The position numbers and the translations under genes are program-made. This document shows, one piece after another, positions 1 to 64,000 of a stretch of DNA of 64,000 nt. The notes under the pieces are model-generated. The model had not been told where the DNA came from. It searched no databases and saw only the letters and a list, made by a program, of their open reading frames with translations. Position 1 is the first letter of the stretch, and every line of letters begins with the position of its first letter. This stretch comes from an uncultured Porphyromonadaceae bacterium (GTDB lineage: Bacteria > Bacteroidota > Bacteroidia > Bacteroidales > Muribaculaceae). Location: NCBI GenBank assembly GCA_947573485.1, contig CANPGB010000006.1, positions 50,585-114,584 of the forward strand. Direction: 5' to 3'.

Positions 1-225
1 GCCAACGTCAAGCCCACAAGCTGGTTCGACGCAACCGTCAACTACGGTGCCTCGACCTACGGCAATTCTTTCGGCTGGATGATCAACTTCCACCCCAAAG
101 GCTTCAACTTCTTCATCGGTTCCGACCACCAGTTCTTCAAGGTAAATCCCCAATATATACCTGTAGGCAAGGCTTGCGCAAGCATTAACCTCGGTATAAA
201 CTTTACCTTCGGCGCCAAAAAGTAA
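1..225 (+). CDS. outer-membrane beta-barrel protein, C-terminal fragment (gene starts upstream of window)
   Basis: Frame 1 is open from nt 1 to TAA at 223-225. It is absent from the ORF track because no start codon lies in the window. The translation ...NSFGWMINFHPKGFNFFIGSDHQFFKV...ASINLGINFTFGAKK shows an alternating beta-strand pattern with aromatic residues near the C-terminus. Confidence 0.45.
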   Translation, partial: ANVKPTSWFDATVNYGASTYGNSFGWMINFHPKGFNFFIGSDHQFFKVNPQYIPVGKACASINLGINFTFGAKK

Positions 226-250
226 ATTTCATATTTAACGAAAAAATCGC

Positions 251-258
251 TAACTTTG
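251..258 (+). promoter_or_regulatory. Bacteroidota -7 promoter box (TAACTTTG) for fabG
   Basis: Matches the TAnnTTTG consensus, 31 nt upstream of the ATG at 289. Confidence 0.55.
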
Positions 259-288
259 CGCAGTTTTTTAAAAAGACACAACTTAACT

Positions 289-1035
289 ATGAAATTACTC
301 GAAGGAAAAACCGCCCTCATCACAGGCGCAGCGCGCGGCATCGGCAAGGCTCTTGCCCTCCGCTTCGCCCAGGAAGGCGCCAACATCGCTTTCACCGACC
401 TCGTTATCGACGAGAACGGCAAAGCCACCGAAGAAGAGATAGCAGCCCTCGGCGTGAAAGCCAAAGGTTATGCCTCCAATGCTGCCGACTATGCTCAGAC
501 AGAGACCGTCGTAGCTGAGGTTATGAAAGATTTCGGCCGTATCGATATCCTTGTGAACAACGCAGGTATCACTAAAGACGGTCTGATGATGCGCATGACC
601 GAACAGCAGTGGGATGCCGTTATCGCCGTAAACCTCAAGAGCGCTTTCAACTTCATCCACGCCGTTCTCCCTATCATGATGCGCCAGCGTTCGGGCTCGA
701 TCATCAACATGGCATCGGTTGTAGGTGTTCATGGCAATGCAGGCCAGTCGAACTACGCTGCCTCCAAGGCCGGTCTTATCGCCCTGGCAAAGAGCATCGC
801 CCAGGAAGTGGGTTCGCGCGGTATCCGTGCCAACGCTATCGCTCCCGGCTTTATCGAGACTGCCATGACCGCACAGCTCCCCGAAGCCGTGCGTGAGGAG
901 TGGACCAAGAAAATTCCTCTCCGCCGCGGCGGTAAGGTTGAGGACATCGCCAACGTGGCAACTTTCCTCGCCTCCGACCTCTCGAGCTACGTCACCGGCC
1001 AGGTTATCCAGGTCGACGGCGGCATGAACATGTAA
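289..1035 (+). CDS. fabG: 3-oxoacyl-[acyl-carrier-protein] reductase
   Basis: Classical SDR motifs: TGAARGIGKA (TGxxxGxG), NNAGI and YAASKAG (YxxxK). Length about 248 aa. Start moved to the internal ATG (MKLLEGKTALITG) downstream of the promoter box. Confidence 0.9.
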   Translation: MKLLEGKTALITGAARGIGKALALRFAQEGANIAFTDLVIDENGKATEEEIAALGVKAKGYASNAADYAQTETVVAEVMKDFGRIDILVNNAGITKDGLMMRMTEQQWDAVIAVNLKSAFNFIHAVLPIMMRQRSGSIINMASVVGVHGNAGQSNYAASKAGLIALAKSIAQEVGSRGIRANAIAPGFIETAMTAQLPEAVREEWTKKIPLRRGGKVEDIANVATFLASDLSSYVTGQVIQVDGGMNM

Positions 1036-1056
1036 TAGTTCCCGCTATATAAATAC

Positions 1057-1096
1057 TCAGGGGGCGCGCCGGATGGCACGCCCCCTGAAATTTTTT
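1057..1096 (+). terminator. rho-independent terminator between convergent fabG and alaX-like gene
   Basis: 10-bp perfect stem TCAGGGGGCG / CGCCCCCTGA (1057-1066, 1079-1088), 12-nt loop, followed by AATTTTTT. Confidence 0.65.
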
Positions 1097-1108
1097 ATGC
1101 AGGCAGTA

Positions 1109-1567
1109 TTATCCGAGTTTGAACACGAGGCGCTGAACGCCGTCCTGCCAGCGGCTGCTGGTGATGCGGAAAGCTCCTATCGCGCCGGTGCGCTGCACGT
1201 GGCTGCCTGCGCACAGGCATTGGTCGTAGTCACCTATGTGCACAACTCTCACCGTGTCGGAGGCGCCCTCGGGGAGGCGGCTCATATCAAAGCGCTCCAT
1301 GGCTTCGGCTTGCGTGATAAATTCTTCTGTCACTTCGACGTCTTCGGCCACTATCTTGTTTATGTAGTCTTCAAGCGATTTAATCTCACTGTCGGTGAGA
1401 GCTTGAGGCAGGTGATAGTCGAGCTTCGATTTCTTTCGCTCGATGTGGGCCGAGAAAGCGCGGCCATGCCCGTAGCGGCGCGCCATTTCGCCGTTGAGCA
1501 GATGTTCAGCGGTGTGCATGGGCGGATATTCCTGTTTGTTGTGCTCGTTGAGAACGGGTGCTTCCAT
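1109..1567 (-). CDS. AlaX-like alanyl-tRNA editing domain protein (tRNA_SAD family)
   Basis: Carries the HTAEH (HxxxH) and CAGSH (CxxxH) zinc motifs typical of the Ala/Thr-tRNA synthetase second additional domain. Start set at MEAPVLNEH (1567): the longer track ORF would overlap the upstream terminator, and a -7 box lies 24 nt upstream of 1567. Confidence 0.7.
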   Translation of the reverse strand: MEAPVLNEHNKQEYPPMHTAEHLLNGEMARRYGHGRAFSAHIERKKSKLDYHLPQALTDSEIKSLEDYINKIVAEDVEVTEEFITQAEAMERFDMSRLPEGASDTVRVVHIGDYDQCLCAGSHVQRTGAIGAFRITSSRWQDGVQRLVFKLG

Positions 1568-1590
1568 ATAATAAGAATTAGTTTTACAGG

Positions 1591-1598
1591 CAAAGATA
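1591..1598 (-). promoter_or_regulatory. -7 promoter box (TATCTTTG on minus strand) for alaX-like gene
   Basis: Plus-strand CAAAGATA is the reverse complement of TAnnTTTG, 24 nt upstream of the ATG at 1567. Confidence 0.5.
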
Positions 1599-1612
1599 AA
1601 CTTTTTTTGCCG

Positions 1613-1654
1613 GAAAACGAAAAGTGGCTGCGTCCCGGATTGGAACACAGCCAC
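1613..1654 (-). terminator. terminator downstream of asdA
   Basis: 7-bp stem GTGGCTG / CAGCCAC (1624-1630, 1648-1654), followed on the minus strand by TTTTCGTTTTCC. Confidence 0.5.
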
Positions 1655-1676
1655 CGTTCATTGCGTAGCAGAGGGC

Positions 1677-3317
1677 TTATTTCTTAGACGCCAGATAAGC
1701 CTGGTGATATTCATCGAGCACGGCGCGTATTTGTTTGCCGATAGTCACATAGTCCTCGCGGTTGAGGTTGGCTTCGGAGGTGCGTATCGACCAGTCGGGG
1801 CCATCGAAGCCGGAGCCGTTGAGCACCACGATGCCTTTTTCGGCGGCGAGACGCATGGTGACGTCAAGCGGGTTATGAGCCTTGGCAAGCCACTGGGCGA
1901 AGTCGTCGCCGTAGAACTTCTTGGCCCACACCATCATGTCTATTTCAGAGTAGTAACCCACACGGAGCGAGTCGGGCACCATTTTGAAGCCGGTGTTTTC
2001 CCAGAGCGCCGAGAGGCGGTCGTGAATCATGGCATGCATCTTCTTCTTATATACGTCGTCGGTGTCGAGGAGGCATTTGAGGGCGAACATGCTCATCATT
2101 ATCTGCTGCGGGGTAGAGAGGCCTGCGGTGTGGTTGAGGGCAACATCGCGGCTGTCGGCTACCATGCGGTCGATGAATTTGAGAGAATCGACATCGAGTG
2201 TAAGCGAGCCGTAGCGGCGGGCGAGGTCGGCTTTCTCGTCGGCGGGAAGTGCGGCGATAAGCTTGTCGAAGAGGTTCTCTTTGGCTGCGGCAATCACCCC
2301 TAAGCGCCAGCCGGTGGCACCGAAGTACTTCGAGAAGGAGTAGACGCACAGTGTGTTATACGGGAGCACATACATGAGCGAACGGAAGTCGTCGGCGAAG
2401 GTGCCGTAAACATCATCGGTAACCACAATTAGGTTGGGGTTGTCTTTCTTCACGATGTCGACGAAGCGGTCGAGGTTATCGTCGGAAAGACGGTACGACG
2501 GCGGGTTCGAAGGGTTGATGAGGCACACGAGTTTCACAGCCGGGTCGCGGAGTTTGTCGAGTTCCGAGTCGGGGTAGGTCCAGTCGTGGTAGCCGTCTTC
2601 GTCAACGGGGTTGGCGCTCACTGTCACTACATCGAAGCTGAAGCGGTCGAGCTGAGGAATCTCGATATAGGGTGTGAAAAGAGGAGCCATAAGGGCAATC
2701 TTGTCGCCTTTCTTCACAAGGTGGTTTTCCTGCAGAGAGTCGAATACGTAGCACATGCCGGCGGTGCCACCCTCCACGGCAAAGAGGTCGTATTCCTTGC
2801 CGCAACCGGCATCGCGCTTACCCATTTCCTGAGCGAGATAGGGGCGGATAATATCCTGAGTGTATTGGAGTATGCGGGGAGGGGTGGGGTAGTGGTCACC
2901 TGTGATGCCGTCGGCCCACTCCCATACCAGGGCGTCGGCATCGGCACCGAGATTCTCCACCGCGTATTTAAGGCCGCGGGTAAGAAGAGCCTTGCCGTCG
3001 CTGTCGGGCTGCTTGGCAAGATAGTCGGTGAATCGGGTTGCGATACCTATGTGAGAGGGGCAACCGGCGATTCCCGGAGTGTCGGTGTGCACGCGCTTGC
3101 TTTCCTCAACGGCAAAGCTGCCGAGCATGAAGAAGGCTTCGCGGGCGTCAGAGGCTGTCCAGTTGGGGTTGCCACGACCTGCGTTGAGGTAGGTCGCCGA
3201 CGACTCGCGGGCGTCTTTCTGAGCCAGGGCTATAAGCTCGTTCTTGATTTCAAACGGGCTCATCTGATTGAGTTTCTCTTCGTAGGAGCGGGAGAGAGGG
3301 TTGTTGGTATTATCCAT
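1677..3317 (-). CDS. asdA: aspartate 4-decarboxylase (PLP-dependent, bifunctional aspartate aminotransferase/decarboxylase type)
   Basis: 546 aa, the characteristic size. The N-terminus ...SPFEIKNELIALA...ATYLNAGRGNPNW... and the SFSKYFGATGWRLG PLP-lysine region are aminotransferase class I-like. Sits directly downstream of an AAE-family exchanger. Confidence 0.8.
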   Translation of the reverse strand: MDNTNNPLSRSYEEKLNQMSPFEIKNELIALAQKDARESSATYLNAGRGNPNWTASDAREAFFMLGSFAVEESKRVHTDTPGIAGCPSHIGIATRFTDYLAKQPDSDGKALLTRGLKYAVENLGADADALVWEWADGITGDHYPTPPRILQYTQDIIRPYLAQEMGKRDAGCGKEYDLFAVEGGTAGMCYVFDSLQENHLVKKGDKIALMAPLFTPYIEIPQLDRFSFDVVTVSANPVDEDGYHDWTYPDSELDKLRDPAVKLVCLINPSNPPSYRLSDDNLDRFVDIVKKDNPNLIVVTDDVYGTFADDFRSLMYVLPYNTLCVYSFSKYFGATGWRLGVIAAAKENLFDKLIAALPADEKADLARRYGSLTLDVDSLKFIDRMVADSRDVALNHTAGLSTPQQIMMSMFALKCLLDTDDVYKKKMHAMIHDRLSALWENTGFKMVPDSLRVGYYSEIDMMVWAKKFYGDDFAQWLAKAHNPLDVTMRLAAEKGIVVLNGSGFDGPDWSIRTSEANLNREDYVTIGKQIRAVLDEYHQAYLASKK

Positions 3318-3341
3318 AAATATACTTGATTAGAGGGGTTT

Positions 3342-5045
3342 TTATGCACATATGAGGGTTATTGCCACGCCCATAAGGATGAGCAGCGTGTTGCCTATGG
3401 CGTAGGTTATGGTGTAGCCGAGGGCGGGTATCGAAGAACCTATCGTATCCTGGATGGCGCCGAGCGATGCTGTGGTCACGCGCGAGCCTGCCACACAGCC
3501 AAGGTTGATGGCAGCCGGGAATTTGAACACCTTGTCGCCTAAGAAGATACCTATTATAAGGGGTAGGGTGGTGGCTATGATACCGGCTACGAAGAGCATC
3601 CAACCGGCTTCCTTGATACCACTTACAAAGGTAGGAGCTGCGGTAATGCCGATAACGGCGATAAACATATTGAGGCCGAGGTTATTCATGAGCCATACCG
3701 AGGAGTCGGGGATAGCGCCGAAGGTCGGGTGCTTGGAGCGGAGCCAACCGAGTATGAGGCCTGCGATAAGCGCGCCGCCCGAGGTGCTTAGGCTGATGGG
3801 AATACCGCCAAGGTGAATTGTGATTGCGCCGATAAGTGCGCCGATGAATATGCCGAGGCCAACAAAGACCATGTCGGTGCTTTTCGAGGGGCGGTCAGGA
3901 TAACCGATAGCTGCTGCTGCAGTGTCCACCTCGCGTTTGAGGCCGGCTACCGTTACAAGGTCACCGCGGTTGAGGGCTGTCTTGGCAAGGACGGGAATCT
4001 GATGGCCGCCACGTGTTACCGATGCTATGGCAACCCCGTTCATCTCGGGCATTGCACGGAGGTCCGCTATAGTGATGCCGTCGCATTTCTTGCTTGCAAC
4101 CATCACGGGTATTTTCTCGACTGCGAAGGAGAGGAGTTCTGTGTCAGCCACTTCGGGACCGAGCCACGACTCATCTTCAATCACAAACTCGCGGCGTCCG
4201 CTGAGCACAATGGTGTCGGCCTTTGCAATCTGCAGGTCGTCGGCCGGGCTGTCGACAACGTTGCCGTTCTGGCGTATGCGCTCAACAAAGGCACGACGCC
4301 CCTGTTTCTCAATCTCCGCCTCAATTTCGGCAATGGTCTTGGGCGTGTTGAAGAAGTCGCCGTCGACCTTATATGCCCTGAATACCACGGGGCGCAGAGC
4401 ATTGATGTATGCGGGGTCGGTGGTTACAGAGTTGTCGCTCATCTGTTTTTCGAGTTCGGCTGTCTGCTGCTTCACTTTCTTGATGCCGCCGAGCATGGCC
4501 GGGCCAATGATACTGAGAATATATGCCGAGCCTATTGTACCGAAAATATATGTCACGGCGTAGCATACGGGCACGAGCTCAGTCCACGCTTTCTTATCGG
4601 CTGCCGAGGCTGCCAGAGTGCTGATGGTATCATCGCCAACGCCTATTACGGCCGATATTGTCTGAGCTCCGGCAAACAGACCGGCGGCCTCACCGGCGTT
4701 ATAACCGAAGAGGAGCGCAACACCGACTGTGACGGCGAAGCACACCACGCACATCACCACTGCAAAGATTACCTGCTTGATGCCTGTGCCTTTCATGGCC
4801 TGGAAAAACTGCGGGCCCACACTGTAGCCAATGGCAAAGAGGAAGAGGAGGAAGAACACCGACTTGATAGGGCCGGGGATAGGTATATTCAGCTGACCCA
4901 CAAGAACGCCCACGAGGAGCACTGAGGTAACGGTGCCGAGAGAAAAAGATTTGTACTTAAATTTTCCGAGCCAGAAACCCAGACCGAGAGTGAGGAAAAT
5001 CGGTATCGACGGGTTTTCGCGGAAGATGTCAATTAGCCATTCCAT
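3342..5045 (-). CDS. aspT: aspartate:alanine exchanger family (AAE) transporter with two internal TrkA_C-like domains
   Basis: The N-terminus MEWLIDIFRENPSIPIFLTLGLGFWLGKFK... and a duplicated membrane domain flanking a soluble middle region are typical of AspT/YidE/YbjL. The stop lies 24 nt upstream of the asdA start. Start moved to the ATG at 5045; the 40-aa track extension has no hydrophobic or homologous character. Confidence 0.75.
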   Translation of the reverse strand: MEWLIDIFRENPSIPIFLTLGLGFWLGKFKYKSFSLGTVTSVLLVGVLVGQLNIPIPGPIKSVFFLLFLFAIGYSVGPQFFQAMKGTGIKQVIFAVVMCVVCFAVTVGVALLFGYNAGEAAGLFAGAQTISAVIGVGDDTISTLAASAADKKAWTELVPVCYAVTYIFGTIGSAYILSIIGPAMLGGIKKVKQQTAELEKQMSDNSVTTDPAYINALRPVVFRAYKVDGDFFNTPKTIAEIEAEIEKQGRRAFVERIRQNGNVVDSPADDLQIAKADTIVLSGRREFVIEDESWLGPEVADTELLSFAVEKIPVMVASKKCDGITIADLRAMPEMNGVAIASVTRGGHQIPVLAKTALNRGDLVTVAGLKREVDTAAAAIGYPDRPSKSTDMVFVGLGIFIGALIGAITIHLGGIPISLSTSGGALIAGLILGWLRSKHPTFGAIPDSSVWLMNNLGLNMFIAVIGITAAPTFVSGIKEAGWMLFVAGIIATTLPLIIGIFLGDKVFKFPAAINLGCVAGSRVTTASLGAIQDTIGSSIPALGYTITYAIGNTLLILMGVAITLICA

Positions 5046-5192
5046 AAAAATAAACAGTAAAGCGTGAATAGAAAGTATGAGAGGCGTGCGGCATTGCAGC
5101 ACAGCTAATAATGTAACACCCGGAGGAGCGCTTGGTTCAGCGGCAACGGTTAATAGCGGCTGCAAAAATTTCGTGTTTAGCCAAAAAATTGC

Positions 5193-5200
5193 TAAATTTG
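5193..5200 (+). promoter_or_regulatory. -7 promoter box (TAAATTTG) for parC
   Basis: TAnnTTTG, 27 nt upstream of the ATG at 5227. Confidence 0.55.
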
Positions 5201-5226
5201 TAGCATCAAGCCTTAAACAGCCAAAG

Positions 5227-7941
5227 ATGAGCGATAATAACGACGAAATATATAACGATGAGACCGCAGTGCCGGTGGAGCCCTCCGCCGAAAGCGAGCC
5301 TCAACCCTCAGAGCGCCCGCGCCCTTACACAAATGCCTCTGATGTGCAGCGCCACAATCTGCGCGGCATGTACCAGACATGGTTCCTTGAGTACGCTTCA
5401 TATGTGATTCTCGAGCGCGCCGTGCCGCATATCGACGACGGCCTCAAACCTGTGCAGCGACGTATTCTGCACGCCATGAAGACTATCGATGACGAGCGCT
5501 TCAACAAGGTTGCCAATATCGTGGGTACGGCCATGCAGTACCACCCGCACGGCGACGCTTCTATTAAAGATGCGCTCGTGCAGCTCGGCCAGAAAGAGCT
5601 CCTCGTGGAGACGCAGGGTAACTGGGGCAACGTCCTCACAGGCAGTGCCGCAGCGGCAGCCCGTTATATAGAGGCTCGCCTTTCGCCTTTCGCTTCGGAG
5701 GTGCTCTTCAACCCCAAGGTCACTGAGTGGACCATGAGTTACGACGGCCGCAAGCGCGAGCCGGTCACGCTCCCCACAAAATTCCCCGTGCTCCTCGCAC
5801 AGGGAGCCGAGGGTATCGCAGTAGGTCTTTCGTCGAAAATCCTGCCGCATAACTTCAACGAGATTCTCGATGCCGCCATAGCATGCGTGCGCGGCGATGA
5901 CTTCGAGCTTTATCCCGACTTCATGACAGGCGGCATGATAGACATCAGCCGCTATAACGACGGCAAGCGCGGTGGTGCCGTGAAGGTGCGCGCGAAAATC
6001 GAGAAGATAGACTCGCGCACACTCAATGTCACCGAGCTTCCCTTCGGCAAGACGTCTGCCGGACTCATCGACTCTATCCTAAAGGCTTTCGAACGCGGGC
6101 AGATAAAAATCCGCAAGGTGGAGGATAACACCGCCGCCGAGGCTTCGGTGCTCATCCACCTCATCCCCGGCACGTCGAGCGACAAGACCATCGATGCTCT
6201 CTACGCCTTCACCGACTGCGAGGTGAATATCTCGCCCAACTGCTGCGTGATACGCGACGACAAACCGTGCTTCCTCGGCGTGAGCGATGTGCTGCGCCAC
6301 AGCGTCGACACCACCCGCCGCATAATAGCATCTGAAATAGAAGTGGCCCTCGGCGAAGACCGCGAGAAACTCCTCTATGCCACCCTCGAGAAAATATTCA
6401 TCGAGAACCGCATATACAAGGATGCCGAGTACGAAGAGGCTCCGCACCTCGACGCCGCCGTGGCTCACATCGACAAGCGTCTCGAGCCTTTCAAACCGTC
6501 GTTTGTGCGTGAAATTACCCGCGACGATATTCTCCGCCTCCTTGAGATAAAGATGAAGCGTATACTCCGCTTCAACTCCGACGAGGCCAATGCCGCCATT
6601 GCAGCCCTGCAGAAACGTATTTCCGACAATATCGACCGCCTCGAGCACCTCGACGACGTGACCGTGGAGTGGTACGAATATCTTAAGAAAAAATACGGAG
6701 CCGCATATCCGCGCCGCACACAGATACGAGGCTTCGACAATATACAGGCATCGACCGTGGCCGAGGCCAACGAGAAGCTGTACATCAACCGCGAGGAAGG
6801 CTTTATAGGCACCGCCCTCAAAAAAGACGAGTTCGTGTGCAACTGCTCGTCGCTCGACGACATCATCATATTCTACCGCGACGGCCGCTACAAGATTGTA
6901 CGCGTGCAGGAGAAACTCTCTGTGGGCAAGGATGTGCTGTTTGTGAATGTGTACAAGCGCAACGACACGCGCACAATATACAACGTAATCTACCAGAACG
7001 GGCGCGGCGGCGTTTACTACATGAAACGCTTTGCCGCCACCGGCATGACCCGCGACAAGGAGTACACCCTCACCTCCAATCTCCTGCCCAAATCGCGCAT
7101 AACATGGTTCTCGTCAAACCCCAACGGCGAGGCCGAGATTGTCAAGGTTACGCTCAAACCCAAGCTCAGACTTAAAAATCTGAGTTTCGATGTCGATTTC
7201 TCGAAACTCGCCATAAAAGGCCGCGCAGCCCAGGGTAATCTCGTGACAAAGAACGATGTGGCGAGATTCTCTCTCAAGGAGCGGGGACAGTCGACTCTCG
7301 GCGGACGCAAGGTGTGGTTCGACTACGATGTGATGCGCCTGAACTATGACGGCAGAGGCGAGTATCTCGGCGAGTTCGCGGGCTCTGACCGCGTGCTTGT
7401 TGTGCTTGACTCCGGCGAGTTCTACACCACAGGGTTCGAGGTTACCAACCACTACGACGACAAGGTGCTGAAGCTCGAGAAGTTCCGCCCCAAGACGGTG
7501 TGGACTGCCGTGCTCGACGATGCTGACCAGGGTTATCCTTACATCAAGCGTTTCACTTTCGAGGACTCGGCCAAACGTCAGCGCTTCGTCGGCGACGACG
7601 CACGCTCGCGCCTCCGTCTGCTTTCCGACCACGAGGCCCCGATGGTAGAACTGCGTTTTGCCGACGAAAACCGTCCGGCTCTCGTTATCGATGCCGAGGA
7701 GTATATAGGTGTGAAGTCGTTCAAGGCCCGCGGAAAGCGCCTCACCACTTACCCCCTTGCCGAGATTGTTGAACTTGAACCCAAGCGCCCCGACGCCGAA
7801 GAGATTGAGGCCGAGGAAGAAAGCACCGTGAGCGAGATTGCCGAGGATGCCGATGAAACTGCAGATACCGACGCCGGCGCTCCCGTCTCGCAGGGTAGCC
7901 TTTTCGATTCAGAAGATAATGAAGAAAACGCCGCTGAATAG
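5227..7941 (+). CDS. parC: DNA topoisomerase IV subunit A
   Basis: YQTWFLEYASYVILERAVPHIDDGLKPVQRRILHAM and the QYHPHGD motif mark type IIA topoisomerase A subunits. The size of about 900 aa and acidic C-terminal tail fit Bacteroidota ParC. Start set at MSDNNDE downstream of the promoter box. Confidence 0.85.
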   Translation: MSDNNDEIYNDETAVPVEPSAESEPQPSERPRPYTNASDVQRHNLRGMYQTWFLEYASYVILERAVPHIDDGLKPVQRRILHAMKTIDDERFNKVANIVGTAMQYHPHGDASIKDALVQLGQKELLVETQGNWGNVLTGSAAAAARYIEARLSPFASEVLFNPKVTEWTMSYDGRKREPVTLPTKFPVLLAQGAEGIAVGLSSKILPHNFNEILDAAIACVRGDDFELYPDFMTGGMIDISRYNDGKRGGAVKVRAKIEKIDSRTLNVTELPFGKTSAGLIDSILKAFERGQIKIRKVEDNTAAEASVLIHLIPGTSSDKTIDALYAFTDCEVNISPNCCVIRDDKPCFLGVSDVLRHSVDTTRRIIASEIEVALGEDREKLLYATLEKIFIENRIYKDAEYEEAPHLDAAVAHIDKRLEPFKPSFVREITRDDILRLLEIKMKRILRFNSDEANAAIAALQKRISDNIDRLEHLDDVTVEWYEYLKKKYGAAYPRRTQIRGFDNIQASTVAEANEKLYINREEGFIGTALKKDEFVCNCSSLDDIIIFYRDGRYKIVRVQEKLSVGKDVLFVNVYKRNDTRTIYNVIYQNGRGGVYYMKRFAATGMTRDKEYTLTSNLLPKSRITWFSSNPNGEAEIVKVTLKPKLRLKNLSFDVDFSKLAIKGRAAQGNLVTKNDVARFSLKERGQSTLGGRKVWFDYDVMRLNYDGRGEYLGEFAGSDRVLVVLDSGEFYTTGFEVTNHYDDKVLKLEKFRPKTVWTAVLDDADQGYPYIKRFTFEDSAKRQRFVGDDARSRLRLLSDHEAPMVELRFADENRPALVIDAEEYIGVKSFKARGKRLTTYPLAEIVELEPKRPDAEEIEAEEESTVSEIAEDADETADTDAGAPVSQGSLFDSEDNEENAAE

Positions 7942-8791
7942 ATTTGTGGCGCTCGTGGCCGCTGCGGGCATGGCTCTGTCGGCCTTTGCCGCCGACTCCG
8001 GTGCAGAAGAGGCTCCTCTTCGCCCGGTGTTGTCGGCCTATACATTGGAGGCCGGAGGAGCATCGTGTACGGAGACTTATCTTAGCCCCCTGCACTACAG
8101 TGGCGTGGCATTCGCCCTCACTTATGAGCGCATGCAATCAATGCGTTTCAATCCTGAAAAATGGGTTATGCGTCTCGATGGCCGTCTCTCTTTCGACCGC
8201 ACCACCAACCCTGCGGGCAACGCAAGCATGTGGGGGCTCGACCTCGACCTCGGGTGGGCTATGACATACCGTCTGCGTCTGCCGCATAGCCTCACCTTGC
8301 TCGCCGGAGGTGCCACGGGTATCAAAGGCGGTGCGTCGTACAGCGCGCGCAACAGCAACAACCCCGTCGCTGCCAAGGCGGCGTGGACTATCGATGCCAC
8401 TGCCTCATTGATATACAATACCCGCATAGGCCGTGTGCCGCTGTGCCTGCGCTATCAGGCCGAGCTGCCTCTCACGGGCATTTTCTTCTGCCCTGAGTAT
8501 GGCGAGCTTTATTATGAGATATACCTCGGCAACCGCCGCGGCCTTGTGCACGGGGCGTGGCCGGGTAACTACTTCAGGCTCGACAATCTGCTTACTGCCG
8601 ACTTCCGCTTCGGCGGAACGATACTCCGCGTAGGCTACCGCTGCGATGTATTCTCATCGAAGACCAATAACATTGTTACACGCGATATAACGCACACTGC
8701 TGTGCTCGGCCTCGTGTCGGAATGGATTTCGCTTGGCAGCCGCAGCCGCACGGCTCTCGCCGACGCAAAAATAATCAGTGCCCTCTATTGA
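7919..8791 (+). CDS. hypothetical secreted / outer-membrane protein
   Basis: Signal peptide MKKTPLNRFVALVAAAGMALSAFA. The rest has a beta-rich Gly/Tyr/Arg pattern. The start overlaps the parC end by 23 nt. It may belong to a Bacteroidota DUF family, which I cannot verify. Confidence 0.55.
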   Translation: MKKTPLNRFVALVAAAGMALSAFAADSGAEEAPLRPVLSAYTLEAGGASCTETYLSPLHYSGVAFALTYERMQSMRFNPEKWVMRLDGRLSFDRTTNPAGNASMWGLDLDLGWAMTYRLRLPHSLTLLAGGATGIKGGASYSARNSNNPVAAKAAWTIDATASLIYNTRIGRVPLCLRYQAELPLTGIFFCPEYGELYYEIYLGNRRGLVHGAWPGNYFRLDNLLTADFRFGGTILRVGYRCDVFSSKTNNIVTRDITHTAVLGLVSEWISLGSRSRTALADAKIISALY

Positions 8792-9891
8792 TGAAAATGA
8801 ACCGGCTGCTGGCGGGAGCGGCAATAACAATTCCCGCATTACTCGGCCTCGGAAGCTGCCACAGTGTTGAGTCGTGGAACGACGACATCTACGGCAACTT
8901 CGATGCCTTGTGGACTATAATCGACGAGCACTACTGCTTCTTTGCCGATAAGGATGTGGACTGGGCGGAAGTGGGTGCACGCTACCGTGCCGAACTCAAC
9001 CCCGAGTGGGAGGCGCGCGAGTTTTTCGACCATTGCGCCGCCATGCTTGCCGAGCTCCGCGACGGACACACCAACCTCATATCGTGGTTCGATGTAAGCT
9101 ATTACAACAAATGGTGGAGCGACTACCCCCAGAATTTCGATCAGCGGCTCGTTGAGCAATATTATCTGAATTTCGACTATAGCTCGGGGAGCGGTTTCAT
9201 ATACAAGTACCTCGAAGACCGCAAGGTTGGGTATGTGCGCTACGCTTCTTTTACCTCCGGTATCAGCGACAGTTTCATTGATATGATGATGCTGACGATG
9301 AAAGACGCCGACGGCATGATTTTCGATGTGCGCGACAACGGCGGCGGCGACATCAGCAATGTCGAGAAAATCGTGAGCCATTTTATAGAAGAGCGTACCC
9401 TCGCAGGGTATATAACCCACAAGACGGGGCCCGGGCACGATGAGTTCTCGGAGCCTTACCCGTTCTATTTCGAACCCGCCACAGAGCATGTGCGTTGGTT
9501 CAAGCCGGTTATAATACTCACCAACCGCAGCACTTTCAGCGCCGCCAATAATTTTGTGGGAGCCATGAAGGCGTTACCGCAGGTTGCCATTGTAGGCGCC
9601 ACAACAGGCGGCGGCTCAGGCATGCCCTTCTCATCGGAGCTGCCTTGCGGCTGGGGCGTGCGGTTCTCTGCCTCGCCTGTATACGATGCCGATATGGTGC
9701 TTACGGAAGCGGGCATAGAGCCCACTCCCGGTGGTGCCGTTGACCTTGACCCCGAAGCCGCTCTCAAAGGTGTGGATACCATGCTCGAGTTTGCCATAGA
9801 AGTGCTGAACAAGTACGCCGAGGAAAACGCCGGAAATAAAGGCGATGCTCCCTCGCGCTTCATATTACCAACAGAAAGCAATGGCCGATAA
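8791..9891 (+). CDS. S41 family peptidase lipoprotein
   Basis: Lipobox LLGLGSC. S41-like motifs FDVRDNGGG, ILTNRSTFSAANNF and GATTGGGSG. The start ATG overlaps the upstream TGA by 1 nt. Confidence 0.75.
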   Translation: MKMNRLLAGAAITIPALLGLGSCHSVESWNDDIYGNFDALWTIIDEHYCFFADKDVDWAEVGARYRAELNPEWEAREFFDHCAAMLAELRDGHTNLISWFDVSYYNKWWSDYPQNFDQRLVEQYYLNFDYSSGSGFIYKYLEDRKVGYVRYASFTSGISDSFIDMMMLTMKDADGMIFDVRDNGGGDISNVEKIVSHFIEERTLAGYITHKTGPGHDEFSEPYPFYFEPATEHVRWFKPVIILTNRSTFSAANNFVGAMKALPQVAIVGATTGGGSGMPFSSELPCGWGVRFSASPVYDADMVLTEAGIEPTPGGAVDLDPEAALKGVDTMLEFAIEVLNKYAEENAGNKGDAPSRFILPTESNGR

Positions 9892-10696
9892 ATTTAAGAA
9901 TCCGGCGCGTTACCGCCTCGATTTCATAAAAGAAAATACTTTCAACCGCGTGTGGAGCCTGCGCATGACAAGGCTCCGCGTGATTCTCGTATCGCTCGCC
10001 GTGGTGGCCGGTGGTGCCGCTCTCATATGGGTGTTTTTCGCTTATACGCCCATGCGCCAGCTGCTGCCCGAAACACTCAGCGGCGACCTCCGCAACCAAT
10101 ATCTCGAAGTGGCCCTGAAGCTCGACTCGCTTGAGCAGGCCGCGCGTATCAATGAGGCATATATAGCCAACGTGGCCGCCATACTCAACGATGAGATTCC
10201 CGCCGATTCGGCAATGGCAGCAGCTGCTGCACAGGTTGCGCTCTCCGACTCGCTCCTTGCCGCCTCTGAGCTTGAGAAGGAATATGTGCGCCGCTACCAG
10301 GAAGAGGAGCGTTTCAATCTTTCGGTGCTGTCGCCTATAGCTGCCGAGGGCATGATTTTCAATTCGCCGGTTCCTGCAGGAACTGAGATTGCAGACAAGG
10401 GCAACCCGGCGACCGGCGTGAGCTTCGCGAACTCGGCTCAACTCCCTCTCGCTGCCGTGTACCGCGGCACGGTGCTCGGAGTTTTCACCGCTGCCGACGG
10501 CACATCCACTATCGTGGTGCAGCACCCCAACGACTTTGTAAGCGTATATTCAGGGCTCGCCGATGTCTACACAGCGCAGGGCCGCAAGGTTGCGGCTGGC
10601 CAGCGCCTTGCCACATCAGCCCGCGGCGCCGGGACTGTATATGAACTGTGGCACAACGGCACCGCCCTTGACCCGCGCGAATATATATCATTCTGA
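9881..10696 (+). CDS. M23/LytM-domain protein with degenerate active site, membrane anchored
   Basis: N-terminal TM segment VILVSLAVVAGGAALIWVFFAY, then a coiled-coil-like stretch and a C-terminal LytM fold (VVQHPNDFVSVYSGL...GQRLA...YELWHNGTALDP). The catalytic HxxxD and HxH motifs are not recognisable. Confidence 0.7.
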   Translation: MADKFKNPARYRLDFIKENTFNRVWSLRMTRLRVILVSLAVVAGGAALIWVFFAYTPMRQLLPETLSGDLRNQYLEVALKLDSLEQAARINEAYIANVAAILNDEIPADSAMAAAAAQVALSDSLLAASELEKEYVRRYQEEERFNLSVLSPIAAEGMIFNSPVPAGTEIADKGNPATGVSFANSAQLPLAAVYRGTVLGVFTAADGTSTIVVQHPNDFVSVYSGLADVYTAQGRKVAAGQRLATSARGAGTVYELWHNGTALDPREYISF

Positions 10697-10698
10697 AA

Positions 10699-11088
10699 AT
10701 GATAAAGAAGTTTTTTCTGCAATGGTGGCCTACGGGCTTGGTTATATGTGCGATACTTTATGCCACCCTCAACAGCGACCCTGTGGGAGCCGATGAGCTG
10801 CCGCCTATTCCTTATCTCGATAAACTAATACACGCCATAATGTTTGGCGGCCTCTTCTCAGCGCTTTGCTTCGACAGCTACCGCAGCGGCTCGCCGCTCA
10901 CTCTGAGGCGAAAACTGTGTTTTGCCCTTGCCGCCTTCATAGCCGGTGGCCTCGATGAGCTTTGGCAAGACGCCCTCGATAACGGCCGCGCCGCCGAACT
11001 GCTTGATTTCGCAGCCGACGGCGCAGGTATTCTTATTGCTTTCTTTACCGCTCCACCGGCAATACGCAAGGTGGTGAAGCGGCATTAA
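10699..11088 (+). CDS. VanZ family membrane protein
   Basis: 129 aa, four hydrophobic segments. DKLIHAIMFGGL and GLDELWQ motifs are typical of VanZ-like proteins. Confidence 0.65.
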   Translation: MIKKFFLQWWPTGLVICAILYATLNSDPVGADELPPIPYLDKLIHAIMFGGLFSALCFDSYRSGSPLTLRRKLCFALAAFIAGGLDELWQDALDNGRAAELLDFAADGAGILIAFFTAPPAIRKVVKRH

Positions 11089-11091
11089 AAC

Positions 11092-11706
11092 TTAGTCGGG
11101 AACACCGACACGGCGGAAGGTGTAATCGCGGTCAGAGATCTCGCACGACATTATATCGTTGTGGTGTATCTTTATATCCTCGATAGTGGTGTAGCGATTG
11201 AAGAGCTCGCGTGCCGAGGGGGTGAGAATCGTTCTCCAGCGTTCGGCGGTAGCTGCGGCGAGAGAGTCGACAACGGGCTGCTGTTGCCCAGTGAGGATGT
11301 TCTGGGCGAAAGTGACTCCCGCAGGGTCGACATTGAGGGTAAATGAGCCCGGGTCGTAGGTAATGGCAATATCCTCGCGGTCGTCGTCGGTAAACACATA
11401 GCGGCCGCTTGCCGAAGCTGTGGCAGTGACGCTTGTCTCATAGGGCGCATCGGGGGTATCAGTGGCGAAGGAAGCGATTCCCTGTTCTATTTCTATTACT
11501 GTGGATATATTCACACGGCCTCCGGTGCGGTCCGATTCGCCGAAAGATATGGTTACGGTTGCATTGGCATCGGAAGCACCGCTGAGGTGCGCTATGCGCT
11601 CAGGGTTACCCATCCACTGCCCGTCGAAACTCTGACGCGAGCAGCTCGACATACCTGCTACAAGAGCTATGCCTAAGGCGGCTATTACTGTAATTCTTTT
11701 AGTCAT
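11092..11706 (-). CDS. hypothetical lipoprotein
   Basis: Lipoprotein signal MTKRITVIAALGIALVAGMSSC. No recognisable catalytic motif. Confidence 0.6.
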   Translation of the reverse strand: MTKRITVIAALGIALVAGMSSCSRQSFDGQWMGNPERIAHLSGASDANATVTISFGESDRTGGRVNISTVIEIEQGIASFATDTPDAPYETSVTATASASGRYVFTDDDREDIAITYDPGSFTLNVDPAGVTFAQNILTGQQQPVVDSLAAATAERWRTILTPSARELFNRYTTIEDIKIHHNDIMSCEISDRDYTFRRVGVPD

Positions 11707-11771
11707 AGGGTAATATGTTTTAATTATGATATATTAACAATAGGCATGCCCAATTGTTCAGTGGGGTGCAT

Positions 11772-11779
11772 TAATTTTG
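11772..11779 (+). promoter_or_regulatory. -7 promoter box (TAATTTTG) for mmcQ/yjbR-like gene
   Basis: TAnnTTTG ends only 4 nt before the ATG at 11784, which implies a leaderless or near-leaderless mRNA. Confidence 0.4.
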
Positions 11780-11783
11780 TGAT

Positions 11784-12149
11784 ATGGACTTGGAAAGTAT
11801 CAGAGATTATTGCCTTTCGCTCCCATATGCGACTGAAGATATGGCTTTCGGCCCCGATTATGTAAACTTTAGGGTCTGTGGCCGCATATTTGCCTGTCTT
11901 GGTTTCGAGCGCCCCGATTATCTATCGGTGAAGTGCGACCCTGAGCGCGCTTTGGAGCTGCGCGAGGAGTATGCCGACATCGAACCGGCATGGCATTGGA
12001 ACAAGAAATACTGGAACCAGCTGCGTCTCACCGGCTCGCTGCGCGAGGAGCTCATTAAAGAACTTATACGCCACAGCTACAGCGAGGCAGCGGCAAAACT
12101 CACACGTAAGGTAAAGGCAGAATATCCCGATATCGCCACCGTATCATAG
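11784..12149 (+). CDS. MmcQ/YjbR family DNA-binding protein
   Basis: 121 aa. Pattern ...YCLSLPYATEDMAFGPDYVNFRVCGRIFA...KYWNQL matches the YjbR fold family. Confidence 0.7.
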   Translation: MDLESIRDYCLSLPYATEDMAFGPDYVNFRVCGRIFACLGFERPDYLSVKCDPERALELREEYADIEPAWHWNKKYWNQLRLTGSLREELIKELIRHSYSEAAAKLTRKVKAEYPDIATVS

Positions 12150-12761
12150 CTTCTTGGCGGGTCGCTCGAGTATTGCCGAGGCGATAGTGTCGGCAACGTG
12201 TATGAGCGGCTGCAGAGGGCTCTGCTTACCGGCCTGGCGGTAGAATTTCTCGTCGTCGCGCGAAAGGTTCCACGGGCCCATGTGCCAGCGTATGGCATAT
12301 ATTTCCTCATCCGAAAGGTCGAGGCCGCTTTGTAGCAGGAGAATAACCGATTTCTCGCCATGTCCCACGGGGAAAATCTCGTCGTGGATTTCGTATTGCT
12401 CCACCTCTTCAAACATGCCGATCTCGTTGCGCTTCTTTTTCTTTGTAAGGCGGTAATAATTGGCCTTGCACACGTCGTGGAGCAGCGCGGCAATGGCAAT
12501 TGAGTCGGGGTTGAGTTCGCTTTCAAGGTCGGGGCGCATTGCAATGGCATCTTCTCGGGCAGCCATGGCGGCGTCGTAAACGTTGAGCGAGTGTTCAAGC
12601 AAGCCGCCGGGATAGGCGTGGTGGCCCTGCGACGATGCCGGAGCCTTGAAGAAGCCCCAGCTTTCGAGGTCTTCGATAACGTATTCAATATTTTCGCGGC
12701 CGGTTTTGCGAAGCAGTTCGCAGAACCGTTCTTTTTTCTCTTGTATCTGATTGTTTTCCAT
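12144..12761 (-). CDS. HD-domain phosphohydrolase
   Basis: HHAYPGGLLEHSL and AALLHDVCK (HD motif). 205 aa. The 3' end overlaps the convergent mmcQ-like gene by 6 nt. Confidence 0.7.
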   Translation of the reverse strand: MENNQIQEKKERFCELLRKTGRENIEYVIEDLESWGFFKAPASSQGHHAYPGGLLEHSLNVYDAAMAAREDAIAMRPDLESELNPDSIAIAALLHDVCKANYYRLTKKKKRNEIGMFEEVEQYEIHDEIFPVGHGEKSVILLLQSGLDLSDEEIYAIRWHMGPWNLSRDDEKFYRQAGKQSPLQPLIHVADTIASAILERPAKKL

Positions 12762-12767
12762 AATTCG

Positions 12768-14228
12768 TTATAAAACAGGACTGAGCAGACGCAGCACCGA
12801 CTCGGCAATCTTGCGTGCGCCGGGGCGGCGGCGCCACTCTGCCGGCGTAATGCGGCTCGATAGTCCTATATCTTCTTTGAACTGAGCCACGGCATCGGCG
12901 CAGAGCTCCTTGCTGTAGACAAAGAGGTTAGCCTCGAAGTTGCACTCGAAACTGCGGAAGTCGAAGTTGGTTGAACCGATAGTCACAAGCTCATCGTCTA
13001 TTATCATGGTCTTGGAGTGGAGCATGCCGCCATCGTATAGGTAAATCTTGATTCCGGCTTTGAGGCATTGCTCGATATATGACGCCGATGCGAGGGTGAG
13101 CATCGCCGAATCGCTTTTGCGGGGCATCATAATACGCACGTCGACATGCGCAAGGGCTGCCGACTGCAGCGCTTTGAGCAGCGCTTCGGTGGGCAGGAAG
13201 TAAGGCGTCTGGATAAAGACGCGGCGCTTGGCATTGGCAATAGCCTTGTGGTAGGCCAGGGCGATGTTTGCCCACTGCGAGGTGGGGCCTGAGGTGAGCA
13301 GCTGCGCCCCCACACCACATGTGCCCTTGGGTGAGAAATTACCGGCGTCGTTGCCATGGGAATCTTCGATAAGGCCTCGGCCCATAAAGTTCCAGTCGAC
13401 GGTGAAGGAGTAGAGCAGGGCTGCCACCACGGGGCCGGTGACGCGCACATGCGTGTCGCGCCAGCGCTCGAATTTCTTACCGCCGTCGAGGTAGCGGTCG
13501 GCAACGTTCATGCCGCCGATGTAACCTACCGTGTTATCTATAACACATATCTTGCGGTGATTGCGCCAGTTGACTCTTGTGGCGAGCGACGGGAAGGTTA
13601 CCTTGAAGAAAGGGAAGGCCTCGACTCCGTTGGCACGCAGTTCCTTGAAGAAGCGCGAGCGTACATTAAATGAGCCTACATGGTCGTAGATAAGGCGCAC
13701 CTTGACTCCGGCGCGGGCCCGCTCGTAGAGTATCTCAGCCACCTCTCGCCCGAGTTTGTCATCTTCAAAAATATAGTATTGGATGTTGATCGAGTGGCGG
13801 GCTGCGCGGAGGTCTTCTTTAAAATCGTCAAACTTGGTCTTGCCGTCGCAATACACCTTTACGGTGTTGTCGACGTAATACTGTGCACCGGTGAGAGAGC
13901 GACCGAGCTTAATCTGCTGCACCGACGAGGTATCGAGCCCGCACGAGCCGGGGTCGACGTGCGTGTGTGTCTCGCGGCGCCTAAGTTTGCGGCGGTTGCG
14001 CCGCGAAATCATGCGGGTGTTCTTGATGCTCCTGCCGAAGAAAAGGTAAAGTATAATGCCTACAACAGGAAGCAAAAGAAGAACCGTTACCCACGCGAGC
14101 GATTTCACGGGGTTACGGTTCTCTGATAGTATCACGAGAATAATCACCAGGGTCGACGCCAATGCTATGACTGCAAAGGCGGTGTAAATCCAATCGGATG
14201 CGAGAAGCCTGGCAATTGTCTCGTACAA
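12768..14228 (-). CDS. cls: cardiolipin synthase
   Basis: Two N-terminal TM helices and two PLD HKD motifs (NHRKICVIDN and LHSKTMIIDD). 486 aa. Confidence 0.9.
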   Translation of the reverse strand: MYETIARLLASDWIYTAFAVIALASTLVIILVILSENRNPVKSLAWVTVLLLLPVVGIILYLFFGRSIKNTRMISRRNRRKLRRRETHTHVDPGSCGLDTSSVQQIKLGRSLTGAQYYVDNTVKVYCDGKTKFDDFKEDLRAARHSINIQYYIFEDDKLGREVAEILYERARAGVKVRLIYDHVGSFNVRSRFFKELRANGVEAFPFFKVTFPSLATRVNWRNHRKICVIDNTVGYIGGMNVADRYLDGGKKFERWRDTHVRVTGPVVAALLYSFTVDWNFMGRGLIEDSHGNDAGNFSPKGTCGVGAQLLTSGPTSQWANIALAYHKAIANAKRRVFIQTPYFLPTEALLKALQSAALAHVDVRIMMPRKSDSAMLTLASASYIEQCLKAGIKIYLYDGGMLHSKTMIIDDELVTIGSTNFDFRSFECNFEANLFVYSKELCADAVAQFKEDIGLSSRITPAEWRRRPGARKIAESVLRLLSPVL

Positions 14229-14258
14229 GGGGAGTTATATGTTGTTATCGCGTTTCAA

Positions 14259-14813
14259 TCAATCTTCAAAAGTCATTTCGTCGAAACCCTGGCTGTCGAA
14301 TTCATCGTCGTTGTAGCTGTCGGAGCCATAGAAGTCCTCGTCGAGGTCAGAACTTGCGGCGGCAGCAGCATGCTTGGCTTCGATTTTGGCATCGAATTCC
14401 TCGAGGTCGACGGTTTCGGGCGGAGGGGTGCCGAGCGAGAGCGAGCAGAAGGGGTCTTTGAGATTGCGCCCGGTGACGAGGCTGGTCATCTCTATGAAGA
14501 ACATGCGCTCGGTGAGGTAGTCGAACACATAGAGCAGCTTCTGACCCTCGTCTTCAATGAAGTCGGCAAGCACGGAGTCGTCCATGAGGTAGACGTCGCG
14601 GTCGTCGTCAACGCCCATGTCTTCAAAGGTGATCTCTTTTTCCTTCTCCCAGTTACGGTCGCAGAGGAAGAACGAGCTCATCTGAGTGGCGTCGTAGCCT
14701 ACCGATGTGCAAATCGCTTTCTTGAGGTCGAGGAAAGTGGCGGTAGCGTCAATCTGAATCTCGCGCTTGAAGTTTTCCACTTCGTCGGATACAATACGGA
14801 AGTTGAATATCAT
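14259..14813 (-). CDS. pRiA4b ORF-3-like (MM3350-like) domain protein with acidic tail
   Basis: The N-terminus MIFNFRIVSDEVENFKREIQIDATATFLDLKKAI...SSFFLCDRNW matches the pattern of this family. The C-terminus is a Asp/Glu-rich tail. No transposase is adjacent. Confidence 0.5.
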   Translation of the reverse strand: MIFNFRIVSDEVENFKREIQIDATATFLDLKKAICTSVGYDATQMSSFFLCDRNWEKEKEITFEDMGVDDDRDVYLMDDSVLADFIEDEGQKLLYVFDYLTERMFFIEMTSLVTGRNLKDPFCSLSLGTPPPETVDLEEFDAKIEAKHAAAAASSDLDEDFYGSDSYNDDEFDSQGFDEMTFED

Positions 14814-14866
14814 AATTGTTTTGCAGTAGTTTCTTTGTGCTGTGAGGTGTTCTTGGGTTTGTGTCG

Positions 14867-14874
14867 CGAAGTTA
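14867..14874 (-). promoter_or_regulatory. variant -7 box (TAACTTCG on minus strand)
   Basis: Plus-strand CGAAGTTA, 54 nt upstream of the ATG at 14813. The same GCGAAGTTA context recurs upstream of two other minus-strand genes (21479, 52316). Confidence 0.4.
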
Positions 14875-14917
14875 ATAAGAAAGGAGGTATCTATGCAAGA
14901 ATTTCGGCGAAAAAATT

Positions 14918-16219
14918 TTAAGGCTCGCTAAAATTATTTTCCTCGGGAGCATCGGCAACGAGGAGAGGAGCTGGATGTTCGAGCTCCGACAGAACTGCCT
15001 CGCCGAGCAACGAGCCCCACAGTCGGTATCCGCCAACGGTGCAGTGTATGCCGTCGCGCCCGATTATGGCTTTGCTCTTCAGCTGTTTGGCGGCTCCGGC
15101 ACCTCCGGCGAGAGTGAAGCGGTCGTATAAGGCTATGCCGTTGGCCCTGGCATAATCGCTTATTGCCGCTGCAATGTCGGCGATTTTGGTATTGGTTACC
15201 ATGGTAGATGTACGGCGGCGTTTCTTGCCGCTCCGGCGGTACACTTTTTTATAGCATTCGGTAGGACTTACAAGAAGTATTTTCGCCGAGGGTGCGCCGC
15301 GCCGAACGGCAGATATGAGCCCGTCGATACTCTCCGTCATGCTTTCGCGGCTTATGCGGCTGAATGCCTCGTTGGTACCGAGGGCTATGATTACGAGGTC
15401 GGGCGCGAGAGCTCCAATGCCGTGTTCAAAGTTGGCGGAGAGCTTGCAGTATGAAAAATATGTGGCGCCGTTGTTCCCGATAGAGTGTACAACGGTGCCC
15501 ACGGTGTCGCTGAGCAACTCCACACCACCAATCACCGGGGGAGTAATGGTGCTGAATCCGGCCGAGACTCTGTTCACGTTCTCGGAAAGCATAATCCAGC
15601 CTTCGCCGTCAGTGACGGGGTCAGACGCCACTCCGCCGAAAGAAATCAGCTCGGGCATGGCGCCGCAATGAAAAAAACGGAGGCGTGAAAAAGGGGTATC
15701 ACAGCTTATATCTACAGTGTATTCGTTGCTTTTAGGCGAGAGTCCGATGCCGGAGAAGGGCATTTCTACCGTCCATGGCGTTTTGAGGAGTTTGGATGAT
15801 TCGTAGGGGGAATCGAGACGGATGTCGTAGTCGATAGGCTCGTTGGTCTTTGCAAGCTTGAAAGGTATAACCAGTCCACGTCCTGCAGGGTGTGATGCGT
15901 TCTGAATTATTTGCCTGAAGGTGCTCACGTTGAAGTCGGCCTGCACGTGAGAGTCGCCGAGATATACTATGGAGAAAAGACTGTCGCAGCGGGCTGCGGC
16001 AGCAAATTTGGCGGCAAGAGCGCTCCAGTCGTCGCCGTTGAGCGATATTGTGTTGAGGGCCGGGTCGATAAAAGGGTACTGAGAGAGGTCGACTCCGCTC
16101 GTTATAGTATCAGCGCTTATCTCGGGATTAAGACGAAGCTCTACCTGCTCATCGGCATAAATCACTACAGATGAGGCAAAACCGAGCAGAAGGGCAATAA
16201 GTGTGGGCTTGGCTTTCAT
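14918..16219 (-). CDS. SGNH/GDSL-family hydrolase, secreted
   Basis: Signal peptide MKAKPTLIALLLGFASSVVIYA. Block I YLGDSHV, block III GTNEAF, block V RDGIHCT (DxxH). Confidence 0.7.
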   Translation of the reverse strand: MKAKPTLIALLLGFASSVVIYADEQVELRLNPEISADTITSGVDLSQYPFIDPALNTISLNGDDWSALAAKFAAAARCDSLFSIVYLGDSHVQADFNVSTFRQIIQNASHPAGRGLVIPFKLAKTNEPIDYDIRLDSPYESSKLLKTPWTVEMPFSGIGLSPKSNEYTVDISCDTPFSRLRFFHCGAMPELISFGGVASDPVTDGEGWIMLSENVNRVSAGFSTITPPVIGGVELLSDTVGTVVHSIGNNGATYFSYCKLSANFEHGIGALAPDLVIIALGTNEAFSRISRESMTESIDGLISAVRRGAPSAKILLVSPTECYKKVYRRSGKKRRRTSTMVTNTKIADIAAAISDYARANGIALYDRFTLAGGAGAAKQLKSKAIIGRDGIHCTVGGYRLWGSLLGEAVLSELEHPAPLLVADAPEENNFSEP

Positions 16220-17634
16220 TTCAAGGCCTCCGAGATTGCGTTATACAATAATGTGGCCAACTCTCGCCCTCCGGCGTGGTTGAGGTGGATATAGTCGGCG
16301 TTCATGAGTTTGCGCTTACGCCAATCGGCGCAAGCTCCCGCGCCTCCCATGGCGGCGCGGCTATCCCAGAACATTGCTCCGCATTCGCGTGCCAAACGGC
16401 GCTGAGCATTTACCATTGCTGCGCAAGTGGGAAGCGATGTAATGTTTGTGCCGTCTTTTGAGCCTCGGTCGCTGATGCCCATTATAAGGATGTCGGCTTT
16501 GGGGTAGGCTTGCTTTATGCGATTGATAACTTTCTCCATGCCGATTCGGTAGGGAGTGTAGTCGGTCTGCTCGGCACTGAGGGCGTTTATGCCGTATTCA
16601 ACCACGATTAGACTATAGTCGGCACTTTCGCGCAGGGCTGTGCAAAGCGCGGTATTGAGGCGCCGATGCGCTATGCCGGAGTTTCCGCGTATGGGCATGC
16701 AGTCGACCTGCACACCTGCAGCAGGGTCCAGACGGACACCGAGAGCTTTGAGCCCCGGCACGGCAGAGGTTATTTTCACCGTAGAGGTTCTTCCGGCAAG
16801 GCTCACAGTGCGCGGCTCGGCGGAAGCTTCTACAGCAAAAGTCTGTTCGCCGGCGTCGGTGCGGAGCGTCACTGTTCCTGCGGCGGGTGCTATGAACGTG
16901 AGGGAGGTGTTATCCCACGCGCCAGTATGTGCCGAAAAATCAGTACCATGCAAAGTGGTGGTAGCCGTGGAGCTTGCTGTGCAGTAATCACCTGAGAGTG
17001 TACGGAGGCTGTCGCCGGCAGCCATTGTTCGTATGTCGTGTATTTCCCAACCGTTGTCGCTTTGCCGCACCGATTTGCGGAACCCCGGCAAGTCAGAGTG
17101 CAGACTCAGGTGCCCTACGCCGCAGCCGCCAAAGCGCTCCTGCAGCATGTCGCGCAAATCCTGGCAGAAAATATCGCCTTCGATAAAAGAGTCGCCGATT
17201 ACGGCTACCCTGGTGAGGGAGCCTGCGGAAACCGAGGCTTTGAAATTCTGCAGCATATCGACGCCTGTATAATTTTCAAGACAAACAATGCCATTGGAAA
17301 CGGGTGCTTCTGCAAGGGGCTCGGGCACTGCTGCGGGGGCTGCCGCAACTTCAGCTTTTTCTTCTGCCGGATAGAGGGTTTTTGCAGTGTCGCAAGCCTC
17401 GGCAGCGACAGCAGCTTCTGCCTCGGCTATAAGCTCGGCGAGCTCGGGGTCGATGGCGGCCGGTGTCGGCTCTTCGATTGTGCGGTATTCCTGTGGGAAA
17501 AGGTCTTCAAAAAGATTGAAGTCCTTGATAAGGTTGCCGCTGATACGCGACAGAGGCAATGCCGACAGTATCAGAAGAATACCGAAGGTGAGCCCGAAAA
17601 CAATAAGAATGTGGCGGAAAGAGGAATCGTTCAT
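16216..17634 (-). CDS. SGNH/GDSL-family hydrolase, N-terminally membrane anchored
   Basis: TM anchor ILIVFGLTFGILLILSAL, Ala/Glu/Pro-rich linker, VAVIGDSFIEG (GDS block) and NADYIHLN (DxxH). Stop overlaps the downstream start by 4 nt (ATGA). Confidence 0.7.
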   Translation of the reverse strand: MNDSSFRHILIVFGLTFGILLILSALPLSRISGNLIKDFNLFEDLFPQEYRTIEEPTPAAIDPELAELIAEAEAAVAAEACDTAKTLYPAEEKAEVAAAPAAVPEPLAEAPVSNGIVCLENYTGVDMLQNFKASVSAGSLTRVAVIGDSFIEGDIFCQDLRDMLQERFGGCGVGHLSLHSDLPGFRKSVRQSDNGWEIHDIRTMAAGDSLRTLSGDYCTASSTATTTLHGTDFSAHTGAWDNTSLTFIAPAAGTVTLRTDAGEQTFAVEASAEPRTVSLAGRTSTVKITSAVPGLKALGVRLDPAAGVQVDCMPIRGNSGIAHRRLNTALCTALRESADYSLIVVEYGINALSAEQTDYTPYRIGMEKVINRIKQAYPKADILIMGISDRGSKDGTNITSLPTCAAMVNAQRRLARECGAMFWDSRAAMGGAGACADWRKRKLMNADYIHLNHAGGRELATLLYNAISEALK

Positions 17635-17661
17635 GTTGATTCAGAGAGAAAGAGGTGGATG

Positions 17662-18603
17662 TCAGAACGAATTGAGCAGTTGCACAAGAGGAGCAGCCTT
17701 GGCTTCGGTCTCGTTCCACTCGTCAATAGCGTCGGAGTCGGCAGTGATGCCACTCCCTGTGTACACCGACCAAGATTGCTCGTCGAAGTGCACGCAGCGC
17801 AGAATGACATAGGCAAGTTCTCCCCCCGCAGCAGGCACGGTTATAAGGCCGCCATAGCAGTTACGGGGGTGGCTTTCGTGCACAGCTATATCGGCCATGG
17901 CGTCTTCGCGCGGAAAGCCTCCAACTGCGGGCGTTGGGTGAAGGGCGGAGATAATATCGTTGACGGGCAGCGGCTTAGCCGAGCTTATGTGTATAGGGGT
18001 GCAGAGGTGACGCACGGTGGCGTAAACGAGATCGCGGGGTTCATCGGCGAGCACTTCTAAATTAGTATCTATTGCCTTGATGCGGTCGGTAATATCGCTT
18101 ACCACAAACTTGTGCTCGGCGAGATTTTTGAGGCTCCACTGTTCACTTGCTTCAACAGGCATAGTGCCTGCAAGCGCCCTGGTATCAGCGGTGTTAGCGC
18201 TGTTGACTTCGAGTAACAGTTCGGGCGACGCTCCCATCCAATAACCGGTTGAGGGGTGGTAGAAAAGAAAGCGGAAGGTCGACGGGAAAAGAGAGAAATA
18301 CCGTTGAGCCATGGCCAAAGGGTCGAAGCTCTTGAAGCAACCACATATATTACGGCAAATCACGGTTTTACCTTGGCGCGCCTTAAGTTTTTGTATAAGC
18401 CGTGTAAGACTCTCTATGTATACATGCCGAGGCGTGGAGGCGGGGCAGACGGTCATGCTTTCGCCGGAAAGGGAAGTCCCGGGCCACGGTCTGACAAGCA
18501 CATCGCCGAAAACAAGCTCCGAGCCGCACTCTCTGCTGAAAGTAGCATGCACGGGCACATCGCTGCCGGGCAGACAATAGAGTATGAATGGCTCTTGCTT
18601 CAT
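17662..18603 (-). CDS. menF: isochorismate synthase-like chorismate-binding enzyme
   Basis: Chorismate-binding C-terminal signature ...ALHPTPAVGGFPRE...CYGGLITV...AYVILRCV...YTGSGIT. The short form of about 313 aa is typical of Bacteroidales MenF. Confidence 0.65.
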   Translation of the reverse strand: MKQEPFILYCLPGSDVPVHATFSRECGSELVFGDVLVRPWPGTSLSGESMTVCPASTPRHVYIESLTRLIQKLKARQGKTVICRNICGCFKSFDPLAMAQRYFSLFPSTFRFLFYHPSTGYWMGASPELLLEVNSANTADTRALAGTMPVEASEQWSLKNLAEHKFVVSDITDRIKAIDTNLEVLADEPRDLVYATVRHLCTPIHISSAKPLPVNDIISALHPTPAVGGFPREDAMADIAVHESHPRNCYGGLITVPAAGGELAYVILRCVHFDEQSWSVYTGSGITADSDAIDEWNETEAKAAPLVQLLNSF

Positions 18604-18618
18604 CGCTTAAAGCGCAGG

Positions 18619-19914
18619 TTATAGCGTGCCAATGAGATCGAAGCCTTCGCTGTCGGTAATTCTTACGTCGTAGATTGAACCAACGGCAAGAGGCTTGTCG
18701 GTGCTGACGAACACATTGCAGTCGACTTCGGGCGAATCGAACTCGGTGCGCCCGATATAGCGCTCACCGTCAAACTCGTCGATTATAACCCTTTGGGTGC
18801 TGCCTATCTTTTCGGCTGCGGTATCGAAGGCAATATCCTGCTGTAGCTGCATCAGGGCGTCGAGGCGCTGCTGCTTGACTTCCTGCGGAATATCATCGGC
18901 AAAATGCTTGGCGGCGAAGGTATCGTCTTCTTCGCAGTAGGCAAAAGCTCCGAGGCGCTCAAAGCGCTGTTCCCTGACAAAATCCATAAGTCTGTCGAAA
19001 GCCTCGGGGGTCTCGCCGGGGAAGCCTACCATCATAGTGGTGCGGATGTGTATGCCGGGGACTTCGGCGCGGATGCGCGCAAGCAGTTTGCGTGTGGCTT
19101 CAGCGTCGATATGGCGGCGCATGTAGCTGAGCACGCCGTCGTCGATGTGCTGCAAGGCAATATCAAGATACTTGCATATATTGCTGTGGCGCGCCATTAC
19201 GGGCAGGATGTCGTAAGGGAAATCCGAAGGATAGGCATAATGGAGGCGTATCATCTCCACGCCCTCGACAGCGGCAATGCGTTCGAGCAGTTCGGCAAGA
19301 CGAGAGCGGCCTCCTTCGAGGTCGGTGCCATACGACGATAAATCTTGAGCGATGACGTTGAACTCGCAAGTGCCTTTCTTGACGAGCGTGCGCACTTCCT
19401 CGATAATCTCATCGACCGGGCGCGAGTGGTGGCGCCCCGTAATGAGAGGTATGGCGCAGAAAGCGCAGAAGCGGTTGCACCCTTCCGAAATCTTCAGGTA
19501 GGTATAGTGTGGCAGGGTCGAGAGTGTGCGTTGCCATGGTGCTGACGAGCTGTCGCGCCCGGCTATGGCTCCCACAACGCCCTCCCAGTCGAATTTACCG
19601 TATAAGCCATCGAGCTCGGGCAATTCCTCGGTAAGGTCGGCCCGATAGCGCTCTGTGAGGCAGCCCATGGCATAGACAGCCTTCAATGCGCCCTCTTCTT
19701 TGAGCTTAATGGCGCCGAGCAAGGTGTTTATCGACTCTTCTTTGGCATCGCCAATAAAGCCGCAGGTATTCACAATGAGGGCGGAGCCGTCGGTAGGGAG
19801 CTCTTCAACAAAGCGGCAGCTGCACCCGGCATCGGCAAAGCGCCGCGCCAGCCGCTCGCTGTCAACAAGATTCTTCGAGCACCCCAGACTCAGGATACTT
19901 ATTTTCTTTGCCAT
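18619..19914 (-). CDS. rimO: ribosomal protein S12 methylthiotransferase
   Basis: UPF0004 N-domain (ILSLGCSKNLVDSE), radical-SAM CNRFCAFC motif and C-terminal TRAM domain. 431 aa. Confidence 0.9.
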   Translation of the reverse strand: MAKKISILSLGCSKNLVDSERLARRFADAGCSCRFVEELPTDGSALIVNTCGFIGDAKEESINTLLGAIKLKEEGALKAVYAMGCLTERYRADLTEELPELDGLYGKFDWEGVVGAIAGRDSSSAPWQRTLSTLPHYTYLKISEGCNRFCAFCAIPLITGRHHSRPVDEIIEEVRTLVKKGTCEFNVIAQDLSSYGTDLEGGRSRLAELLERIAAVEGVEMIRLHYAYPSDFPYDILPVMARHSNICKYLDIALQHIDDGVLSYMRRHIDAEATRKLLARIRAEVPGIHIRTTMMVGFPGETPEAFDRLMDFVREQRFERLGAFAYCEEDDTFAAKHFADDIPQEVKQQRLDALMQLQQDIAFDTAAEKIGSTQRVIIDEFDGERYIGRTEFDSPEVDCNVFVSTDKPLAVGSIYDVRITDSEGFDLIGTL

Positions 19915-20876
19915 TATTCCTTGCGACCGAAAAGCGACTGCACAAACTCGCGCTTGTTGAAGAGCTGGAGGTCGTCGATGCCTTCGCCGATACCAATATA
20001 TTTGACGGGAATCTTGAACTGGTCGCTGATGCCTATGACCACGCCGCCGCGTGCGGTGCCGTCGAGCTTGGTCACTGCAAGGTCGGTAACCTGGGTGGCA
20101 GCCGAGAACTGGCGGGCCTGCTCGAAAGCGTTCTGGCCGGTGGAGCCGTCGAGCACGAGGAGAACTTCGTGAGGTGCGCCGGGCACCACTTTCTCCATTA
20201 CGCGCTTGATCTTCGAGAGCTCGTCCATAAGGCCTTTCTTGTTATGAAGACGGCCTGCGGTGTCAATAATCACCACATCCACATTATTGGCTACAGCCGA
20301 CGAGAGGGTGTCGAAGGCCACGGCGGCGGCATCGGATCCGAGCTGCTGCTTTACCACAGGCACCTCGGCACGGCGTGCCCACTCGTCGAGCTGCTCTACA
20401 GCGGCGGCACGGAAGGTGTCGGCGGCGCCAAGCAGGACTTTGTTGCCGGCGTTGCGGTAGTGGTGGGCGAGTTTGCCAATGGTTGTGGTCTTGCCCACAC
20501 CGTTGACGCCAACCACCATAATCACATAAGGTTTCTTACCTGCCGGAGGTGTGAACGATACGTTGTCGTCGCCGTTGTCGCTCTCGGCAAGGAGGTCGCT
20601 TATTTCCTGGCAGAGGAGTTCATTGAGCTCGTCCATGTCAACGTACTTGTCGCGGGCAACACGGCTCTGTATACGCTCGATTATCTTGAGGGTGGTCTCG
20701 GCGCCCACGTCACTTGTTATGAATACCTCCTCGAGTTCGTCGAGGAAATCGTCGTCGATCGTGCGACGACCGGTGAATACGCGGCGCAGTTTACCGAGAA
20801 CGCCTTCTTTGGTCTTTTCAAGACCGCGGTCGAGGTTCTGCTTTCTGCCTTTGGTGAAATAGTCGAAAAATCCCAT
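19914..20876 (-). CDS. ftsY: signal recognition particle receptor
   Basis: SRP GTPase NG domain: GVNGVGKTTTIGKLA (G1), DTAGRL (G3), TKLDGTA (G4). Stop overlaps the rimO ATG by 1 nt. Confidence 0.9.
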   Translation of the reverse strand: MGFFDYFTKGRKQNLDRGLEKTKEGVLGKLRRVFTGRRTIDDDFLDELEEVFITSDVGAETTLKIIERIQSRVARDKYVDMDELNELLCQEISDLLAESDNGDDNVSFTPPAGKKPYVIMVVGVNGVGKTTTIGKLAHHYRNAGNKVLLGAADTFRAAAVEQLDEWARRAEVPVVKQQLGSDAAAVAFDTLSSAVANNVDVVIIDTAGRLHNKKGLMDELSKIKRVMEKVVPGAPHEVLLVLDGSTGQNAFEQARQFSAATQVTDLAVTKLDGTARGGVVIGISDQFKIPVKYIGIGEGIDDLQLFNKREFVQSLFGRKE

Positions 20877-20905
20877 TTTATATTTATTGATGGCTTGTTT
20901 CTGAG

Positions 20906-20919
20906 TGCAAAATTACTAA
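20906..20919 (-). promoter_or_regulatory. strong consensus promoter (TTAGTAATTTTGCA on minus strand) for the ftsY-rimO-menF-SGNH operon
   Basis: Contains TAATTTTG (TAnnTTTG) 32 nt upstream of the ftsY ATG. The identical 14-mer recurs at 38098-38111 and 52471-52484. Confidence 0.6.
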
Positions 20920-20936
20920 AAAAAACGGGTGTCAAA

Positions 20937-21452
20937 CTATTTTCCCGCCAAATATTTGATGAGTGCGAAGCCTCCGAGAAGCTGCACTGCCATACCCGGC
21001 AGACCCATGCGCATGTCCTGACATGCAATGAAGAAGTCGCCGCAAAGAAGCCACTCAACAGCAGTACCAAGCACTTGGTAGAAGGCAATGACAGCAGCTA
21101 CGCTCAGGAGCGTGGCCTTTTGCACGCGTGCCGAGGCATAGGAGGCGGCCACTGCAAGCAGAAGCGATTTGCACAAAATCGGCAGAAGCACCCCAGCCGA
21201 CGGCATGCCGAAGAGCAAGCAGTTGATAACCGGCGAACCTATCGCTGTCAGAAGCCCCACACGCCAGCCGCAGAGCCATGCACCTGTGAGGGTGAAGAAG
21301 TAGATAGGCAACCATGTAGGCCCACCACCGGGAATCATGTGGCAGAGTTGTGGGAGGAGTATGTTGCCAACCACGAAAATCAGGGCTGCAAGGTAGGTCT
21401 GAGGCCGCACGAAAGTGAGTGTGGCGGCCTGAACGTTATATTTAAATTCCAT
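20937..21452 (-). CDS. ECF-transporter S-component-like integral membrane protein
   Basis: 171 aa, five or six hydrophobic helices. Overall resemblance to substrate-capture S components. No EcfA/EcfT genes are nearby. Confidence 0.45.
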   Translation of the reverse strand: MEFKYNVQAATLTFVRPQTYLAALIFVVGNILLPQLCHMIPGGGPTWLPIYFFTLTGAWLCGWRVGLLTAIGSPVINCLLFGMPSAGVLLPILCKSLLLAVAASYASARVQKATLLSVAAVIAFYQVLGTAVEWLLCGDFFIACQDMRMGLPGMAVQLLGGFALIKYLAGK

Positions 21453-21478
21453 TGATTACTGTTTTTTGAATTATTATG

Positions 21479-21486
21479 CGAAGTTA
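21479..21486 (-). promoter_or_regulatory. variant -7 box (TAACTTCG) for the S-component-like gene
   Basis: Plus-strand CGAAGTTA, 27 nt upstream of the ATG at 21452. Confidence 0.4.
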
Positions 21487-21533
21487 CTTCAATTTTTTTT
21501 CTTACGCAAATGTTGCATATGTGGAAAAATGAC

Positions 21534-21541
21534 TATATTTG
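21534..21541 (+). promoter_or_regulatory. -7 promoter box (TATATTTG) for 21571 gene
   Basis: TAnnTTTG, 30 nt upstream of the ATG at 21571. Confidence 0.5.
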
Positions 21542-21570
21542 CAGCCGAACACTAAGCAGTACTTATAGAA

Positions 21571-21915
21571 ATGAAAACAAAAACATGTCTATCCGCAATC
21601 ATAATGGCCGTTTTGGCGTCATTTGGCGCAAGCGGTCAAAAAATATATAAGACCGACAGCCGCATAAAAGCCGATGTAAAGGTTTTCGTGGCCGCCCGCG
21701 AGTCGGGGGCCGACCTTGTGGTGTATGTCACCGACCGCTCGCACACCGCCCAAGGCAATAAGGGTATATGGTTTTACACCACAAGCGAGTATGCCGCGGA
21801 TAAAAAGATTTATATCGTGGACGATGAGTCGCAGGCCGAGGTTAAAATTTTCTATACCGACAAGGATTATCTCGCCGGCTGGCGCAACAAGGCTAAGCGG
21901 AGCTACTTCGATTGA
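21571..21915 (+). CDS. small secreted protein with internal duplication
   Basis: Signal peptide MKTKTCLSAIIMAVLASFGASG. Two similar about 30-aa units: KADVKVFVAARESGADLVVYVTDRSHTA and AADKKIYIVDDESQAEVKIFYTDKDYLA. Confidence 0.6.
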   Translation: MKTKTCLSAIIMAVLASFGASGQKIYKTDSRIKADVKVFVAARESGADLVVYVTDRSHTAQGNKGIWFYTTSEYAADKKIYIVDDESQAEVKIFYTDKDYLAGWRNKAKRSYFD

Positions 21916-21916
21916 T

Positions 21917-23389
21917 TCAGATGCTGTCTTCCTTAATAATAAGGAGGGCATCGCCGGGGTGAAGTCGGCTCGAACCGTTGGGCACCATGTACTTGCCGTT
22001 GCGGCGTATCATAATCACCAGAGAGCCGGCGGGGAGGTGGAGGTCGCGCAGGCGGTCGCAATTGTGCAGGTGTGCTTCTGTGAGGGTCTTGATGTTAAGT
22101 GAGGTAGGCAACTCGTCGGCGAGCTCTACTCCGAAGTCGTCGCTCTCATCTTCTTTGTCGGTCAAATGAAGCATGCGGGCAAAGGGTATTACGGTTGTGC
22201 CCTGGAGCAAGAGTGAGAGCAGGGTTACAAAAAATACTATATTGAAAATCTGCGACGCGCCCTCGATATGAGCCACCACAGGGTAGGTGGCGAAAATAAT
22301 GGGAACAGCTCCGCGCAGGCCTACCCACGAAACGAAGAGACGCGAACGCATGCTTATCTTGCGGAACGGCAGAAGCGAGAGGAACACACTCAAGGGGCGA
22401 CCGAAAAGGATCATGAACGCGCCAATGAGAAGCGACACGGGTGCCACCGTAAGCATGTCGGAGGGGTTGACAAGAAGGCCAAGCATGAGAAAGACAACAA
22501 TCTGCGCCAACCACGTGAGCCCGTCGACAAATTTTATTATACCGCGGCGGCTCGGGACACTTGAGTTTCCGAGCATGATGCCAAGAAGATAGACCGCGAG
22601 ATAACCGTTGCCGCCGAGGTCGGTTGCCGCCGCAAAGGTAAAGAACACAGAGCCGAGCACCAGTATGGCGAGCATGGAGGTGGCCTGCGAGGGGTCTTCG
22701 CTCTTGCCTCCCCCGAGACGCAGGTACATGCCCAGAAGCCATTGCGTTATCTTTCCCATTACAAATCCGGCGGCGATGCCTATGCCGAATTGCGCGATGA
22801 GCGCGGTGCAGAGGCTCCAGCCCGAAAACTCGCCCGCGCCGACAATGCTCTCTATCAGGATTATGGTGAGCATATAGGCCATAGGGTCGTTGGAGCCGCT
22901 CTCGAGCTCGAGCATGGGCCTCAGATTATTCTTCAAGCCCACTTTCTGACTGCCGAGAATACCGAAAACCGAGGCTGAATCGGTCGACGACATCGTTGCG
23001 GCAAGCAGTAGTGAGGGCAGGAAAGCAAAGTGGATGTTGGTCCAGCTCATGCCCGAAAGCCACCATATAAAAAGACCTGTAAGCAGCGCTGTGATAAGGA
23101 CACCCGCGGTGGAGAGAATCACGCCGGGGAGAATAACAGGTTTAATTGCGGATATTTTAGTGGAGACACCGCCCGAGAAGAGGATGATACACAGCGCTAT
23201 CATGCCTATGAACTGTGCCACGGCCATGTCGCCGAACTGTATGCCGAGGCCGTCGGAGCCGAAGCCCATGCCTACAAGGAGGAAAATAAGGAGCAGGGGC
23301 AAGCCGGTGCGGTAACCCGATTTGCCAAAGAGCACACCGGCGATGAGCAGAAGCGAGCCAATGAGCAGAATATTTTCTGAACTAATCAT
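21917..23389 (-). CDS. potassium/proton antiporter (CPA1 family) with C-terminal TrkA_C domain
   Basis: About 12 TM helices with ESGSNDP (Na_H exchanger signature) and a C-terminal RCK_C-like region ...LRDLHLPAGSLVIMIRRNGKYMVPNGSSRLHPGDALLII. Confidence 0.85.
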   Translation of the reverse strand: MISSENILLIGSLLLIAGVLFGKSGYRTGLPLLLIFLLVGMGFGSDGLGIQFGDMAVAQFIGMIALCIILFSGGVSTKISAIKPVILPGVILSTAGVLITALLTGLFIWWLSGMSWTNIHFAFLPSLLLAATMSSTDSASVFGILGSQKVGLKNNLRPMLELESGSNDPMAYMLTIILIESIVGAGEFSGWSLCTALIAQFGIGIAAGFVMGKITQWLLGMYLRLGGGKSEDPSQATSMLAILVLGSVFFTFAAATDLGGNGYLAVYLLGIMLGNSSVPSRRGIIKFVDGLTWLAQIVVFLMLGLLVNPSDMLTVAPVSLLIGAFMILFGRPLSVFLSLLPFRKISMRSRLFVSWVGLRGAVPIIFATYPVVAHIEGASQIFNIVFFVTLLSLLLQGTTVIPFARMLHLTDKEDESDDFGVELADELPTSLNIKTLTEAHLHNCDRLRDLHLPAGSLVIMIRRNGKYMVPNGSSRLHPGDALLIIKEDSI

Positions 23390-26300
23390 TTTTCAGGATT
23401 GGCGGGTGTTTTGATGTCGGTAGTGTCGGATTCTTCCTTTTTCTTGGGGCGCAGGAAGTTGAAAAGTTTGTCGAAGTCACGGCGGAACATGATGCCCACG
23501 CCCTGAGTTGTCTGGGCTGTGCGCACATAATAGTTGCGGTCGTTATAGCGGTTATAAGCTTTGAGGCGCCACGTGCCACGTTTGTTCAGGAGGTATTCGA
23601 TATCAAAGTCGCCGATGAACTGGTTGGTGTTCAGCGTCTTGTCGCGGTAGCCGAAGTTGCCGTTGAAAATCAGGCGGTTATTGAGCAGGCGGCTCGAAAG
23701 AGCCACGTCAACCTCCACGTCGGAGAAGTCGCCCTTGTCGCTGCGGAAATTCGGTGCTATCGACCATTTGTCGCTCAGTTTTCCAAGGATGTTTCCAAGC
23801 TGACTTGAGATAGTCGACGAGGCCACCGACACGAGTTCACTGCCCTTGGTGGTCGAACTCATGTAATCGGGAGTGTAGAAGCGGTTGAGCGCCAGCAGAT
23901 AGATAATTTGGCGGTTCATCATATCTGACGTGCTTACAATACTGCGCACCTTGCGATACGTATCGCTCGTAAGTGTCGGGAACTCAAGGTCAAAGTCGAT
24001 AGATGGCTGACGGATATCACCGGTAACTTTCATCAAAGCATGCACAGGCACCTTTGTGCGCGCCACCTCCTTATCCTGCAGGAACGATTCATCAAGGTCG
24101 CTTAGATTGGCATTGGTGGCATAGAACGCTTCCAGCGAGGTCTTTACGCCATAGGGGTCGCCGTCGAACTGAATCATGCTTCCCTCGCGGATAGTGAAAT
24201 CTTTTATTATAATATCCTGCAGAGTAAAGCGGTAGCTTCCCTCGGCTACGGTATATTTACCCCATATGTTAAGGTCGTTGTTAGTTGAGCGGTAAACCAT
24301 GTGCAGGTTGCCCTCGCCGGTGGCTTTTATCTCATCGCCGCCAACGGGGTCCATCACCAGGGTCATGGCGGCATCCTTGGTTACATCTACGCGTATATCC
24401 ATATTGTACGCCGAGGGGCTCTCTGCCTCGCCCGTATTGCCGCTTCGGAATGCACGAACGGCCGCGGGCGTATCGTCGCGCACTGTGCTTGCCGGTTTCA
24501 GGGAGTCGGGGGTCACGTCGCGGAAAGTGAGGAATGTATAGTCTTCGGCGTCAAGACGGTCATTGAGCACGAAAGTGAACTTCGATCGCGGGGCTGTCGA
24601 CATTGCTACATTGATGTTCACCACACCCGGATAACCCGAGATAGAAACACCTCCGTTGCCGTAGATCGTGCCATACCAGTCGGGATTATCCTTGGCTGTG
24701 ATATTGTAGCTGAGGAAATCGCGAGCATCGGTAATATCAAAGCGGAAGGTAGGTTCCTTGAAGAACTTGTGGCCAACATTTCCGTTGAGAAGCGCTGTAT
24801 GCCCCTCGCTGTCGCGTATGGTAAGGTTGCGTAGGACTATGCTGCCGGGACGCAGATGCACGCTGTCGGTGGCTGTGTAGCTCGTGCCTGTGAAGTCGAT
24901 TTTGAGTTTTACGTTGTCGGCTTTGATGTCGCCTTCGAGGTCTATTTCCTTAAACGTACCGAACAGACGGCACTTGCCGCTTGCGCGTCCGCTGATATCA
25001 GAAGTAAATGCCTCCATGAAGGGTTTCAGGAAGCCAACGGGCACGCTGTCGGCGTCGAAATTGATGTCGAGAGCTTCGGTGAAGGGGAATATATCTCCAT
25101 AGATGCGCGATTTGCGGCCTTCGAGGCCTGTGATGTCGGCATCGAGGTAGAACGATTTATGGCTGTTGTTCCACTCGGCCAATATATCGGCGTCGCCTAT
25201 GGTGCAACGTTGGTAACCGATAGAATCGACGTGCAGGCGGGGGCAGCGCAGGAAGGGTTCGGCGCTGAAGATGTCTTTTGCAGTGAACACGCCTGTGGCA
25301 CGGCCGCCGATAAGAGCCTTGTCGATTTCGAGCGTATCGAAAATAGGCAGCAAGGCCACGGTATTGAGGCTAACGGTAAGGCTGTCGGCCTCGCTCTTGC
25401 CTATGGTACCGTTGATTGCAATGCTTTGTGTACCTGCGGTAAGCCCGAATCCTGCCACGTCGAGGCGGTTGGGCGTTACGTCGATTTGCGAGGGGGTTAT
25501 GCGCCATACCTCATCGCCGAAATTAACAGTGCCGGGGAGAAATTCCACCAGGGCATCGAGCGGGAAAGTGGCACCGGCCTGTTTTCCTACCGAGCGCAAC
25601 TCGGTAGTGAAGCCCACGGTTCCGTTGAGCGGAATAGCGCGTTCAATGCTCCAGTCAATCTTGGTGTCGAGCTTGTTATCGAGCATGCCGATGAGCGCGG
25701 TCACTGCCATGTCGCCTTTCTTGGTTGGGAACTGCGAGGTGGCGTAAATGCTGTTGTTATCGTGCTCTTTATCAATCACGACAAATACATCGGTGTTCTC
25801 CAGCAATTTGTTACCCTGGCGCAGATAGGGTGCCTCAATGCTCGCAAAAGCTTTGCGGGCGCGGCTGTCGACGCGTCCATCGATATTCACATCGTAGAGG
25901 GTGTGTACGGGAAGTTTGAAGAACGAGGTCAGTTCGGGGCATGAGGCAAGGGTAAAGTCGAAAGAGAAATCATTGACTCCTTCGGGAACTTTCTTTTTCG
26001 CGTCGCGAGGACAAATGGCCGGAAGGAAGTCGGCAACCATGTCGCGCAACTGTGCAGGGAGTGCCCCGAAATCGTAATCGCCACGGAGCGACCCGTTGAG
26101 AAAATCGGAGCTGAGTGTGAGTTCCGATATAGGATATTCTGGGTGAGCCTCGGCACGGATATTGTTTATCCTTAAACCTTTGCCTGCTTTATCAACCCAC
26201 CGAACATCGAAAAGCTGGGCATAGCCCGAGACATCGGATAGGCAGGAGCCGTCAACGGCCATATTGAGTTTGGCTGCCAGGCGTTTGCCACTGAACGTGT

Positions 26301-27909
26301 TGCTAAGCCCGAGAGCCTCAAGGTCTATTTCCGAAGCGGTAAGTGTTGATTGAAGGGAGTGCATGCCGCCTTCATCGCCATACAGCACATAAGCAAGTAG
26401 CTTGGCATTGGGGTCGTCAAGCGAGAGACTGAACTCGCGGCGTTTGTCGGCATCGGCTTTGAAGTTGGCGGTAAGGTCGGTGTATGTATATCCTTTTACC
26501 ACAGCCTTTTCAACCTCAAGCGATACATCGGCAATCAGGGAACGCCCTGTGCGGACCTCACCTTCAATTTTTGCACTCAGTTCGCCGAAAGTTGAGTTGC
26601 CTGTCAGTAAATCAAGACGGAACTCTTCGAGTTCGAGACCTCCTTTGGCCGAGAGGTAGCTCCCCGATTTTGAATAAGTTACATCGCCTTTTATGTCGCC
26701 TGGAGAGCCCATGATGTTCAAGGCGATAGCTCCTTTGGATAGCGAGCCCTTGCCTTCGACGCCTAATGTTAGGTCGGGCATGCGTGAAATGATGTCGAGG
26801 GCTTGTCGGGGAAGCATTCGGCGGGTCAGCGACGCAATCTCGGGCCCGTTGAAGTGTACCGAAAGTCGGTCGATGTCATAATTGAGGCTCTTGGGTTGCG
26901 CAAGGGTGTCGGCAGTTGCCGACAAAAGCAGCGCGAAAGAGCCACCGCTAATATCGCGCACGGCAAGAGATCGCACATCGGCATGCTCCATATTGCCGCA
27001 GATGTCGAAATCAAGGGCGAAGGTATGGGGAATTTCGGCAAGCACAGGTGCGAATGCCTTGAAATCGGCGGGTGTGACTGCTGCCGGAGAGCTTGTGGAG
27101 AGCGTGAGTTGTGATTGCCGCAGCCCCTCGGCAATACGTGAGAGCGAAGGGTAGGTGAGGGTCACAGGTGAGAGACTCAGGCGCGAAGCAGGCAGCTCGA
27201 CCGTGAAGTTGCTCAGGGTCGCGACGTGCTCATCGACATCGGCTTTGGCACGCAATGTGCTGAGCTCGAAGCCGCAACGCTCGCGGAAAGAGAGGTGGTC
27301 GAGTTCAACGCTGTACCGGCTGTTGCTGATACGAGGTATATAGGCGTTAAGCTCAAAGTCTGAGATACTTATGTGCGCGGGATCGAAGCTCCCCGGCTCG
27401 CGCGTGGGGGCATCGAGCACATCGTAGGCGAGAGAGGCGTTTCGGAGCACTACGGTGTTGATTCGCAGATCGAAAGCCTTCTCTTGAGAGGGACGGTCGG
27501 AGCGCAGGCGCCGCAGTATGGGGGTGATGTTGAGGTCGGCTCCGGCACTCTCACGCCACAGGCTGAAGGTGGCTCCGTCAACGAGTGCGTAGTCGATAAC
27601 GAGTTCGCCCGTGCGTATAAAATGGAATAGCTCGAAGCCTGCGCTTACAGTGTTTATGCGGGCAACTTCGGCACTGTCGAGCGTCAGCGACATGTCGCTG
27701 ACGGCCAGGCGGTTGAAAGGGTGAATATTAATCTCTCCTATGGCGACTTCGGCTCCGAGAAGCGACGACAGCTCGCGCTCGGCAACCTCGCTTATGGTTT
27801 TCTGCACCGGATCGACCGAGAGGAGCACGTAAAGAGATACGGGCAGCACTACCGCAAGGAGCAGCAGGGTCGAGATAATGGCACGGAAAATTTTCCAGGC
27901 AAGTCGCAT
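23386..27909 (-). CDS. tamB: translocation and assembly module protein TamB-like (AsmA-like/DUF490)
   Basis: About 1507 aa. Single N-terminal TM anchor (WKIFRAIISTLLLLAVVLPVSLYVLL), a long beta-rich body and a conserved C-terminal region ...NGNFGYRD...GDFDIEYLL...WRLKAYNR. Start set at MRLAWK (27909) because a strong hairpin occupies 27923-27951. Confidence 0.8.
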   Translation of the reverse strand: MRLAWKIFRAIISTLLLLAVVLPVSLYVLLSVDPVQKTISEVAERELSSLLGAEVAIGEINIHPFNRLAVSDMSLTLDSAEVARINTVSAGFELFHFIRTGELVIDYALVDGATFSLWRESAGADLNITPILRRLRSDRPSQEKAFDLRINTVVLRNASLAYDVLDAPTREPGSFDPAHISISDFELNAYIPRISNSRYSVELDHLSFRERCGFELSTLRAKADVDEHVATLSNFTVELPASRLSLSPVTLTYPSLSRIAEGLRQSQLTLSTSSPAAVTPADFKAFAPVLAEIPHTFALDFDICGNMEHADVRSLAVRDISGGSFALLLSATADTLAQPKSLNYDIDRLSVHFNGPEIASLTRRMLPRQALDIISRMPDLTLGVEGKGSLSKGAIALNIMGSPGDIKGDVTYSKSGSYLSAKGGLELEEFRLDLLTGNSTFGELSAKIEGEVRTGRSLIADVSLEVEKAVVKGYTYTDLTANFKADADKRREFSLSLDDPNAKLLAYVLYGDEGGMHSLQSTLTASEIDLEALGLSNTFSGKRLAAKLNMAVDGSCLSDVSGYAQLFDVRWVDKAGKGLRINNIRAEAHPEYPISELTLSSDFLNGSLRGDYDFGALPAQLRDMVADFLPAICPRDAKKKVPEGVNDFSFDFTLASCPELTSFFKLPVHTLYDVNIDGRVDSRARKAFASIEAPYLRQGNKLLENTDVFVVIDKEHDNNSIYATSQFPTKKGDMAVTALIGMLDNKLDTKIDWSIERAIPLNGTVGFTTELRSVGKQAGATFPLDALVEFLPGTVNFGDEVWRITPSQIDVTPNRLDVAGFGLTAGTQSIAINGTIGKSEADSLTVSLNTVALLPIFDTLEIDKALIGGRATGVFTAKDIFSAEPFLRCPRLHVDSIGYQRCTIGDADILAEWNNSHKSFYLDADITGLEGRKSRIYGDIFPFTEALDINFDADSVPVGFLKPFMEAFTSDISGRASGKCRLFGTFKEIDLEGDIKADNVKLKIDFTGTSYTATDSVHLRPGSIVLRNLTIRDSEGHTALLNGNVGHKFFKEPTFRFDITDARDFLSYNITAKDNPDWYGTIYGNGGVSISGYPGVVNINVAMSTAPRSKFTFVLNDRLDAEDYTFLTFRDVTPDSLKPASTVRDDTPAAVRAFRSGNTGEAESPSAYNMDIRVDVTKDAAMTLVMDPVGGDEIKATGEGNLHMVYRSTNNDLNIWGKYTVAEGSYRFTLQDIIIKDFTIREGSMIQFDGDPYGVKTSLEAFYATNANLSDLDESFLQDKEVARTKVPVHALMKVTGDIRQPSIDFDLEFPTLTSDTYRKVRSIVSTSDMMNRQIIYLLALNRFYTPDYMSSTTKGSELVSVASSTISSQLGNILGKLSDKWSIAPNFRSDKGDFSDVEVDVALSSRLLNNRLIFNGNFGYRDKTLNTNQFIGDFDIEYLLNKRGTWRLKAYNRYNDRNYYVRTAQTTQGVGIMFRRDFDKLFNFLRPKKKEESDTTDIKTPANPEK

Positions 27910-27922
27910 AGGGTGTGAAAAG

Positions 27923-27951
27923 CCGGGACACAATGATTTTTTGTGTCCCGG
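27923..27951 (-). terminator. terminator-like hairpin between malQ and tamB
   Basis: 11-bp perfect stem CCGGGACACAA / TTGTGTCCCGG with a 7-nt loop, followed on the minus strand by CTTTTC. Lies 21 nt after the malQ stop and 14 nt before the tamB ATG. Confidence 0.5.
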
Positions 27952-27971
27952 CAGGTGTTTATTTCAGTTTA

Positions 27972-30647
27972 TTATCGTCCGGAGTGTTTGATTTTGTCAC
28001 GCAGGTAACCGTTGTATTCTGTCTGTGCAATAAGGTCTTCTACAGTGAGGTGCATGCGGTATCGCCAGTAGTGACGCGGATTCGCAGGCACGTTTATCTG
28101 CTCTTCCTGGGGTTTCTCGCGGCGTATTGAGCCGTCGATAGAGAGCCAGTCCTGAAGCGGCAGTATGCAGAGCATGGAGGGCGACTGCAGATGCAGGTCA
28201 ACAATCTTGTCGCACACCCAGGGCTCGGCATAGTAGGGAGCTGCGCCGCCTTCGTGGAGTACCTCGTTGTAGTACTGCTGGGTCTTGGCGCGGTCTTCTT
28301 CCCACCACTGGCGTATGCCGCCCATGTCGTGGGTCGAGGTGGTGCATACCGAGAAGTAAGGATAAGTCCAGGTATTGCCGAAAGCCGACGAGGGGTCTTT
28401 GGGCATGCGCTGGATTTCGAGCGACAGAATCTCGAGCTGCTGCATTACCGCGGGAACGCAGGCGGGAATCATGCCGAGGTCCTCGGCGCACACGAGCATG
28501 TCGGTGGAGTCGATGAGCGGGGGCAGCTTCCACATTGCCTTGCCATACCAGAAGTCGTTGTGGCGGTGATAGAAGAAATCGTTGTAGAGGCGGTTGAAGC
28601 ACCAGCGCTCGTAGTCGTTGAGCGAGCGGTAGATGTAGGTGTATTGCGCCGATATGCGGGGGTGATATTTGCCTTTCTCAATGGGGTCTTCAATGAAGAG
28701 CACCTCATCGACAAGCCCGAGCAGACCCTCGCAGATGCGGGTGTTCTTCTCGTTTTTGGGCTGCTTGGCAAAGTAGTCGGCAATCTTGCGCTGGGTGTTG
28801 AACTCGGGTTTGAGAGCGTGGCGTCCGCCGCCGAGGTCGTCCATATAAACACGCAGGGTCTCGGCAGTATAGGGGCCGAAGAAATCTTCCACGAAGTAGT
28901 CCATTATGTATGGGCGGGTGTGAAGATCGGTGTTTATCCAGAAGTCGTAGTTGTAGCGAAGTTCCTCAACAGAGTAAGGCAGGGCGGGATTGAAGTATCC
29001 GAGCAAACCGTGTACGGCGTCCATAGGTATCTGCCATATGCGGAAGAAACCGAGCACGTGGTCGATACGGTATGCGTCGAAGTATTCGGCCATTTTGCGG
29101 AAGCGGGCTTTCCACCACGCAAAACCGTCGCGGTTCATCTCTTCCCAGTTATAGGTGGGGAATCCCCAGTTCTGACCGAGAACCGAGAAGTCGTCCGGCG
29201 GCGCTCCGGCCTGGCAATCCATGTTGAAGAGGCGGGGATCCTGCCATGCGTCGGCGCTGGTGCGCGAGATGCCGATAGGAATATCACCCTTGAGAGCTAT
29301 GCCCTTGGAGTTGGCATACTCGTGCACATGACGCATCTGCTTGTCGAGGTTGAACTGCAGGTAGCACACGAAGTCAATCTCCGAAGGATTCTCTGCCACA
29401 ACTTTTTCGAGCACGGCCGGCGAGTATGCGGCATATTCGCCCCACTTGGTGAAGTCGGGGGTGTTGAAGCGGTCGCGCAGCACGCAGAAGGCGGCATAGG
29501 GGCGGAGCCAATAGCCGTTGCGCTTCACAAAGTCTTTGTATGCGGCGCTTTTGAGGGTCTTGGCACCTTCCTGGGCGAAAATTTCGCGGAGATATGCTAT
29601 CTTGGTGTCGTTGGCACGCTCATAGTCAATCTCGGCAAGAGCGTTGAGCTCAGCGGCGATAGCCTCGTAGTGCTTGCGGCGGGTGGCATCTTTGAGTTTG
29701 CCGAGCTCCTGCACGCGAAGGAACATGGGGTGCAGCGCGAAAGTTGAGTTGGCGTTGTAAGGATACGAGTCGGTCCACGTGTGGGTCATGGTCGTATCAT
29801 TGATAGGGAGGAGCTGGAGAAAAGTCTGACCGGTTGCTGCTGCCCAATCAATCATGGGGATGAGGTCGTAGAAATCGCCCACACCCATATCCTGAGTGGT
29901 GCGGAGCGAGAACACGGGGATTGCCGTACCGGCACCGCGCCAAGGAGTGAGAGTGTTTATAAAGCGCATACCGGCAAGAACGGTAGCTTCTTCATGACGG
30001 GGTTTGATGCCGATGCGACGGTTGTCGCCCCCTTCCCAGGCAACGAGGTTGCCCGTATGTGCGTCAATTATGAGGAATTTATATTGAGTGTCGGAGTCAA
30101 GACCCTGCGAGGGAACGTTTACTTTCCAGACGGGGAACTCGGCGTCGCTCATACGCATGGCTTTCGAGGGCTCCCAGTTGCCGAGGGCCTCGCCTTCGCC
30201 TGCTACAGCAAGCACACGACCGGGACCCACCATAGGCGCGGCGATACAGAGGGTGGTGAAGCCGTCGAGAGGAGTGACTTCTTTGGCAGGCTCGGGGTGG
30301 CGGCAGATACAGCCGGTGAAAGCCGACGAATAGAAAGGCTTGTCGAGAGGCTGATCTTGCCAACGGTCGAAGATACGGCACGACTCCACGCCCTTGGTGG
30401 CACGGAAAGTATTGCCGTTGCCCCATTCTTCTTTAACAGAGCCGTCGTCGTTGCGGACAATATATCGGTAATCAAAGGCTTCGGCAGAGTCGGGAATTTC
30501 GACTGTTACCGACCATTTGTCGACGCCGTCGAGCGTCATTCTGAGGGCTTTGGCATAGTCGCCACCCCCGAGGGCGGCAATATTGCCGGTGACAAAAACC
30601 GATTCGCCCCAGTTGGTTCGGTAGTCGATGTTGAACGTAAGCTTCAT
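27972..30647 (-). CDS. malQ: 4-alpha-glucanotransferase (GH77) with N-terminal CBM20 starch-binding modules
   Basis: CBM20-like N-terminus (FNIDYRTNWGESVFVTGN...WSVTVEIP...YRYIV). GH77 core motifs DSYPYNANSTFALHP, DIPIGIS, YRIDHVLGF and GMIPACV. 891 aa. Confidence 0.9.
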   Translation of the reverse strand: MKLTFNIDYRTNWGESVFVTGNIAALGGGDYAKALRMTLDGVDKWSVTVEIPDSAEAFDYRYIVRNDDGSVKEEWGNGNTFRATKGVESCRIFDRWQDQPLDKPFYSSAFTGCICRHPEPAKEVTPLDGFTTLCIAAPMVGPGRVLAVAGEGEALGNWEPSKAMRMSDAEFPVWKVNVPSQGLDSDTQYKFLIIDAHTGNLVAWEGGDNRRIGIKPRHEEATVLAGMRFINTLTPWRGAGTAIPVFSLRTTQDMGVGDFYDLIPMIDWAAATGQTFLQLLPINDTTMTHTWTDSYPYNANSTFALHPMFLRVQELGKLKDATRRKHYEAIAAELNALAEIDYERANDTKIAYLREIFAQEGAKTLKSAAYKDFVKRNGYWLRPYAAFCVLRDRFNTPDFTKWGEYAAYSPAVLEKVVAENPSEIDFVCYLQFNLDKQMRHVHEYANSKGIALKGDIPIGISRTSADAWQDPRLFNMDCQAGAPPDDFSVLGQNWGFPTYNWEEMNRDGFAWWKARFRKMAEYFDAYRIDHVLGFFRIWQIPMDAVHGLLGYFNPALPYSVEELRYNYDFWINTDLHTRPYIMDYFVEDFFGPYTAETLRVYMDDLGGGRHALKPEFNTQRKIADYFAKQPKNEKNTRICEGLLGLVDEVLFIEDPIEKGKYHPRISAQYTYIYRSLNDYERWCFNRLYNDFFYHRHNDFWYGKAMWKLPPLIDSTDMLVCAEDLGMIPACVPAVMQQLEILSLEIQRMPKDPSSAFGNTWTYPYFSVCTTSTHDMGGIRQWWEEDRAKTQQYYNEVLHEGGAAPYYAEPWVCDKIVDLHLQSPSMLCILPLQDWLSIDGSIRREKPQEEQINVPANPRHYWRYRMHLTVEDLIAQTEYNGYLRDKIKHSGR

Positions 30648-30717
30648 ATAGCGTTTATGCGTATGATATTATTGTTTAAGATTTCATTTGCCCCAAAGGC
30701 GCGTACTATTATCTTTA

Positions 30718-30725
30718 CAAATTTA
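30718..30725 (-). promoter_or_regulatory. -7 promoter box (TAAATTTG on minus strand) for malQ
   Basis: Plus-strand CAAATTTA, 71 nt upstream of the ATG at 30647. Confidence 0.45.
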
Positions 30726-30769
30726 CACCAAAAGTAGATACGATTTTTTGTTTTAAGAAAATTTAGCAG

Positions 30770-31543
30770 TCAGAAACCTGCCACTTCTTCGGGTGTTATG
30801 GTTATGATCTGTGTCTTGCAATCTTCAGCCGAAGGGGCGTAAACGTATTTCACACCTATACCGTTCTCCTTCATAAGTTGCAGCTGAGCGCTTGAGGCCG
30901 GTTGGGTGAGCTCTTCGCGGAGATTCTGGCGGGTGGTTTCTTCCAGAATTGGCATGACGGCGTCGGTGAGTTCGTAGTCATCGGAATCGTAGGTGTAGAA
31001 GAACGATATATAACTGTCGTTCAGTCGTGCGCCTGTCATTATCAGACCGTCTTCGATGACCGCCGGACACTGTGCATTGGCCGCCCCGACAATCAATTCG
31101 AGACGGTGACGGCTGTCGTTCTCATCTTCCTCTGCCTCGAGCAGCTCTTTCAGCTCATCGGGCCAAAGCGATATGGCAACGCTGTCGCCCGACTGGTCGG
31201 CTTTATAAATCAACGTCAGAGCCGATTCGGCCTTTACAATCTGCTCAAGAAACTCGGGTACGTCGTTTCGCAGAAACGATGCCATAAGTTTTTTCTGATA
31301 CTCCGTTGTCTTGCGGAGCGCCACAATCTCGGCGACATCCTCATTTAATGTGAAATTGACAAGCACGGTGTTATGCCCTTTGTCGTACGACATACCTTCG
31401 AGCGTTGCACAGTCGGCATAGTTGGCGGGGCAGTCGGCATTTATCTGGTCGAGCATTATTCTGAGACGTGCCTGCTCGCCGTTGCTGCACGACAACATAA
31501 AGAAAGTGAGGACTGCAATGCAGAGATTTGTGATTTTTCTCAT
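30770..31543 (-). CDS. hypothetical lipoprotein
   Basis: Lipobox MRKITNLCIAVLTFFMLSC. Acidic, helix-rich body. No known motif recognised. Confidence 0.55.
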   Translation of the reverse strand: MRKITNLCIAVLTFFMLSCSNGEQARLRIMLDQINADCPANYADCATLEGMSYDKGHNTVLVNFTLNEDVAEIVALRKTTEYQKKLMASFLRNDVPEFLEQIVKAESALTLIYKADQSGDSVAISLWPDELKELLEAEEDENDSRHRLELIVGAANAQCPAVIEDGLIMTGARLNDSYISFFYTYDSDDYELTDAVMPILEETTRQNLREELTQPASSAQLQLMKENGIGVKYVYAPSAEDCKTQIITITPEEVAGF

Positions 31544-31567
31544 AGCGTAAGAGGAGAGTAAAGGTTT

Positions 31568-32815
31568 TTAATATGCGAATATCAGGGTGGAGGCCTCGCC
31601 CATGGCTTCGGCGACAGCGGCTATCTCGCTCTTGGGCATGGCTTCGACGGCCTCTTTGATGTCGTTGAAAGTCTGTGGAGCGCCTCTGAAGAGTGTGGCA
31701 CGCGCAGCGGCCATGATGCGGTTCTCGCGATTCTCGGCGGCGATAGCCAATTGTCCGAGATACTGTTTCTTGGCAAGGTGGAAGGCGCGGTCGGTGAGCT
31801 TGCCGTCGGCTATGGTGCCGAATACTTTCCGGCACAGGTCGCGGCAGAGCCCCAGGTCCTCTTTATCACAGCCAAAATAAACGGTAAGCAAACCTCCGTC
31901 GGTAAACATAGCTGTAGATGTCTCAACCGAATAGACAAGCCCACGGCGCTCGCGCAGCTCCACATTGAGCAGCGAGTTCATGCCCGGGCCGCCTGTTATA
32001 TTGGCAAGCAGAGCCACGGCATGCCGCTGAGGGGAGTTGACGCCACCTACTCCCGCGCCAATCAAGGCATGACACTGGTGGATGTCGAGCGGAACAGTGC
32101 GTTCGAAAGTTCTGAACGGGAACGTGGAAGGCGGAGCGACAGCTTCTTTTGTCCCCGGGGGGAGAGCCGCGAAATAGCGTGAGCACATCGAGGCCACTGC
32201 ATCGGGGCACTGGCGTCCTGTGTAGAACAGCACACAGTTTTCGCGGCGGTAATTGCGGTCGAGAAAAGCCCTGCAGTCGGCACTGCTCAGGTGCTCGACG
32301 CTCGCAGGGTCGCCAAGAATATTGTGCGCCAGGGGAGATCCGTCAAGAGCGAGCTCCTCGAAGTCGTCGAAAATAGCCTCGGAAGGGGTGTCGCGGTACG
32401 AATTGATTTCGTCGATAACCACCTGTCGCTCCTTCTCGAGTTCGACCTCGGGGAAGGTGGAATTTATGGCGAGATCGGCTACAAGCTCAATGGCGCGAGA
32501 GGCGTTGCCTGCCGGGAACACACTGTATACCACTGTCTCTTCTTTGGTGGTATAGGCGTTGAGTTCGCCCCCCACGCTCTCCATGCGGTTGATTATATGC
32601 CATGAACGCCTGCGCCGGGTGCCTTTGAAGATTGTGTGTTCCACAAAGTGCGCGAGCCCGTGTTCCCCGGCACGCTCATCGGCACTTCCCGCCCGCACCG
32701 CCATACCGAAAATACCGGCATAGGCGCTGCGGTCGTGTATGTGCACCAGTCTGAGACCGTCGGGCAGATTTACGAGGGTCGCCTCAGGCGTTTTCACTGT
32801 CGGCTCCTTTCTCAA
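31568..32815 (-). CDS. M16 family (pitrilysin/insulinase-like) metallopeptidase, single-unit 415 aa
   Basis: Inverted zinc motif HFVEH followed by ...ELNAYTTKEETVY. The 5' end overlaps the ispG 3' end by 32 nt. Confidence 0.8.
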   Translation of the reverse strand: MRKEPTVKTPEATLVNLPDGLRLVHIHDRSAYAGIFGMAVRAGSADERAGEHGLAHFVEHTIFKGTRRRRSWHIINRMESVGGELNAYTTKEETVVYSVFPAGNASRAIELVADLAINSTFPEVELEKERQVVIDEINSYRDTPSEAIFDDFEELALDGSPLAHNILGDPASVEHLSSADCRAFLDRNYRRENCVLFYTGRQCPDAVASMCSRYFAALPPGTKEAVAPPSTFPFRTFERTVPLDIHQCHALIGAGVGGVNSPQRHAVALLANITGGPGMNSLLNVELRERRGLVYSVETSTAMFTDGGLLTVYFGCDKEDLGLCRDLCRKVFGTIADGKLTDRAFHLAKKQYLGQLAIAAENRENRIMAAARATLFRGAPQTFNDIKEAVEAMPKSEIAAVAEAMGEASTLIFAY

Positions 32816-34367
32816 TCCACTGGCCGTCGGCCTTTATGAGGTCTATGAGTGCTGCAAGCGCTTCGTCCTGCGGGATATTGCGCTTGACGCACTCTGTGCC
32901 ACGGTAAATGCTCACGTTACCGGCAGCGGCACCGACGTATCCGTAATCGGCACCTGCCATCTCGCCCGGACCGTTCACTATGCAGCCCATGACAGCAATC
33001 TTGAGGTGTTTGAGATGTATACAAGCCTGCTTAACCTTTTCGAGAGCCACTGGCAAGGCGAAGAGGGTGCGGCCGCATCCGGGGCAGGCCACAATCTCGG
33101 CCTGGAAGCGCGCTATGCCGGCTGCCTGAACAATCTTCTTACACAAGTCTTCCGCTTCCTCGCAGGTTAACAGGGGCGAGCTGATGCCTACAGCATCGCC
33201 ATAGCCCTCGAGCAATAGAGCACCAAGGTCACAGGCGGCGGCTACAATGAGCTCGTCGCAGTCGCTAAACTCAGGATACGAAAGCACTATGCAGGTTGGT
33301 GCCGCCATATCGTAATCATCTAAAACCGAGCGTACGTATGCTATGCGCGAAGGGCGGTCAGCTTCAATAAGCTTATATCTTTCGGCGGCGGATTCAGTAT
33401 GCCCTATAATTTCGGGAGCAGAACCTTTACGGCGACCCGTACGTGTGCGACGGGGGCCGCCATACTGCTTCGATGCGGCAAGGTTTGCCATGGTGTGCTC
33501 AACAAGACAACGGGCCACAGGAAGCTCATTGACCGGATCTTCACTGAGCGATACACGTATCGTATCGCCTATACCGTCGCTCAACAAAGAGCCTATGCCA
33601 ACCGACGATTTGATGCGTCCTTCGAGAGCATTGCCTGCCTCTGTAACTCCAAGATGCAGGGGATATGCCATATCTTCGGCGGCCATACGCTCTACAAGCA
33701 GACGCACGGTATCGGTCATGACAGGCACATCGGAGGCTTTGATCGAGACTACGACATCGTTGAAATTCTCGTCGCGGCAAATGCGGAGATATTCGAGAGC
33801 CGATTCTACCATGCCTTCGGCGCCGTCGCCAAAACGGCTCATCACGCGGTCGCTGAGTGAGCCATGGTTTACGCCTACCCTTATGGCAGTGCCGTGAGTG
33901 CGGCACAGTTCAAGGAAGGGTATGAATTTCTGCCGTATTTTTTCAATCTCGGCGGAATACTCCTCGTCGGTGAACTCCATTTTACGGAATGTGCGCCCGG
34001 GATCAAAGAAGTTGCCCGGATTGATTCTCACTTTCTCAACATGCAGCGCAGCCTCGAAAGCTGCCGCAGGATTGAAGTGTATATCAGCAACGAGAGGCAC
34101 AGCACAGCCTCGGGCAAGGAGTTCCTCTTTTATATTCTCCAGATTGGCGGCGTGGTTCACGCCCTGGGCGGTGAGACGCACGAGTTGTGCCCCGGCTTCG
34201 GCGAGTGCGAGCGCCTGGGAAACTGAGGCCTCGGTGTCGAGCGTGGGCGTTGTGGTCATCGACTGTATGGCCACCGGGTTCGGAGCCCCGACTTTAAGGC
34301 CCGAGATATTGGCCGGTGTCACACGCCGACGCAGTGAAGCGGCAAGTTCTCTGTCAGATTCGGTCAC
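32784..34367 (-). CDS. ispG: (E)-4-hydroxy-3-methylbut-2-enyl-diphosphate synthase
   Basis: PVAIQSMTTT, VRLTAQG, ADIHF, RINPGN and C-terminal 4Fe-4S cysteines (CPGCGRT ... GCIVNGPGE). The long form with an inserted domain is typical of Bacteroidota. Confidence 0.9.
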   Translation of the reverse strand: MTESDRELAASLRRRVTPANISGLKVGAPNPVAIQSMTTTPTLDTEASVSQALALAEAGAQLVRLTAQGVNHAANLENIKEELLARGCAVPLVADIHFNPAAAFEAALHVEKVRINPGNFFDPGRTFRKMEFTDEEYSAEIEKIRQKFIPFLELCRTHGTAIRVGVNHGSLSDRVMSRFGDGAEGMVESALEYLRICRDENFNDVVVSIKASDVPVMTDTVRLLVERMAAEDMAYPLHLGVTEAGNALEGRIKSSVGIGSLLSDGIGDTIRVSLSEDPVNELPVARCLVEHTMANLAASKQYGGPRRTRTGRRKGSAPEIIGHTESAAERYKLIEADRPSRIAYVRSVLDDYDMAAPTCIVLSYPEFSDCDELIVAAACDLGALLLEGYGDAVGISSPLLTCEEAEDLCKKIVQAAGIARFQAEIVACPGCGRTLFALPVALEKVKQACIHLKHLKIAVMGCIVNGPGEMAGADYGYVGAAAGNVSIYRGTECVKRNIPQDEALAALIDLIKADGQWIEKGADSENA

Positions 34368-34369
34368 TG

Positions 34370-34879
34370 TCAGTCGTTTGTTTTGAATTTATAATCAGAG
34401 ATTTCGGCAAGTTCTCTGTCGGCTTTTGTAACCTTTGCCGAGAGCGATGCGCAATAAAGGGCATAGCGCGAGGTCAGGAGCTTGTCGGAGAGCGAGAGAA
34501 TACGCACGGCAAGCACGGCAGCATTGAGCGCTCCGTTGATGCCGACGGTTGCTGTGGGTATGCCCGGAGGCATCTGCACGATAGAGAGCAACGCATCTAC
34601 ACCGTCGAGTGTCGAGGCAATGGGAACACCTATTACAGGCACGGGTGTAAGGGCGGCAATCACGCCGGGCAATGCGGCAGCCATACCGGCAGCGGCAATT
34701 ATGACCTCGACGCCGCGCTCATGGGCATGGCTGGCGAAGTCGTCGACGGCGCGCGGGGTGCGGTGTGCGCTCAAGGCGTGCATTTCAAAGGGAACTTCCA
34801 TCTGCTCGAGGAAATCTGCGGCCTTCCGCATTACGGGCAGGTCGGAGGTACTCCCCATTATTATACTAACTTTTGGCAT
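34370..34879 (-). CDS. purE: 5-(carboxyamino)imidazole ribonucleotide mutase
   Basis: MPKVSIIMGSTSDLPVM...SAHRTP...IIAAAGMAAALPGV. 169 aa. Confidence 0.9.
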   Translation of the reverse strand: MPKVSIIMGSTSDLPVMRKAADFLEQMEVPFEMHALSAHRTPRAVDDFASHAHERGVEVIIAAAGMAAALPGVIAALTPVPVIGVPIASTLDGVDALLSIVQMPPGIPTATVGINGALNAAVLAVRILSLSDKLLTSRYALYCASLSAKVTKADRELAEISDYKFKTND

Positions 34880-34886
34880 GGTTATA

Positions 34887-35519
34887 TTAAGCGTAGGTTA
34901 TTACTATATAGACTGTTGCAAACGAGAGCACGGCTCCTGCGAAAACCTGCATCAAGGTGTGGCGCTCGAGATAGAGGCGAGCCCAGGCCATAACGCCGAC
35001 AAGTAGGATGCCGGCGCTTGCCCACACGAGAGCGCCCGTCTCGATGTATCCGCAGCGGGCGAGCCAGAAAAGGACGGCGGCCAGACCGCCTACTCCGCCT
35101 GTATGGGCGCTGATTTTCCAGAACCGTGTAATCAGCATGGAGATAAACGATACTATGGCAGCCCCGGCAAAGAACATCGCAAGCCAGTGGGGCGCCTGCA
35201 TGTATGCCACGAAGAGTGCCGCTCCTATATAGCACGCCGTGCTTATGCAGTAAGGCAAGGTGCGCTGGCGGCGGTCTGAAATCGAGGCATCGCTGACTTT
35301 ACCTATACGCATGAGCAGCAGTATGGAGCAAAGTGGTATCATGCAGGTTATTGCAAACACTCCGGCGAGGGCCCACAGGCGTACCGTGAGCGGCAGGTAA
35401 TGCAGCCGTGTGAGGAAGAGAGCCACCGCCATGCCGTAGGTGGGCACGAGCAGTGGTGAGAATAAGTCGCTTGTGAGCGAGGCTGCCGTATGCAGTAACT
35501 TGTCGCTTTTCATAGTCAT
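34887..35519 (-). CDS. PAP2-superfamily membrane phosphatase
   Basis: Six hydrophobic helices. Degenerate PAP2 motifs: DRRQRTLP (KxxxxxxRP-like), KISAHTGG (PSGH-like), ARLYLERHTLMQV (SRxxxxxHxxxD-like). Confidence 0.55.
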   Translation of the reverse strand: MTMKSDKLLHTAASLTSDLFSPLLVPTYGMAVALFLTRLHYLPLTVRLWALAGVFAITCMIPLCSILLLMRIGKVSDASISDRRQRTLPYCISTACYIGAALFVAYMQAPHWLAMFFAGAAIVSFISMLITRFWKISAHTGGVGGLAAVLFWLARCGYIETGALVWASAGILLVGVMAWARLYLERHTLMQVFAGAVLSFATVYIVITYA

Positions 35520-36985
35520 AATTCTTTACGCAGGCGTGCTACGGGCACACCAAGCCGTTCGCGGTATTTTGCAATCGTACGCCGGGCAATGTCGTAACCC
35601 TGCTGTTCCATAAGGTCGCACAGCTCGCGGTCGCTCAGCGGGTTGTGTTTATCCTCGTTGTCGATAATCTTTTTCAGGGCATCGAGCAGCTTATGCGAGG
35701 ATATATCTGAGTCGGCATCGGGCCGCTCGTTGAAAAAGAGCTTGAGCGGGAAAATGCCGTGGCGTGTGCTCACATATTTCCCGGCGGTGGCACGTGAGAT
35801 AACAGGCAGATCAAGTCCGGTGAGGTCGGCCACATCGCGCAATATCATAGGCTTTATATCCGCGGTATCGCCCGATATGAAGAAGGCTTTCTGCAGCCGT
35901 GCTATAGCGGTGACAATGCTCAGGAGCGTGCTTCCACGCATCTTTACGAGGCGTATGAAAGAGGCAGCCTCGTCGTGTTTGCGCCGCAGGAAAGCGAGAG
36001 CTGCATTGCGCCTTTGCTGAGCCGAGGGAGAGGCCGTGTCGGGGGAGGCTACGCTTGCGTCGGCCGAGAACGATGCCTCTATCCCGAGCTCGGGAATATT
36101 GCCGAGCAGTGTCACCGTAAAGCTGTCGCTGTCAGGGTCATACTCAAGGGCTACGTCAGGACTGACGTGGCGCGAGTGGTCGGCGTTGCGCCCGAGGTCG
36201 AGAGCCGATGCAGGCTTGGGGTTCAGCGTGCGTATAAGTTCAAGAGCTGCCGAAAGCTGCTCGTTATCGATGCCGAGAGAGGCGCGCAGACGGTCGAAAT
36301 GCCGTTTGGAGAACATCTCGAACCGCTCGTCGATTATCTCGCGCGCAAGGTCGCGCACAGGCGAGGAGGGCAGCCTGTCGAGCTGCAGAAGAAGGCAGTC
36401 GCGCAAGTCAACAGCGCCGATTCCGGCAGGATCCATGCTTCGGATAGCCTCGAATACGCGCCGCACATCGGCTGCCGCAGGATAAAAATCCTCGGTAAGC
36501 GCGATATCGTCGGATACAGCAGGAAGAGAGCGTGTCATATAGCCGTTATTATCGAGGTTGCCGATAATATTGCGGGCTATCTTCTCATCGCTCTCCGAGA
36601 GGTCGGTTTCGGCTCGCAGAGAGTCCATAAGGCTGTCGATGAGCGATATATTCTCTTCAGCAGCGAGCGAGGGCGCGTCTATGGCAGCGCTTGCGCCACC
36701 GCTGCGGCGCCTCATGGCGTCGGGCACATCGTCGATGTCGGCATAGTCGGCAAGTTGCAGTTGTGCGGCACTCTCGTCGAAATCACCATCGTCGGCGTAC
36801 TCGCCTTCCACGGGGCTGTCGAGTCTTTCAAGGGCCGGATTCTCATCGAGCTCACGCTGTACGGCATCTTCGAGCTCGTGCACGTTCATCTCCAGCATGC
36901 GCCCGAGGAGCACATTCTGGGGGTTGAGCCTAAGCTGCAGCTTCTGCTCCTGTGAGAGTCTCAGACTTTCGTTAGCCGTAGCCAA
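35516..36985 (-). CDS. rpoN: RNA polymerase sigma-54 factor
   Basis: N-terminal Gln/Leu-rich region I, acidic region II, C-terminal HTH and RpoN box ARRTIAKYRE. 489 aa. Confidence 0.9.
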   Translation of the reverse strand: MATANESLRLSQEQKLQLRLNPQNVLLGRMLEMNVHELEDAVQRELDENPALERLDSPVEGEYADDGDFDESAAQLQLADYADIDDVPDAMRRRSGGASAAIDAPSLAAEENISLIDSLMDSLRAETDLSESDEKIARNIIGNLDNNGYMTRSLPAVSDDIALTEDFYPAAADVRRVFEAIRSMDPAGIGAVDLRDCLLLQLDRLPSSPVRDLAREIIDERFEMFSKRHFDRLRASLGIDNEQLSAALELIRTLNPKPASALDLGRNADHSRHVSPDVALEYDPDSDSFTVTLLGNIPELGIEASFSADASVASPDTASPSAQQRRNAALAFLRRKHDEAASFIRLVKMRGSTLLSIVTAIARLQKAFFISGDTADIKPMILRDVADLTGLDLPVISRATAGKYVSTRHGIFPLKLFFNERPDADSDISSHKLLDALKKIIDNEDKHNPLSDRELCDLMEQQGYDIARRTIAKYRERLGVPVARLRKEL

Positions 36986-36992
36986 GCGTCAC

Positions 36993-38069
36993 TCAGAATT
37001 TACGTATACCCATAATATGGCGCATCTCCGAGAGGGTCTTCGATGCACGTTCGCGTGCGCGCTCGGCACCACGGCGCACTACCGAAGCAAGGTAATCTTC
37101 GTCGGCAAGGATGTCGGCCACGCGCTCACGTATAGGAGTTGTGATAGCGAGAATATCTTCGGCAAGCTGTTTCTTGAGGTCGCCGTAGCGGATAGAGCAG
37201 TCGGCATAGGCTTCGCGGAATGAGGTCACAATCTCGGGCTTGGAGGTAAGCTCGAGAAGCGAGAACAGATTGGCGATAGGCTCGCTCATGGGCGAGTTGG
37301 GAGCCTGGGGGCCTTCGTCGGTAACGGCGCGCATCACCTTCTTGCGAAGAACCTTGGGCTCGTCGACGAGGTAGATGCAGTTGCCCTCGCTCTTGCCCAT
37401 TTTGCCTGAGCCGTCGAGCCCGGGAACTTTCACGGGAGCGCCGCCGAACTCAAAGTCGGTAGGCTCGGGGAAGAAGTCAACCCCGTAGAACGAGTTGAAC
37501 CGACGGGCAAAACGGCGTGTGAGCTCGAGGTGCTGCAGTTGGTCTTTACCCACGGGCACCTTGCTGGCTTTCTGAATAAGGATGTCGACGGCCATGAGCG
37601 TAGGGTAGGTTAGAAGGCCTGCATTGACGCGCTTGTTCGTGGTGGCGCCTATGATTTCTTTCTCGAAAGCTTCATCAGACTCTCCTTCGGGGGGAGCCCC
37701 TATGCCGAGAGCCTTGCGTGCCTTATCTTTGAAAGATGTGGTACGCATAAGCTCACCTATACCCACGTGCATGTTGAGCAGAAGATACATCTCCGAGATT
37801 TCAGGTACATCGCTCTGAATGAAAATCGTGGATTTTTCGGGGTCGAGACCCGCGGCGAGATACTCAGCAAGTATGCTCTTGGTGTTGGCATGGAGCTGGT
37901 CGGGGTCGGGGTTCGTGGTGAGGGCATGAAGGTCGGCGATAAAGAAGTTGCAGTCGTAGTCGTCTTGTATCGACACGAATTTGCGGAGGGCGCCGAAGTA
38001 GTTGCCCAGGTGGAGGTTGCCGGTGGAGCGGATGCCGCTCACCACTATTTCTTTATTTGGAGTGCTCAT
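36993..38069 (-). CDS. trpS: tryptophan--tRNA ligase
   Basis: Class I motifs TGNLHLGNY (HIGH-like) and KMGKS (KMSKS). Start set at MSTPNKEIVVSG, 31 nt downstream of a consensus promoter. Confidence 0.9.
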   Translation of the reverse strand: MSTPNKEIVVSGIRSTGNLHLGNYFGALRKFVSIQDDYDCNFFIADLHALTTNPDPDQLHANTKSILAEYLAAGLDPEKSTIFIQSDVPEISEMYLLLNMHVGIGELMRTTSFKDKARKALGIGAPPEGESDEAFEKEIIGATTNKRVNAGLLTYPTLMAVDILIQKASKVPVGKDQLQHLELTRRFARRFNSFYGVDFFPEPTDFEFGGAPVKVPGLDGSGKMGKSEGNCIYLVDEPKVLRKKVMRAVTDEGPQAPNSPMSEPIANLFSLLELTSKPEIVTSFREAYADCSIRYGDLKKQLAEDILAITTPIRERVADILADEDYLASVVRRGAERARERASKTLSEMRHIMGIRKF

Positions 38070-38097
38070 TATAATCTTTTCGTATAAGTTTTCGTCC

Positions 38098-38111
38098 TGC
38101 AAAATTACTAA
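38098..38111 (-). promoter_or_regulatory. consensus promoter 14-mer (TTAGTAATTTTGCA on minus strand) for trpS
   Basis: Contains TAATTTTG 31 nt upstream of the ATG at 38069. Exact copy of the ftsY and TBDR promoter 14-mers. Confidence 0.6.
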
Positions 38112-38118
38112 AAATTGC

Positions 38119-40125
38119 TCATCCGCCAATCATTTTGAGGAACTCGTCCTCTCCGATGACAGGCACGCCGAGTTTCTCGGCTTTCTCAAGCTTGGCCGGG
38201 CCCATGTTCTCGCCTGCGAGAACAAAGTCGGTCTTCTTGGAAATCGACCCGGAGTTCTTGCCTCCGTGCCGCTCTATGAGCTGTTTATACTCGTCGCGAC
38301 TGTGGTGCGTGAACACACCGCTGATTACTATCGTCTTCCCGGCGAGAGAGTCGGAGAGAGGCTCGGCGTCCTCAGCTTCTTCAACTGCCATTTTCACACC
38401 GGCAGTGCGAAGTCGCTCAACCATGGCTCGGTTCTCGGGGTCAGCGAAGAAAGCCACGGTTGTGGCGGCGATGCGCGGCCCGACATCCTCGACAGCCTCC
38501 AGCTCGGGTGCTGTCATAGCCATGAGTCGGTCGATATCCTTTGCGGCACGTGCAATCTTGCGCGCTGTTGTCTCGCCTACATAAGGTATCGAGAGGGCGA
38601 ATACCACGCGCTCGAAAGGCACCTCGCGGCTGGCGGCGATACCGTCGATGACCCTTGCCGCGCTCTTGGCGGCGAAGCCTTCGATAGTCATGAGGTCGGC
38701 GGCGGTGAGGCTGTAGAGGTCGGCCACATTGCGCACGAGGCCGTTGGCGAAGAGTGCGGCTGCCGTTTCCTCGCCTATACCGTCGATATTCATCATCTTG
38801 CGCCCTACGAAATGCTCGACGCGCCCTACAATCTGCGGCACACAGCCCTCTTTATTGGGGCATACCCACGCAGCTTCGCCTTCAACGCGCACGAGAGGGG
38901 TTCCGCAGGCCGGGCAGTGGGTTACAAACTCCACAGGTCGTGCACCGGCCGGGCGGTCGGGGAGCTCCACACCTGTAATCTTGGGTATAATCTCGCCGCC
39001 TTTTTCAACGTAGAGCATATCGCCCTCGTGGATGTCGAGGGCTTTCATTATATCTGCGTTATGCAGCGAGGCACGTTTGACTATCGTGCCCGAGAGCAAC
39101 ACAGGCTCGAGGTTGGCAACAGGTGTGATGATACCCATGCGGCCGACGTCGAACGACACGAAGCGCAAGCGTGTGGCAGCTCTCTCGGCGGCAAATTTAT
39201 ATGCCACGGCCCAACGGGGCGATTTGGCGGTAAGACCGAGATTGCGCTGCTGCAGTAGGGAATTAACCTTGAATACAAGGCCGTCGGTAGCGACAGGCAG
39301 TTCGCGGCGGGCGGTATCCCAATGGTTTATAAAGCGGTCGACCTCCTCGATACTGTGCAGCAGCGTCATGGCATCGCTTACCTTGAAGCCCCATGAACGA
39401 GCCGCCAGCATATTATCGTAATGATTGTCGTAGGGGAGATTTTCGCCGAGGAGGTAGTATAGATATGCGTCGAGACCGCGACGGGCAACCTCGGCGGAGT
39501 TCTGCATCTTGAGCGTGCCGGCGGCAGCGTTGCGCGGGTTGGCGAAAAGAGGTTCTCCGGCAGCCTCGCGCTCGGCGTTGAGGCGGTCGAAAGCGGCGCG
39601 TGGCAGCACTATCTCGCCACGTATTTCAAAGAAATCGGGCCAACCGCTGCCCTGGAGTTGCAGAGGTATGCTGCGTATGGTGCGCACGTTATCTGTTACG
39701 ATGTCGCCACGCTCACCGTCGCCTCGGGTGACGGCACGCACCAGCTTACCGTGCTCGTAGATGAGCGATATGCCGGTACCGTCGAATTTCAATTCGCCCA
39801 CAAACACCGCTTTCTGCCCCGAAAGACCTTGGTCGACACGTCTTGCCCACGCATCAACATCCTCAATGGAATAGGTATTGGCCAACGAGAGCATGGGGTA
39901 GATATGTTTCACCTGCTCAAAGCCCTGCGTGAGGTCGGAGCCTACGCGACGTGTGGGCGAATTGGGGTCGGCGAGCTCGGGGTGTTCTTTTTCGAGAGCT
40001 TCAAGTTCTTTGAGCATCATGTCGAAGTCGCGGTCCGAAATTTCGGGCGCGTTCAGCACATAATAATTATGATTGTGGCGGTGCAGCTCGCTCCGCAGTT
40101 CTTCTATTCTTTCCTTGTAGTCCAT
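38119..40125 (-). CDS. ligA: NAD-dependent DNA ligase
   Basis: Adenylation motif KFDG ([11 protein letters not shown]), zinc finger CPACGTPL...CPN, HhH and C-terminal BRCT ([10 protein letters not shown]). Start set at [11 protein letters not shown] (40125). Confidence 0.9.
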
Positions 40126-40706
40126 TACAAACCTTTCACTTTGCCGGGATTCTTTGCTATATAATCTTTCCATGACGACGCGCCCTTGGCCACTACCGGC
40201 CTCGACGACTCATAGAAGTGGCACAGCGCCGCCGCCAATGCATCGGTGGCATCGAGCTTGGGCAGGAGGCTCTCGGCGGGAATATCGAGTATGCGTCTCA
40301 ACATCTCGCATACCTGCTCTTTCGAGGCCGCTCCCGTGCCTGTTATCGCCATTTTTATCTTTCGGGGCTCATACTCCGTTATAGGCACCTGGCGCGAGAG
40401 TGCAGCTGCCATGGCCACACCCTGGGCGCGCCCGAGCTTGAGCATCGACTGAACGTTCTTGCCGAAGAACGGCGCCTCGATAGCCATTTCGTCGGGGCAA
40501 TATTGCTCCACGAGCATGCTCACCCGCTCATAGATGCGCCCGAGCCTCATGTAATGGTCACCGATTTTGGTAAGTTCTATGAGTCCCATGGCTATCATGG
40601 CAGGTTTCTTGCCATAGATGCCGAGGATGCCATAGCCCATGATGTTTGTGCCAGGGTCTATACCTATTATAATACGGTCGGCCTTCTTGACTTTTTCTTC
40701 AATCAT
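40125..40706 (-). CDS. ruvC: crossover junction endodeoxyribonuclease
   Basis: [21 protein letters not shown], ...[10 protein letters not shown]...[12 protein letters not shown]. 193 aa. Stop overlaps the ligA ATG by 1 nt. Confidence 0.9.
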
Positions 40707-41035
40707 CTCGAGGGGTCGTGAACGATGTCGAGCACCGATTCAAACAATGCGATTTTATTACCAAGGAGAGCGCCCGCCTCATTGTAGAGCCGGGGCAGGA
40801 TATCCGAGGTAAAACTGTCGAGGAGTTCCTGCGACGAAGCCCTCATCTGCAGGGCGAAGGTGCGCGTGGGCTCGCCGCTCAGCGCGTTGGTGTCGGCGGC
40901 GCCGCGAACCTCGGTGAGCAGGGGCGCACGCATACCGGCCTCGATAGCCGCGGGTATATAGCGGTCGCATATAAAGTTCATGAACGTCTCTGCGGCAGAG
41001 GCGTCGATGCAGTATGTGGTGTTGAAGAGTATCAT
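40703..41035 (-). CDS. DUF4286-like small protein
   Basis: 110 aa starting [34 protein letters not shown], the family pattern as I recall it. Only the last 110 codons of the 208-aa track ORF are used. ATGA overlaps at both ends. Confidence 0.6.
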
Positions 41036-41790
41036 TTCGCAGTCTTTTGTCTCTTTCTCCAACGCCTTGCAAAAGATATATGTTTGAAGAGGGTGGGGAA
41101 GAAACCGTAATAATATGACATTATTCTGAAACGCTCGAAAAGCGAAGCGCGGTGGTTGGCTGTGGTCACACCTTCGTTGAGGTAGTCGATGAGCACCGTG
41201 TCGGTGAGGCCGACGTTCTTGCGCGAATGTTGCAGGCAACGTATGCACCACTCGTAGTCGGCAGAGAAACGGTAGCGTAAATTGTAGAAGCCTGTGATTT
41301 TGCGGAGTGCAACAAAAGCCTGGTGGCACACCACCATACCGTCGGCGAAGTCGGCTAACTTCAGTCCCTCGGGGGCAGTGAGGTGACGCGGACCGAGGCG
41401 GCGGCCGCTGTCGTCAACGATGTCGGTCTGACCGTAGACAATCCCGGGCGTATTTTCGCGCTCAATGGCCTCGGCTATGCGGGCGAGGGTATCGGCGCTG
41501 TGGAACTTATCGCCTGCATTTAGAAAGATAAGGTAGCGCCCTGTGGCCATGCTGATGCCCTTGTTCATGGCATCGTAAATACCTTTGTCGCGCTCTGAGC
41601 GCACGCTCCGCTTTGCCGACGGGTGTGCGTCGAGGAGCTTGGGAGTGTCATCGGAAGAGGCGCCGTCGATTATGAGATGCTCGTAATCGGTGAAGGTCTG
41701 ACTGTCGACACTCGCCAGGGTGCGCCCGAGGGTAGCCTCGGCATTGTAGCACACGGTTATTATAGAGAAAAGCGGCTCTTTATCAGGCAT
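41032..41790 (-). CDS. family 2 glycosyltransferase
   Basis: FSIITVCYNAEATLGRTLASVDSQTFTDYEHLIIDGASSDDT and FLNAGD (DxD-like). 252 aa. Confidence 0.8.
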   Translation of the reverse strand: MPDKEPLFSIITVCYNAEATLGRTLASVDSQTFTDYEHLIIDGASSDDTPKLLDAHPSAKRSVRSERDKGIYDAMNKGISMATGRYLIFLNAGDKFHSADTLARIAEAIERENTPGIVYGQTDIVDDSGRRLGPRHLTAPEGLKLADFADGMVVCHQAFVALRKITGFYNLRYRFSADYEWCIRCLQHSRKNVGLTDTVLIDYLNEGVTTANHRASLFERFRIMSYYYGFFPTLFKHISFARRWRKRQKTAK

Positions 41791-44700
41791 TGTGGCAATC
41801 GTTCACGAGGTTGGCAATCTTGGCAGGCATCGAAGCTGCATCTTCTTTCACACGGAGGGTGGCACCGAAGCGCTTTGAGGGCAGCTTGTCGGCCAGGCAG
41901 TCGGCAAAGCGGTCGAGCACTTCGCTGTCGGCAATCTCGAAGCCTACGGTGTGGTGTATGGGAGCCTCGTGCAGACGCTTGGGCTCACTTTGCAAGTGTG
42001 CGGCCTCTATGGCTGCAATCTTGTTGGCACGCTTCCAGAGAGTGCCGCCGCTGTCGGCGCCTATGCATACCAGGCCGTCGTCCTTGCGGGCTATAGAGGC
42101 AAACATGAGCTTATACTTGGTGTTGTATTCGAGAGCGATGTTGTCGCCCTTGGCATAAATCTCGTTCAGAGGCACACGCATAGCCCTTTCGTTATCGTAG
42201 GCAAGCACAAGCCAGCCATCGTTAAGGTCGTGCGGAATCACCAGGGCCAGACGGCAGTCGCCTTCGCCGGGTTCATTGTAGAGGTCAACCGTTGAAAACA
42301 CGAGTTTATCCTCGCCCATGAAGTAGAGGTAGCCATAGGGGTCGGCAAACCCAGTCTCATAGCTGTGGCATACATTGGGGCGCCACTGTGAGGTGGCAAT
42401 TATGTCGGCCTCGGGTTCTGCCTCCTGATGTTCTGGTTTCTCGGGCTCGGCAACTGCAGGAGTGCTCGCAGGTTGAGGCTCGCGGACATCTTCAAGCGCC
42501 ATATCGTCGGCCTCACGGGTCTGGGCGGCTATGGCCAGAAGGTGAGTGCGCTCGGCTTTCAGCTCTTGGCGCTCGCGCACAAAGTCGTCGACAGCCTGCC
42601 CGTGGTACTCGCGTGTCGACTGCCCGCTCTGGCGCACAAAAAGGCGACCTTCGATGAATACCGGGTCAAGCGATTCATCTACATTTATGAGCACAACACC
42701 CTTTTCGGCCTCATCGTCAACCGAAACTGCAATCTTGCGGCCCACACTCGCACCGAAAGTCTCGTTGATGAGATTCTCGAGGAATACGCAAAGGTTGTCG
42801 AGGTTGCGTATGCGGAAGGTGTAACGCCCGGCCATGGCAGGCTTGCGTTCGAAGTAGCGGAAATCGTCGCGCATGCCCACCTCGTAGCCGTCGTTGTTGA
42901 CGCCGAGATAGAGGCGGCCGCCTCCTGCATTGAGCAGACCTGCTATGCGGCTGAGGATATGGAACTGCTGTGCCTCGGGATCCTCGCGCATTTCCTCGCC
43001 CGGAGCCGTGGCGGGGTACACGATAGAGGTCTTGAACTCGAGGTATTTCGATTCTGAGCCGTAGTATTTGCCACGGCGTGTCTCGTTGTTCACGTTGAGC
43101 TTGTGCATTATCTGCTGCTTGATTTCGTTGGTGAAATCGGCAGCGTCGCTGTCGGTGTTGTGGAGCATGTTGTAGCTCAGCACGAGGCGGGCTATGCTGC
43201 CTTCAAGCTCGTTTGCGGGCTCGTTGACAGTGCGGTAGAGTTCGGGGATGCGGTCGGGACGGTCGAGCCACGACACCATTTCGAGCCTATGGTATATGAG
43301 CCGCAGCAGGGGGTCGGCGAGTGCCTCGCTCTGCAGAGCCTCGAGTTTCTCCGGGTCGATGCGTGAGTTGGTGGCGTAGTACTGGTGCAACGAGAGCAGC
43401 GATGCGTGCGTGCCGAGAGTGCCTGCGAGCTGTTCGTCGCCGAGAACACGGGCAAGAATACGGGCGAAACGCAGATAGTCGTAAGCCTTGATGAGGTCGG
43501 TCTCGGCAATGGCCTTGAAGCGGATAATATCGATTATCTCGCGGACATCGCCCGGGGTGAGAATTTCGTCGATGTCACGCATAAGCTCCTCTTCCTGAAT
43601 CAGGCGTGTATCGGTAGCCTCCGACGAGCCTTCTCCTATAGCACGCATGAGGGTTGTGAAAGCCTCGCCTTTGTCGAAGCGGTCGGCAGGGTCAGTGGAG
43701 ACGGCGGTGGCATAGGCCCTTATCTGACCCTGCTTGCCCGTCTGCTCAAGGCGGTATGTTACGATGTCGCCTACTTTGAGGTCGGCGCCCACCTCTTCGT
43801 CACGGATAATGAAGAGTCCTATGCCGTTGCGGCCAATGGCGCTGTAGTCACGTTCGTTGACGCCTGCAATAATGGCAGTGTAGGTATCCCCGAAGTTGAA
43901 GCTGTCGGCGATATACTCATCTACGCGGTTGCGCAGAGAGAATATATAGGAGCCGTCGGCGCGGATGTCAAGAACCGTGGCAAGGAATCCGAGCTGGGTG
44001 CCGTCGGAGTTGAGGTAGGCCCGGTCGGAGGGCTGTTTGAGGTTGTAACCTACAATCTGGTCGCGCTTGAGGATACCCGTCCCGGTCTCGAACTCAACAT
44101 CTTCAATATGGCAGATGAACGTGGGATTGTTACCGAAGAAATCGTCGACACTGTCGATAACGATATACACCTCATCGCCTTTTTCGGGGCGACGTATAGG
44201 CTGAGGTGTTTCAGAGACTGCCGCCTGTGCCGCGGGCTTGGCGGCCTCGAAAAGATTCTCTTCAATATCGTGCCACCACTGGCTGTGGTCGGAGAGCTTG
44301 CGCAGACGCGGGCCTGAGAGTCCTCTCACACCGTTTATCATAATCTGCGGGGAGAGCCATGGCATGAGCCCTTCAGGCACAACACGTTCGGTTACATCGC
44401 GCTTGCGGGTGTTTGTCAGACGTATGCCTTCGGCCGACACCGTTATATCCACATCGTTATTGGTGTAGCGGTGGCTCGATTTGAGCTTTGTCATATAGTC
44501 GCCCGCAGGCAGCACAGTAGCCTGGGTCATCATCATCATAGGCTCGCGCAGCTGGGCGTAACTGAGTTTCGAGCTTACGTCGGCCCCGAGCAATGCAAGG
44601 AATGATTTTGCCAGCAGAGCCTCAGTGTTGAGGGGGCGAAGAATTGATATATACTTATAGAACAGCGACTCTGTCTGGTGGCGGTCTCCGTTGTCAACAC

Positions 44701-45904
44701 CGTTGTTTTCGGCAAGGAGCAACTGCAGGGCTATGGCCGTAATGATAGCCTCAAGGCGCGATTTCTGCTCACGGCTCTCGGCCAGAGGCAGGGCATCAAT
44801 CTCGCGCCGGGCTTGACTCACGTAAATCTGGAACTGCTCAACGAAAGCGCTGCGGAAAGGCTCGCGTTTCCAGTTCTCAAGGTCACGCCCGAAGATACTC
44901 TCGAAGATGCGGTTGAGGTAGTTGCCCACTTTGTCGGGGTAGAGGCGGAAGATAATCATCAGCACGGCAAATTGCTCGGCGGGATGATAGAGGTAGCCCG
45001 ACTTCTGCAGTTTGTCGAGAAGGCTCTCCACGAAAGCATCCTGGCGGCTGTCGGATATCAGTTTGAGTGTCTGCAGATAAGGTTCGAGACTCTCCACCAT
45101 GGCCGTGAGTTGCTGGCGCAGGGCACGGCGGTGCTCGGCAGGCACGGCGTTGAGGAAGCCTGAGCCTTCGAGGAGGTAGAGCAGGGCGTCGCCGAAGGTT
45201 ACGATGAGGCTGCGCAACGCACGGCGCCTGCGGGTGTTGCGGGTACGCCCGAACCACTCGGGGAGGTTGCGCATCACCTCGCGGTGCAGGGTCATAATCC
45301 ACAGCGGACTCTTCATGCGCAGCTCGGTGCGCACCGCTTCCATTTCGCTCCAGCCGGTTAGCATACGTCTAACAAAAGCGCGTATCGCCCCCGGGGCTGA
45401 AATAGCCTCAAGGATGAAAGCAGGCTCATAAAACGGAATCTTGGCGCCTTCGTCGACGCGCGCCAACTGAAAGAAGCGCGGTGTCATGCGCGTGAATTTA
45501 CAGCGGATAATCTGACCTTTGGAGAGAAGCCCTTCGGGCTCGTTGAGACGGAAAAAAATGCCGTTGCCGTCGCGTACCATAAACGGGTCTTCGGCCGGTT
45601 TGGCAGGAACGCTCACCACCTCACATTCAAAGGTGTCTCCCCGCTCGAAAACTTTGGAATAAAGCTCGCTCACATATGGCGCTATCATATGGGTGAGCAC
45701 CGGCATCCCGTATTCATCAATACTTTTGACGCGACACAGCAGTTCGGCAGGCGCTATATAATTATCCCTTTTCTGAAAAGGAAGTTTGGGCAGCTCTACA
45801 AAACTCTTGCCCTCATCGGTATCAATCTCAAGTTTGAAACAATCGTCGGTCGCCGCTCCCGGCAGAACGGGAAACAGATAACTCTCGTCAATGATGTACT
45901 CCAT
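41783..45904 (-). CDS. 1373-aa multidomain protein with central AlbA_2/Schlafen-like nucleic-acid-binding domain and OB/S1-like modules
   Basis: The segment GSESKYLEFKTSIVYP...ILSRIAGLLNAGGGRLYLGVNNDGYEVG matches the AlbA_2 (divergent AAA_4) signature. No Walker A (GxxxxGK[ST]) anywhere. Repeated GD-x-[VFY] beta modules are present. Stop overlaps the GT2 start by 8 nt. Confidence 0.7.
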   Translation of the reverse strand: MEYIIDESYLFPVLPGAATDDCFKLEIDTDEGKSFVELPKLPFQKRDNYIAPAELLCRVKSIDEYGMPVLTHMIAPYVSELYSKVFERGDTFECEVVSVPAKPAEDPFMVRDGNGIFFRLNEPEGLLSKGQIIRCKFTRMTPRFFQLARVDEGAKIPFYEPAFILEAISAPGAIRAFVRRMLTGWSEMEAVRTELRMKSPLWIMTLHREVMRNLPEWFGRTRNTRRRRALRSLIVTFGDALLYLLEGSGFLNAVPAEHRRALRQQLTAMVESLEPYLQTLKLISDSRQDAFVESLLDKLQKSGYLYHPAEQFAVLMIIFRLYPDKVGNYLNRIFESIFGRDLENWKREPFRSAFVEQFQIYVSQARREIDALPLAESREQKSRLEAIITAIALQLLLAENNGVDNGDRHQTESLFYKYISILRPLNTEALLAKSFLALLGADVSSKLSYAQLREPMMMMTQATVLPAGDYMTKLKSSHRYTNNDVDITVSAEGIRLTNTRKRDVTERVVPEGLMPWLSPQIMINGVRGLSGPRLRKLSDHSQWWHDIEENLFEAAKPAAQAAVSETPQPIRRPEKGDEVYIVIDSVDDFFGNNPTFICHIEDVEFETGTGILKRDQIVGYNLKQPSDRAYLNSDGTQLGFLATVLDIRADGSYIFSLRNRVDEYIADSFNFGDTYTAIIAGVNERDYSAIGRNGIGLFIIRDEEVGADLKVGDIVTYRLEQTGKQGQIRAYATAVSTDPADRFDKGEAFTTLMRAIGEGSSEATDTRLIQEEELMRDIDEILTPGDVREIIDIIRFKAIAETDLIKAYDYLRFARILARVLGDEQLAGTLGTHASLLSLHQYYATNSRIDPEKLEALQSEALADPLLRLIYHRLEMVSWLDRPDRIPELYRTVNEPANELEGSIARLVLSYNMLHNTDSDAADFTNEIKQQIMHKLNVNNETRRGKYYGSESKYLEFKTSIVYPATAPGEEMREDPEAQQFHILSRIAGLLNAGGGRLYLGVNNDGYEVGMRDDFRYFERKPAMAGRYTFRIRNLDNLCVFLENLINETFGASVGRKIAVSVDDEAEKGVVLINVDESLDPVFIEGRLFVRQSGQSTREYHGQAVDDFVRERQELKAERTHLLAIAAQTREADDMALEDVREPQPASTPAVAEPEKPEHQEAEPEADIIATSQWRPNVCHSYETGFADPYGYLYFMGEDKLVFSTVDLYNEPGEGDCRLALVIPHDLNDGWLVLAYDNERAMRVPLNEIYAKGDNIALEYNTKYKLMFASIARKDDGLVCIGADSGGTLWKRANKIAAIEAAHLQSEPKRLHEAPIHHTVGFEIADSEVLDRFADCLADKLPSKRFGATLRVKEDAASMPAKIANLVNDCHNA

Positions 45905-45930
45905 AAATAATTAGTTGAAGTTCGACATAA

Positions 45931-45960
45931 GCCGGCACGACAAAAGTGGCGCATGCCGGC
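45931..45960 (-). other. hairpin in the 5' leader of the 1373-aa gene
   Basis: 7-bp stem GCCGGCA / TGCCGGC. Located between the -7 box (45972-45979) and the ATG at 45904. No T-run follows on the minus strand. Confidence 0.35.
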
Positions 45961-45971
45961 GAAAACATGCA

Positions 45972-45979
45972 CAAATATA
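45972..45979 (-). promoter_or_regulatory. -7 promoter box (TATATTTG on minus strand) for the 1373-aa gene operon
   Basis: Plus-strand CAAATATA, 68 nt upstream of the ATG at 45904 and 30 nt downstream of the feoB stop. Confidence 0.5.
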
Positions 45980-46008
45980 CACTTTTATTATCAAACATGC
46001 AACTTCTC

Positions 46009-48555
46009 TCAGCAGAGCAAGGCAATGCGGTAAACCGCAAAGGCTGCCAGCCAGGCCACAATAGTATTGTAAACCACGCTGAAGGCAGCATAGTGCCACG
46101 AGTGTGTCTCACGCGCGATAGCCGTGATAGTGGCCAGGCAGGGGCAGTAGAGCAGGACGAACACCAGGAAGCTCAGAGCTACCGCGGGAGTGAAATCGGG
46201 GCGCCCGGTGGCGGGGTCGGCAGCAGATATTCTTTCGCCGAGACGCTCGTCGGTGGTGGCCTCATCGTCGGTGTAGAGTACGCCGAGAGTCGATACAACA
46301 ATCTCTTTGGCAGGCACGCCTGCGAGAGCTGCCACCGATGCGCGCCACTCGAAGCCGAGAGGCTTGAGCAGAGGGTTGATAGCCTTGCCCATCATCTCGA
46401 GGTAGGAATCATGCTCGGGGTCGATTACCGATGTGTCGGTAATGTGCGAGTCAGCACCCTTGGCATCATGATTGGGGAAATAGTTGAGAGCCCATACCAC
46501 AATGCTGGCAAAGAGTATTATACCGCCCATTTTCTTCAGATACTCGCGCCCTTTGGCCCAGGTGTGGCGCACCGATGCCTTGAGGGTGGGGAGGCGGTAA
46601 GGCGGAAGTTCCATAACGAACGGAGTCTCGTCTTTATGGAAAAAGAAGCGGCGCAGCAGGCGCGCTGTAATCACGGCTATCAGTATGCCTCCGAAGTACA
46701 TGCAGGCGAGAACGAGTCCGGCGTGGGCGGCGAAGAAGGTACCGATAAGCAGCACGAAAACCGGCAGGCGTGCCGAGCACGACATGAAGGGGTTGATTAG
46801 TATGGTGATTATGCGGCTCGAACGGCTCTCGATGGCACGCGATGCAATAATGGCAGGCACGTTGCAGCCGAAGCCCATGACGAGAGGGATAAACGACTTG
46901 CCGTGAAGCCCTATGCGGTGCATTACCTTATCCATAATGAAGGCGGCGCGTGCCATATAACCCGAGTCCTCCATAAAAGATATACAGAAGTATAATATGA
47001 GGATGTTGGGCAGGAAAACTATGACACCTCCCACACCTCCTATTATGCCGTCGGTCACGAGGTCTTTGAGCGGTCCGTCGGGCATGAGTTCGTTGCAGGT
47101 GTCGCTAAGCCAGCTCACGCCGTTCTCTATCCACTCCATAGGATACTGGCCGACAACGAAAGTCGCCCAGAAAATAAAGAACATTATAACAAAGAAAATC
47201 GGGAAGCCGAGGAGCTTGTTCGTGGCGAGCGAATCAAGCACGCGTGTGGTGCGTCGCTCCTGCTTTTTACCTACGGTGAGGGTTTCGGCAAGTGCGCCGG
47301 CCACGAAACCGTATTTATGCGCGGCAACTATCGACGAAATCTCTTCGTTGCGCATGCCTTCGATGCGTCCGCGCAGCGTGTCGCGCAGAATTATGACTTC
47401 GCTGCCGGGGGTGCGGGGCACATGGCTGCGCCACGTTTCATGTTCGGGGGCTGCTGTCGGAGTCTCACAGCAGCTCTTGTGCAGAAAGTGCCGGCTGAAG
47501 AAATTGCGGCGCCGCTTAGGGCGCGCAGGCTTGGCTTCGCGGGCAGGGTTCTCGATGTTGCCTTGCTCTTCGCTGGCAGGCACCTCGTCTTCCATTTCAT
47601 GGTCGCCCTCAAGGAGTTTGATTGCCATATATCGGGGCGAGAAATGCTTGCTGGTGGCCGGACTGGCCTTGAGTTTATCAACTATCTGGCGCACAGCCTC
47701 CTCGATGTCGGCACCGAGGTTCACGTGTATGTGGCGCACAACATCGTCGTGCCCCTCATATACCGAAATCACCGTGTCGAAGAGGTCGTTGATACCCTCG
47801 CCGGTCTTGGAGACTACAGGTACCATAGGCACGCCAATCATTTTGCCGAGAGTGTCGTAGTCGAGCACATCGCCCTTGGCACGCAGTTCGTCGTACATGT
47901 TCAGGGCTATGACCATGCTTGTGTCCATGTCGATGAGCTCGGTGGTTAGATAGAGGTTGCGCTGCAGGTTCGACGAATCGACCACATTGATAATGACATC
48001 GGGGGTGTGCTCCCGCAGATACTGCCTTACGTAGAGCTCTTCGGGCGAGTAGCAGGTGAGCGAATACGTGCCAGGCAGGTCGACAATATTGAAGCGGTAG
48101 CCTTTGTACCGGAAATAACCGTCTTTGGCATCGACAGTCACGCCCGAATAATTGCCGACGTGCTCGCGCGCTCCCGAAGCGATATTGAAGAGCGACGTCT
48201 TGCCGCAGTTGGGGTTGCCAATGAGAGCTATGTTGATAGTATGTCGTTCGTGGTTGAAACGGCGGCGCTCCTCAGTGTTCTCAGGCAGGGAGGCTTCCGA
48301 TGCATGGGCTACCTCCGGAATAGATGCGGGGTCTACCTCAATGACCTCGATAAGCGACGCTTCTGACGCGCGTAGCGACACCTCATAACCTAATACGGAA
48401 TATTTTATAGGGTCGCGCAAAGGAGCATGGAGCACGACAGTAACGGTGTGCCCTTTGACAAAACCCATTTCAAGTAGACGCTTGCGGAATGCGCCGTGGC
48501 CATGTACCTTGACAACAATGCCCGACTGGCCTGTGTGAAGCTCCGATAGTTTCAT
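46009..48555 (-). CDS. feoB: ferrous iron transporter, FeoA-FeoB fusion
   Basis: N-terminal FeoA SH3-like domain (LSELHTGQSGIVVKVHG...GFVKGHTVTV), G domain (GNPNCGKTSLFN, DLPGTYS, NMYD) and a polytopic gate domain. Fusion is typical of Bacteroidales. Start set at MKLSEL (48555). Confidence 0.9.
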   Translation of the reverse strand: MKLSELHTGQSGIVVKVHGHGAFRKRLLEMGFVKGHTVTVVLHAPLRDPIKYSVLGYEVSLRASEASLIEVIEVDPASIPEVAHASEASLPENTEERRRFNHERHTINIALIGNPNCGKTSLFNIASGAREHVGNYSGVTVDAKDGYFRYKGYRFNIVDLPGTYSLTCYSPEELYVRQYLREHTPDVIINVVDSSNLQRNLYLTTELIDMDTSMVIALNMYDELRAKGDVLDYDTLGKMIGVPMVPVVSKTGEGINDLFDTVISVYEGHDDVVRHIHVNLGADIEEAVRQIVDKLKASPATSKHFSPRYMAIKLLEGDHEMEDEVPASEEQGNIENPAREAKPARPKRRRNFFSRHFLHKSCCETPTAAPEHETWRSHVPRTPGSEVIILRDTLRGRIEGMRNEEISSIVAAHKYGFVAGALAETLTVGKKQERRTTRVLDSLATNKLLGFPIFFVIMFFIFWATFVVGQYPMEWIENGVSWLSDTCNELMPDGPLKDLVTDGIIGGVGGVIVFLPNILILYFCISFMEDSGYMARAAFIMDKVMHRIGLHGKSFIPLVMGFGCNVPAIIASRAIESRSSRIITILINPFMSCSARLPVFVLLIGTFFAAHAGLVLACMYFGGILIAVITARLLRRFFFHKDETPFVMELPPYRLPTLKASVRHTWAKGREYLKKMGGIILFASIVVWALNYFPNHDAKGADSHITDTSVIDPEHDSYLEMMGKAINPLLKPLGFEWRASVAALAGVPAKEIVVSTLGVLYTDDEATTDERLGERISAADPATGRPDFTPAVALSFLVFVLLYCPCLATITAIARETHSWHYAAFSVVYNTIVAWLAAFAVYRIALLC

Positions 48556-48607
48556 TGGCTGTATTTTAGGCTGCAAAGTTCGCAATTTCTTGCGGTACGA
48601 CCAAATA

Positions 48608-48626
48608 ATTTAAAAGAATTTTAAAT
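48608..48626. promoter_or_regulatory. 19-bp AT-rich perfect palindrome upstream of feoAB (candidate metalloregulator operator)
   Basis: ATTTAAAA-gaa-TTTTAAAT (8-3-8), 53-71 nt upstream of the feoAB ATG. Confidence 0.4.
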
Positions 48627-48634
48627 AAGGACCT

Positions 48635-48652
48635 CTTTTGAACCTTTTGAAC
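48635..48652. repeat. tandem direct repeat CTTTTGAAC x2
   Basis: Two exact adjacent 9-mers at 48635-48643 and 48644-48652. Confidence 0.6.
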
Positions 48653-48743
48653 CCGCGTATGTTTTTAATTATACGAAACGGCATTTTTCTGGCTTCATTA
48701 AAAAAGCCCGACTGTTGAATGACAAGCAGCCAGTTTCCAATGT

Positions 48744-48777
48744 CCCGCGACCATACCCCTATGGCGCGGGCTTTTTT
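48744..48777 (+). terminator. plus-strand rho-independent terminator with no annotated plus-strand gene upstream
   Basis: Stem CCCGCGACCATA / TATGGCGCGGG (one bulged A), loop CCCC, followed by CTTTTTT. Confidence 0.5.
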
Positions 48778-48805
48778 ATGTGCTTGCAACTCAAGGCTAT
48801 GATAA

Positions 48806-48838
48806 AGGCGCCCGAGCCTCAATGAAGCCCGGGCGCCT
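48806..48838 (-). terminator. hairpin downstream of fimbrillin gene
   Basis: 9-bp perfect stem AGGCGCCCG / CGGGCGCCT, followed on the minus strand by TTTATCAT. Starts 20 nt after the stop at 48858. Confidence 0.45.
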
Positions 48839-48857
48839 TTGGTTTTGTGCAGGGTTA

Positions 48858-49946
48858 TTATTCGTAGGTTGTGCTTACATCGACATAAGTGTCAACGGTA
48901 GGATTACCGAACTCGATGGCTCCCATTTCCTCGTTGGAGTTGATAACGAGGTTATACACATAGTGGTAGCCGGGATGCCACTCCGAGAACGAACTTGTTG
49001 AGAGCGGGAATTTGAGAAGACCGTCGCCGAAGGTACTGCCTTCAACGATATTCTCAGCGGGAGTATTGGCGTTAGGCCACAGCTTGTCGCCGGTCTTGGC
49101 ATCGTACACCGAGCACATCACGGTGATATACATATCGTTGCCACTGCCGTTGCTGCGGTATGTGAGCTGCTGGGGCAGTGTATATTTGGCTCCGCCAAGG
49201 CCGAGACCAGTAGAGCCCATATCGGTGGCTGTGGTAGTCAGGGTTATAAGGTCGTTGGCATCCTGCGACATGTGGTAGATATATGGCACGGGGGTATTTT
49301 GGTCGGTCCAGGTACCTATATTGCTTGCAGTTGGGCTGCCGGAAGTCGATTCGGTGGGGAAGTGGAAGTTGCCTTTGGTCATGATATTGGCCATTGCCAC
49401 GTTCGATACCTTCACCTGGAGGTCGGCGTTTGAAGAGCTCATCTTGATAGTCACCTTTGAGAGTGCGTGTCTGAAATTGAACACAACCTGGGCGTTGGCC
49501 ATGCCGGTGTTGCCACGGAGGTCGGGGCTCACGGCATAGATTATATCTTCTGTGCCGGGATATGCGTCATAGGCCACCGGCTGCAGAGGGGTAGCCGTTC
49601 CGAGCCATTTGGACGGAGCGAAAGCGTAGAAGTCCACAGCCTGGCTTGCAGGCCAGTATTTCACAGGCGAGTACGTCCATGTGTTTGTGCCGGTCTTGGT
49701 AACCTCCACATTATCCATGAAGAGGACAGGGGCTTCGTCGGTGCCGGTGTAGGCGTACACGTTGAAGGAGCGCAGAGTGTTGGTTGTTATATCGCCTGCA
49801 CGTGAGTACTCGGTGTTGGCGGCAAAGCGTATGGTGTTGTCGTCGATAGTCGAGCCCGGGGTATCTTCTTCGGTATCGGTACATGAGAAGAGCGGAAGAC
49901 CGCCAAGGGTGGCGACCGCAATTGCGAGTAATTGGATTTTGCTCAT
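48858..49946 (-). CDS. fimbrillin family lipoprotein (Mfa/FimA-like stalk subunit)
   Basis: Lipobox LPLFSC, then ...IRFAANTEYSRAGDITTNTLRSFNVYAYTG..., typical of Bacteroidales type V pilins. Third gene after DUF3575 and DUF5119. Confidence 0.7.
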   Translation of the reverse strand: MSKIQLLAIAVATLGGLPLFSCTDTEEDTPGSTIDDNTIRFAANTEYSRAGDITTNTLRSFNVYAYTGTDEAPVLFMDNVEVTKTGTNTWTYSPVKYWPASQAVDFYAFAPSKWLGTATPLQPVAYDAYPGTEDIIYAVSPDLRGNTGMANAQVVFNFRHALSKVTIKMSSSNADLQVKVSNVAMANIMTKGNFHFPTESTSGSPTASNIGTWTDQNTPVPYIYHMSQDANDLITLTTTATDMGSTGLGLGGAKYTLPQQLTYRSNGSGNDMYITVMCSVYDAKTGDKLWPNANTPAENIVEGSTFGDGLLKFPLSTSSFSEWHPGYHYVYNLVINSNEEMGAIEFGNPTVDTYVDVSTTYE

Positions 49947-49965
49947 TGTCTATACTTGTTTTTGA

Positions 49966-50904
49966 TTAAAAATTAATATTCTCATCATAGTTGATCTCTA
50001 TCACCTGCCAGCCGTCGACATCCACATTTATGCCGACATCTTCGTCGGAAGGAGGCACCGTCCCTGAGGGTATCGAGAGGCTGTCAATATAAATTGTAAC
50101 GTTGTGGCTATAGCGAGAGTTTATCACCTGGCCGGTGACATCGAAAGTTTTGGAAAAACGTTCGCCGTCGGAGCGCGTGACAATCAGCGCAAGCTCAAAA
50201 TCGGGCTCCGAAGTGGACCCAAGTCCCGATGTGGTGCCTCTGAGACCGCCTTGGCCGGTAAGGGAGAGCGATGTCTGTGTGGCACACATATCAGCGCCGG
50301 CCTTGCAATCTCCGAGATACAGTTCCGAAGCCATGCCCGACAGACGGGCCGTGGCCGACCGCATCCGCTCCAGGCCGTCAACCCGCCCCACAATTATATT
50401 ATATATTGTAGCGGCGCTGTCGGGATAGCAGCGCACCAGCTCGTAGGGGCACTCTTTAATTGTGCCGTCGGGCTGCCGGTAACGCACTCCGCAGAGCGTC
50501 TGTTCAATTTCTCCAACCACAGCGCGGTACAACATCCCTGTGGGGAATACCGTCGAACCATTGGATTTAGGTTGCGCCGCGAGTGTGGCAAAAGCATCCT
50601 GTCCGCTGTACACAGTGCCCGGCAAATCGTTGTTTACCGACACCAGGGCATAGCGGCCGAGCGGCAGCTCCACCTCTCCGCCCTCAGCTCCTGCAATATC
50701 GTAGCGCCATACCTTGCCACCGCTCTGGAGAGGGTAGAAGTACAGAGTCATGCCGGCAGGAGAGGCTTGCGGCGCCTTATCCCAAATAAAAGTAACGGTG
50801 AGAGGGTAGGGCTCGGTGCCGGGGCACATGATATCCTTGTGTGTGCACGAGAGCATGCACACCATTAGAATCAGCACTGCAATGTATGCCCACAGAGACC
50901 TCAT
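49966..50904 (-). CDS. DUF5119-like fimbrial accessory lipoprotein
   Basis: Start set at MRSLWAYIAVLILMVCMLSC (lipobox). This position and size match the second gene of Mfa-like loci. ATGA overlap with the upstream gene. Confidence 0.55.
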   Translation of the reverse strand: MRSLWAYIAVLILMVCMLSCTHKDIMCPGTEPYPLTVTFIWDKAPQASPAGMTLYFYPLQSGGKVWRYDIAGAEGGEVELPLGRYALVSVNNDLPGTVYSGQDAFATLAAQPKSNGSTVFPTGMLYRAVVGEIEQTLCGVRYRQPDGTIKECPYELVRCYPDSAATIYNIIVGRVDGLERMRSATARLSGMASELYLGDCKAGADMCATQTSLSLTGQGGLRGTTSGLGSTSEPDFELALIVTRSDGERFSKTFDVTGQVINSRYSHNVTIYIDSLSIPSGTVPPSDEDVGINVDVDGWQVIEINYDENINF

Positions 50905-51548
50905 AATGTGCGCAGGGGACTGTTGTGCCGCCCCGAGCCCGGGAACCACACGAGTGAAACTTCTATAGCGGTAGGACCAACGTACCGGTGTGCCACACGA
51001 CCGGTGCAGACATAGGTGCCGCATTGCGGTTCATACTCCACCATTTTGCCTGCGACATAGCCGAGCCTCAACCCGAAGTCGAGATTGAGACGCTCGTTCA
51101 GAGGGAGTGAATAACCATAGGCTATACCAAGCCCGTAGACAGGCTTTACCGATTGCCACCCCTTGCCACCAAGCTCAAAATCAAAAGAATGGACTGAAAA
51201 ATAAACGCCTGCATGATGCCCTGCCATGGCGCGCAGGCCGTGTTTGTTCCCGAACCACCAACGCAACTCGCCGGAGCCACCGTATATGCGCCAGAAGCGG
51301 TTGCGGCTGCTCTTGCTCCACCAGGCCCATAACCCCTGCCCGACAACCGAGAAACGCTGGCCAATGCCAAGTTCGAGGCCAAGGTCGGGCGTAAGAGCCG
51401 CATCATGCAGAAGATTCGTGCGTACGGCAAGCACCGGACGGCAGTCATCACAACTCTCGCACTCCTGCCCGTTAGCGGCAAGGGCGCAAAACAAAAGTAG
51501 TGCTACCGCTGCAATGTGTATTAGTGATGAATATGCCGATTTAATCAT
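50901..51548 (-). CDS. DUF3575-like outer-membrane beta-barrel protein (first gene of type V pilus locus)
   Basis: Signal peptide, then ...LAVRTNLLHDAALTPDLGLELGIG... and a Gly/Tyr-rich strand pattern characteristic of DUF3575. Confidence 0.65.
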   Translation of the reverse strand: MIKSAYSSLIHIAAVALLLFCALAANGQECESCDDCRPVLAVRTNLLHDAALTPDLGLELGIGQRFSVVGQGLWAWWSKSSRNRFWRIYGGSGELRWWFGNKHGLRAMAGHHAGVYFSVHSFDFELGGKGWQSVKPVYGLGIAYGYSLPLNERLNLDFGLRLGYVAGKMVEYEPQCGTYVCTGRVAHRYVGPTAIEVSLVWFPGSGRHNSPLRTL

Positions 51549-51551
51549 GTA

Positions 51552-51583
51552 GTGCGGGTAATATGCCTTTATAACACCCGCAC
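51552..51583 (-). other. hairpin immediately upstream of the fimbrial operon start
   Basis: 8-bp stem GTGCGGGT / ACCCGCAC, 16-nt loop, no T-run. Lies between the DKNYY-gene stop (51616) and the DUF3575 ATG (51548). Confidence 0.3.
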
Positions 51584-51615
51584 AACGGCGCTTGTTCTAC
51601 GCTCGCACTTCCAGG

Positions 51616-52288
51616 CTATTTATTTGCCCCATATTTCGACTTAAGATATTCTTGAAGCGCAGGAGAATCCTTACCGGAATAAATGCGGTTACGGTCGAAA
51701 ACGGTCCACCCGGCGGGGTGAGGAAATTCTACTATTTCAAAAGATTCCACATCAGCCCCTTCTATCAAAGAGTCTCTCCAAAAGACATTTTTTGAATCTT
51801 TGCCAAAGGTGCGGCTTAATGATCTATTGTTAGGCGTAATTTCAGAGATGGGGCGGAACGATCTTACGTCCACGCCTTTAAGCGGTCGGGTATAATTCCA
51901 TACATGCTCCTTGTCTTTGCACCAGATAGAAGAGATTACTTCAAAAGAATGCACATCGGCGCCGGGTAAAATATTCAAAAGCATGTCATAAATATTTTTG
52001 CCGTCTGAATACCAGTACATATCTATTTTTGTAAGGTCTGCGAACCGTTTTATTTGGGTCGCTTTCGCTTCATAATATACCCTGTCCTTATCTTCGCCTA
52101 TGAAATAGTCCATTTCTTTGAATGTGGCAGGGTCGGCGCCCGCAACTATCGAATCTTCAAAATATACATGATTTTTATCTATTGCATATCTGTCGCCCGT
52201 TATTGGTATAACCTAATACGCAGCCGGTCAACAACAGGCTTAGCAAAAAACAAATTATAACGGTGCAGGACGAGGTTTTTTTACTCAT
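51616..52288 (-). pseudogene. DKNYY-repeat lipoprotein gene interrupted by a 1-nt frameshift
   Basis: A 37-codon ORF (52288-52175) encodes the lipoprotein signal MSKKTSSCTVIICFLLSLLLTGC...GYTNNG. The main frame (open from 52212) continues ...GDRYAIDKNHVYFEDSIVAGADPATFKEMDYFIGEDKDRVYY. The two frames join if one C of CCC 52196-52198 is removed. Confidence 0.7.
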
Positions 52289-52315
52289 GTTATTATAGTG
52301 CTTTTGTCGTTGTCG

Positions 52316-52323
52316 CGAAGTTA
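52316..52323 (-). promoter_or_regulatory. variant -7 box (TAACTTCG) for the DKNYY gene
   Basis: Plus-strand CGAAGTTA, 28 nt upstream of the ATG at 52288. Confidence 0.4.
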
Positions 52324-52444
52324 GGCATTTTTACCGGAACGGTGATACCTTTTATGTTTATATTTACTCAAATCCTTTCAGGAGTGCGCCTGATTCCCTC
52401 ACCACTATTAGTGATTTTACTTAATTATATTAAAGAAAGGACGA

Positions 52445-52456
52445 GCGAGGCCTCGC
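52445..52456. promoter_or_regulatory. 12-bp perfect palindrome GCGAGGCCTCGC upstream of the TBDR promoter
   Basis: Self-complementary 12-mer ending 18 nt upstream of the -7 box, in the -33 region. Confidence 0.35.
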
Positions 52457-52470
52457 CGAACGTGAAATAA

Positions 52471-52484
52471 TTAGTAATTTTGCA
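52471..52484 (+). promoter_or_regulatory. consensus promoter 14-mer TTAGTAATTTTGCA for the TBDR cluster
   Basis: Contains TAATTTTG (52475-52482). Exact copy of the ftsY and trpS promoter 14-mers. The next in-frame start (GTG 52507) is 25 nt downstream. Confidence 0.6.
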
Positions 52485-52506
52485 TGTTAAACCTGTCAGA
52501 CAACAA

Positions 52507-55274
52507 GTGAACCGACATATTCTTACATCTATAATCTTGCTTGCCGGTGTCATAAGGCTTGATGCGGCAAAGGTGAGCGGCACTGTTCTCGACGCTTCCG
52601 ACAAAAGCCCGCTGCCGGCTTGCGCCATTGCCATTCTTCCGGGGCAGAGGAGCGTGCAGACCGATATCGACGGCAAATTTGTGCTCGATATTCCTGCAGG
52701 TGCTTACACCTTGAAGGCTTCGTATGTGGGTTTTGACGACTACACCGCCGGGCTAAAAGTGGGAGCACGTGACACCTCGATAGTGATAGAGCTCAAGCCC
52801 GCAGCAACCAGCTCGCCGAAGTGACGGTTACAGCCAGGGAGTCGACCGGCATTACTACCGCCTCCCGTATCGGCAAAGACGCCATGGCGCATCTCCAGCC
52901 TTCAAGTTTCACCGACCTCCTCGAACTTCTCCCGGGCAATATCAGCCAGAATCCCCAAATGGGGTCGGTGAACTCCATAAAGCTCCGCGAAACGGGCAAT
53001 ATCGGCGCGACAGGCAATACTGCCGACAACGCTGACTATGCGATAAGCGCCCTCGGCACGGCCTTCAACGTCGACGGCGTGCCCCTCAACAACGACGCCA
53101 ACCTGCAGAGTGTGGGTATAGAGGCGGCCACCGGGCGAAATTCCGTGAACCGCGGTGTAGATATGCGCTCGCTTGCAACCGATAATATCGAGAGTGTTGA
53201 GATTGTGCGAGGCATACCCTCGGCAGAGTATGGCAACATGACCTCCGGCCTCGTGAACATCAGACGCACAAGGCGTGCCACGCCCTGGACGGCGCGTTTC
53301 AAAGCCGACGGATACAGCAAATTGCTCTATGCGGGAAAAGGTATAGCCCTCGGCCCCGACGGCCGCAACACCCTCAACGCTGACATCGGCTGGCTCGACA
53401 GCAAGACCGATCCACGCAACAAACTCGAGAACTTCAAGCGCATTACAGCCTCGCTGCGCGCCGCGCTGACGTGGAGCTCTCCCGTATTGCTCACCGACTG
53501 GAACCTCTCGGCCGACTATACAGGCACCGCCGACCGCTCGAAGACAGACCCCGACCTATCTCTTAACAAACTCGACGAATACCGCTCCGATAATCATCGC
53601 GGAGCCTTTGCCACCGATCTTTCGCTTTCGTTCCGCTCGCTTAAATGGTTGTCGAGGATTGATATAAAAGCATCGGCCTCGTATGAGTCGGACCGTCTCC
53701 GCCGTCTGCGCCAGGTGGCACCGTCGCGTGCGGCTATCGCTCCCATATCCAACAGCGAAGGTGTGCACGACGGCGTCTTCATACTCGAAGAGTACATTGC
53801 CGACTATCTCAGCGAGGGAAAGCCTCTGAGCCTCTTCGCGAAACTCGGTCTCAACGGCAACTTGCCCGTATGGAGTCAAGCCACACATGCCTGGAAAGCG
53901 GGGGCAGAGTGGAATCATAGCAAGAATTACGGCCGCGGCCAGGTTTACGACCCGATGAAACCGCTATCGGCGTCGTGGACATCGCGCCCGCGCGACTACC
54001 GCAGCATCCCGGCGCTTAACCTTGTTTCGGCGTATCTTGAAGATGCCCTTACGGCGCCATCTCCGGCAGGCACGCTCGAACTGCAGGCAGGCGTCCATGC
54101 GGTGACGATAGCCGGTCTTGACCGCCGTTATGCCATTTCGGGCAAACCCTACCTCGACCCCCGAATAAATGCCGTATGGCGTTTCCCGGCTTTTTATACC
54201 GGAGGCCGGAGCACCGAACTTCTCCTTGCGGGCGGTTACGGTCTGAGCACACGTATGCCTACAGTCGACTATCTTTTTCCGCAGGAGGCTTATCTCGACA
54301 TACTCCAACTTAATTACTACGACACCTCTGACCCGCGCAACAACAGTCGTGTTAACATGCGCACCTATATCAACGACGCCACAAACTACGATCTCAAACC
54401 GGCCCGCAACCGCAAATGGGAGGTGCGAGTCGGAGCTTCGGTGGGTGCCAACCGCTTGTCGGTGACCTATTTCGAGGAGCATATGAACTCCGGCTTCCGC
54501 TATTCAAATATCTACGGAGCATATAAATACACCCTTTACGACCCCTCGGGAATAAAGCCCGGAGAGCTGGCGGGGCCGCCCCAGCTCCAGGATCTGCCCT
54601 CAAGCGAGCAATCGGTGCTCCGAGGCTACCGCCGTGCCGAGAACGGCTCAACGATAGATAAACGCGGCGTGGAGTTTCAGCTCAATACCGCCCGATGGCG
54701 CCCGCTCGCCACTTCGCTCATAATATCTGGTGCATGGTTCCGCTCGCGTTACAGCAACTCGCAGCGCATCTTCGACCCCGTTAGCGATGTTGTCGACGGC
54801 ACCTCGGTGAGCGACCGCTTTGTAGGGCTCTACAACACCGACGACGGTCGTGTGAGCGAGCAGTTCAACACCAATTTCATGTTCGACACACAGATACCCA
54901 AACTCGGCCTTGTGTTCACTACCACGCTCCAGTGCATGTGGTACGTTAAGACCCGACGTCTGGCTCAGAACGGCGTGCCCGACGCCTACGTATCGGCTGT
55001 CGACGGACTCCTGCACGACTTCGACAACGGCAATGCCGACCCTCTGCTGAAATATCTTATACAATATTACAACCCCGACCTTTTCAACAACTACACCATA
55101 CCCACGGCCCTGTACGTCAACCTCAAGGCTACCAAGAGCATAGGCAAATGGCTAAGGGTAGCTGTGTTCGTCAACCGCATAATCGACTATCTGCCCGATT
55201 ACAAATCAAATGGCCTGACGGTACGCCGCTCTTCCGACGCATACTTCGGCATGGAACTCAACTTCACTCTCTGA
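52507..55274 (+). pseudogene. TonB-dependent receptor with N-terminal CarboxypepD_reg domain, split by a 1-nt frameshift
   Basis: ORF 52480-52824 encodes a signal peptide plus a carboxypeptidase-regulatory-like fold (VSGTVLDASDKSPLPACAIAILP...TDIDGKFVLDIPAGAYTLKASYVGF). ORF 52821-55274 encodes the plug (NIESVEIVRGIPSAEYG) and barrel. The ORF2 frame is open from 52773. The frames join as ...IELKPAAT-QLAEVTVTARE if one base is added at CC 52808-52809. Confidence 0.75.
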
Positions 55275-55278
55275 CCTC

Positions 55279-56562
55279 ATGATAAACAAGAATATATTAT
55301 TCCCCGTACTCGCCCTCGGTGTCTTTGGTGCCTGCTCCGACAACGCCTGCGACCCCGTTCCCGCCAAAGCCGGCGTTCATATCTCGGTCCCCGCAGATAT
55401 CGACATCTCCGGGCTCCGCGACGGCTCACTTACATTTTATAATATAAGTTCGGGCGAGAGTCTCTCCACGCCATGTGGCGCGGGCCTCTCTGTCGAGACC
55501 ATGGTGCAGCCGGGTGTATACAATATCTCATACTCGGCGACTGTAACCCTTGCCAACGGTGTGGAAGCCGCGCTGCGCGGACAAATCGCAGGAGTACAGA
55601 TTACCCCCGGCGGGGCAAGCACAACGCTCAGCACTTTTGCCGCCGTCGACACCGACGACCTCATCATCTCGGAACTCTTCTTCACCGGCACACTGCAGAC
55701 CTCCGGCAATCAATACAACGGCGACCAGTATATCAAATTATACAATAATACCGGCCATACCGTGTATGCCGACGGACTCACGATATTTGAATCGCAGTTC
55801 CTCACTACCCAGAAGTTCAACTATACGCCCGACCTCATTGCAAGCGACGTAAGTGTCGATGCCTTGTACACAATTCCGGGCAGTGGCACCGATTATCCCG
55901 TGGAGCCCGGCGAGGAACTCCTCATAGCCGATATTGCCATAGACCACCGAGAGATCAACCGCAATTCTTTCGACCTCAGTCATGCCGACTTCGAGTGGTA
56001 CGACCAAAGCTCGACTCCGGCTTACACCGATATCGACAATCCTGCGGTGGAGAATCTCGACAAATGGTATTGCTACACGCTCTCGATATGGCAGCTGCAC
56101 AACCGAGGCCTCAAAGCCTACGGTATCGCCCGCATCCCTGTGGATAAAGACGAGTATCTGAGCGGCTACCGTTATACCGTGGAGTACGACCAAACAACGG
56201 CCGCAGGCACTTTCCCGATGTCAAAGACCTGTTACCGCCTGCCCAACGAGTGGGTGGTGGATATTGTGAACTGCTCGGTGGAGTCGGAGTATCTCTGGAA
56301 CGTGTGCACACCTGCACTCGACATGGGCTGGACCCACTGCGGAACGGTTGACGGCGATAAAAACCGCTATTTCCATGCCGTGCGCCGCAAGGTGCTGACA
56401 CTCGGTGCCGACGGGCACCCGCTGCTCTCCGACACAAACAACTCCTCGCAGGACTTCAACTCTTTCGTAACACCTTCTGAAATTGAACGTCAGGGCACTG
56501 CTGCCGGAATCGACGGGAAGCCCGCATCCACGCAGACTTACGACGGTGTAATGCCTAAATGA
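55279..56562 (+). CDS. surface lipoprotein with lamin-tail-like (LTD) segment, DUF4876-like
   Basis: Lipobox LALGVFGAC. DDLIISELFFTG...GDQYIKLYNNTGHTVYADGLTIFES resembles the LTD signature. Starts 4 nt after the TBDR stop. Confidence 0.6.
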   Translation: MINKNILFPVLALGVFGACSDNACDPVPAKAGVHISVPADIDISGLRDGSLTFYNISSGESLSTPCGAGLSVETMVQPGVYNISYSATVTLANGVEAALRGQIAGVQITPGGASTTLSTFAAVDTDDLIISELFFTGTLQTSGNQYNGDQYIKLYNNTGHTVYADGLTIFESQFLTTQKFNYTPDLIASDVSVDALYTIPGSGTDYPVEPGEELLIADIAIDHREINRNSFDLSHADFEWYDQSSTPAYTDIDNPAVENLDKWYCYTLSIWQLHNRGLKAYGIARIPVDKDEYLSGYRYTVEYDQTTAAGTFPMSKTCYRLPNEWVVDIVNCSVESEYLWNVCTPALDMGWTHCGTVDGDKNRYFHAVRRKVLTLGADGHPLLSDTNNSSQDFNSFVTPSEIERQGTAAGIDGKPASTQTYDGVMPK

Positions 56563-58052
56563 AACGACTCGCTTTTATCATGACTGCGGCCGCAATGGTC
56601 GCTCAGGCCAAGGCCGAAATCGCTCCTGCCCTTATCGCCTGCGACACTCTTGCCAATTCTACCGCAAGTGTCACCCTGCGTCTTCCGGCGCTCTCGCCGT
56701 GGTTGCAGGGGGCTTCGCTATCGGCGATTTCTGCAGGCTATGCCGATGAATCGTTCGACAAGGCTCCGCAAAGCGCCTTCGGAAAAGGCGCGCGTAAAGG
56801 CTTTTTTGATGCCGAGACTTACCTCAAGACTTCCCGCGCGACTATCACGGGGCATGCGTCATATACCAATGGCAAGCGCCGAGGGATAGAGGGCTGTGAG
56901 GTGAGTGACCCCGCTCTGATTTACCCGTATCTAACCGCCGACACCATAGGTGGCGACATGAACACGGAGTGCTACCGCTTCGGAGGCAGTTATGCCTCTT
57001 CGTTCGGCGGGGGCAAGTGGATATACGGCGCAGAGCTGCATTACCGGGCTCTTCAGGAATACCGACAGCGCGACCCTCGCCCCAAAAACACGGTAGGGCA
57101 ACTTGATTTCGCCCTCTCATTCGGACGTAAGTTGGACGACTATTTTGTAGTGGTCGGGGGAGATGCCTATAAGTATTCGCAGTCGGGCTCAATCTCTTTT
57201 GTAAGCGATCTCGGAGCGGTGAAGGTTCACCATCTCACGGGCCTCGGCACGCAGTATAACCGTTTTGCAGGCTCTAACCGTGAAGTGAATTTCTCGGGGT
57301 GGCGCCGGGGTGTGACGCTGGCCATATGGCCTTCTACGGTAGGTGCCTTCGCTTCAGTAGGTTATCATTGCCTTACCTTGGGCAAGGTGCTCAAGTCACT
57401 CAACAATCTGCCGTCGAACCGCGTGGTCGACAACCAAGTTGAGGCTGAGGCCGGTTGGCGCGCAGGCGCATGGTCGGTATCTGCATCGGCCGACTACAAT
57501 CATCGCAGCGGAATCGACAATATTTTCGGCGACCCGGCCGGGAACGTCTATCCCGAGCTTTTCTCTCTGGCAAATTATAAGGCGAGCCACATAAGCGCAT
57601 CGGCAAAAGGAGCCTGGCGACATATGTTTGCCACCGGGCGCCTGACCCTGGCCGGTTCTCTCTCATACGTAGGACATAAGGAAACGTACACCGGAAGCGC
57701 AGCGGTGCGGCAGGCTCGTCTGACGTGGTTGCGGCCGGGTATCTCGGCGTCTTATGCAGGTAATCTCGGCAGGAAATTCATACTTGAAGCTTCGGCTGAT
57801 GCCCGGGCCTCTTTCGTACCCGATTCCTCGCTCGATGGGATTGGCGCAGACGCCGACTACTTCGGCCGCCTTTACATGCGCGATTTCGATATTGCCGCAG
57901 GCCGCAGTGTAGATGCCGCCCTGGCAGCTTCGCTTCTCTATGTGCTCAAGGGAGACTATGCTTTAGGGCTTAGGCTCAGCTATCGTCACACAGCCATGTC
58001 GCAGGCAATCCATGGCAATGCTTTCGGCGCGGCTCTTACGTTTAAATTCTGA
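56559..58052 (+). CDS. outer-membrane beta-barrel protein (DUF6850-like)
   Basis: Signal peptide MKRLAFIMTAAAMVAQAKA, Gly/Tyr/Ser-rich alternating strands and a C-terminal ...GAALTFKF OMP signature. ATGA overlap with the upstream gene. Confidence 0.6.
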   Translation: MKRLAFIMTAAAMVAQAKAEIAPALIACDTLANSTASVTLRLPALSPWLQGASLSAISAGYADESFDKAPQSAFGKGARKGFFDAETYLKTSRATITGHASYTNGKRRGIEGCEVSDPALIYPYLTADTIGGDMNTECYRFGGSYASSFGGGKWIYGAELHYRALQEYRQRDPRPKNTVGQLDFALSFGRKLDDYFVVVGGDAYKYSQSGSISFVSDLGAVKVHHLTGLGTQYNRFAGSNREVNFSGWRRGVTLAIWPSTVGAFASVGYHCLTLGKVLKSLNNLPSNRVVDNQVEAEAGWRAGAWSVSASADYNHRSGIDNIFGDPAGNVYPELFSLANYKASHISASAKGAWRHMFATGRLTLAGSLSYVGHKETYTGSAAVRQARLTWLRPGISASYAGNLGRKFILEASADARASFVPDSSLDGIGADADYFGRLYMRDFDIAAGRSVDAALAASLLYVLKGDYALGLRLSYRHTAMSQAIHGNAFGAALTFKF

Positions 58053-58076
58053 ATTTAATATCTGTAAAATAATAAT

Positions 58077-60887
58077 TTGATGAATTACGGTAAATACCTC
58101 TTACTGCTTGTCGCAGCCTCATTCTGCGGCAGTGCGCCGGCGGCAACTATCGACCCCGCGGTGCGCACAGGCAAGCTCGAGAACGGCTTGACCTACTATC
58201 TCATGCAAAACGATAAGCCGGGCGGCACAGCCGATTTCTTCCTCGCTCAGAAAGTAGGCTCGGTCAATGAGGAGGAAAACCAGCGCGGTCTGGCACATTT
58301 TCTCGAGCATATGTGTTTCAACGGCACCGAGCATTTCCCCGGCAATTCGCTCATCGGCTACCTCGAGAGCATCGGTGTGAAATTCGGCGCTCATCTCAAT
58401 GCCTACACCTCAACCGACGAAACCGTCTACAACATTTGCAAGGTGCCCACGGCACGCGAGAGCGCCGTGGATTCGTGCCTGCTTATACTGCGCGACTGGT
58501 GTTGCGCCATCTCGCTCAATCCGGCCGACATCGACAGTGAGAGAGGTGTGATTGTCAATGAATGGAGGCAGCGCAACTCGGCTTCGAACCGCATGCTCGA
58601 GAAAGCTTTCCCGCGCCTTTACCCTGATAACGCTTATGGCGAGCGTCTGCCCATAGGACTGATGAGTGTTGTGGAGAATTTCAAACCGGCCACGCTCCGC
58701 AAGTTCTATAACAAGTGGTATATCCCGGCCAACCAGGCAGTGGTTGTTGTGGGTGACATCGACCTTGACCGCACTGAGCAGGTTATTAAGGGTATGTTCA
58801 GCGAAATGCCCGCAGCACGCGATAAAACTTCAAGTATCGCCGAACTGCCGGAGGTTGAGCTTTCCGACAGTCTGCTCTGTGTGGTGGAGAGCGACCCCGA
58901 GCAGGGTGCCGAGATGATGCAGCTGTATTTCCGCCTCCCTCCCGTGCCCGATAATCTTGCCGATGAAGCTCGCCGTAAGGCCGTCTCCGATATGGCTGCC
59001 GACATTCTTGCAACGCGCTTTGAAGAACTTGAGGCTTCGGCCGACTGCCCTCATACATCTCTCGGCGTCGGCGAGGTAAAATATCTTATGAGCAGGGGAG
59101 AGCAGGCCCTCACTTTCCGAGGCGCTCTCAAGCCGGGCAAGGCCGAAGAGGCTCTGGCGGCATGGTACGGCGAGCTGCGCCGAGCCATTGAGCACGGTTT
59201 CCAGCCTGAGGAGGTTGATAAGGCCCGCACCTCGCTTGAGGCTTCTCTGGCAGAGAAAGCCAAGCACCAGGAAAGCCCGGCCAACACCTACCTGGCACGC
59301 CTGTGTGTGCGTCACTTCCTCGACGGTGGCGAAAAGATAGATTACAACGCCTATCTCGATATGATACGCAAGGCTGCTGCCGAGGTGCGGTCGGAAGATA
59401 TTGTCAACTATCTGCTTGAAGCTGCCGGAAGCGCTCCCAAAGGCGCCGTGGTGCTCCTTTACCGCCCGGCAAAGGACTCGGATAAAGAGCTTGAATCGCA
59501 TTTACGCGAGGTCTTTGCCGAAGTGTCCGGCAAGTCGTTCGAACCTTATAAACCGGCAGTGTATGCCGATGAGCTTATGACGGCCTTGCCTGCCACGGGC
59601 TCGATAGTCGCTGTCGATTCAACCGCAGCCTTCGGCGCACGCAGATATACCCTTTCCAACGGCATCAAAGTCATCGCCCTGCATACCGATTACAAACCCG
59701 GGCAGGTGTATGTGCGCGCTTACAGTCCCGGCGGTCTGGCAGCCTCCTATAATGAGGCTGATGTGCCCACTCTCAGGGTTCTCAACGAGCTCATGGCCGA
59801 GATGAAGTACGGCGGACACTCGGCTTCCGACATCCGTCACATACTCACCGGAGCTTCGGTAAAGGCATCGGTCAACATCTCCACCAACGAGGAGAGCCTC
59901 GAGGCGGCAACGACATCCGATGACCTCGCGAAGGCTTTCCAGCTTCTTTATCTGCGTGCCACTTCGGCTCAGCCCGATAGTGTTGCCTTCGCCAACTTCA
60001 TGGCCACGCAGCACAATACTGCCGCCACGCGCAAGGTAAACCCCGTGCAGGCTATGGGCGATTCAATCCATTTCACCATATACAACCGTCACCCACTTGC
60101 CGGACGGCAGCAGCTTGCCGACATCGATAAGGTGAACCTCGATACGGCCATGAAGATGTATGCCGACCGCTTTGCCGACATGGGCGATTTTACCTTTATG
60201 GTAGTCGGCGATTATAATGAAGCCGAACTCGAGAATTATCTCTGCCAATATGTGGCAACCCTTCCTGCCGCAGGGCGTGTGGATAAAGTGGAGGAAATAG
60301 GCTACGTCTACACTCCTTATGATTTCGATATCCGCTTTACCCGCAAAATGGAGAATCCCCAGGCTATAGTCTACAGCTTCATCAGCGGCCCGGCAGAGTA
60401 TACTCTCGACGACCTCCTGTGCGCCACCGCTTTCGGGCAGCTGCTGCGCACAAGCCTCCTCGCCGACCTCCGCGAGAGCCGCGGCTGGACCTACTCCATA
60501 CGCACCCACTGCGCCATAAATCCCGGGGTGAGTCCTGCAACGGGAGCGCAGGTTATGATGCCCACTTACATCAAGGTCACCCCCGGCAAAGAACATGAGG
60601 TGCTCGATATTGTGCTGGCAACTATCGAAGGTATGACCGAGCCCGGAGCCATAGCCGACGAAGAGGTAGGCGGCCTCAAGGAGTTCCTTATAAAGAATCA
60701 CGCCGAAGCTGTACGCGACAATGCCTACTGGCTTAAAGTCATCAAGGCACTCGAGCGCGACGGTCTCGACCTTGAGACAGGCTACGACGAGGCCGTAAGC
60801 CGTCTGTCGGCCCAATCTATCGCCGACTTTGCCAAGCGTGTTATTCTGCCCGCTCACAAGGCTTCAATTGTCATGAGCGCCGAGTAA
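58077..60887 (+). CDS. secreted two-unit M16 family zinc protease (PqqL/FusC-sized, 936 aa)
   Basis: Signal peptide MMNYGKYLLLLVAASFCGSAPA, HFLEH zinc motif followed by ...LNAYTSTDETVY, and a second inactive M16 repeat in the C-terminal half. Confidence 0.8.
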   Translation: MMNYGKYLLLLVAASFCGSAPAATIDPAVRTGKLENGLTYYLMQNDKPGGTADFFLAQKVGSVNEEENQRGLAHFLEHMCFNGTEHFPGNSLIGYLESIGVKFGAHLNAYTSTDETVYNICKVPTARESAVDSCLLILRDWCCAISLNPADIDSERGVIVNEWRQRNSASNRMLEKAFPRLYPDNAYGERLPIGLMSVVENFKPATLRKFYNKWYIPANQAVVVVGDIDLDRTEQVIKGMFSEMPAARDKTSSIAELPEVELSDSLLCVVESDPEQGAEMMQLYFRLPPVPDNLADEARRKAVSDMAADILATRFEELEASADCPHTSLGVGEVKYLMSRGEQALTFRGALKPGKAEEALAAWYGELRRAIEHGFQPEEVDKARTSLEASLAEKAKHQESPANTYLARLCVRHFLDGGEKIDYNAYLDMIRKAAAEVRSEDIVNYLLEAAGSAPKGAVVLLYRPAKDSDKELESHLREVFAEVSGKSFEPYKPAVYADELMTALPATGSIVAVDSTAAFGARRYTLSNGIKVIALHTDYKPGQVYVRAYSPGGLAASYNEADVPTLRVLNELMAEMKYGGHSASDIRHILTGASVKASVNISTNEESLEAATTSDDLAKAFQLLYLRATSAQPDSVAFANFMATQHNTAATRKVNPVQAMGDSIHFTIYNRHPLAGRQQLADIDKVNLDTAMKMYADRFADMGDFTFMVVGDYNEAELENYLCQYVATLPAAGRVDKVEEIGYVYTPYDFDIRFTRKMENPQAIVYSFISGPAEYTLDDLLCATAFGQLLRTSLLADLRESRGWTYSIRTHCAINPGVSPATGAQVMMPTYIKVTPGKEHEVLDIVLATIEGMTEPGAIADEEVGGLKEFLIKNHAEAVRDNAYWLKVIKALERDGLDLETGYDEAVSRLSAQSIADFAKRVILPAHKASIVMSAE

Positions 60888-60910
60888 GCAGCATAGCGAT
60901 ATACTTCACG

Positions 60911-60950
60911 GGAGCCGTCACTGCACAGTAGGGCAGGGCGGCTCCTTTTT
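60911..60950 (+). terminator. rho-independent terminator after the M16 protease gene
   Basis: 7-bp stem GGAGCCG / CGGCTCC (60911-60917, 60939-60945), followed by TTTTT. Confidence 0.55.
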
Positions 60951-60974
60951 CATTGCCGGATAATGGTAATTTTG

Positions 60975-60982
60975 TAATTTTG
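60975..60982 (+). promoter_or_regulatory. -7 promoter box (TAATTTTG) for the DUF3667-like gene
   Basis: TAnnTTTG, 22 nt upstream of the ATG at 61004, in context TTGTAATTTTGCAGCC. Confidence 0.55.
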
Positions 60983-61003
60983 CAGCCAAAAACAAGTGTT
61001 ATA

Positions 61004-61792
61004 ATGGAGTCTTTATCAGAAAACAAGGGAAAGATAACGATATGCAGGAACTGTGGCGCCCACTGCTCATCGAATTATTGCCCTGATTGCGGCCAGTCGG
61101 TTTTGGAAAAGCGGCTTGAGAACAAGTCTTTCCTGATTGGGATTCTCTCAGGCATATCGCGAATAAACAAAGGTTTCCTTTACACCGCAGGGCAGCTTCT
61201 TGTTCATCCGTGGAAAGTTGTCAGAGATTACATCCAATGCCGCAGAATCCGTTATGTGGCGCCCATATCCATGCTGATTCTCGTATGCTTCATATCTGCG
61301 TTTTTAGGGGCTCTGATTTCAGTTGACTCTCATCCTACGGTCTCAGATGCGGGCATGAATCATATTTCGACCTTCCAAGCTGTGATTCTTTACTTCGGGA
61401 ATATAATCCTGAACAACGCTTTGATACAAAACCTTACCATATATATCCCTGCCTTACTGGCGATTCCCATAGTTTACCGCTCCCACGGAGCTATGCGGTT
61501 CAATATGGCGGAGTATCTTACCGCAATGATTTACATTGCATGTTCCTTCCTCTTATTTGACATTATAACACTCCCTCTTTCAATGCTTTCCGACAACCTT
61601 TATTCGCTTGTCGGACTCGGCTATTCTTTGGTGGTGTGCTCAATGTGTACGTTCAAGGCATTTCCACTATCGTCAAAGAAAGCACGCATAGGGCATTTTT
61701 TGCTGTATATTCTCGTGGTTTCGCTGATTTACCTATTGTTTCTTGTCATATTGGGAGTCTCAATCGGGCTGGGACACGACGCCATACGCTGA
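61004..61792 (+). CDS. DUF3667-like membrane protein with N-terminal zinc ribbon
   Basis: CRNCGAHCSSNYCPDCG zinc ribbon followed by about five TM helices. Start set at MESLSENKG downstream of the promoter box. Visibly lower GC than the core genes. Confidence 0.6.
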   Translation: MESLSENKGKITICRNCGAHCSSNYCPDCGQSVLEKRLENKSFLIGILSGISRINKGFLYTAGQLLVHPWKVVRDYIQCRRIRYVAPISMLILVCFISAFLGALISVDSHPTVSDAGMNHISTFQAVILYFGNIILNNALIQNLTIYIPALLAIPIVYRSHGAMRFNMAEYLTAMIYIACSFLLFDIITLPLSMLSDNLYSLVGLGYSLVVCSMCTFKAFPLSSKKARIGHFLLYILVVSLIYLLFLVILGVSIGLGHDAIR

Positions 61793-62134
61793 ATCAGGGC
61801 AGTGCAGCGATATTACGAAAGCGCACATCCTCACTTGGAGATTAAGGCGGTTAAACTGCTCGAGTTATGCATGGGCCGGGCTCGCAGAATAACATAATCA
61901 ATATCAGAACATCTCCAATTCAGCAGCCTTGGGGCGACTGAAATACTGCGCAAGAATATAGTTCCAGCCATATCACGCACCTCAGTTCCAAAGCTTGGCA
62001 CTATGCAAAAAGCAGTGCGGGTTTTGTTGCATTAACCCTCATATCCCAAAGAAGATAATTCAGCTATTACAAAAAAAAATCCCAGAATGACAAGGATGAT
62101 AGCAGTAGAGAGCACCCCTTGCCTCTACGCTATT

Positions 62135-62156
62135 TTACATAATTGCCATTATGTAA
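62135..62156. repeat. 9-bp perfect inverted repeat TTACATAAT-tgcc-ATTATGTAA
   Basis: Arms at 62135-62143 and 62148-62156, inside a 560-bp ORF-free tract. Confidence 0.6.
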
Positions 62157-62219
62157 CAAAAGGCGAGGAAATAATATAGACCAAATCAAGAGTTGTTCCG
62201 GTCTGAAATAAGATAAGAG

Positions 62220-62253
62220 CGCGCAAAGGAAGCCCCGTAGTTTCCTTTGCGCG
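62220..62253 (-). terminator. strong hairpin about 100 nt downstream of the HTH gene
   Basis: 12-bp perfect stem CGCGCAAAGGAA / TTCCTTTGCGCG, followed on the minus strand by CTCTTATCTTATTTC. Confidence 0.45.
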
Positions 62254-62349
62254 TATTCAATATTCCCACTGCAATAAACGTGCTGACAGAAGGTGGCGCC
62301 AATAAAGCCGCAGGAAAGCTGAAAGGGGCCACGTGCTGCGACGGAAAGA

Positions 62350-62898
62350 CTATTCAGCAGGATTAAATGTCTCGAAGCTGTTATCAGAGTACAGAACGAT
62401 AATCGACGTTATTCTGCGGTTTCCGGCCGACTCCCGGTTCCCGGCACGTAACGGGAGGCTACGGCAGAGTTCCTCGGCCGACAAGGCGGCGCCATTATCT
62501 TCTTCAGAGAGCCCGGAGGGCGATATTTTACTCTTTGGCGATTTAGGAGGGTTGCCGTAATAGAAAAAGGGTTCGTCGTTAGCAGTCTGAGTTTTAGGCG
62601 TTTCATTTACCTGACTGGCTGTTTCGGGTCTATTTTGAGCCTCTGAGGTTTCAAAATTTGCAGCCGATTGCATATCTCCCCGGCCAAACAGCAACCACAC
62701 GATGTCGAGCTCGGGAAAACTCTCATCGAGCTTTGCGAGTATCTGGTTGTTGATCGATTTATTTCGCCCGTGCAATAACTGCGACAGCGACGGCCGCGGA
62801 ATCATGGCTTTATCGGCAAATTGGGTCGTAGAGAGGCCGGTAGATGCAATAAATTGCTTAAGTCTCTGTATTATAGGGCTTTCTTCTATTTCTGCCAT
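62350..62898 (-). CDS. XRE-type helix-turn-helix protein with disordered middle and conserved C-terminal motif
   Basis: HTH LSTTQFADKAMIPRPSLSQLLHGRNKSINNQILAKL, a low-complexity Pro/Ser/Glu region and a C-terminal RRITSIIVLYSDNSFETF. Start set at MAEIEES (62898), 30 nt downstream of a -7 box. Confidence 0.7.
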   Translation of the reverse strand: MAEIEESPIIQRLKQFIASTGLSTTQFADKAMIPRPSLSQLLHGRNKSINNQILAKLDESFPELDIVWLLFGRGDMQSAANFETSEAQNRPETASQVNETPKTQTANDEPFFYYGNPPKSPKSKISPSGLSEEDNGAALSAEELCRSLPLRAGNRESAGNRRITSIIVLYSDNSFETFNPAE

Positions 62899-62927
62899 AG
62901 AGTATGCGTTTGTAAACTTTGCGTTTG

Positions 62928-62935
62928 CAAATGTA
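62928..62935 (-). promoter_or_regulatory. -7 promoter box (TACATTTG on minus strand) for the HTH gene
   Basis: Plus-strand CAAATGTA, 30 nt upstream of the ATG at 62898. Confidence 0.5.
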
Positions 62936-62941
62936 ATAACT

Positions 62942-62960
62942 ATTTTGCAAACTGCAAAAT
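62942..62960. promoter_or_regulatory. 8-3-8 perfect inverted repeat ATTTTGCA-aac-TGCAAAAT (candidate operator)
   Basis: Arms at 62942-62949 and 62953-62960, immediately upstream of the -7 box of the HTH gene. Confidence 0.45.
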
Positions 62961-63580
62961 TTAAATTCTGCAACATGGTTGCGTTTGTAAATTGTAATTG
63001 TAAACTATTGCTGTTTACACTCGTTAATCGAAATCTTTCCCTCCTGTACAGCAAATATTTACAGATTGAAGTTTAGAATTAAGTCAACCGACAGATTTAT
63101 CTGCAACTCACCATCTATCATAATTCTGCTTTAAATTGAAACACCTTTGTAATCCGAGCCGGATTAGGCTTGTGAAACACTTTAAATATTTATTATAAAT
63201 TGCTGAGTTTTATGCAGATATTACAACCGCTAAAAATTGTAAACATAAATATTGGGGCTTTGTTTGCGTTTTGAATCGGCGCATTTGGCCTCGACTCTGT
63301 GTTTGTGATTGGAATTTAAATGGGAATCGTAACTGTTTGTATTGGTAAACGATTGTCGTTGTACTCCATGCGGATTACATCAAAGTTTACAAAACCACTT
63401 GTTTACGATTGTAATTTTACGCTTCGGTGCCGCTTTTTTACAAATGCACCACCCTACTCTGCTCAGAATTTCAAAAATCACCTGTAATTATTCAGGAGTA
63501 TATAAAAACAACAACGTCATGGCGTCAAAAGTTGGTCATGGAGGCTCTATTATGCCTGATTTAGCGCTTGTTAACTTATG

Positions 63581-63621
63581 AAAATAAAAAAACGGTCCGC
63601 AGAGTGAACAGCTGCGGACCG
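63581..63621 (-). terminator. rho-independent terminator of the partial gene at the window end
   Basis: 10-bp perfect stem CGGTCCGCAG / CTGCGGACCG (63593-63602, 63612-63621), followed on the minus strand by TTTTTTTATTTT. Lies 25 nt after the stop at 63646. Confidence 0.75.
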
Positions 63622-63645
63622 ATGCAATTCGTGTATTTACTGTGC

Positions 63646-64000
63646 TCAGGGCGTGTACCGCACTCCCCTACACCGCTTGTAATAGTCTACAAAGGCTTTG
63701 TTGACCATCTTTATTCCTCCCGGCGTGGGATAGTCTCCCGAAAAATACCAATCGCCGGGGCAGCCGGGTATCGCCTGATGTAGCCCGTCGAGACTTTGGA
63801 AGAGCATAGCCACTTCTGCATTAATCTGCGGCGGTGTAAGCATTGTTGCCATGCGGGCGGCAATTTCTTCGTCACTAAATGGGGCGTAAAGCGTTTTCAC
63901 TACGTTCTCCTGCTCTGCCGCGGGGCGTGTGAGATTCTCCTCTGCTTTGCGGTAGGCTTCATCGATGAGCGAAGAGAGGCCCCGCTCGTCGAGCAATTCA
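63646..64000 (-). CDS. hypothetical protein, C-terminal part (5' end beyond window)
   Basis: The frame stays open through nt 63999 (codon 63997-63999 is GAA), so the TTG at 63996 in the ORF track is probably not the true start. Ends ...GCPGDWYFSGDYPTPGGIKMVNKAFVDYYKRCRGVRYTP. Family not recognised. Confidence 0.5.
   Translation of the reverse strand, partial: ELLDERGLSSLIDEAYRKAEENLTRPAAEQENVVKTLYAPFSDEEIAARMATMLTPPQINAEVAMLFQSLDGLHQAIPGCPGDWYFSGDYPTPGGIKMVNKAFVDYYKRCRGVRYTP

Follow-up and report, generated by a model that had tools for sequence, protein, structure and literature searches.

Up to now, the only role linked to prokaryotic Schlafen domains has been anti-phage immunity, in the CRISPR-associated Cash, in Argonaute fusions and in restriction-modification-linked and BREX-linked proteins. 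RNA cleavage by Schlafens depends on an E-x4-E-x-K triad, e.g. E209/E214/K216 of SLFN11, while nuclease-dead SLFN5 and mSLFN2 lack the full E/E/K triad (PMC9482658); in the prokaryotic Schlafen CbCash, an E17/D22/K24 (E-D-K) triad with Mg2+ forms the catalytic centre (PMC13462974). The protein described here carries a domain of this fold and is encoded in the genome of an uncultured Porphyromonadaceae bacterium, in a stretch of 64,000 nucleotides referred to below as the window.

The gene, its family and its neighbourhood

The single uninterrupted reading frame of 1373 codons described in the initial annotation is present as claimed and has now been assigned to a strand (Table 1). The protein had also been called an orphan, but hundreds of full-length relatives exist: there are 103 clusters of full-length homologues at 32-71% identity, species-representative genomes contain at least 342 matching stretches, and a profile from which AlbA_2 was excluded recovers 388 representative proteins. 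Their hosts are Muribaculaceae, other Bacteroidales and Marinilabiliaceae, and by sequence comparison the protein is a member of a widespread, uncharacterised family in gut Bacteroidia. Misassembly or a fused ORF was ruled out by the occurrence of the identical protein on 8 independent contigs and by the full-length homologues; horizontal transfer or an island origin was ruled out by GC content (56.4% for the ORF vs 54.6% for the window) and synteny.

Throughout the family the N-terminal ~930 aa and AlbA_2 always occur together, with PF04326 directly following the N-region in 8/8 architectural variants tested (37-56 bits); the pinwheel-like C-terminal domain is optional and lineage-specific, relatives of ~1080 aa being without it. 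NCBIfam contains no family matching the 1373 aa protein, and literature searches for the combination of S1-like barrels with AlbA_2 found nothing. In public records the family is named "ATP-binding protein", a mislabel, without support in the sequence because no NTPase motif is found there; PF04326 was formerly labelled a divergent AAA domain, which would explain it. The protein diverges about twice as fast as its neighbours (e.g. 34-38% identity where RuvC keeps 74-80%), a pattern also seen in immune proteins. Its best-conserved domain is AlbA_2; the helical and barrel domains, the sensors under the anti-phage reading below, diverge faster.

Table 1. Features of the locus, with positions counted from the first nucleotide of the window
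Feature	Position	Strand	Basis or remark
Whole ORF, 1373 aa, ATG to TGA	41783-45904	minus	uninterrupted reading frame
TATATTTG, match to Bacteroidetes -7 promoter consensus TAnnTTTG	45972-45979	minus	67 nt upstream of ATG, within 104-nt intergenic spacer
GC-rich hairpin (GCCGGCA...TGCCGGC)	45931-45960	minus	between -7 box and start codon
First tandem pair of OB/S1-like barrels, aa 1-152	45449-45904	minus	AF2 pLDDT ~90, Foldseek
Family-specific all-helical domain A, ~13 helices, aa 160-475	44480-45427	minus	AF2
Small three-stranded beta meander + helix 537-552, aa 476-556	44237-44479	minus	AF2
Second tandem pair of OB/S1-like barrels, aa 572-742	43679-44191	minus	AF2, Foldseek
Family-specific all-helical domain B, motifs AYDYL and HQYYATN, aa 745-940	43085-43672	minus	AF2
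AlbA_2 / Schlafen-type nuclease-fold domain, aa 945-1102	42599-43072	minus	Pfam, PDB profile, Foldseek
E951-S-K-Y-L-E956-F-K958, E-x4-E-x-K metal-binding/catalytic signature of nuclease-proficient Schlafens	43031-43054	minus	family alignment
One long helix after AlbA_2, aa 1103-1138	42491-42598	minus	AF2
Disordered acidic Pro/Glu linker, aa 1139-1166	42407-42490	minus	pLDDT < 50
Beta-rich C-terminal domain + helices, aa 1167-1373	41786-42406	minus	AF2 pLDDT > 90
8-nt overlap ATGCCTGA	41783-41790	minus	start codon of downstream GT2 gene overlaps ORF stop

The gene's own -7 box, likewise claimed initially, is indeed found upstream; its position is good, though the motif by itself is not significant, with 32 copies in the window vs 22 expected. 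The hairpin (dG -17.3 kcal/mol, z -1.7) may act as the terminator of feoB or be a structured part of the 5' UTR; no Rfam match was found over 41000-46600.

The neighbours are housekeeping genes, as had been noted, with feoAB, GT2, DUF4286, ruvC, ligA, an aaRS and rpoN nearby. Outside the Muribaculaceae the neighbours are also of the housekeeping kind but are not conserved; they include an RlmL-like methyltransferase, a metallo-beta-lactamase-fold protein (Lactamase_B) with ArgRS and AspRS, a cytidine/dCMP-type deaminase-domain protein, glycosyltransferases and PPDK. The 7 different contexts examined all have housekeeping neighbours and no defence island. Relatives with identities of 70% to as little as ~30% still carry the gene at the same locus, which indicates vertical inheritance over long times.

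Domain organisation

AlphaFold (AF2) models with pLDDT of 86-87, searched with Foldseek, give the predicted order: two S1-like barrels and helical domain A, two further S1-like barrels and helical domain B, AlbA_2, a long helix, an acidic linker and a partial, beta-pinwheel-like domain. The picture drawn in the initial annotation, an AlbA_2/Schlafen-like core flanked by OB/S1-like modules, is thus upheld by Pfam, PDB-profile searches, AF2 and Foldseek; the domain-wise structure search that it proposed, here run with Foldseek, found both the S1-like barrels and the AlbA_2 fold, and the long helical regions, the acidic Pro/Glu linker and the beta-rich C-terminus that it listed are all borne out in the model. 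Every peptide it quoted occurs in the translated ORF: RGDTFECEVVSV at aa 88-99, KGDEVYIVIDSV at aa 575-586, KVGDIVTYRLEQTGKQGQIRAYA at aa 710-732, GSESKYLEFKTSIVYP at aa 949-964, ILSRIAG...GYEVG at aa 983-1010 and EPQPASTPAVAEPEKPEHQEAEPE at aa 1142-1165. Its count of at least three beta modules holds, AF2 giving four 5-stranded barrels, but the third supposed opening (KVGDIV...) corresponds to strands 4-5 of barrel 4, which itself opens with NFGDTYTAIIAGV at aa 670-682.

In the first barrel pair the AF2 model places barrels at aa 8-72 and 92-149, linked by a helix at 74-88; those of the second, acidic pair (pI 4.4) lie at aa 578-656 and 674-735. Duplication looks to have involved the barrel pairs, which hhalign relates with a probability of 89%, and not the helical domains; a relationship of helical domain A to B was rejected, hhalign showing none. 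The best PDB matches of the barrels in Foldseek are multi-S1 proteins (9gut_B, 2.6e-6; 7a05, 2.6e-5, TMt ~0.5), with the tandem S1 domains of bS1 as the best matches (TMt 0.47-0.55), and their top matches in BFVD are phage S1 proteins (2.6e-6 over 317-336 columns); the OB pairs of HIN200 and Teb1 are among the weaker ones. By Pfam, 10 barrel segments from 5 family members gave no match to an S1 family (PF00575 and relatives) at E <= 10, apart from a 13.7-bit trace of S1_RRP5 in one of them. The modelled barrels are called "S1-like", rather than members of the S1 family, because the likeness is at the level of the fold, with no sequence-profile match. OB folds also bind ssDNA, dsDNA or proteins.

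Helical domain A contains many invariant residues (SGYLYHP, FRSAFVEQF) and had no significant fold or sequence match by Foldseek or PDB profile search. A disordered stretch at aa 555-567 follows the beta meander in the model. PDB sequence searches with the single sequence or the whole-length profile found nothing significant; weak matches (E > 0.1) to V-ATPase subunit F and YBL028C were put down to chance.

For AlbA_2, Pfam PF04326 matches aa 951-1096 with E 4.6e-4 and 21.1 bits, under the 25.3-bit cut-off, and lies above the cut-off in most homologues. The family profile searched against the PDB finds SLFN5 (1.9e-4) and SLFN11 (4.9e-4), SLFN12 also being matched; with Foldseek the best match is 3lmm (1.2e-4), and the N-domains of SLFN13, SLFN12, SLFN11 and SLFN5 follow at 5e-3 to 2e-2. 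These three lines together substantiate the AlbA_2 core claimed earlier. The AF2 pLDDT is mostly 85-95 over aa 960-1100 and lower at the N-terminal edge that includes the triad (block means of 64-80 over aa 941-960). E951, E956 and K958 are invariant in the family alignment and essentially invariant across the family: a strict pattern finds E/E/K in 290/304 family proteins, and 9/13 of the misses visibly keep [ED]-x4-E-F-K. The residue equivalence of the triad to SLFN11 and CbCash was drawn from the motif spacing and from Pfam profile positions 1-8. E-x4-E-F-K is also a general signature of Pfam AlbA_2, and many bacterial AlbA_2 proteins are annotated as regulators; for that reason retention of the motif is not proof of catalysis. 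As had been reported, the 1373 aa protein has no Walker A motif (GxxxxGK[ST]), even by a relaxed pattern; neither Pfam nor NCBIfam gave an ATPase match, and no ATPase fold occurs among the Foldseek matches.

The long helix following AlbA_2 is a possible dimerisation element in the model. The linker is not conserved in sequence (12% identity) and has a net charge of -6. Searched with Foldseek, the modelled C-terminal domain resembles about three blades of the GyrA/ParC C-terminal beta-pinwheel (1zi0, 1.3e-4; also 1wp5, 1suu and 3l6v; E 1.3e-4 to 1.5e-3, probability 1.0), with a TM(target) of only 0.33-0.42 over ~155-160 columns; no Pfam (PF03989 repeats) or PDB sequence match was found, the domain's own profile against the PDB included. 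Recent origin from the ParC encoded in the window was rejected (hhalign probability 3%). The domain is acidic (net charge -9, pI 5.2), an acidity held across 46 homologues, as is the whole protein (pI 5.1, net -50), including barrels 3-4. The ribosomal protein bS1 is likewise acidic.

Predicted activity and alternatives

With a probability of roughly 0.45, we favour reading the protein as an ATP-independent, S1-domain-guided Schlafen-type endonuclease, acting most likely on structured RNA such as tRNA or rRNA. The four barrels would take hold of RNA, whether single-stranded or structured, in the manner of the S1 domains of bS1, RNase E, PNPase and Rrp5, with the two helical domains scaffolding or gating the enzyme; AlbA_2 would cut the bound RNA with a divalent metal held by E951 and E956, K958 also being required, and two copies might pair, perhaps via helix 1103-1138, and so create the substrate channel required by Schlafen nucleases. 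The role would be a chromosomal housekeeping or stress function, in RNA turnover or translation control, rather than that of a mobile defence module. Counted in its favour are the reality of the family, the obligate AlbA_2 core with its triad and its conservation, the S1-like fold, the missing Walker A, the housekeeping contexts, the lack of a PADLOC match and the native composition. Counted against it are the generality of the motif among AlbA_2 proteins, S1-likeness at fold level only, the strong acidity, the DNA-repair neighbours in Muribaculaceae, a C-terminal fold like that of a DNA-wrapping domain and the fast divergence.

The initial annotation saw a non-enzymatic scaffold; of the readings weighed here, the least probable is that of a nucleic-acid-binding scaffold or chaperone without catalysis, AlbA_2 serving for binding only. 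The multi-S1 architecture does resemble that of bS1 and Rrp5, proteins that bind RNA without being enzymes. Nucleolytic activity is also missing from several mammalian Schlafens and from many AlbA_2 proteins (PMC9482658; PMC13462974), but the non-nucleolytic Schlafens are exactly those missing one of E/E/K (PMC9482658), and all three residues are retained wherever this family is known. The invariant triad, in the best-conserved domain of the protein, speaks against a non-enzymatic role; because the Schlafen-type catalytic residues are all intact, an RNA-cutting enzyme is predicted rather than an inert scaffold.

Two further readings are each unlikely, to about the same degree. The protein might be a DNA-metabolism factor that engages ssDNA or branched DNA where forks stall or at repair intermediates, like SLFN11 at stalled forks: ssDNA would be the ligand of its OB barrels, the pinwheel would introduce a bend, and the part of AlbA_2 would be to bind or nick DNA together with RuvC, LigA and UvrA. 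In Muribaculaceae the gene recurrently adjoins the DNA-repair genes ruvC, ligA and two uvrA paralogues; a block of target-GT2-DUF4286-ruvC(-ligA), with overlapping start and stop codons, is kept in ~58/80 loci, and uvrA paralogues flank the gene in loci L067-L073 and L080, one lying divergently upstream in L001, L019 and L022. No repair gene is adjacent outside this family of bacteria, however, and a single ancestral arrangement with one inversion could account for the uvrA adjacency. The match of the C-terminal domain to the DNA-wrapping pinwheels of GyrA/ParC is offset by its acidity, its absence from the ~1080 aa relatives and its lack of sequence similarity to gyrase CTDs or to the window's ParC. 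HIN200 and Teb1 appear among the weaker fold matches, and SLFN11 binds ssDNA (PMC13462974), but the best fold matches of the barrels are RNA-binding S1 domains. Alternatively, it could be a chromosomally fixed, single-protein anti-phage (abortive-infection) system, in which the helical and barrel domains would sense a phage protein or nucleic acid and thereby release the Schlafen nuclease for cleavage of host tRNA, the mode of action of Cash, the Schlafen-Ig fusion or SAMD9-like proteins. Every prokaryotic Schlafen-domain protein characterised by experiment up to now is a tRNA-cutting defence effector (PMC13462974), and the twofold faster evolution, with the effector domain conserved above the putative sensor parts, would fit; in a GT2-anchored sample the gene is not upstream of GT2 in ~5/12 otherwise syntenic loci, and an Abi_2 gene lies near it in L028 and RloB with AAA_21 in L089. 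Against this stand 0 PADLOC matches for the protein and two distant relatives, the lack of an NTPase, cyclic-nucleotide sensor or partner gene, housekeeping neighbours in place of defence islands, long vertical inheritance of the locus and native GC content.

If the endonuclease reading is true, a conserved ~1300 aa protein that has an intact triad and four S1-type barrels but neither an NTPase nor a defence context would imply a probable non-immune role for the Schlafen nuclease family; at minimum, it would represent a new regulatory architecture. It is a bolder and rather doubtful proposal that prokaryotic Schlafens have here their first "domesticated" member, an ATP-independent RNase of gut Bacteroidia, inherited vertically, whose four S1-like barrels select tRNA or rRNA for housekeeping or stress-induced cleavage. 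On that proposal, a major ribonuclease or hub of RNA binding would so far have been overlooked in a phylum not known to have Hfq or ProQ. Muribaculaceae are among the dominant mouse-gut bacteria and common in the human gut, and their RNA metabolism is almost unstudied.

Comparison with known systems

With the N-domains of SLFN11/12/13/14 and with CbCash, the protein shares the AlbA_2 fold and an N-terminal E-x4-[E/D]-x-K metal-binding/catalytic triad, and the PDB-profile search aligned its 'GGxLxxGV' strand to SLFN5, SLFN11 and SLFN12. It differs from the Schlafen nucleases in having no helicase/ATPase, Csx15, NACHT, Ig or Argonaute partner domain, in the placement of its single AlbA_2 near the C-terminus of a ~930 aa family-specific region, and in lying in a housekeeping context rather than a defence island; T/S stands where CbCash has R25. 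DIP2311 (3lmm), which presumably combines AlbA_2 with HATPase_c_4 and wHTH, is the best structural match of AlbA_2, and the database name "ATP-binding protein" is shared with the bacterial class of AlbA_2 + HATPase_c_4 + wHTH "ATP-binding protein / transcriptional regulator"; only ~158 columns (the AlbA_2 part) align, and S1-like and helical modules take the place of the ATPase-like and wHTH parts.

SAMD9 and SAMD9L, which consist of an AlbA_2 effector with NTPase, TPR and OB, are presumably similar in being large single polypeptides in which helical repeats and OB folds accompany a nuclease-type AlbA_2 domain; the present protein has no SAM, SIR2 or STAND NTPase module and another domain order, and no homology is evident outside AlbA_2. 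A blade-like motif, 'L(V/I)LxY..ER..(K/R)VPL.EI', recurs as in the C-terminal beta-pinwheel of GyrA/ParC (PF03989 repeats), though with ~3 blades that are acidic not basic, show no sequence similarity, accompany no topoisomerase core and are optional in the family. Compared with bS1 and eukaryotic Rrp5, the barrels stand as two separated pairs, have no S1 sequence-profile match and are fused to a nuclease-type domain; what is shared is the tandem 5-stranded S1-type barrel and the logic of combining S1 arrays with helical repeats.

Gene and genomic neighbourhood

As in the initial annotation, the ORF at 41783-45904 runs uninterrupted for 1373 codons, and all the peptides quoted there were found where expected; it lies on the minus strand, with an ATG start and a TGA stop. 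An identical protein has been called on eight independent contigs from several samples, and the GC content of the gene (56.4%) matches that of the window (54.6%), so misassembly and foreign DNA are ruled out. The 104-nt spacer between feoAB and this gene contains TATATTTG. The -7 box claimed for the gene does match TAnnTTTG perfectly at a fitting distance, but such matches are frequent across the window (32 vs 22 expected), so position is the sole argument for it. The hairpin that follows has a 9-bp stem, a z-score of only -1.7, no subsequent T-run and no Rfam match; it is a putative feoB terminator or 5'-UTR element.

The gene is indeed embedded among housekeeping genes, in a packed, co-directional minus-strand run of feoAB, the target, a glycosyltransferase gene (GT2), DUF4286, ruvC, ligA, a class I aaRS gene and rpoN. 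The mutual overlaps of 4-8 nt among target, GT2, DUF4286 and ruvC (40125-41790 (-)) suggest translational coupling of functionally unrelated genes, while that of ligA probably reflects a later true start. Upstream of feoAB lies a DUF3575 - DUF5119 - Mfa-like fimbrillin cluster of the minor fimbriae type (48858-51548 (-)); elsewhere, a 1515-aa TamB/DUF748 protein (23386-27933 (-)) adjoins a GH77 4-alpha-glucanotransferase with CBM20 (27972-30647).

About 58 of 80 Muribaculaceae loci (the best 80 of at least 342 homologue-encoding stretches) preserve the order target-GT2-DUF4286-ruvC, down to about 30% target identity. In a GT2-anchored sample, about 12 loci retain GT2 followed by ruvC, and 7 of these have the target upstream of GT2; the linkage is thus frequent, not obligatory. 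Other Muribaculaceae clades have the homologue between a pair of uvrA paralogues that share 43-58% identity, or beside a divergent uvrA, located upstream in loci L001, L019 and L022; a single inversion could account for the difference between these arrangements. In one clade (L028, 11989-14469) the homologue's stop overlaps a different downstream gene, for a TPP enzyme (MenD-like), by the same 8 nt as in the window, and an Abi_2 gene comes next. Beyond Muribaculaceae, the flanking genes differ from locus to locus and mostly have housekeeping functions: DUF4301 with an RlmL-like methyltransferase, a metallo-beta-lactamase-fold protein (Lactamase_B) with ArgRS and AspRS, a cytidine/dCMP-type deaminase-domain protein, glycosyltransferases, or peptidase M48 and PPDK. 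Across the Muribaculaceae and outside loci compared, no partner gene is conserved family-wide.

Domain architecture

AlphaFold2 models from 46-sequence alignments, covering aa 1-760 (pLDDT 87.3) and 741-1373 (pLDDT 86.0), contain the OB/S1-like modules, helical region, acidic linker and beta-rich C-terminus that had been proposed.

Features of the gene, its surroundings and the predicted protein (nt in the window unless stated; domains from AlphaFold2)
Feature	Position	Strand	Remarks
-7 box TATATTTG	45972-45979	(-)	perfect TAnnTTTG match, 67 nt 5' of ATG
GC-rich hairpin	45931-45960	(-)	dG -17.3 kcal/mol; between -7 box and start codon
Stop/start overlap with next gene			8 nt, ATGCCTGA; target stop over downstream start codon
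GT2	41032-41790	(-)	
DUF4286	about 40703-41035	(-)	110 aa as called elsewhere
ruvC	40125-40706	(-)	
ligA	38119-40173	(-)	apparent 49-nt overlap
uvrA paralogues, homologue locus L067	4620-7535, 12371-15169 (in L067)		co-directional with homologue in L067 clade
Two 5-stranded barrels	aa 8-72, 92-149		
Helical domain A	aa 160-475		
Small beta meander	aa 478-522		
Two further 5-stranded barrels	aa 578-656, 674-735		
Helical domain B	aa 745-940		
AlbA_2	aa 945-1102		
Single long helix	aa 1103-1138		
Acidic disordered linker	aa 1139-1166		
Beta-rich domain	aa 1167-1373		

The barrel pairs look like an internal duplication, as hhalign aligns one collinearly with the other (probability 89%, 81 columns); it found no relation of helical domain A to B. 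Foldseek bears out the resemblance of the modelled barrels to S1 domains: ribosomal protein bS1 leads the PDB matches of the N-half (9gut_B, 2.6e-6; the D3-D4 pair of 7a05, 2.6e-5, TMt 0.47), and exosome S1 subunits, IF1/eIF1A, HIN200 and Teb1 rank lower. In BFVD the three best matches are S1 proteins of phages, with alignments of 317-336 columns that span both pairs. Since Pfam gives no S1 match at the sequence level, the barrels as modelled are 'like' S1, not members. The protein is acidic overall (pI 5.1, net charge -50), and throughout the 46 homologues this holds for barrels 3-4, for helical domain B and for the C-terminal domain.

The C-half matches GyrA/ParC C-terminal beta-pinwheels in Foldseek (1zi0, 1.3e-4; 1wp5, 1suu, 3l6v) over about 160 columns at TMt 0.33-0.42, and the modelled C-terminal domain would resemble about three blades at the fold level. 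Neither its profile against PDB nor hhalign against the window's ParC C-terminus gave sequence evidence for a pinwheel; because both sequence and charge depart from the type, the predicted domain is gyrase-pinwheel-'like', not a member. In the window's own 954-aa GyrA/ParC-type subunit (5077-7941 (+)) the DNA_topoisoIV core (aa 114-532) is strong, but Pfam detects none of the gyrase C-terminal repeats at E <= 1e-5 in the ~400-aa C-terminus; a divergent CTD is suggested, not similar to the target's C-terminal domain by hhalign.

Family range and naming

The protein, described at first as an orphan, belongs to a sizeable family. A word-indexed search returned 103 homologue clusters, nearly all of them full-length and 32-71% identical; scanning a single genome for each GTDB species gave the at least 342 encoding stretches; and exhaustive HMMER with a profile of aa 1-945 only (AlbA_2 left out) found 388 representative proteins, 243 of them at E <= 1e-30. 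The best 80 stretches are apparently Muribaculaceae, Duncaniella and Sangeribacter being among the named genera (many labels are just Bacteroidales, Porphyromonadaceae or 'uncultured Bacteroides sp.'), with identity down to 26% over full length. Named members beyond Muribaculaceae are MAG proteins of a 'Bacteroidales bacterium' and a 'Marinilabiliaceae bacterium'. There are three length groups: members of about 1340-1416 aa, members of about 1215-1250 aa in which the N-terminus is shortened, and members of about 1073-1130 aa that end directly after AlbA_2. PF04326 scored 37-56 bits immediately C-terminal to the N-region in all eight variants tested, so the two form an obligate unit, with an optional C-terminal domain.

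Few of the 103 clusters are named, and then as 'ATP-binding protein [Muribaculaceae bacterium]'; all named members (MCI5783145.1, MCF0189916.1, MDO4715404.1, MBQ2322366.1 and Muribaculaceae entries) are called 'ATP-binding protein'. This name is misleading. The target lacks a Walker A motif, in agreement with the earlier scan, and no family member examined has a P-loop or ATPase domain; presumably the name goes back to PF04326 having once been labelled a divergent AAA domain. Two 36-43-aa fragments (P0305, P0306) clustering with a 1074-aa member, too short to judge, carry the JGI/IMG name 'ribonuclease R', which may be a chance annotation. Pfam and NCBIfam hold no curated model for the family, and the searchable literature no description of it or its architecture; these are the new part, the domain types being already known.

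A candidate Schlafen-type endonuclease

The AlbA_2/Schlafen-like core is upheld by profile position and by Foldseek matches of the C-half to the AlbA_2 protein 3lmm (1.2e-4) and Schlafen N-domains. AlbA_2 begins E951-S-K-Y-L-E956-F-K958, with Schlafen triad spacing at Pfam profile positions 1-8, and every AlbA_2/Schlafen hallmark tested, catalytic triad included, is present. E951, E956 and K958 are invariant across the family alignments. Among the 304 family proteins that reach 1000 aa, a strict pattern recovers E/E/K in 290; nine of 13 misses visibly keep [ED]-x4-E-F-K, differing only in flanking residues, and the other four, in which the GGxL motif was not found, are uncheckable. No other domain is as well conserved as AlbA_2: its identity to the query averages 65%, where the other folded domains reach 45-53% and the linker 12%. 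With the triad so kept and the domain so conserved, 'non-enzymatic' is the least supported piece of the initial inference.

Our preferred reading, at a probability of roughly 0.45, is an ATP-independent Schlafen-type endonuclease guided by S1-like barrels, probably on structured RNA. It builds on the architecture, conservation, intact triad, NTPase absence and non-defence context, all of which are shown. The two barrel pairs, as modelled, would select the substrate, AlbA_2 would catalyse cleavage, and the long helix might serve dimerisation, in a housekeeping or stress role.

A role in DNA repair or replication would suit the ruvC, ligA and uvrA neighbours and the pinwheel-like C-terminal fold; it seems unlikely, since the repair neighbourhood is a hint confined to one lineage and does not characterise the family. 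We hold it just as improbable that the protein is a chromosomally fixed abortive-infection protein, an idea with precedent in prokaryotic Schlafens and in keeping with its fast divergence; PADLOC defence-system models gave 0 matches for the target and two distant relatives. The inert scaffold proposed initially is less probable still, as the invariant triad speaks against it.

Among characterised Schlafens, the nuclease-proficient SLFN11-14 retain the E/E/K residues, which the inactive SLFN5 and mouse SLFN2 lack (PMC9482658), and the catalytic pocket of the prokaryotic Schlafen CbCash is an E17-D22-K24 triad with Mg2+ (PMC13462974). E951/E956/K958 of the target is spaced as in CbCash and SLFN11.

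Follow-up and report, generated by a model that had tools for sequence, protein, structure and literature searches.

The question raised by this locus was whether Muribaculaceae, which are dominant in the mouse gut and common in the human gut and in which the acquisition of nutrients and iron has hardly been studied, carry a protease-associated import system of the Fus kind, and whether the copy found here is a working one. The window, which is the whole stretch of 64,000 nt that was analysed, contained a cluster coding for a TonB-dependent receptor, a DUF4876 lipoprotein, a DUF6850 barrel and an M16 protease. If the answer were yes, protease-associated import would reach from Proteobacteria into Bacteroidota through a non-homologous receptor, and DUF4876 and DUF6850, both domains of unknown function, would gain a testable context.

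Layout of the locus and its transcription signals

Four genes were read on the + strand from ORFs and translations (52480/52507..55274, 55279..56562, 56559..58052 and 58077..60887). Genes 1 and 2 were 4 nt apart, genes 2 and 3 overlapped by 4 nt, and 24 nt separated genes 3 and 4, or 27 nt when gene 4 starts at its likelier ATG (58080). These coordinates agreed with the four co-directional genes and the gaps given in the sequence-only reading. Its domain predictions were also right for all four proteins, DUF4876 and DUF6850 included, since Pfam assigned CarbopepD_reg_2/CarboxypepD_reg and Plug to gene 1, DUF4876 to gene 2, DUF6850 to gene 3, and Peptidase_M16 and M16_C to gene 4. Genes 2-4 were of full length in comparison with their homologues, and gene 1 was split into two ORFs. 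The features were as follows.

52396..52417, + strand: degenerate operator remnant, aligned column for column to the operators of L005 and L006, the window's closest relatives
52475..52482, + strand: Bacteroidetes-type -7 promoter box, TAATTTTG, seen in the sequence 24 nt 5' of the GTG start
52507..52824, + strand: receptor fragment A, signal peptide and CarboxypepD_reg-like N-terminal domain, 105 aa (translation, Pfam)
52790..52800, + strand: approximate site of a 1-nt deletion (frameshift), directly 5' of the TonB-box-like LAEVTVTA (three-frame translation, DNA alignment)
52803..55274, + strand: receptor fragment B, TonB box, Plug (E 6e-10) and barrel of ~670 aa
55279..56562, + strand: predicted DUF4876 surface lipoprotein, 427 aa, BT1938 family (Pfam DUF4876 E 3e-69)
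56559..58052, + strand: DUF6850 outer-membrane beta-barrel, 497 aa, with Sec signal peptide (Pfam E 2e-75)
58077..60887, + strand: PqqL/FusC-class M16 zinc protease, 935-936 aa (Pfam M16 and M16_C)
60910..60951, + strand: intrinsic terminator, G+C-rich hairpin and U5 (sequence, RNA fold)

A promoter had been claimed at 52471-52484, and this segment includes the -7 box, which was the sole intergenic TAnnTTTG 5' of the four genes. The box was conserved at the equivalent site of 57 related loci, being TAnnTTTG or at most one base off in nearly all of them and absent only in L007. A sigma-70 scanner gave no match at this position, as expected for Bacteroidota. The terminator claimed at 60911-60950 was recovered as a hairpin of the 14-bp class (60910-60946) followed by U5, with an RNA fold of dG -27.5 kcal/mol and z -2.84. 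A simple terminator scanner overlooked this hairpin.

The four proteins and the interrupted receptor gene

Gene 1 had been described as a single TonB-dependent receptor gene with a CarboxypepD_reg domain and no SusD partner. The assignment held in Pfam, and no match to a SusD-family protein was found among the proteins of the cluster, while the single ORF did not hold, because a 1-nt deletion just 5' of the TonB box divided the gene into ORFs of 105 aa and 817 aa. Fragment A started at a GTG (52507) that was kept in L005 and L006, and its frame 1 ended at a premature stop (52824) after ELKPAATSSPK. The plug and barrel resumed in another frame from about 52803, beginning NQLAEVTVTARE, without a signal peptide of their own, and the mechanical ORF for this part ran from GTG 52821 (817 aa). 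DNA alignment with the intact orthologues of L005, L006, L007 and L013 placed a single-base gap in the window. Fragment B was 82-83% identical to the intact receptors of L005 and L006, which have 920-930 aa, and in relatives one tblastn segment spanned the receptor from residue 1 or 16 to 922. The same split into 105 aa and 817 aa was present in four independent ENA assemblies which were 99.99-100% identical to the window, all of them representing one strain and possibly one study.

The SusC/RagA model TIGR04056 scored 65.8 bits on the receptor, far below its cut-off of 368.25, so the receptor is not a SusC; judged by its CarboxypepD_reg domain, TonB box, plug and barrel, it is a non-SusC TonB-dependent transporter. 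Since the exported N-terminal domain is cut off from a plug-barrel that lacks a signal peptide, the receptor protein is most likely not made in this strain. The frameshift thus probably leaves this strain's copy non-functional, and the operon would be inactive or recently inactivated. In this case the locus is a natural receptor-null allele, of use as a comparison strain and not as a working example.

The 427-aa product of gene 2 had been read as a lipoprotein with a lamin-tail-like segment. The lipoprotein part was borne out by a lipobox Cys19 followed by SDN (CSDN), and in 41 homologues the Cys was invariant and was followed by D/S-D(-D), an acidic stretch resembling an export signal. The lamin-tail part was given up: the LTD domain (PF00932) reached only E 0.08-0.12 and 13.7 bits, where the cut-off is 34.3, the sub-threshold match spanned just the first ~40 profile positions, and no lamin-tail structure was among the top 50 Foldseek matches of a query model with pLDDT 65. 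Both a sequence search (E 2e-16) and a fold search (2e-18) matched the protein to BT_1938 (PDB 4q1z), with ~20% identity. A DUF4876 homologue in B. fragilis is surface-exposed, and receptor-DUF4876 pairs have already been put forward as putative receptor-lid pairs, in which the predicted lids have an unusually wide opening of ~20 A (bioRxiv 10.1101/2023.03.17.533168).

Gene 3 was proposed as a second beta-barrel of 497 aa ending in ALTFKF, and AlphaFold2 gave a confident model (pLDDT 94, pTM 0.88) of a barrel with ~18 long strands, no plug domain and this C-terminus. Sequence searches against solved structures, profile search included, gave no match, and the fold matches were generic barrels only (TM 0.3-0.43). 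No similarity to Slam/DUF560 was found in sequence or fold.

The last gene had been taken for a PqqL/FusC-sized M16 protease of 936 aa with a signal peptide and HFLEH, and each of these points stood. The protein carried H74FLEH and E155RGVIVNE, and the HxxEH and ExxxxxxE catalytic motifs were present in 120/120 homologues. It matched the solved structures of PqqL (6ofs, E 1.9e-67) and FusC (6b03/6brs/6b05, ~1e-33), and it had a cleavable Sec/SPI-type signal peptide with an AxA site and no conserved lipobox Cys. Pfam detected no T9SS C-terminal domain in it. These matches put gene 4 among the long single-chain proteases of the PqqL/FusC class, with its catalytic site intact. The closest solved structure was PDB 9ldy ('Peptidase, M16 family', 916 aa; E 1.5e-164 over residues 24-933), for which a literature search found no paper. 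Its score of 553 bits was well under the at least 827 bits of cluster-associated relatives, so 9ldy may be a paralogue from outside such an operon.

Conservation, operator and a possible iron link in related loci

The order receptor-DUF4876-DUF6850-M16 on one strand was found in 64/74 evaluable loci of species genomes and 53/66 of metagenomes, so that the four-gene unit was kept, in the same order, at about 117 of 140 evaluable loci when the two independent collections were pooled. Cluster look-ups starting from three M16 relatives (43-46% identity) and one DUF6850 relative placed the M16 gene within the same cluster each time. The cluster occurs in mouse- and human-gut Bacteroidales, mainly Muribaculaceae. 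The receptor-DUF4876-DUF6850 core was constant, with the DUF6850 gene always immediately 3' of the DUF4876 gene and their stop and start codons often overlapping. The fourth place varied between at least three alternatives: M16, a set of ABC/DUF4857/PepSY genes, or no module. The M16 gene was missing from ~15-20% of related clusters, so the core can do without the protease. The ABC/DUF4857/PepSY_TM set which replaces it in some relatives overlaps in content with the remainder of BT3625-33 (ABC ATPase, DUF4857, PepSY-TM). At least in the species bearing it, this set points to small-chelate rather than protein cargo.

A 22-nt palindromic operator (consensus AAATACCyAAAwTTrGGTATTk) was located 5' of the unit in most relatives. 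A single operator type was common to their receptor operon, to a gene of ~600 aa and to the PepSY/ABC/DUF4857 operon, the ~600-aa gene being a fifth, co-regulated gene which was not present in the window. This operator is unlike a classical Fur box. Compared in this way, the unit extends beyond four genes and is more modular, with an operator, a ~600-aa gene and an interchangeable fourth module. The window operator retained its right arm (GTGATTT), and in its left arm ATACC was changed to TCACC. It scored 4.7-7.1 bits with the operator matrix, versus 17-20 in L005 and L006 and a median of 23 in the other loci. The degenerate operator and the missing ~600-aa gene fit the reading that the operon was inactivated.

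An indirect link to iron was provided by homologous operons. PG1019-22 and BT3625-33 are receptor-DUF4876 operons that are described as still uncharacterised; in iron depletion they went up 20.8- to 214.5-fold and 38- to 128-fold, respectively, and were among the most induced, and BT1933-39 was induced 3.5-7.4-fold (PMC10434189). PG1019/PG1020 also rise in haem-starved P. gingivalis (PMC13096392). The cluster thereby ties DUF4876 and DUF6850 to the strongly iron-induced PG1019-22 and BT3625-33, plus the related BT1938-39, and we infer iron control of the four-gene cluster by analogy with them.

Proposed function and comparison with known systems

The reading to which we give an even chance is that of a conserved Bacteroidales operon for protease-associated import, with a peptide- or small-protein-borne cargo that is probably iron- or haem-linked, and with a window copy that is probably inactive. 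For intact relatives we infer the formation of a complex, the kind of substrate and its cleavage in the periplasm along the following lines. The DUF4876 lipoprotein would form a lid, partly open, over the transporter, and both would capture the cargo at the cell surface. TonB energy would then drive it into the periplasm, where the clam-shell M16 protease would cut it and free the useful part, and the DUF6850 barrel would be an obligate outer-membrane partner. A more specific version, which we consider unlikely, is a Fus-independent, Bacteroidota-specific and operator-controlled iron piracy in Muribaculaceae and relatives. Here a secreted, T9SS-tailed protein of ~600 aa and the DUF4876 lid would capture an iron or haem protein taken from the diet, the host or microbes nearby, a two-barrel complex of the TonB-dependent transporter and DUF6850 would import it, and M16 would dismantle it in the periplasm, with M16 being swapped for PepSY/ABC/DUF4857 in lineages that use small chelates.

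Other readings were weighed against the same evidence. Chance adjacency of four unrelated envelope genes has a negligible probability and is in effect already refuted by the synteny counts, for ~117 loci in two independent collections show the genes in this order and on the same strand, the gaps are 4, -4 and 24 nt, and the genes stand between one conserved promoter with operator upstream and one terminator downstream. The operon could also supply amino acids, unrelated to iron, through the uptake of oligopeptides or small proteins, comparable to RagAB of P. gingivalis, with a periplasmic M16 trimming them for inner-membrane uptake. This use has a low probability in our estimate. In its favour, peptides and small proteins are substrates of PqqL/FusC-class enzymes, the operon of one relative (L090/L091) lies directly behind OPT-family and MatE transporter genes of the same direction, and the operator does not resemble a Fur box; against this, those DUF4876-receptor operons for which measurements exist react to limitation of iron or haem, the alternative module has a PepSY_TM-like protein from a family that includes siderophore reductases, and the receptor is outside the SusC/RagA family of peptide importers.

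It was also considered that the core imports a small chelate (metallophore or haem) and that M16 is an accessory, either breaking down a carrier peptide or acting in the maturation or turnover of the system's envelope components. The loci with a core and no M16 (~15-20%) speak for this, as do those with a PepSY/ABC/DUF4857 module, which is typical of chelate handling, and Price et al. suggested that non-SusC transporters with lids may handle smaller substrates (bioRxiv 10.1101/2023.03.17.533168). We give it only a slim chance, since the sampled M16 relatives (43-46% identity) were all inside such clusters, the catalytic site was conserved in all 120 M16 homologues, and the predicted DUF4876 lid opens unusually wide, ~20 A. 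The last proposal concerns DUF6850, which may be given over to translocating or assembling the DUF4876 lipoprotein instead of forming a transport channel, and this would be compatible with any cargo model. Slam barrels are encoded beside receptor-lipoprotein pairs in Neisseria. The invariable place of the gene directly after DUF4876, often with overlapping codons, and the plain plugless barrel without a relative among solved transporters agree with a Slam-like role. Such a role is nevertheless quite unlikely, because the similarity to Slam/DUF560 is missing in both sequence and fold, and because the description of BT3631-33 lists no such barrel, so the lipoprotein there apparently reaches the surface without DUF6850.

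Like the SusC/SusD (RagA/RagB) pairs by which Bacteroidota take up nutrients, the protease-associated import operon proposed here combines a TonB-dependent barrel bearing a CarboxypepD_reg-like N-terminal extension with a lipoprotein, in this case one predicted to be at the surface; unlike them, its receptor is far from the SusC model (65.8 versus 368 bits) and there is no SusD-family partner.

The sequence-only reading had called the cluster a Bacteroidota elaboration of the Fus logic. Both PqqL and FusC are processing proteases of the periplasm, regulated by iron, and their genes adjoin that of a TonB-dependent transporter; the published survey of protease-associated import was seeded on FusA homologues and covered Proteobacteria only (PMC6793856). 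As in FusA/FusC of Pectobacterium and YddB/PqqL of E. coli, one operon here holds a TonB-dependent transporter and a signal-peptide-bearing, single-chain M16 protein of ~930 aa with four M16 domains, and iron-linked regulation is likely by analogy. Protease class and linkage were thus upheld, but homology of the receptor to FusA/YddB was not: a phmmer search with the 922-aa receptor, its frame repaired, against the sequences of all PDB entries, FusA and YddB among them, gave no match to either at E <= 1, and the only matches were two weak ones, with E 0.034 and 0.17, to N-terminal domains in isolation. Since no relation in sequence to FusA or YddB was detected, the likeness of the cluster to Fus is one of analogy and not of membership. 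Unlike FusA/YddB, its non-homologous receptor carries a CarboxypepD_reg N-terminal domain. Compared with Fus, it has two extra obligatory outer-membrane partners (DUF4876 lipoprotein and DUF6850 barrel) and lacks the Fus-type TonB paralogue and ABC exporter. It is also set apart from the surveyed proteobacterial systems by belonging to Bacteroidota and, in the window copy, by its frameshifted receptor.

The sequence-only reading had further known of no characterisation of the architecture. This applies to the four-gene set, since a search of the accessible literature found no account of receptor-DUF4876-DUF6850-M16, and it does not apply to the receptor-DUF4876 pair, which was already described. 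The cluster resembles BT1939/BT1938, BT3633/BT3632 and PG1020/PG1019 in having a non-SusC transporter and a same-strand DUF4876 lipoprotein with a lipobox. It differs from the pairs of Price, Deutschbauer and Arkin (2023), whose accounts mention neither DUF6850 nor M16, and from BT3625-33 of B. thetaiotaomicron, in which PepSY/ABC/DUF4857 genes take the place that M16 has in the window cluster.

Layout and conservation of the gene cluster

The region 52480-60887 was filled by four ORFs on the plus strand, for a TonB-dependent receptor (gene 1), a DUF4876 lipoprotein (gene 2), a DUF6850 barrel (gene 3) and an M16 protease (gene 4), with genes 1 and 2 lying 4 nt apart, genes 2 and 3 overlapping by 4 nt and a 24-nt gap before gene 4, in agreement with the co-directional four-gene cluster described in the sequence-only reading. 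The predicted domains were all recovered by Pfam: CarbopepD_reg_2/CarboxypepD_reg with Plug, DUF4876, DUF6850, and Peptidase_M16 with M16_C. One promoter and one terminator bracketed the cluster, as had been proposed:

52475-52482, plus strand: -7 box TAATTTTG, Bacteroidetes-type promoter of the cluster
60910-60951, plus strand: terminator, fold -27.5 kcal/mol, z -2.8, followed by U5

The evidence for both sites came from a search for TAnnTTTG, phylogenetic footprinting and folding. A sigma-70 promoter scanner and a simple terminator scanner reported neither real site, the former because the promoter type it scans is wrong for Bacteroidota and the latter because the real loop exceeds its permitted length. 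The box was the sole intergenic TAnnTTTG found upstream of the four genes, and a box at the equivalent position, identical to TAnnTTTG or at most one base off, was present in nearly all of 57 related loci, L007 alone being without it. Directly after the terminator, two overlapping -7 boxes TAATTTTGTAATTTTG (60967-60982, plus strand) were observed, probably the promoter of a downstream DUF3667 membrane-protein gene with its ATG at about 61004.

Conservation was examined by a DUF6850-centred scan (one genome per species, 11-sequence alignment), from which the best 80 of 209 relatives were kept; their gene content was judged from tblastn, for which the four proteins of the window served as queries. 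Receptor, DUF4876, DUF6850 and M16 genes occurred in the same order and strand in 64 loci among these best 80 of 209, while 10 lacked M16 despite enough flank (Rikenella, Millionella, Coprobacter and a few MAGs) and 6 were too short to judge. In a second scan, run independently on metagenome contigs, the core was followed by M16 in 53 loci, by a DUF4857 module in 3 and by nothing in 10, and 14 loci were too short; receptor and DUF4876 were upstream wherever the flank allowed. Cluster look-ups started from three M16 relatives (P0094, P0138 and P0182, 43-46% identity) and one DUF6850 relative (P0044) all led to clusters in which the four genes are arranged in the same way and the receptor is intact, at 876-930 aa. 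Since the two scans and the look-ups agreed, the objection that the genes might not be syntenic in related genomes failed, and the expected synteny was decisively confirmed.

The core of receptor, DUF4876 and DUF6850 was constant, and the module following it varied: M16 in most loci, nothing in others, or an alternative fourth module of ABC ATPase, membrane protein and DUF4857, to which a small lipoprotein and a PepSY_TM-like protein may be added (L083, L089, L156, L170 and L172). This alternative overlapped in content (ABC ATPase, DUF4857, PepSY-TM) with Bacteroides thetaiotaomicron BT3625-BT3633, whose expression rose 38- to 128-fold when iron was depleted (PMC10434189). In one lineage (L090/L091, 1271-4645), co-directional genes for OPT-family (oligopeptide or metal-chelate) and MatE transporters directly preceded the four-gene operon; the two may act as a pair at the inner membrane, for uptake and export within the same pathway.

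Products of the four genes

Gene 1 had been described as a TonB-dependent receptor gene, but a 1-nt deletion was missed there, and two ORFs in different frames were found:

52507-52824, plus strand: receptor fragment A, signal peptide and CarboxypepD_reg domain, stop after ...KPAATSSPK*
to 55274, plus strand: receptor fragment B, second frame reading ...NQLAEVTVTARE..., without signal peptide

In a DNA alignment with four relatives, the window lacked a single base at roughly 52790-52800, immediately ahead of the TonB-box-like LAEVTVTA. In the closest relatives, L005 and L006, intact orthologues (82-83% identical) covered residues 1/16-922 of the repaired receptor, that is, the 922-aa product with the frameshift mended, in a single segment. 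A 100%-identical DUF6850 protein was found on nine public contigs, four of which came from four different ENA analyses and matched 8.9 kb of the window at 99.99-100% identity; in each of these four, the receptor was annotated as two proteins, of 105 aa and 817 aa. The deletion therefore most likely belongs to the strain and not to one assembly, and an assembly error is unlikely. Programmed frameshifting or slippage at the junction was rejected, because AAGCCCGCAGCAACCAGCTCG contains no slippery heptamer or homopolymer and the ORFs of the relatives were all uninterrupted. A search of JGI metagenomes for an intact allele of the strain, with anchors flanking the frameshift, gave 0 matches and was uninformative. 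The simplest reading is that the receptor gene in the window would be a null allele. Genes 2-4 were full length in comparison with their homologues.

The absence of a SusD partner held: no SusD-family match was present in the cluster, and the SusC/RagA model scored 65.8 bits on the receptor against a cut-off of 368. The barrel part was recognised by no Pfam model, so the receptor assignment rests on the Plug, the N-terminal domain, the size and the homologues.

Gene 2 matched DUF4876 (E 3e-69) and PDB entry 4q1z, which is BT_1938 (E 2e-16 by sequence, 2e-18 by fold). In 41 homologues Cys19 was invariant, with D/S-D(-D) after it, as is typical of Bacteroidota surface-export signals. The lamin-tail segment assigned to this protein was over-called: it scored 13.7 bits, below the family cut-off of 34.3, and the lamin-tail fold was absent from the top 50 matches of the fold search, whose query model had a pLDDT of only 65.

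Gene 3 matched DUF6850 (E 2e-75) and was predicted to form a barrel with some 18 strands, preceded by short helices at the N-terminus (pLDDT 94, pTM 0.88). Foldseek returned only generic barrels (TM 0.3-0.43), and searches with the sequence and with a profile of 59 members found no solved structure in PDB and no Pfam family beyond its own. By exact look-up, the protein is on record in a 490-aa version and not with the 497-aa start.

The best solved relatives of gene 4 were 9ldy (E 1.5e-164, full length), Escherichia coli PqqL (1.9e-67) and Pectobacterium FusC (about 1e-33), which upheld its placement as a PqqL/FusC-related M16 protease; no paper mentioning 9LDY was found. HxxEH and the downstream ExxxxxxE were present in all 120 homologues listed. 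The homologues start with Sec signal peptides in which AxA sites occur and no cysteine is conserved, a pattern that would fit a soluble periplasmic M16 enzyme.

Operator, co-regulated genes and surroundings

When 57 upstream regions were aligned on the -7 box, a 22-nt palindrome, AAATACCyAAAwTTrGGTATTk, appeared in 46 of them. It ended 21-22 nt upstream of the box and therefore overlaps the -33 position. Scanning 1.5 Mb of loci with its weight matrix gave 229 hits of at least 12 bits, compared with 19 after shuffling, and the operator often stood twice in divergent intergenic regions. We take the palindrome to be unlike the classical Fur box. Pairs of operator and promoter preceded the receptor (63 cases), the gene of a protein of about 600 aa (26 cases) and a CxHxCxH lipoprotein of about 200 aa at the head of a PepSY/ABC/DUF4857 operon (6 cases).

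Operator copies and co-regulated genes in relatives of the window
Operator (examples from loci L007-L088): L022 305-326; L035 5643-5664; L085 2292-2313
Gene of about 600 aa, minus strand: L085 369-2180; L086 412-2193
Gene of about 600 aa, plus strand: L005 4016-5722; L007 4139-5953
Lipoprotein of about 200 aa, conserved ...VEGICTHICSHGG... (CxHxCxH), operator-preceded, plus strand: L083 13907-14512

The 600-aa protein belonged to no Pfam family and had a sub-threshold match to the T9SS type A sorting domain (E 0.0024). Among the 80 genome loci, at least 40 had its gene beside the receptor, mostly in divergent orientation; in the nearest relatives of the window (L005-L008, L013) it was co-directional and immediately upstream. 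Judged from sequence, it probably encodes a fifth, secreted component. The 200-aa lipoprotein headed a PepSY_TM-like/ABC/DUF4857 operon in Coprobacter (L083), and in L030, L052, L073, L074 and L075 it lay on the minus strand, 1.7-3.4 kb upstream of the receptor.

In the window, no homologue of the 600-aa gene was found, and the operator was reduced to a remnant at 52396-52417, with the left arm changed from ATACC to TCACC; it scored about 5-7 bits, whereas the operators of L005/L006 reached 17-20 bits. Elsewhere in the window, the feoAB promoter included, no operator match above chance was found. Because the receptor is frameshifted, the operator degenerate and the co-regulated partner gene absent, the window copy of the operon is most likely inactive.

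A G+C-rich palindrome GGCGAGGCCTCGCC at 52440-52457, without counterpart in L005/L006, separates the remnant from the -7 box, so that the two stand about 57 nt apart. On the minus strand this palindrome resembles a terminator hairpin. One of the ten genome loci without M16, the Muribaculaceae MAG L038, kept an M16 remnant after DUF6850 (1991-2398; the first ~40 and last ~100 residues), which looks like an internal deletion and a second example of natural operon decay.

The window is ordinary chromosome of 54.6% G+C, with ParC-like, LigA, RpoN, GcpE, TamB and GH77 genes. The following genes, all on the minus strand, lie upstream of the cluster:

41783-45904: 1373-aa ORF, sole Pfam match a weak Schlafen/AlbA_2 (E 5e-4)
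46009-48585: fused FeoA-FeoB ferrous-iron transporter gene, about 4 kb upstream of the cluster
48858-52113: Mfa-like fimbrial set (DUF3575, DUF5119, Mfa_like_1) and a DKNYY-family gene

The fimbrial operon separates the FeoA-FeoB gene from the cluster, and the Mfa-like set with the DKNYY-family gene stands where the closest relatives have the 600-aa gene.

Interpretation and known systems

Our reading is that the cluster family would be a protease-associated TonB-dependent import system with a non-homologous receptor and two extra outer-membrane partners, probably under iron-type control. Two main rivals are weighed with it: that the genes serve plain peptide nutrition, which we hold to be unlikely, and that a small chelate is imported with the protease as an accessory, to which we give slightly less credence still. 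The interest of the cluster is moderate to high at the family level and lower for the window locus.

No paper was found that mentions DUF6850 or couples an M16/insulinase protease with a TonB receptor in Bacteroidota. Price et al. proposed the DUF4876 proteins BT1938 and BT3632 as lids of non-SusC transporters. They found proximity to be conserved in 81 and 59 genera, reported an opening about 20 A wide and noted that a homologue in Bacteroides fragilis is exposed at the surface; neither a protease nor DUF6850 is mentioned for these pairs (bioRxiv 10.1101/2023.03.17.533168). PG1019-22 was up 20.8- to 214.5-fold in iron depletion (PMC10434189), and in 2026 was still termed an uncharacterised transport system (PMC13096392).

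Protease-associated import systems were defined by Grinter et al. from FusA homologues in Proteobacteria, with Bacteroidota only as the SusC outgroup, and PqqL is a periplasmic, iron-induced, active enzyme with an open-close clam-shell (PMC6793856). The proposal that the cluster is a Bacteroidota elaboration of the Fus/YddB-PqqL logic stood in part: the PqqL/FusC-class protease and its conserved linkage speak for it, while the receptor had no sequence match to FusA or YddB. The cluster can be likened to Fus and YddB-PqqL in working mode and is a non-member by the receptor criterion.
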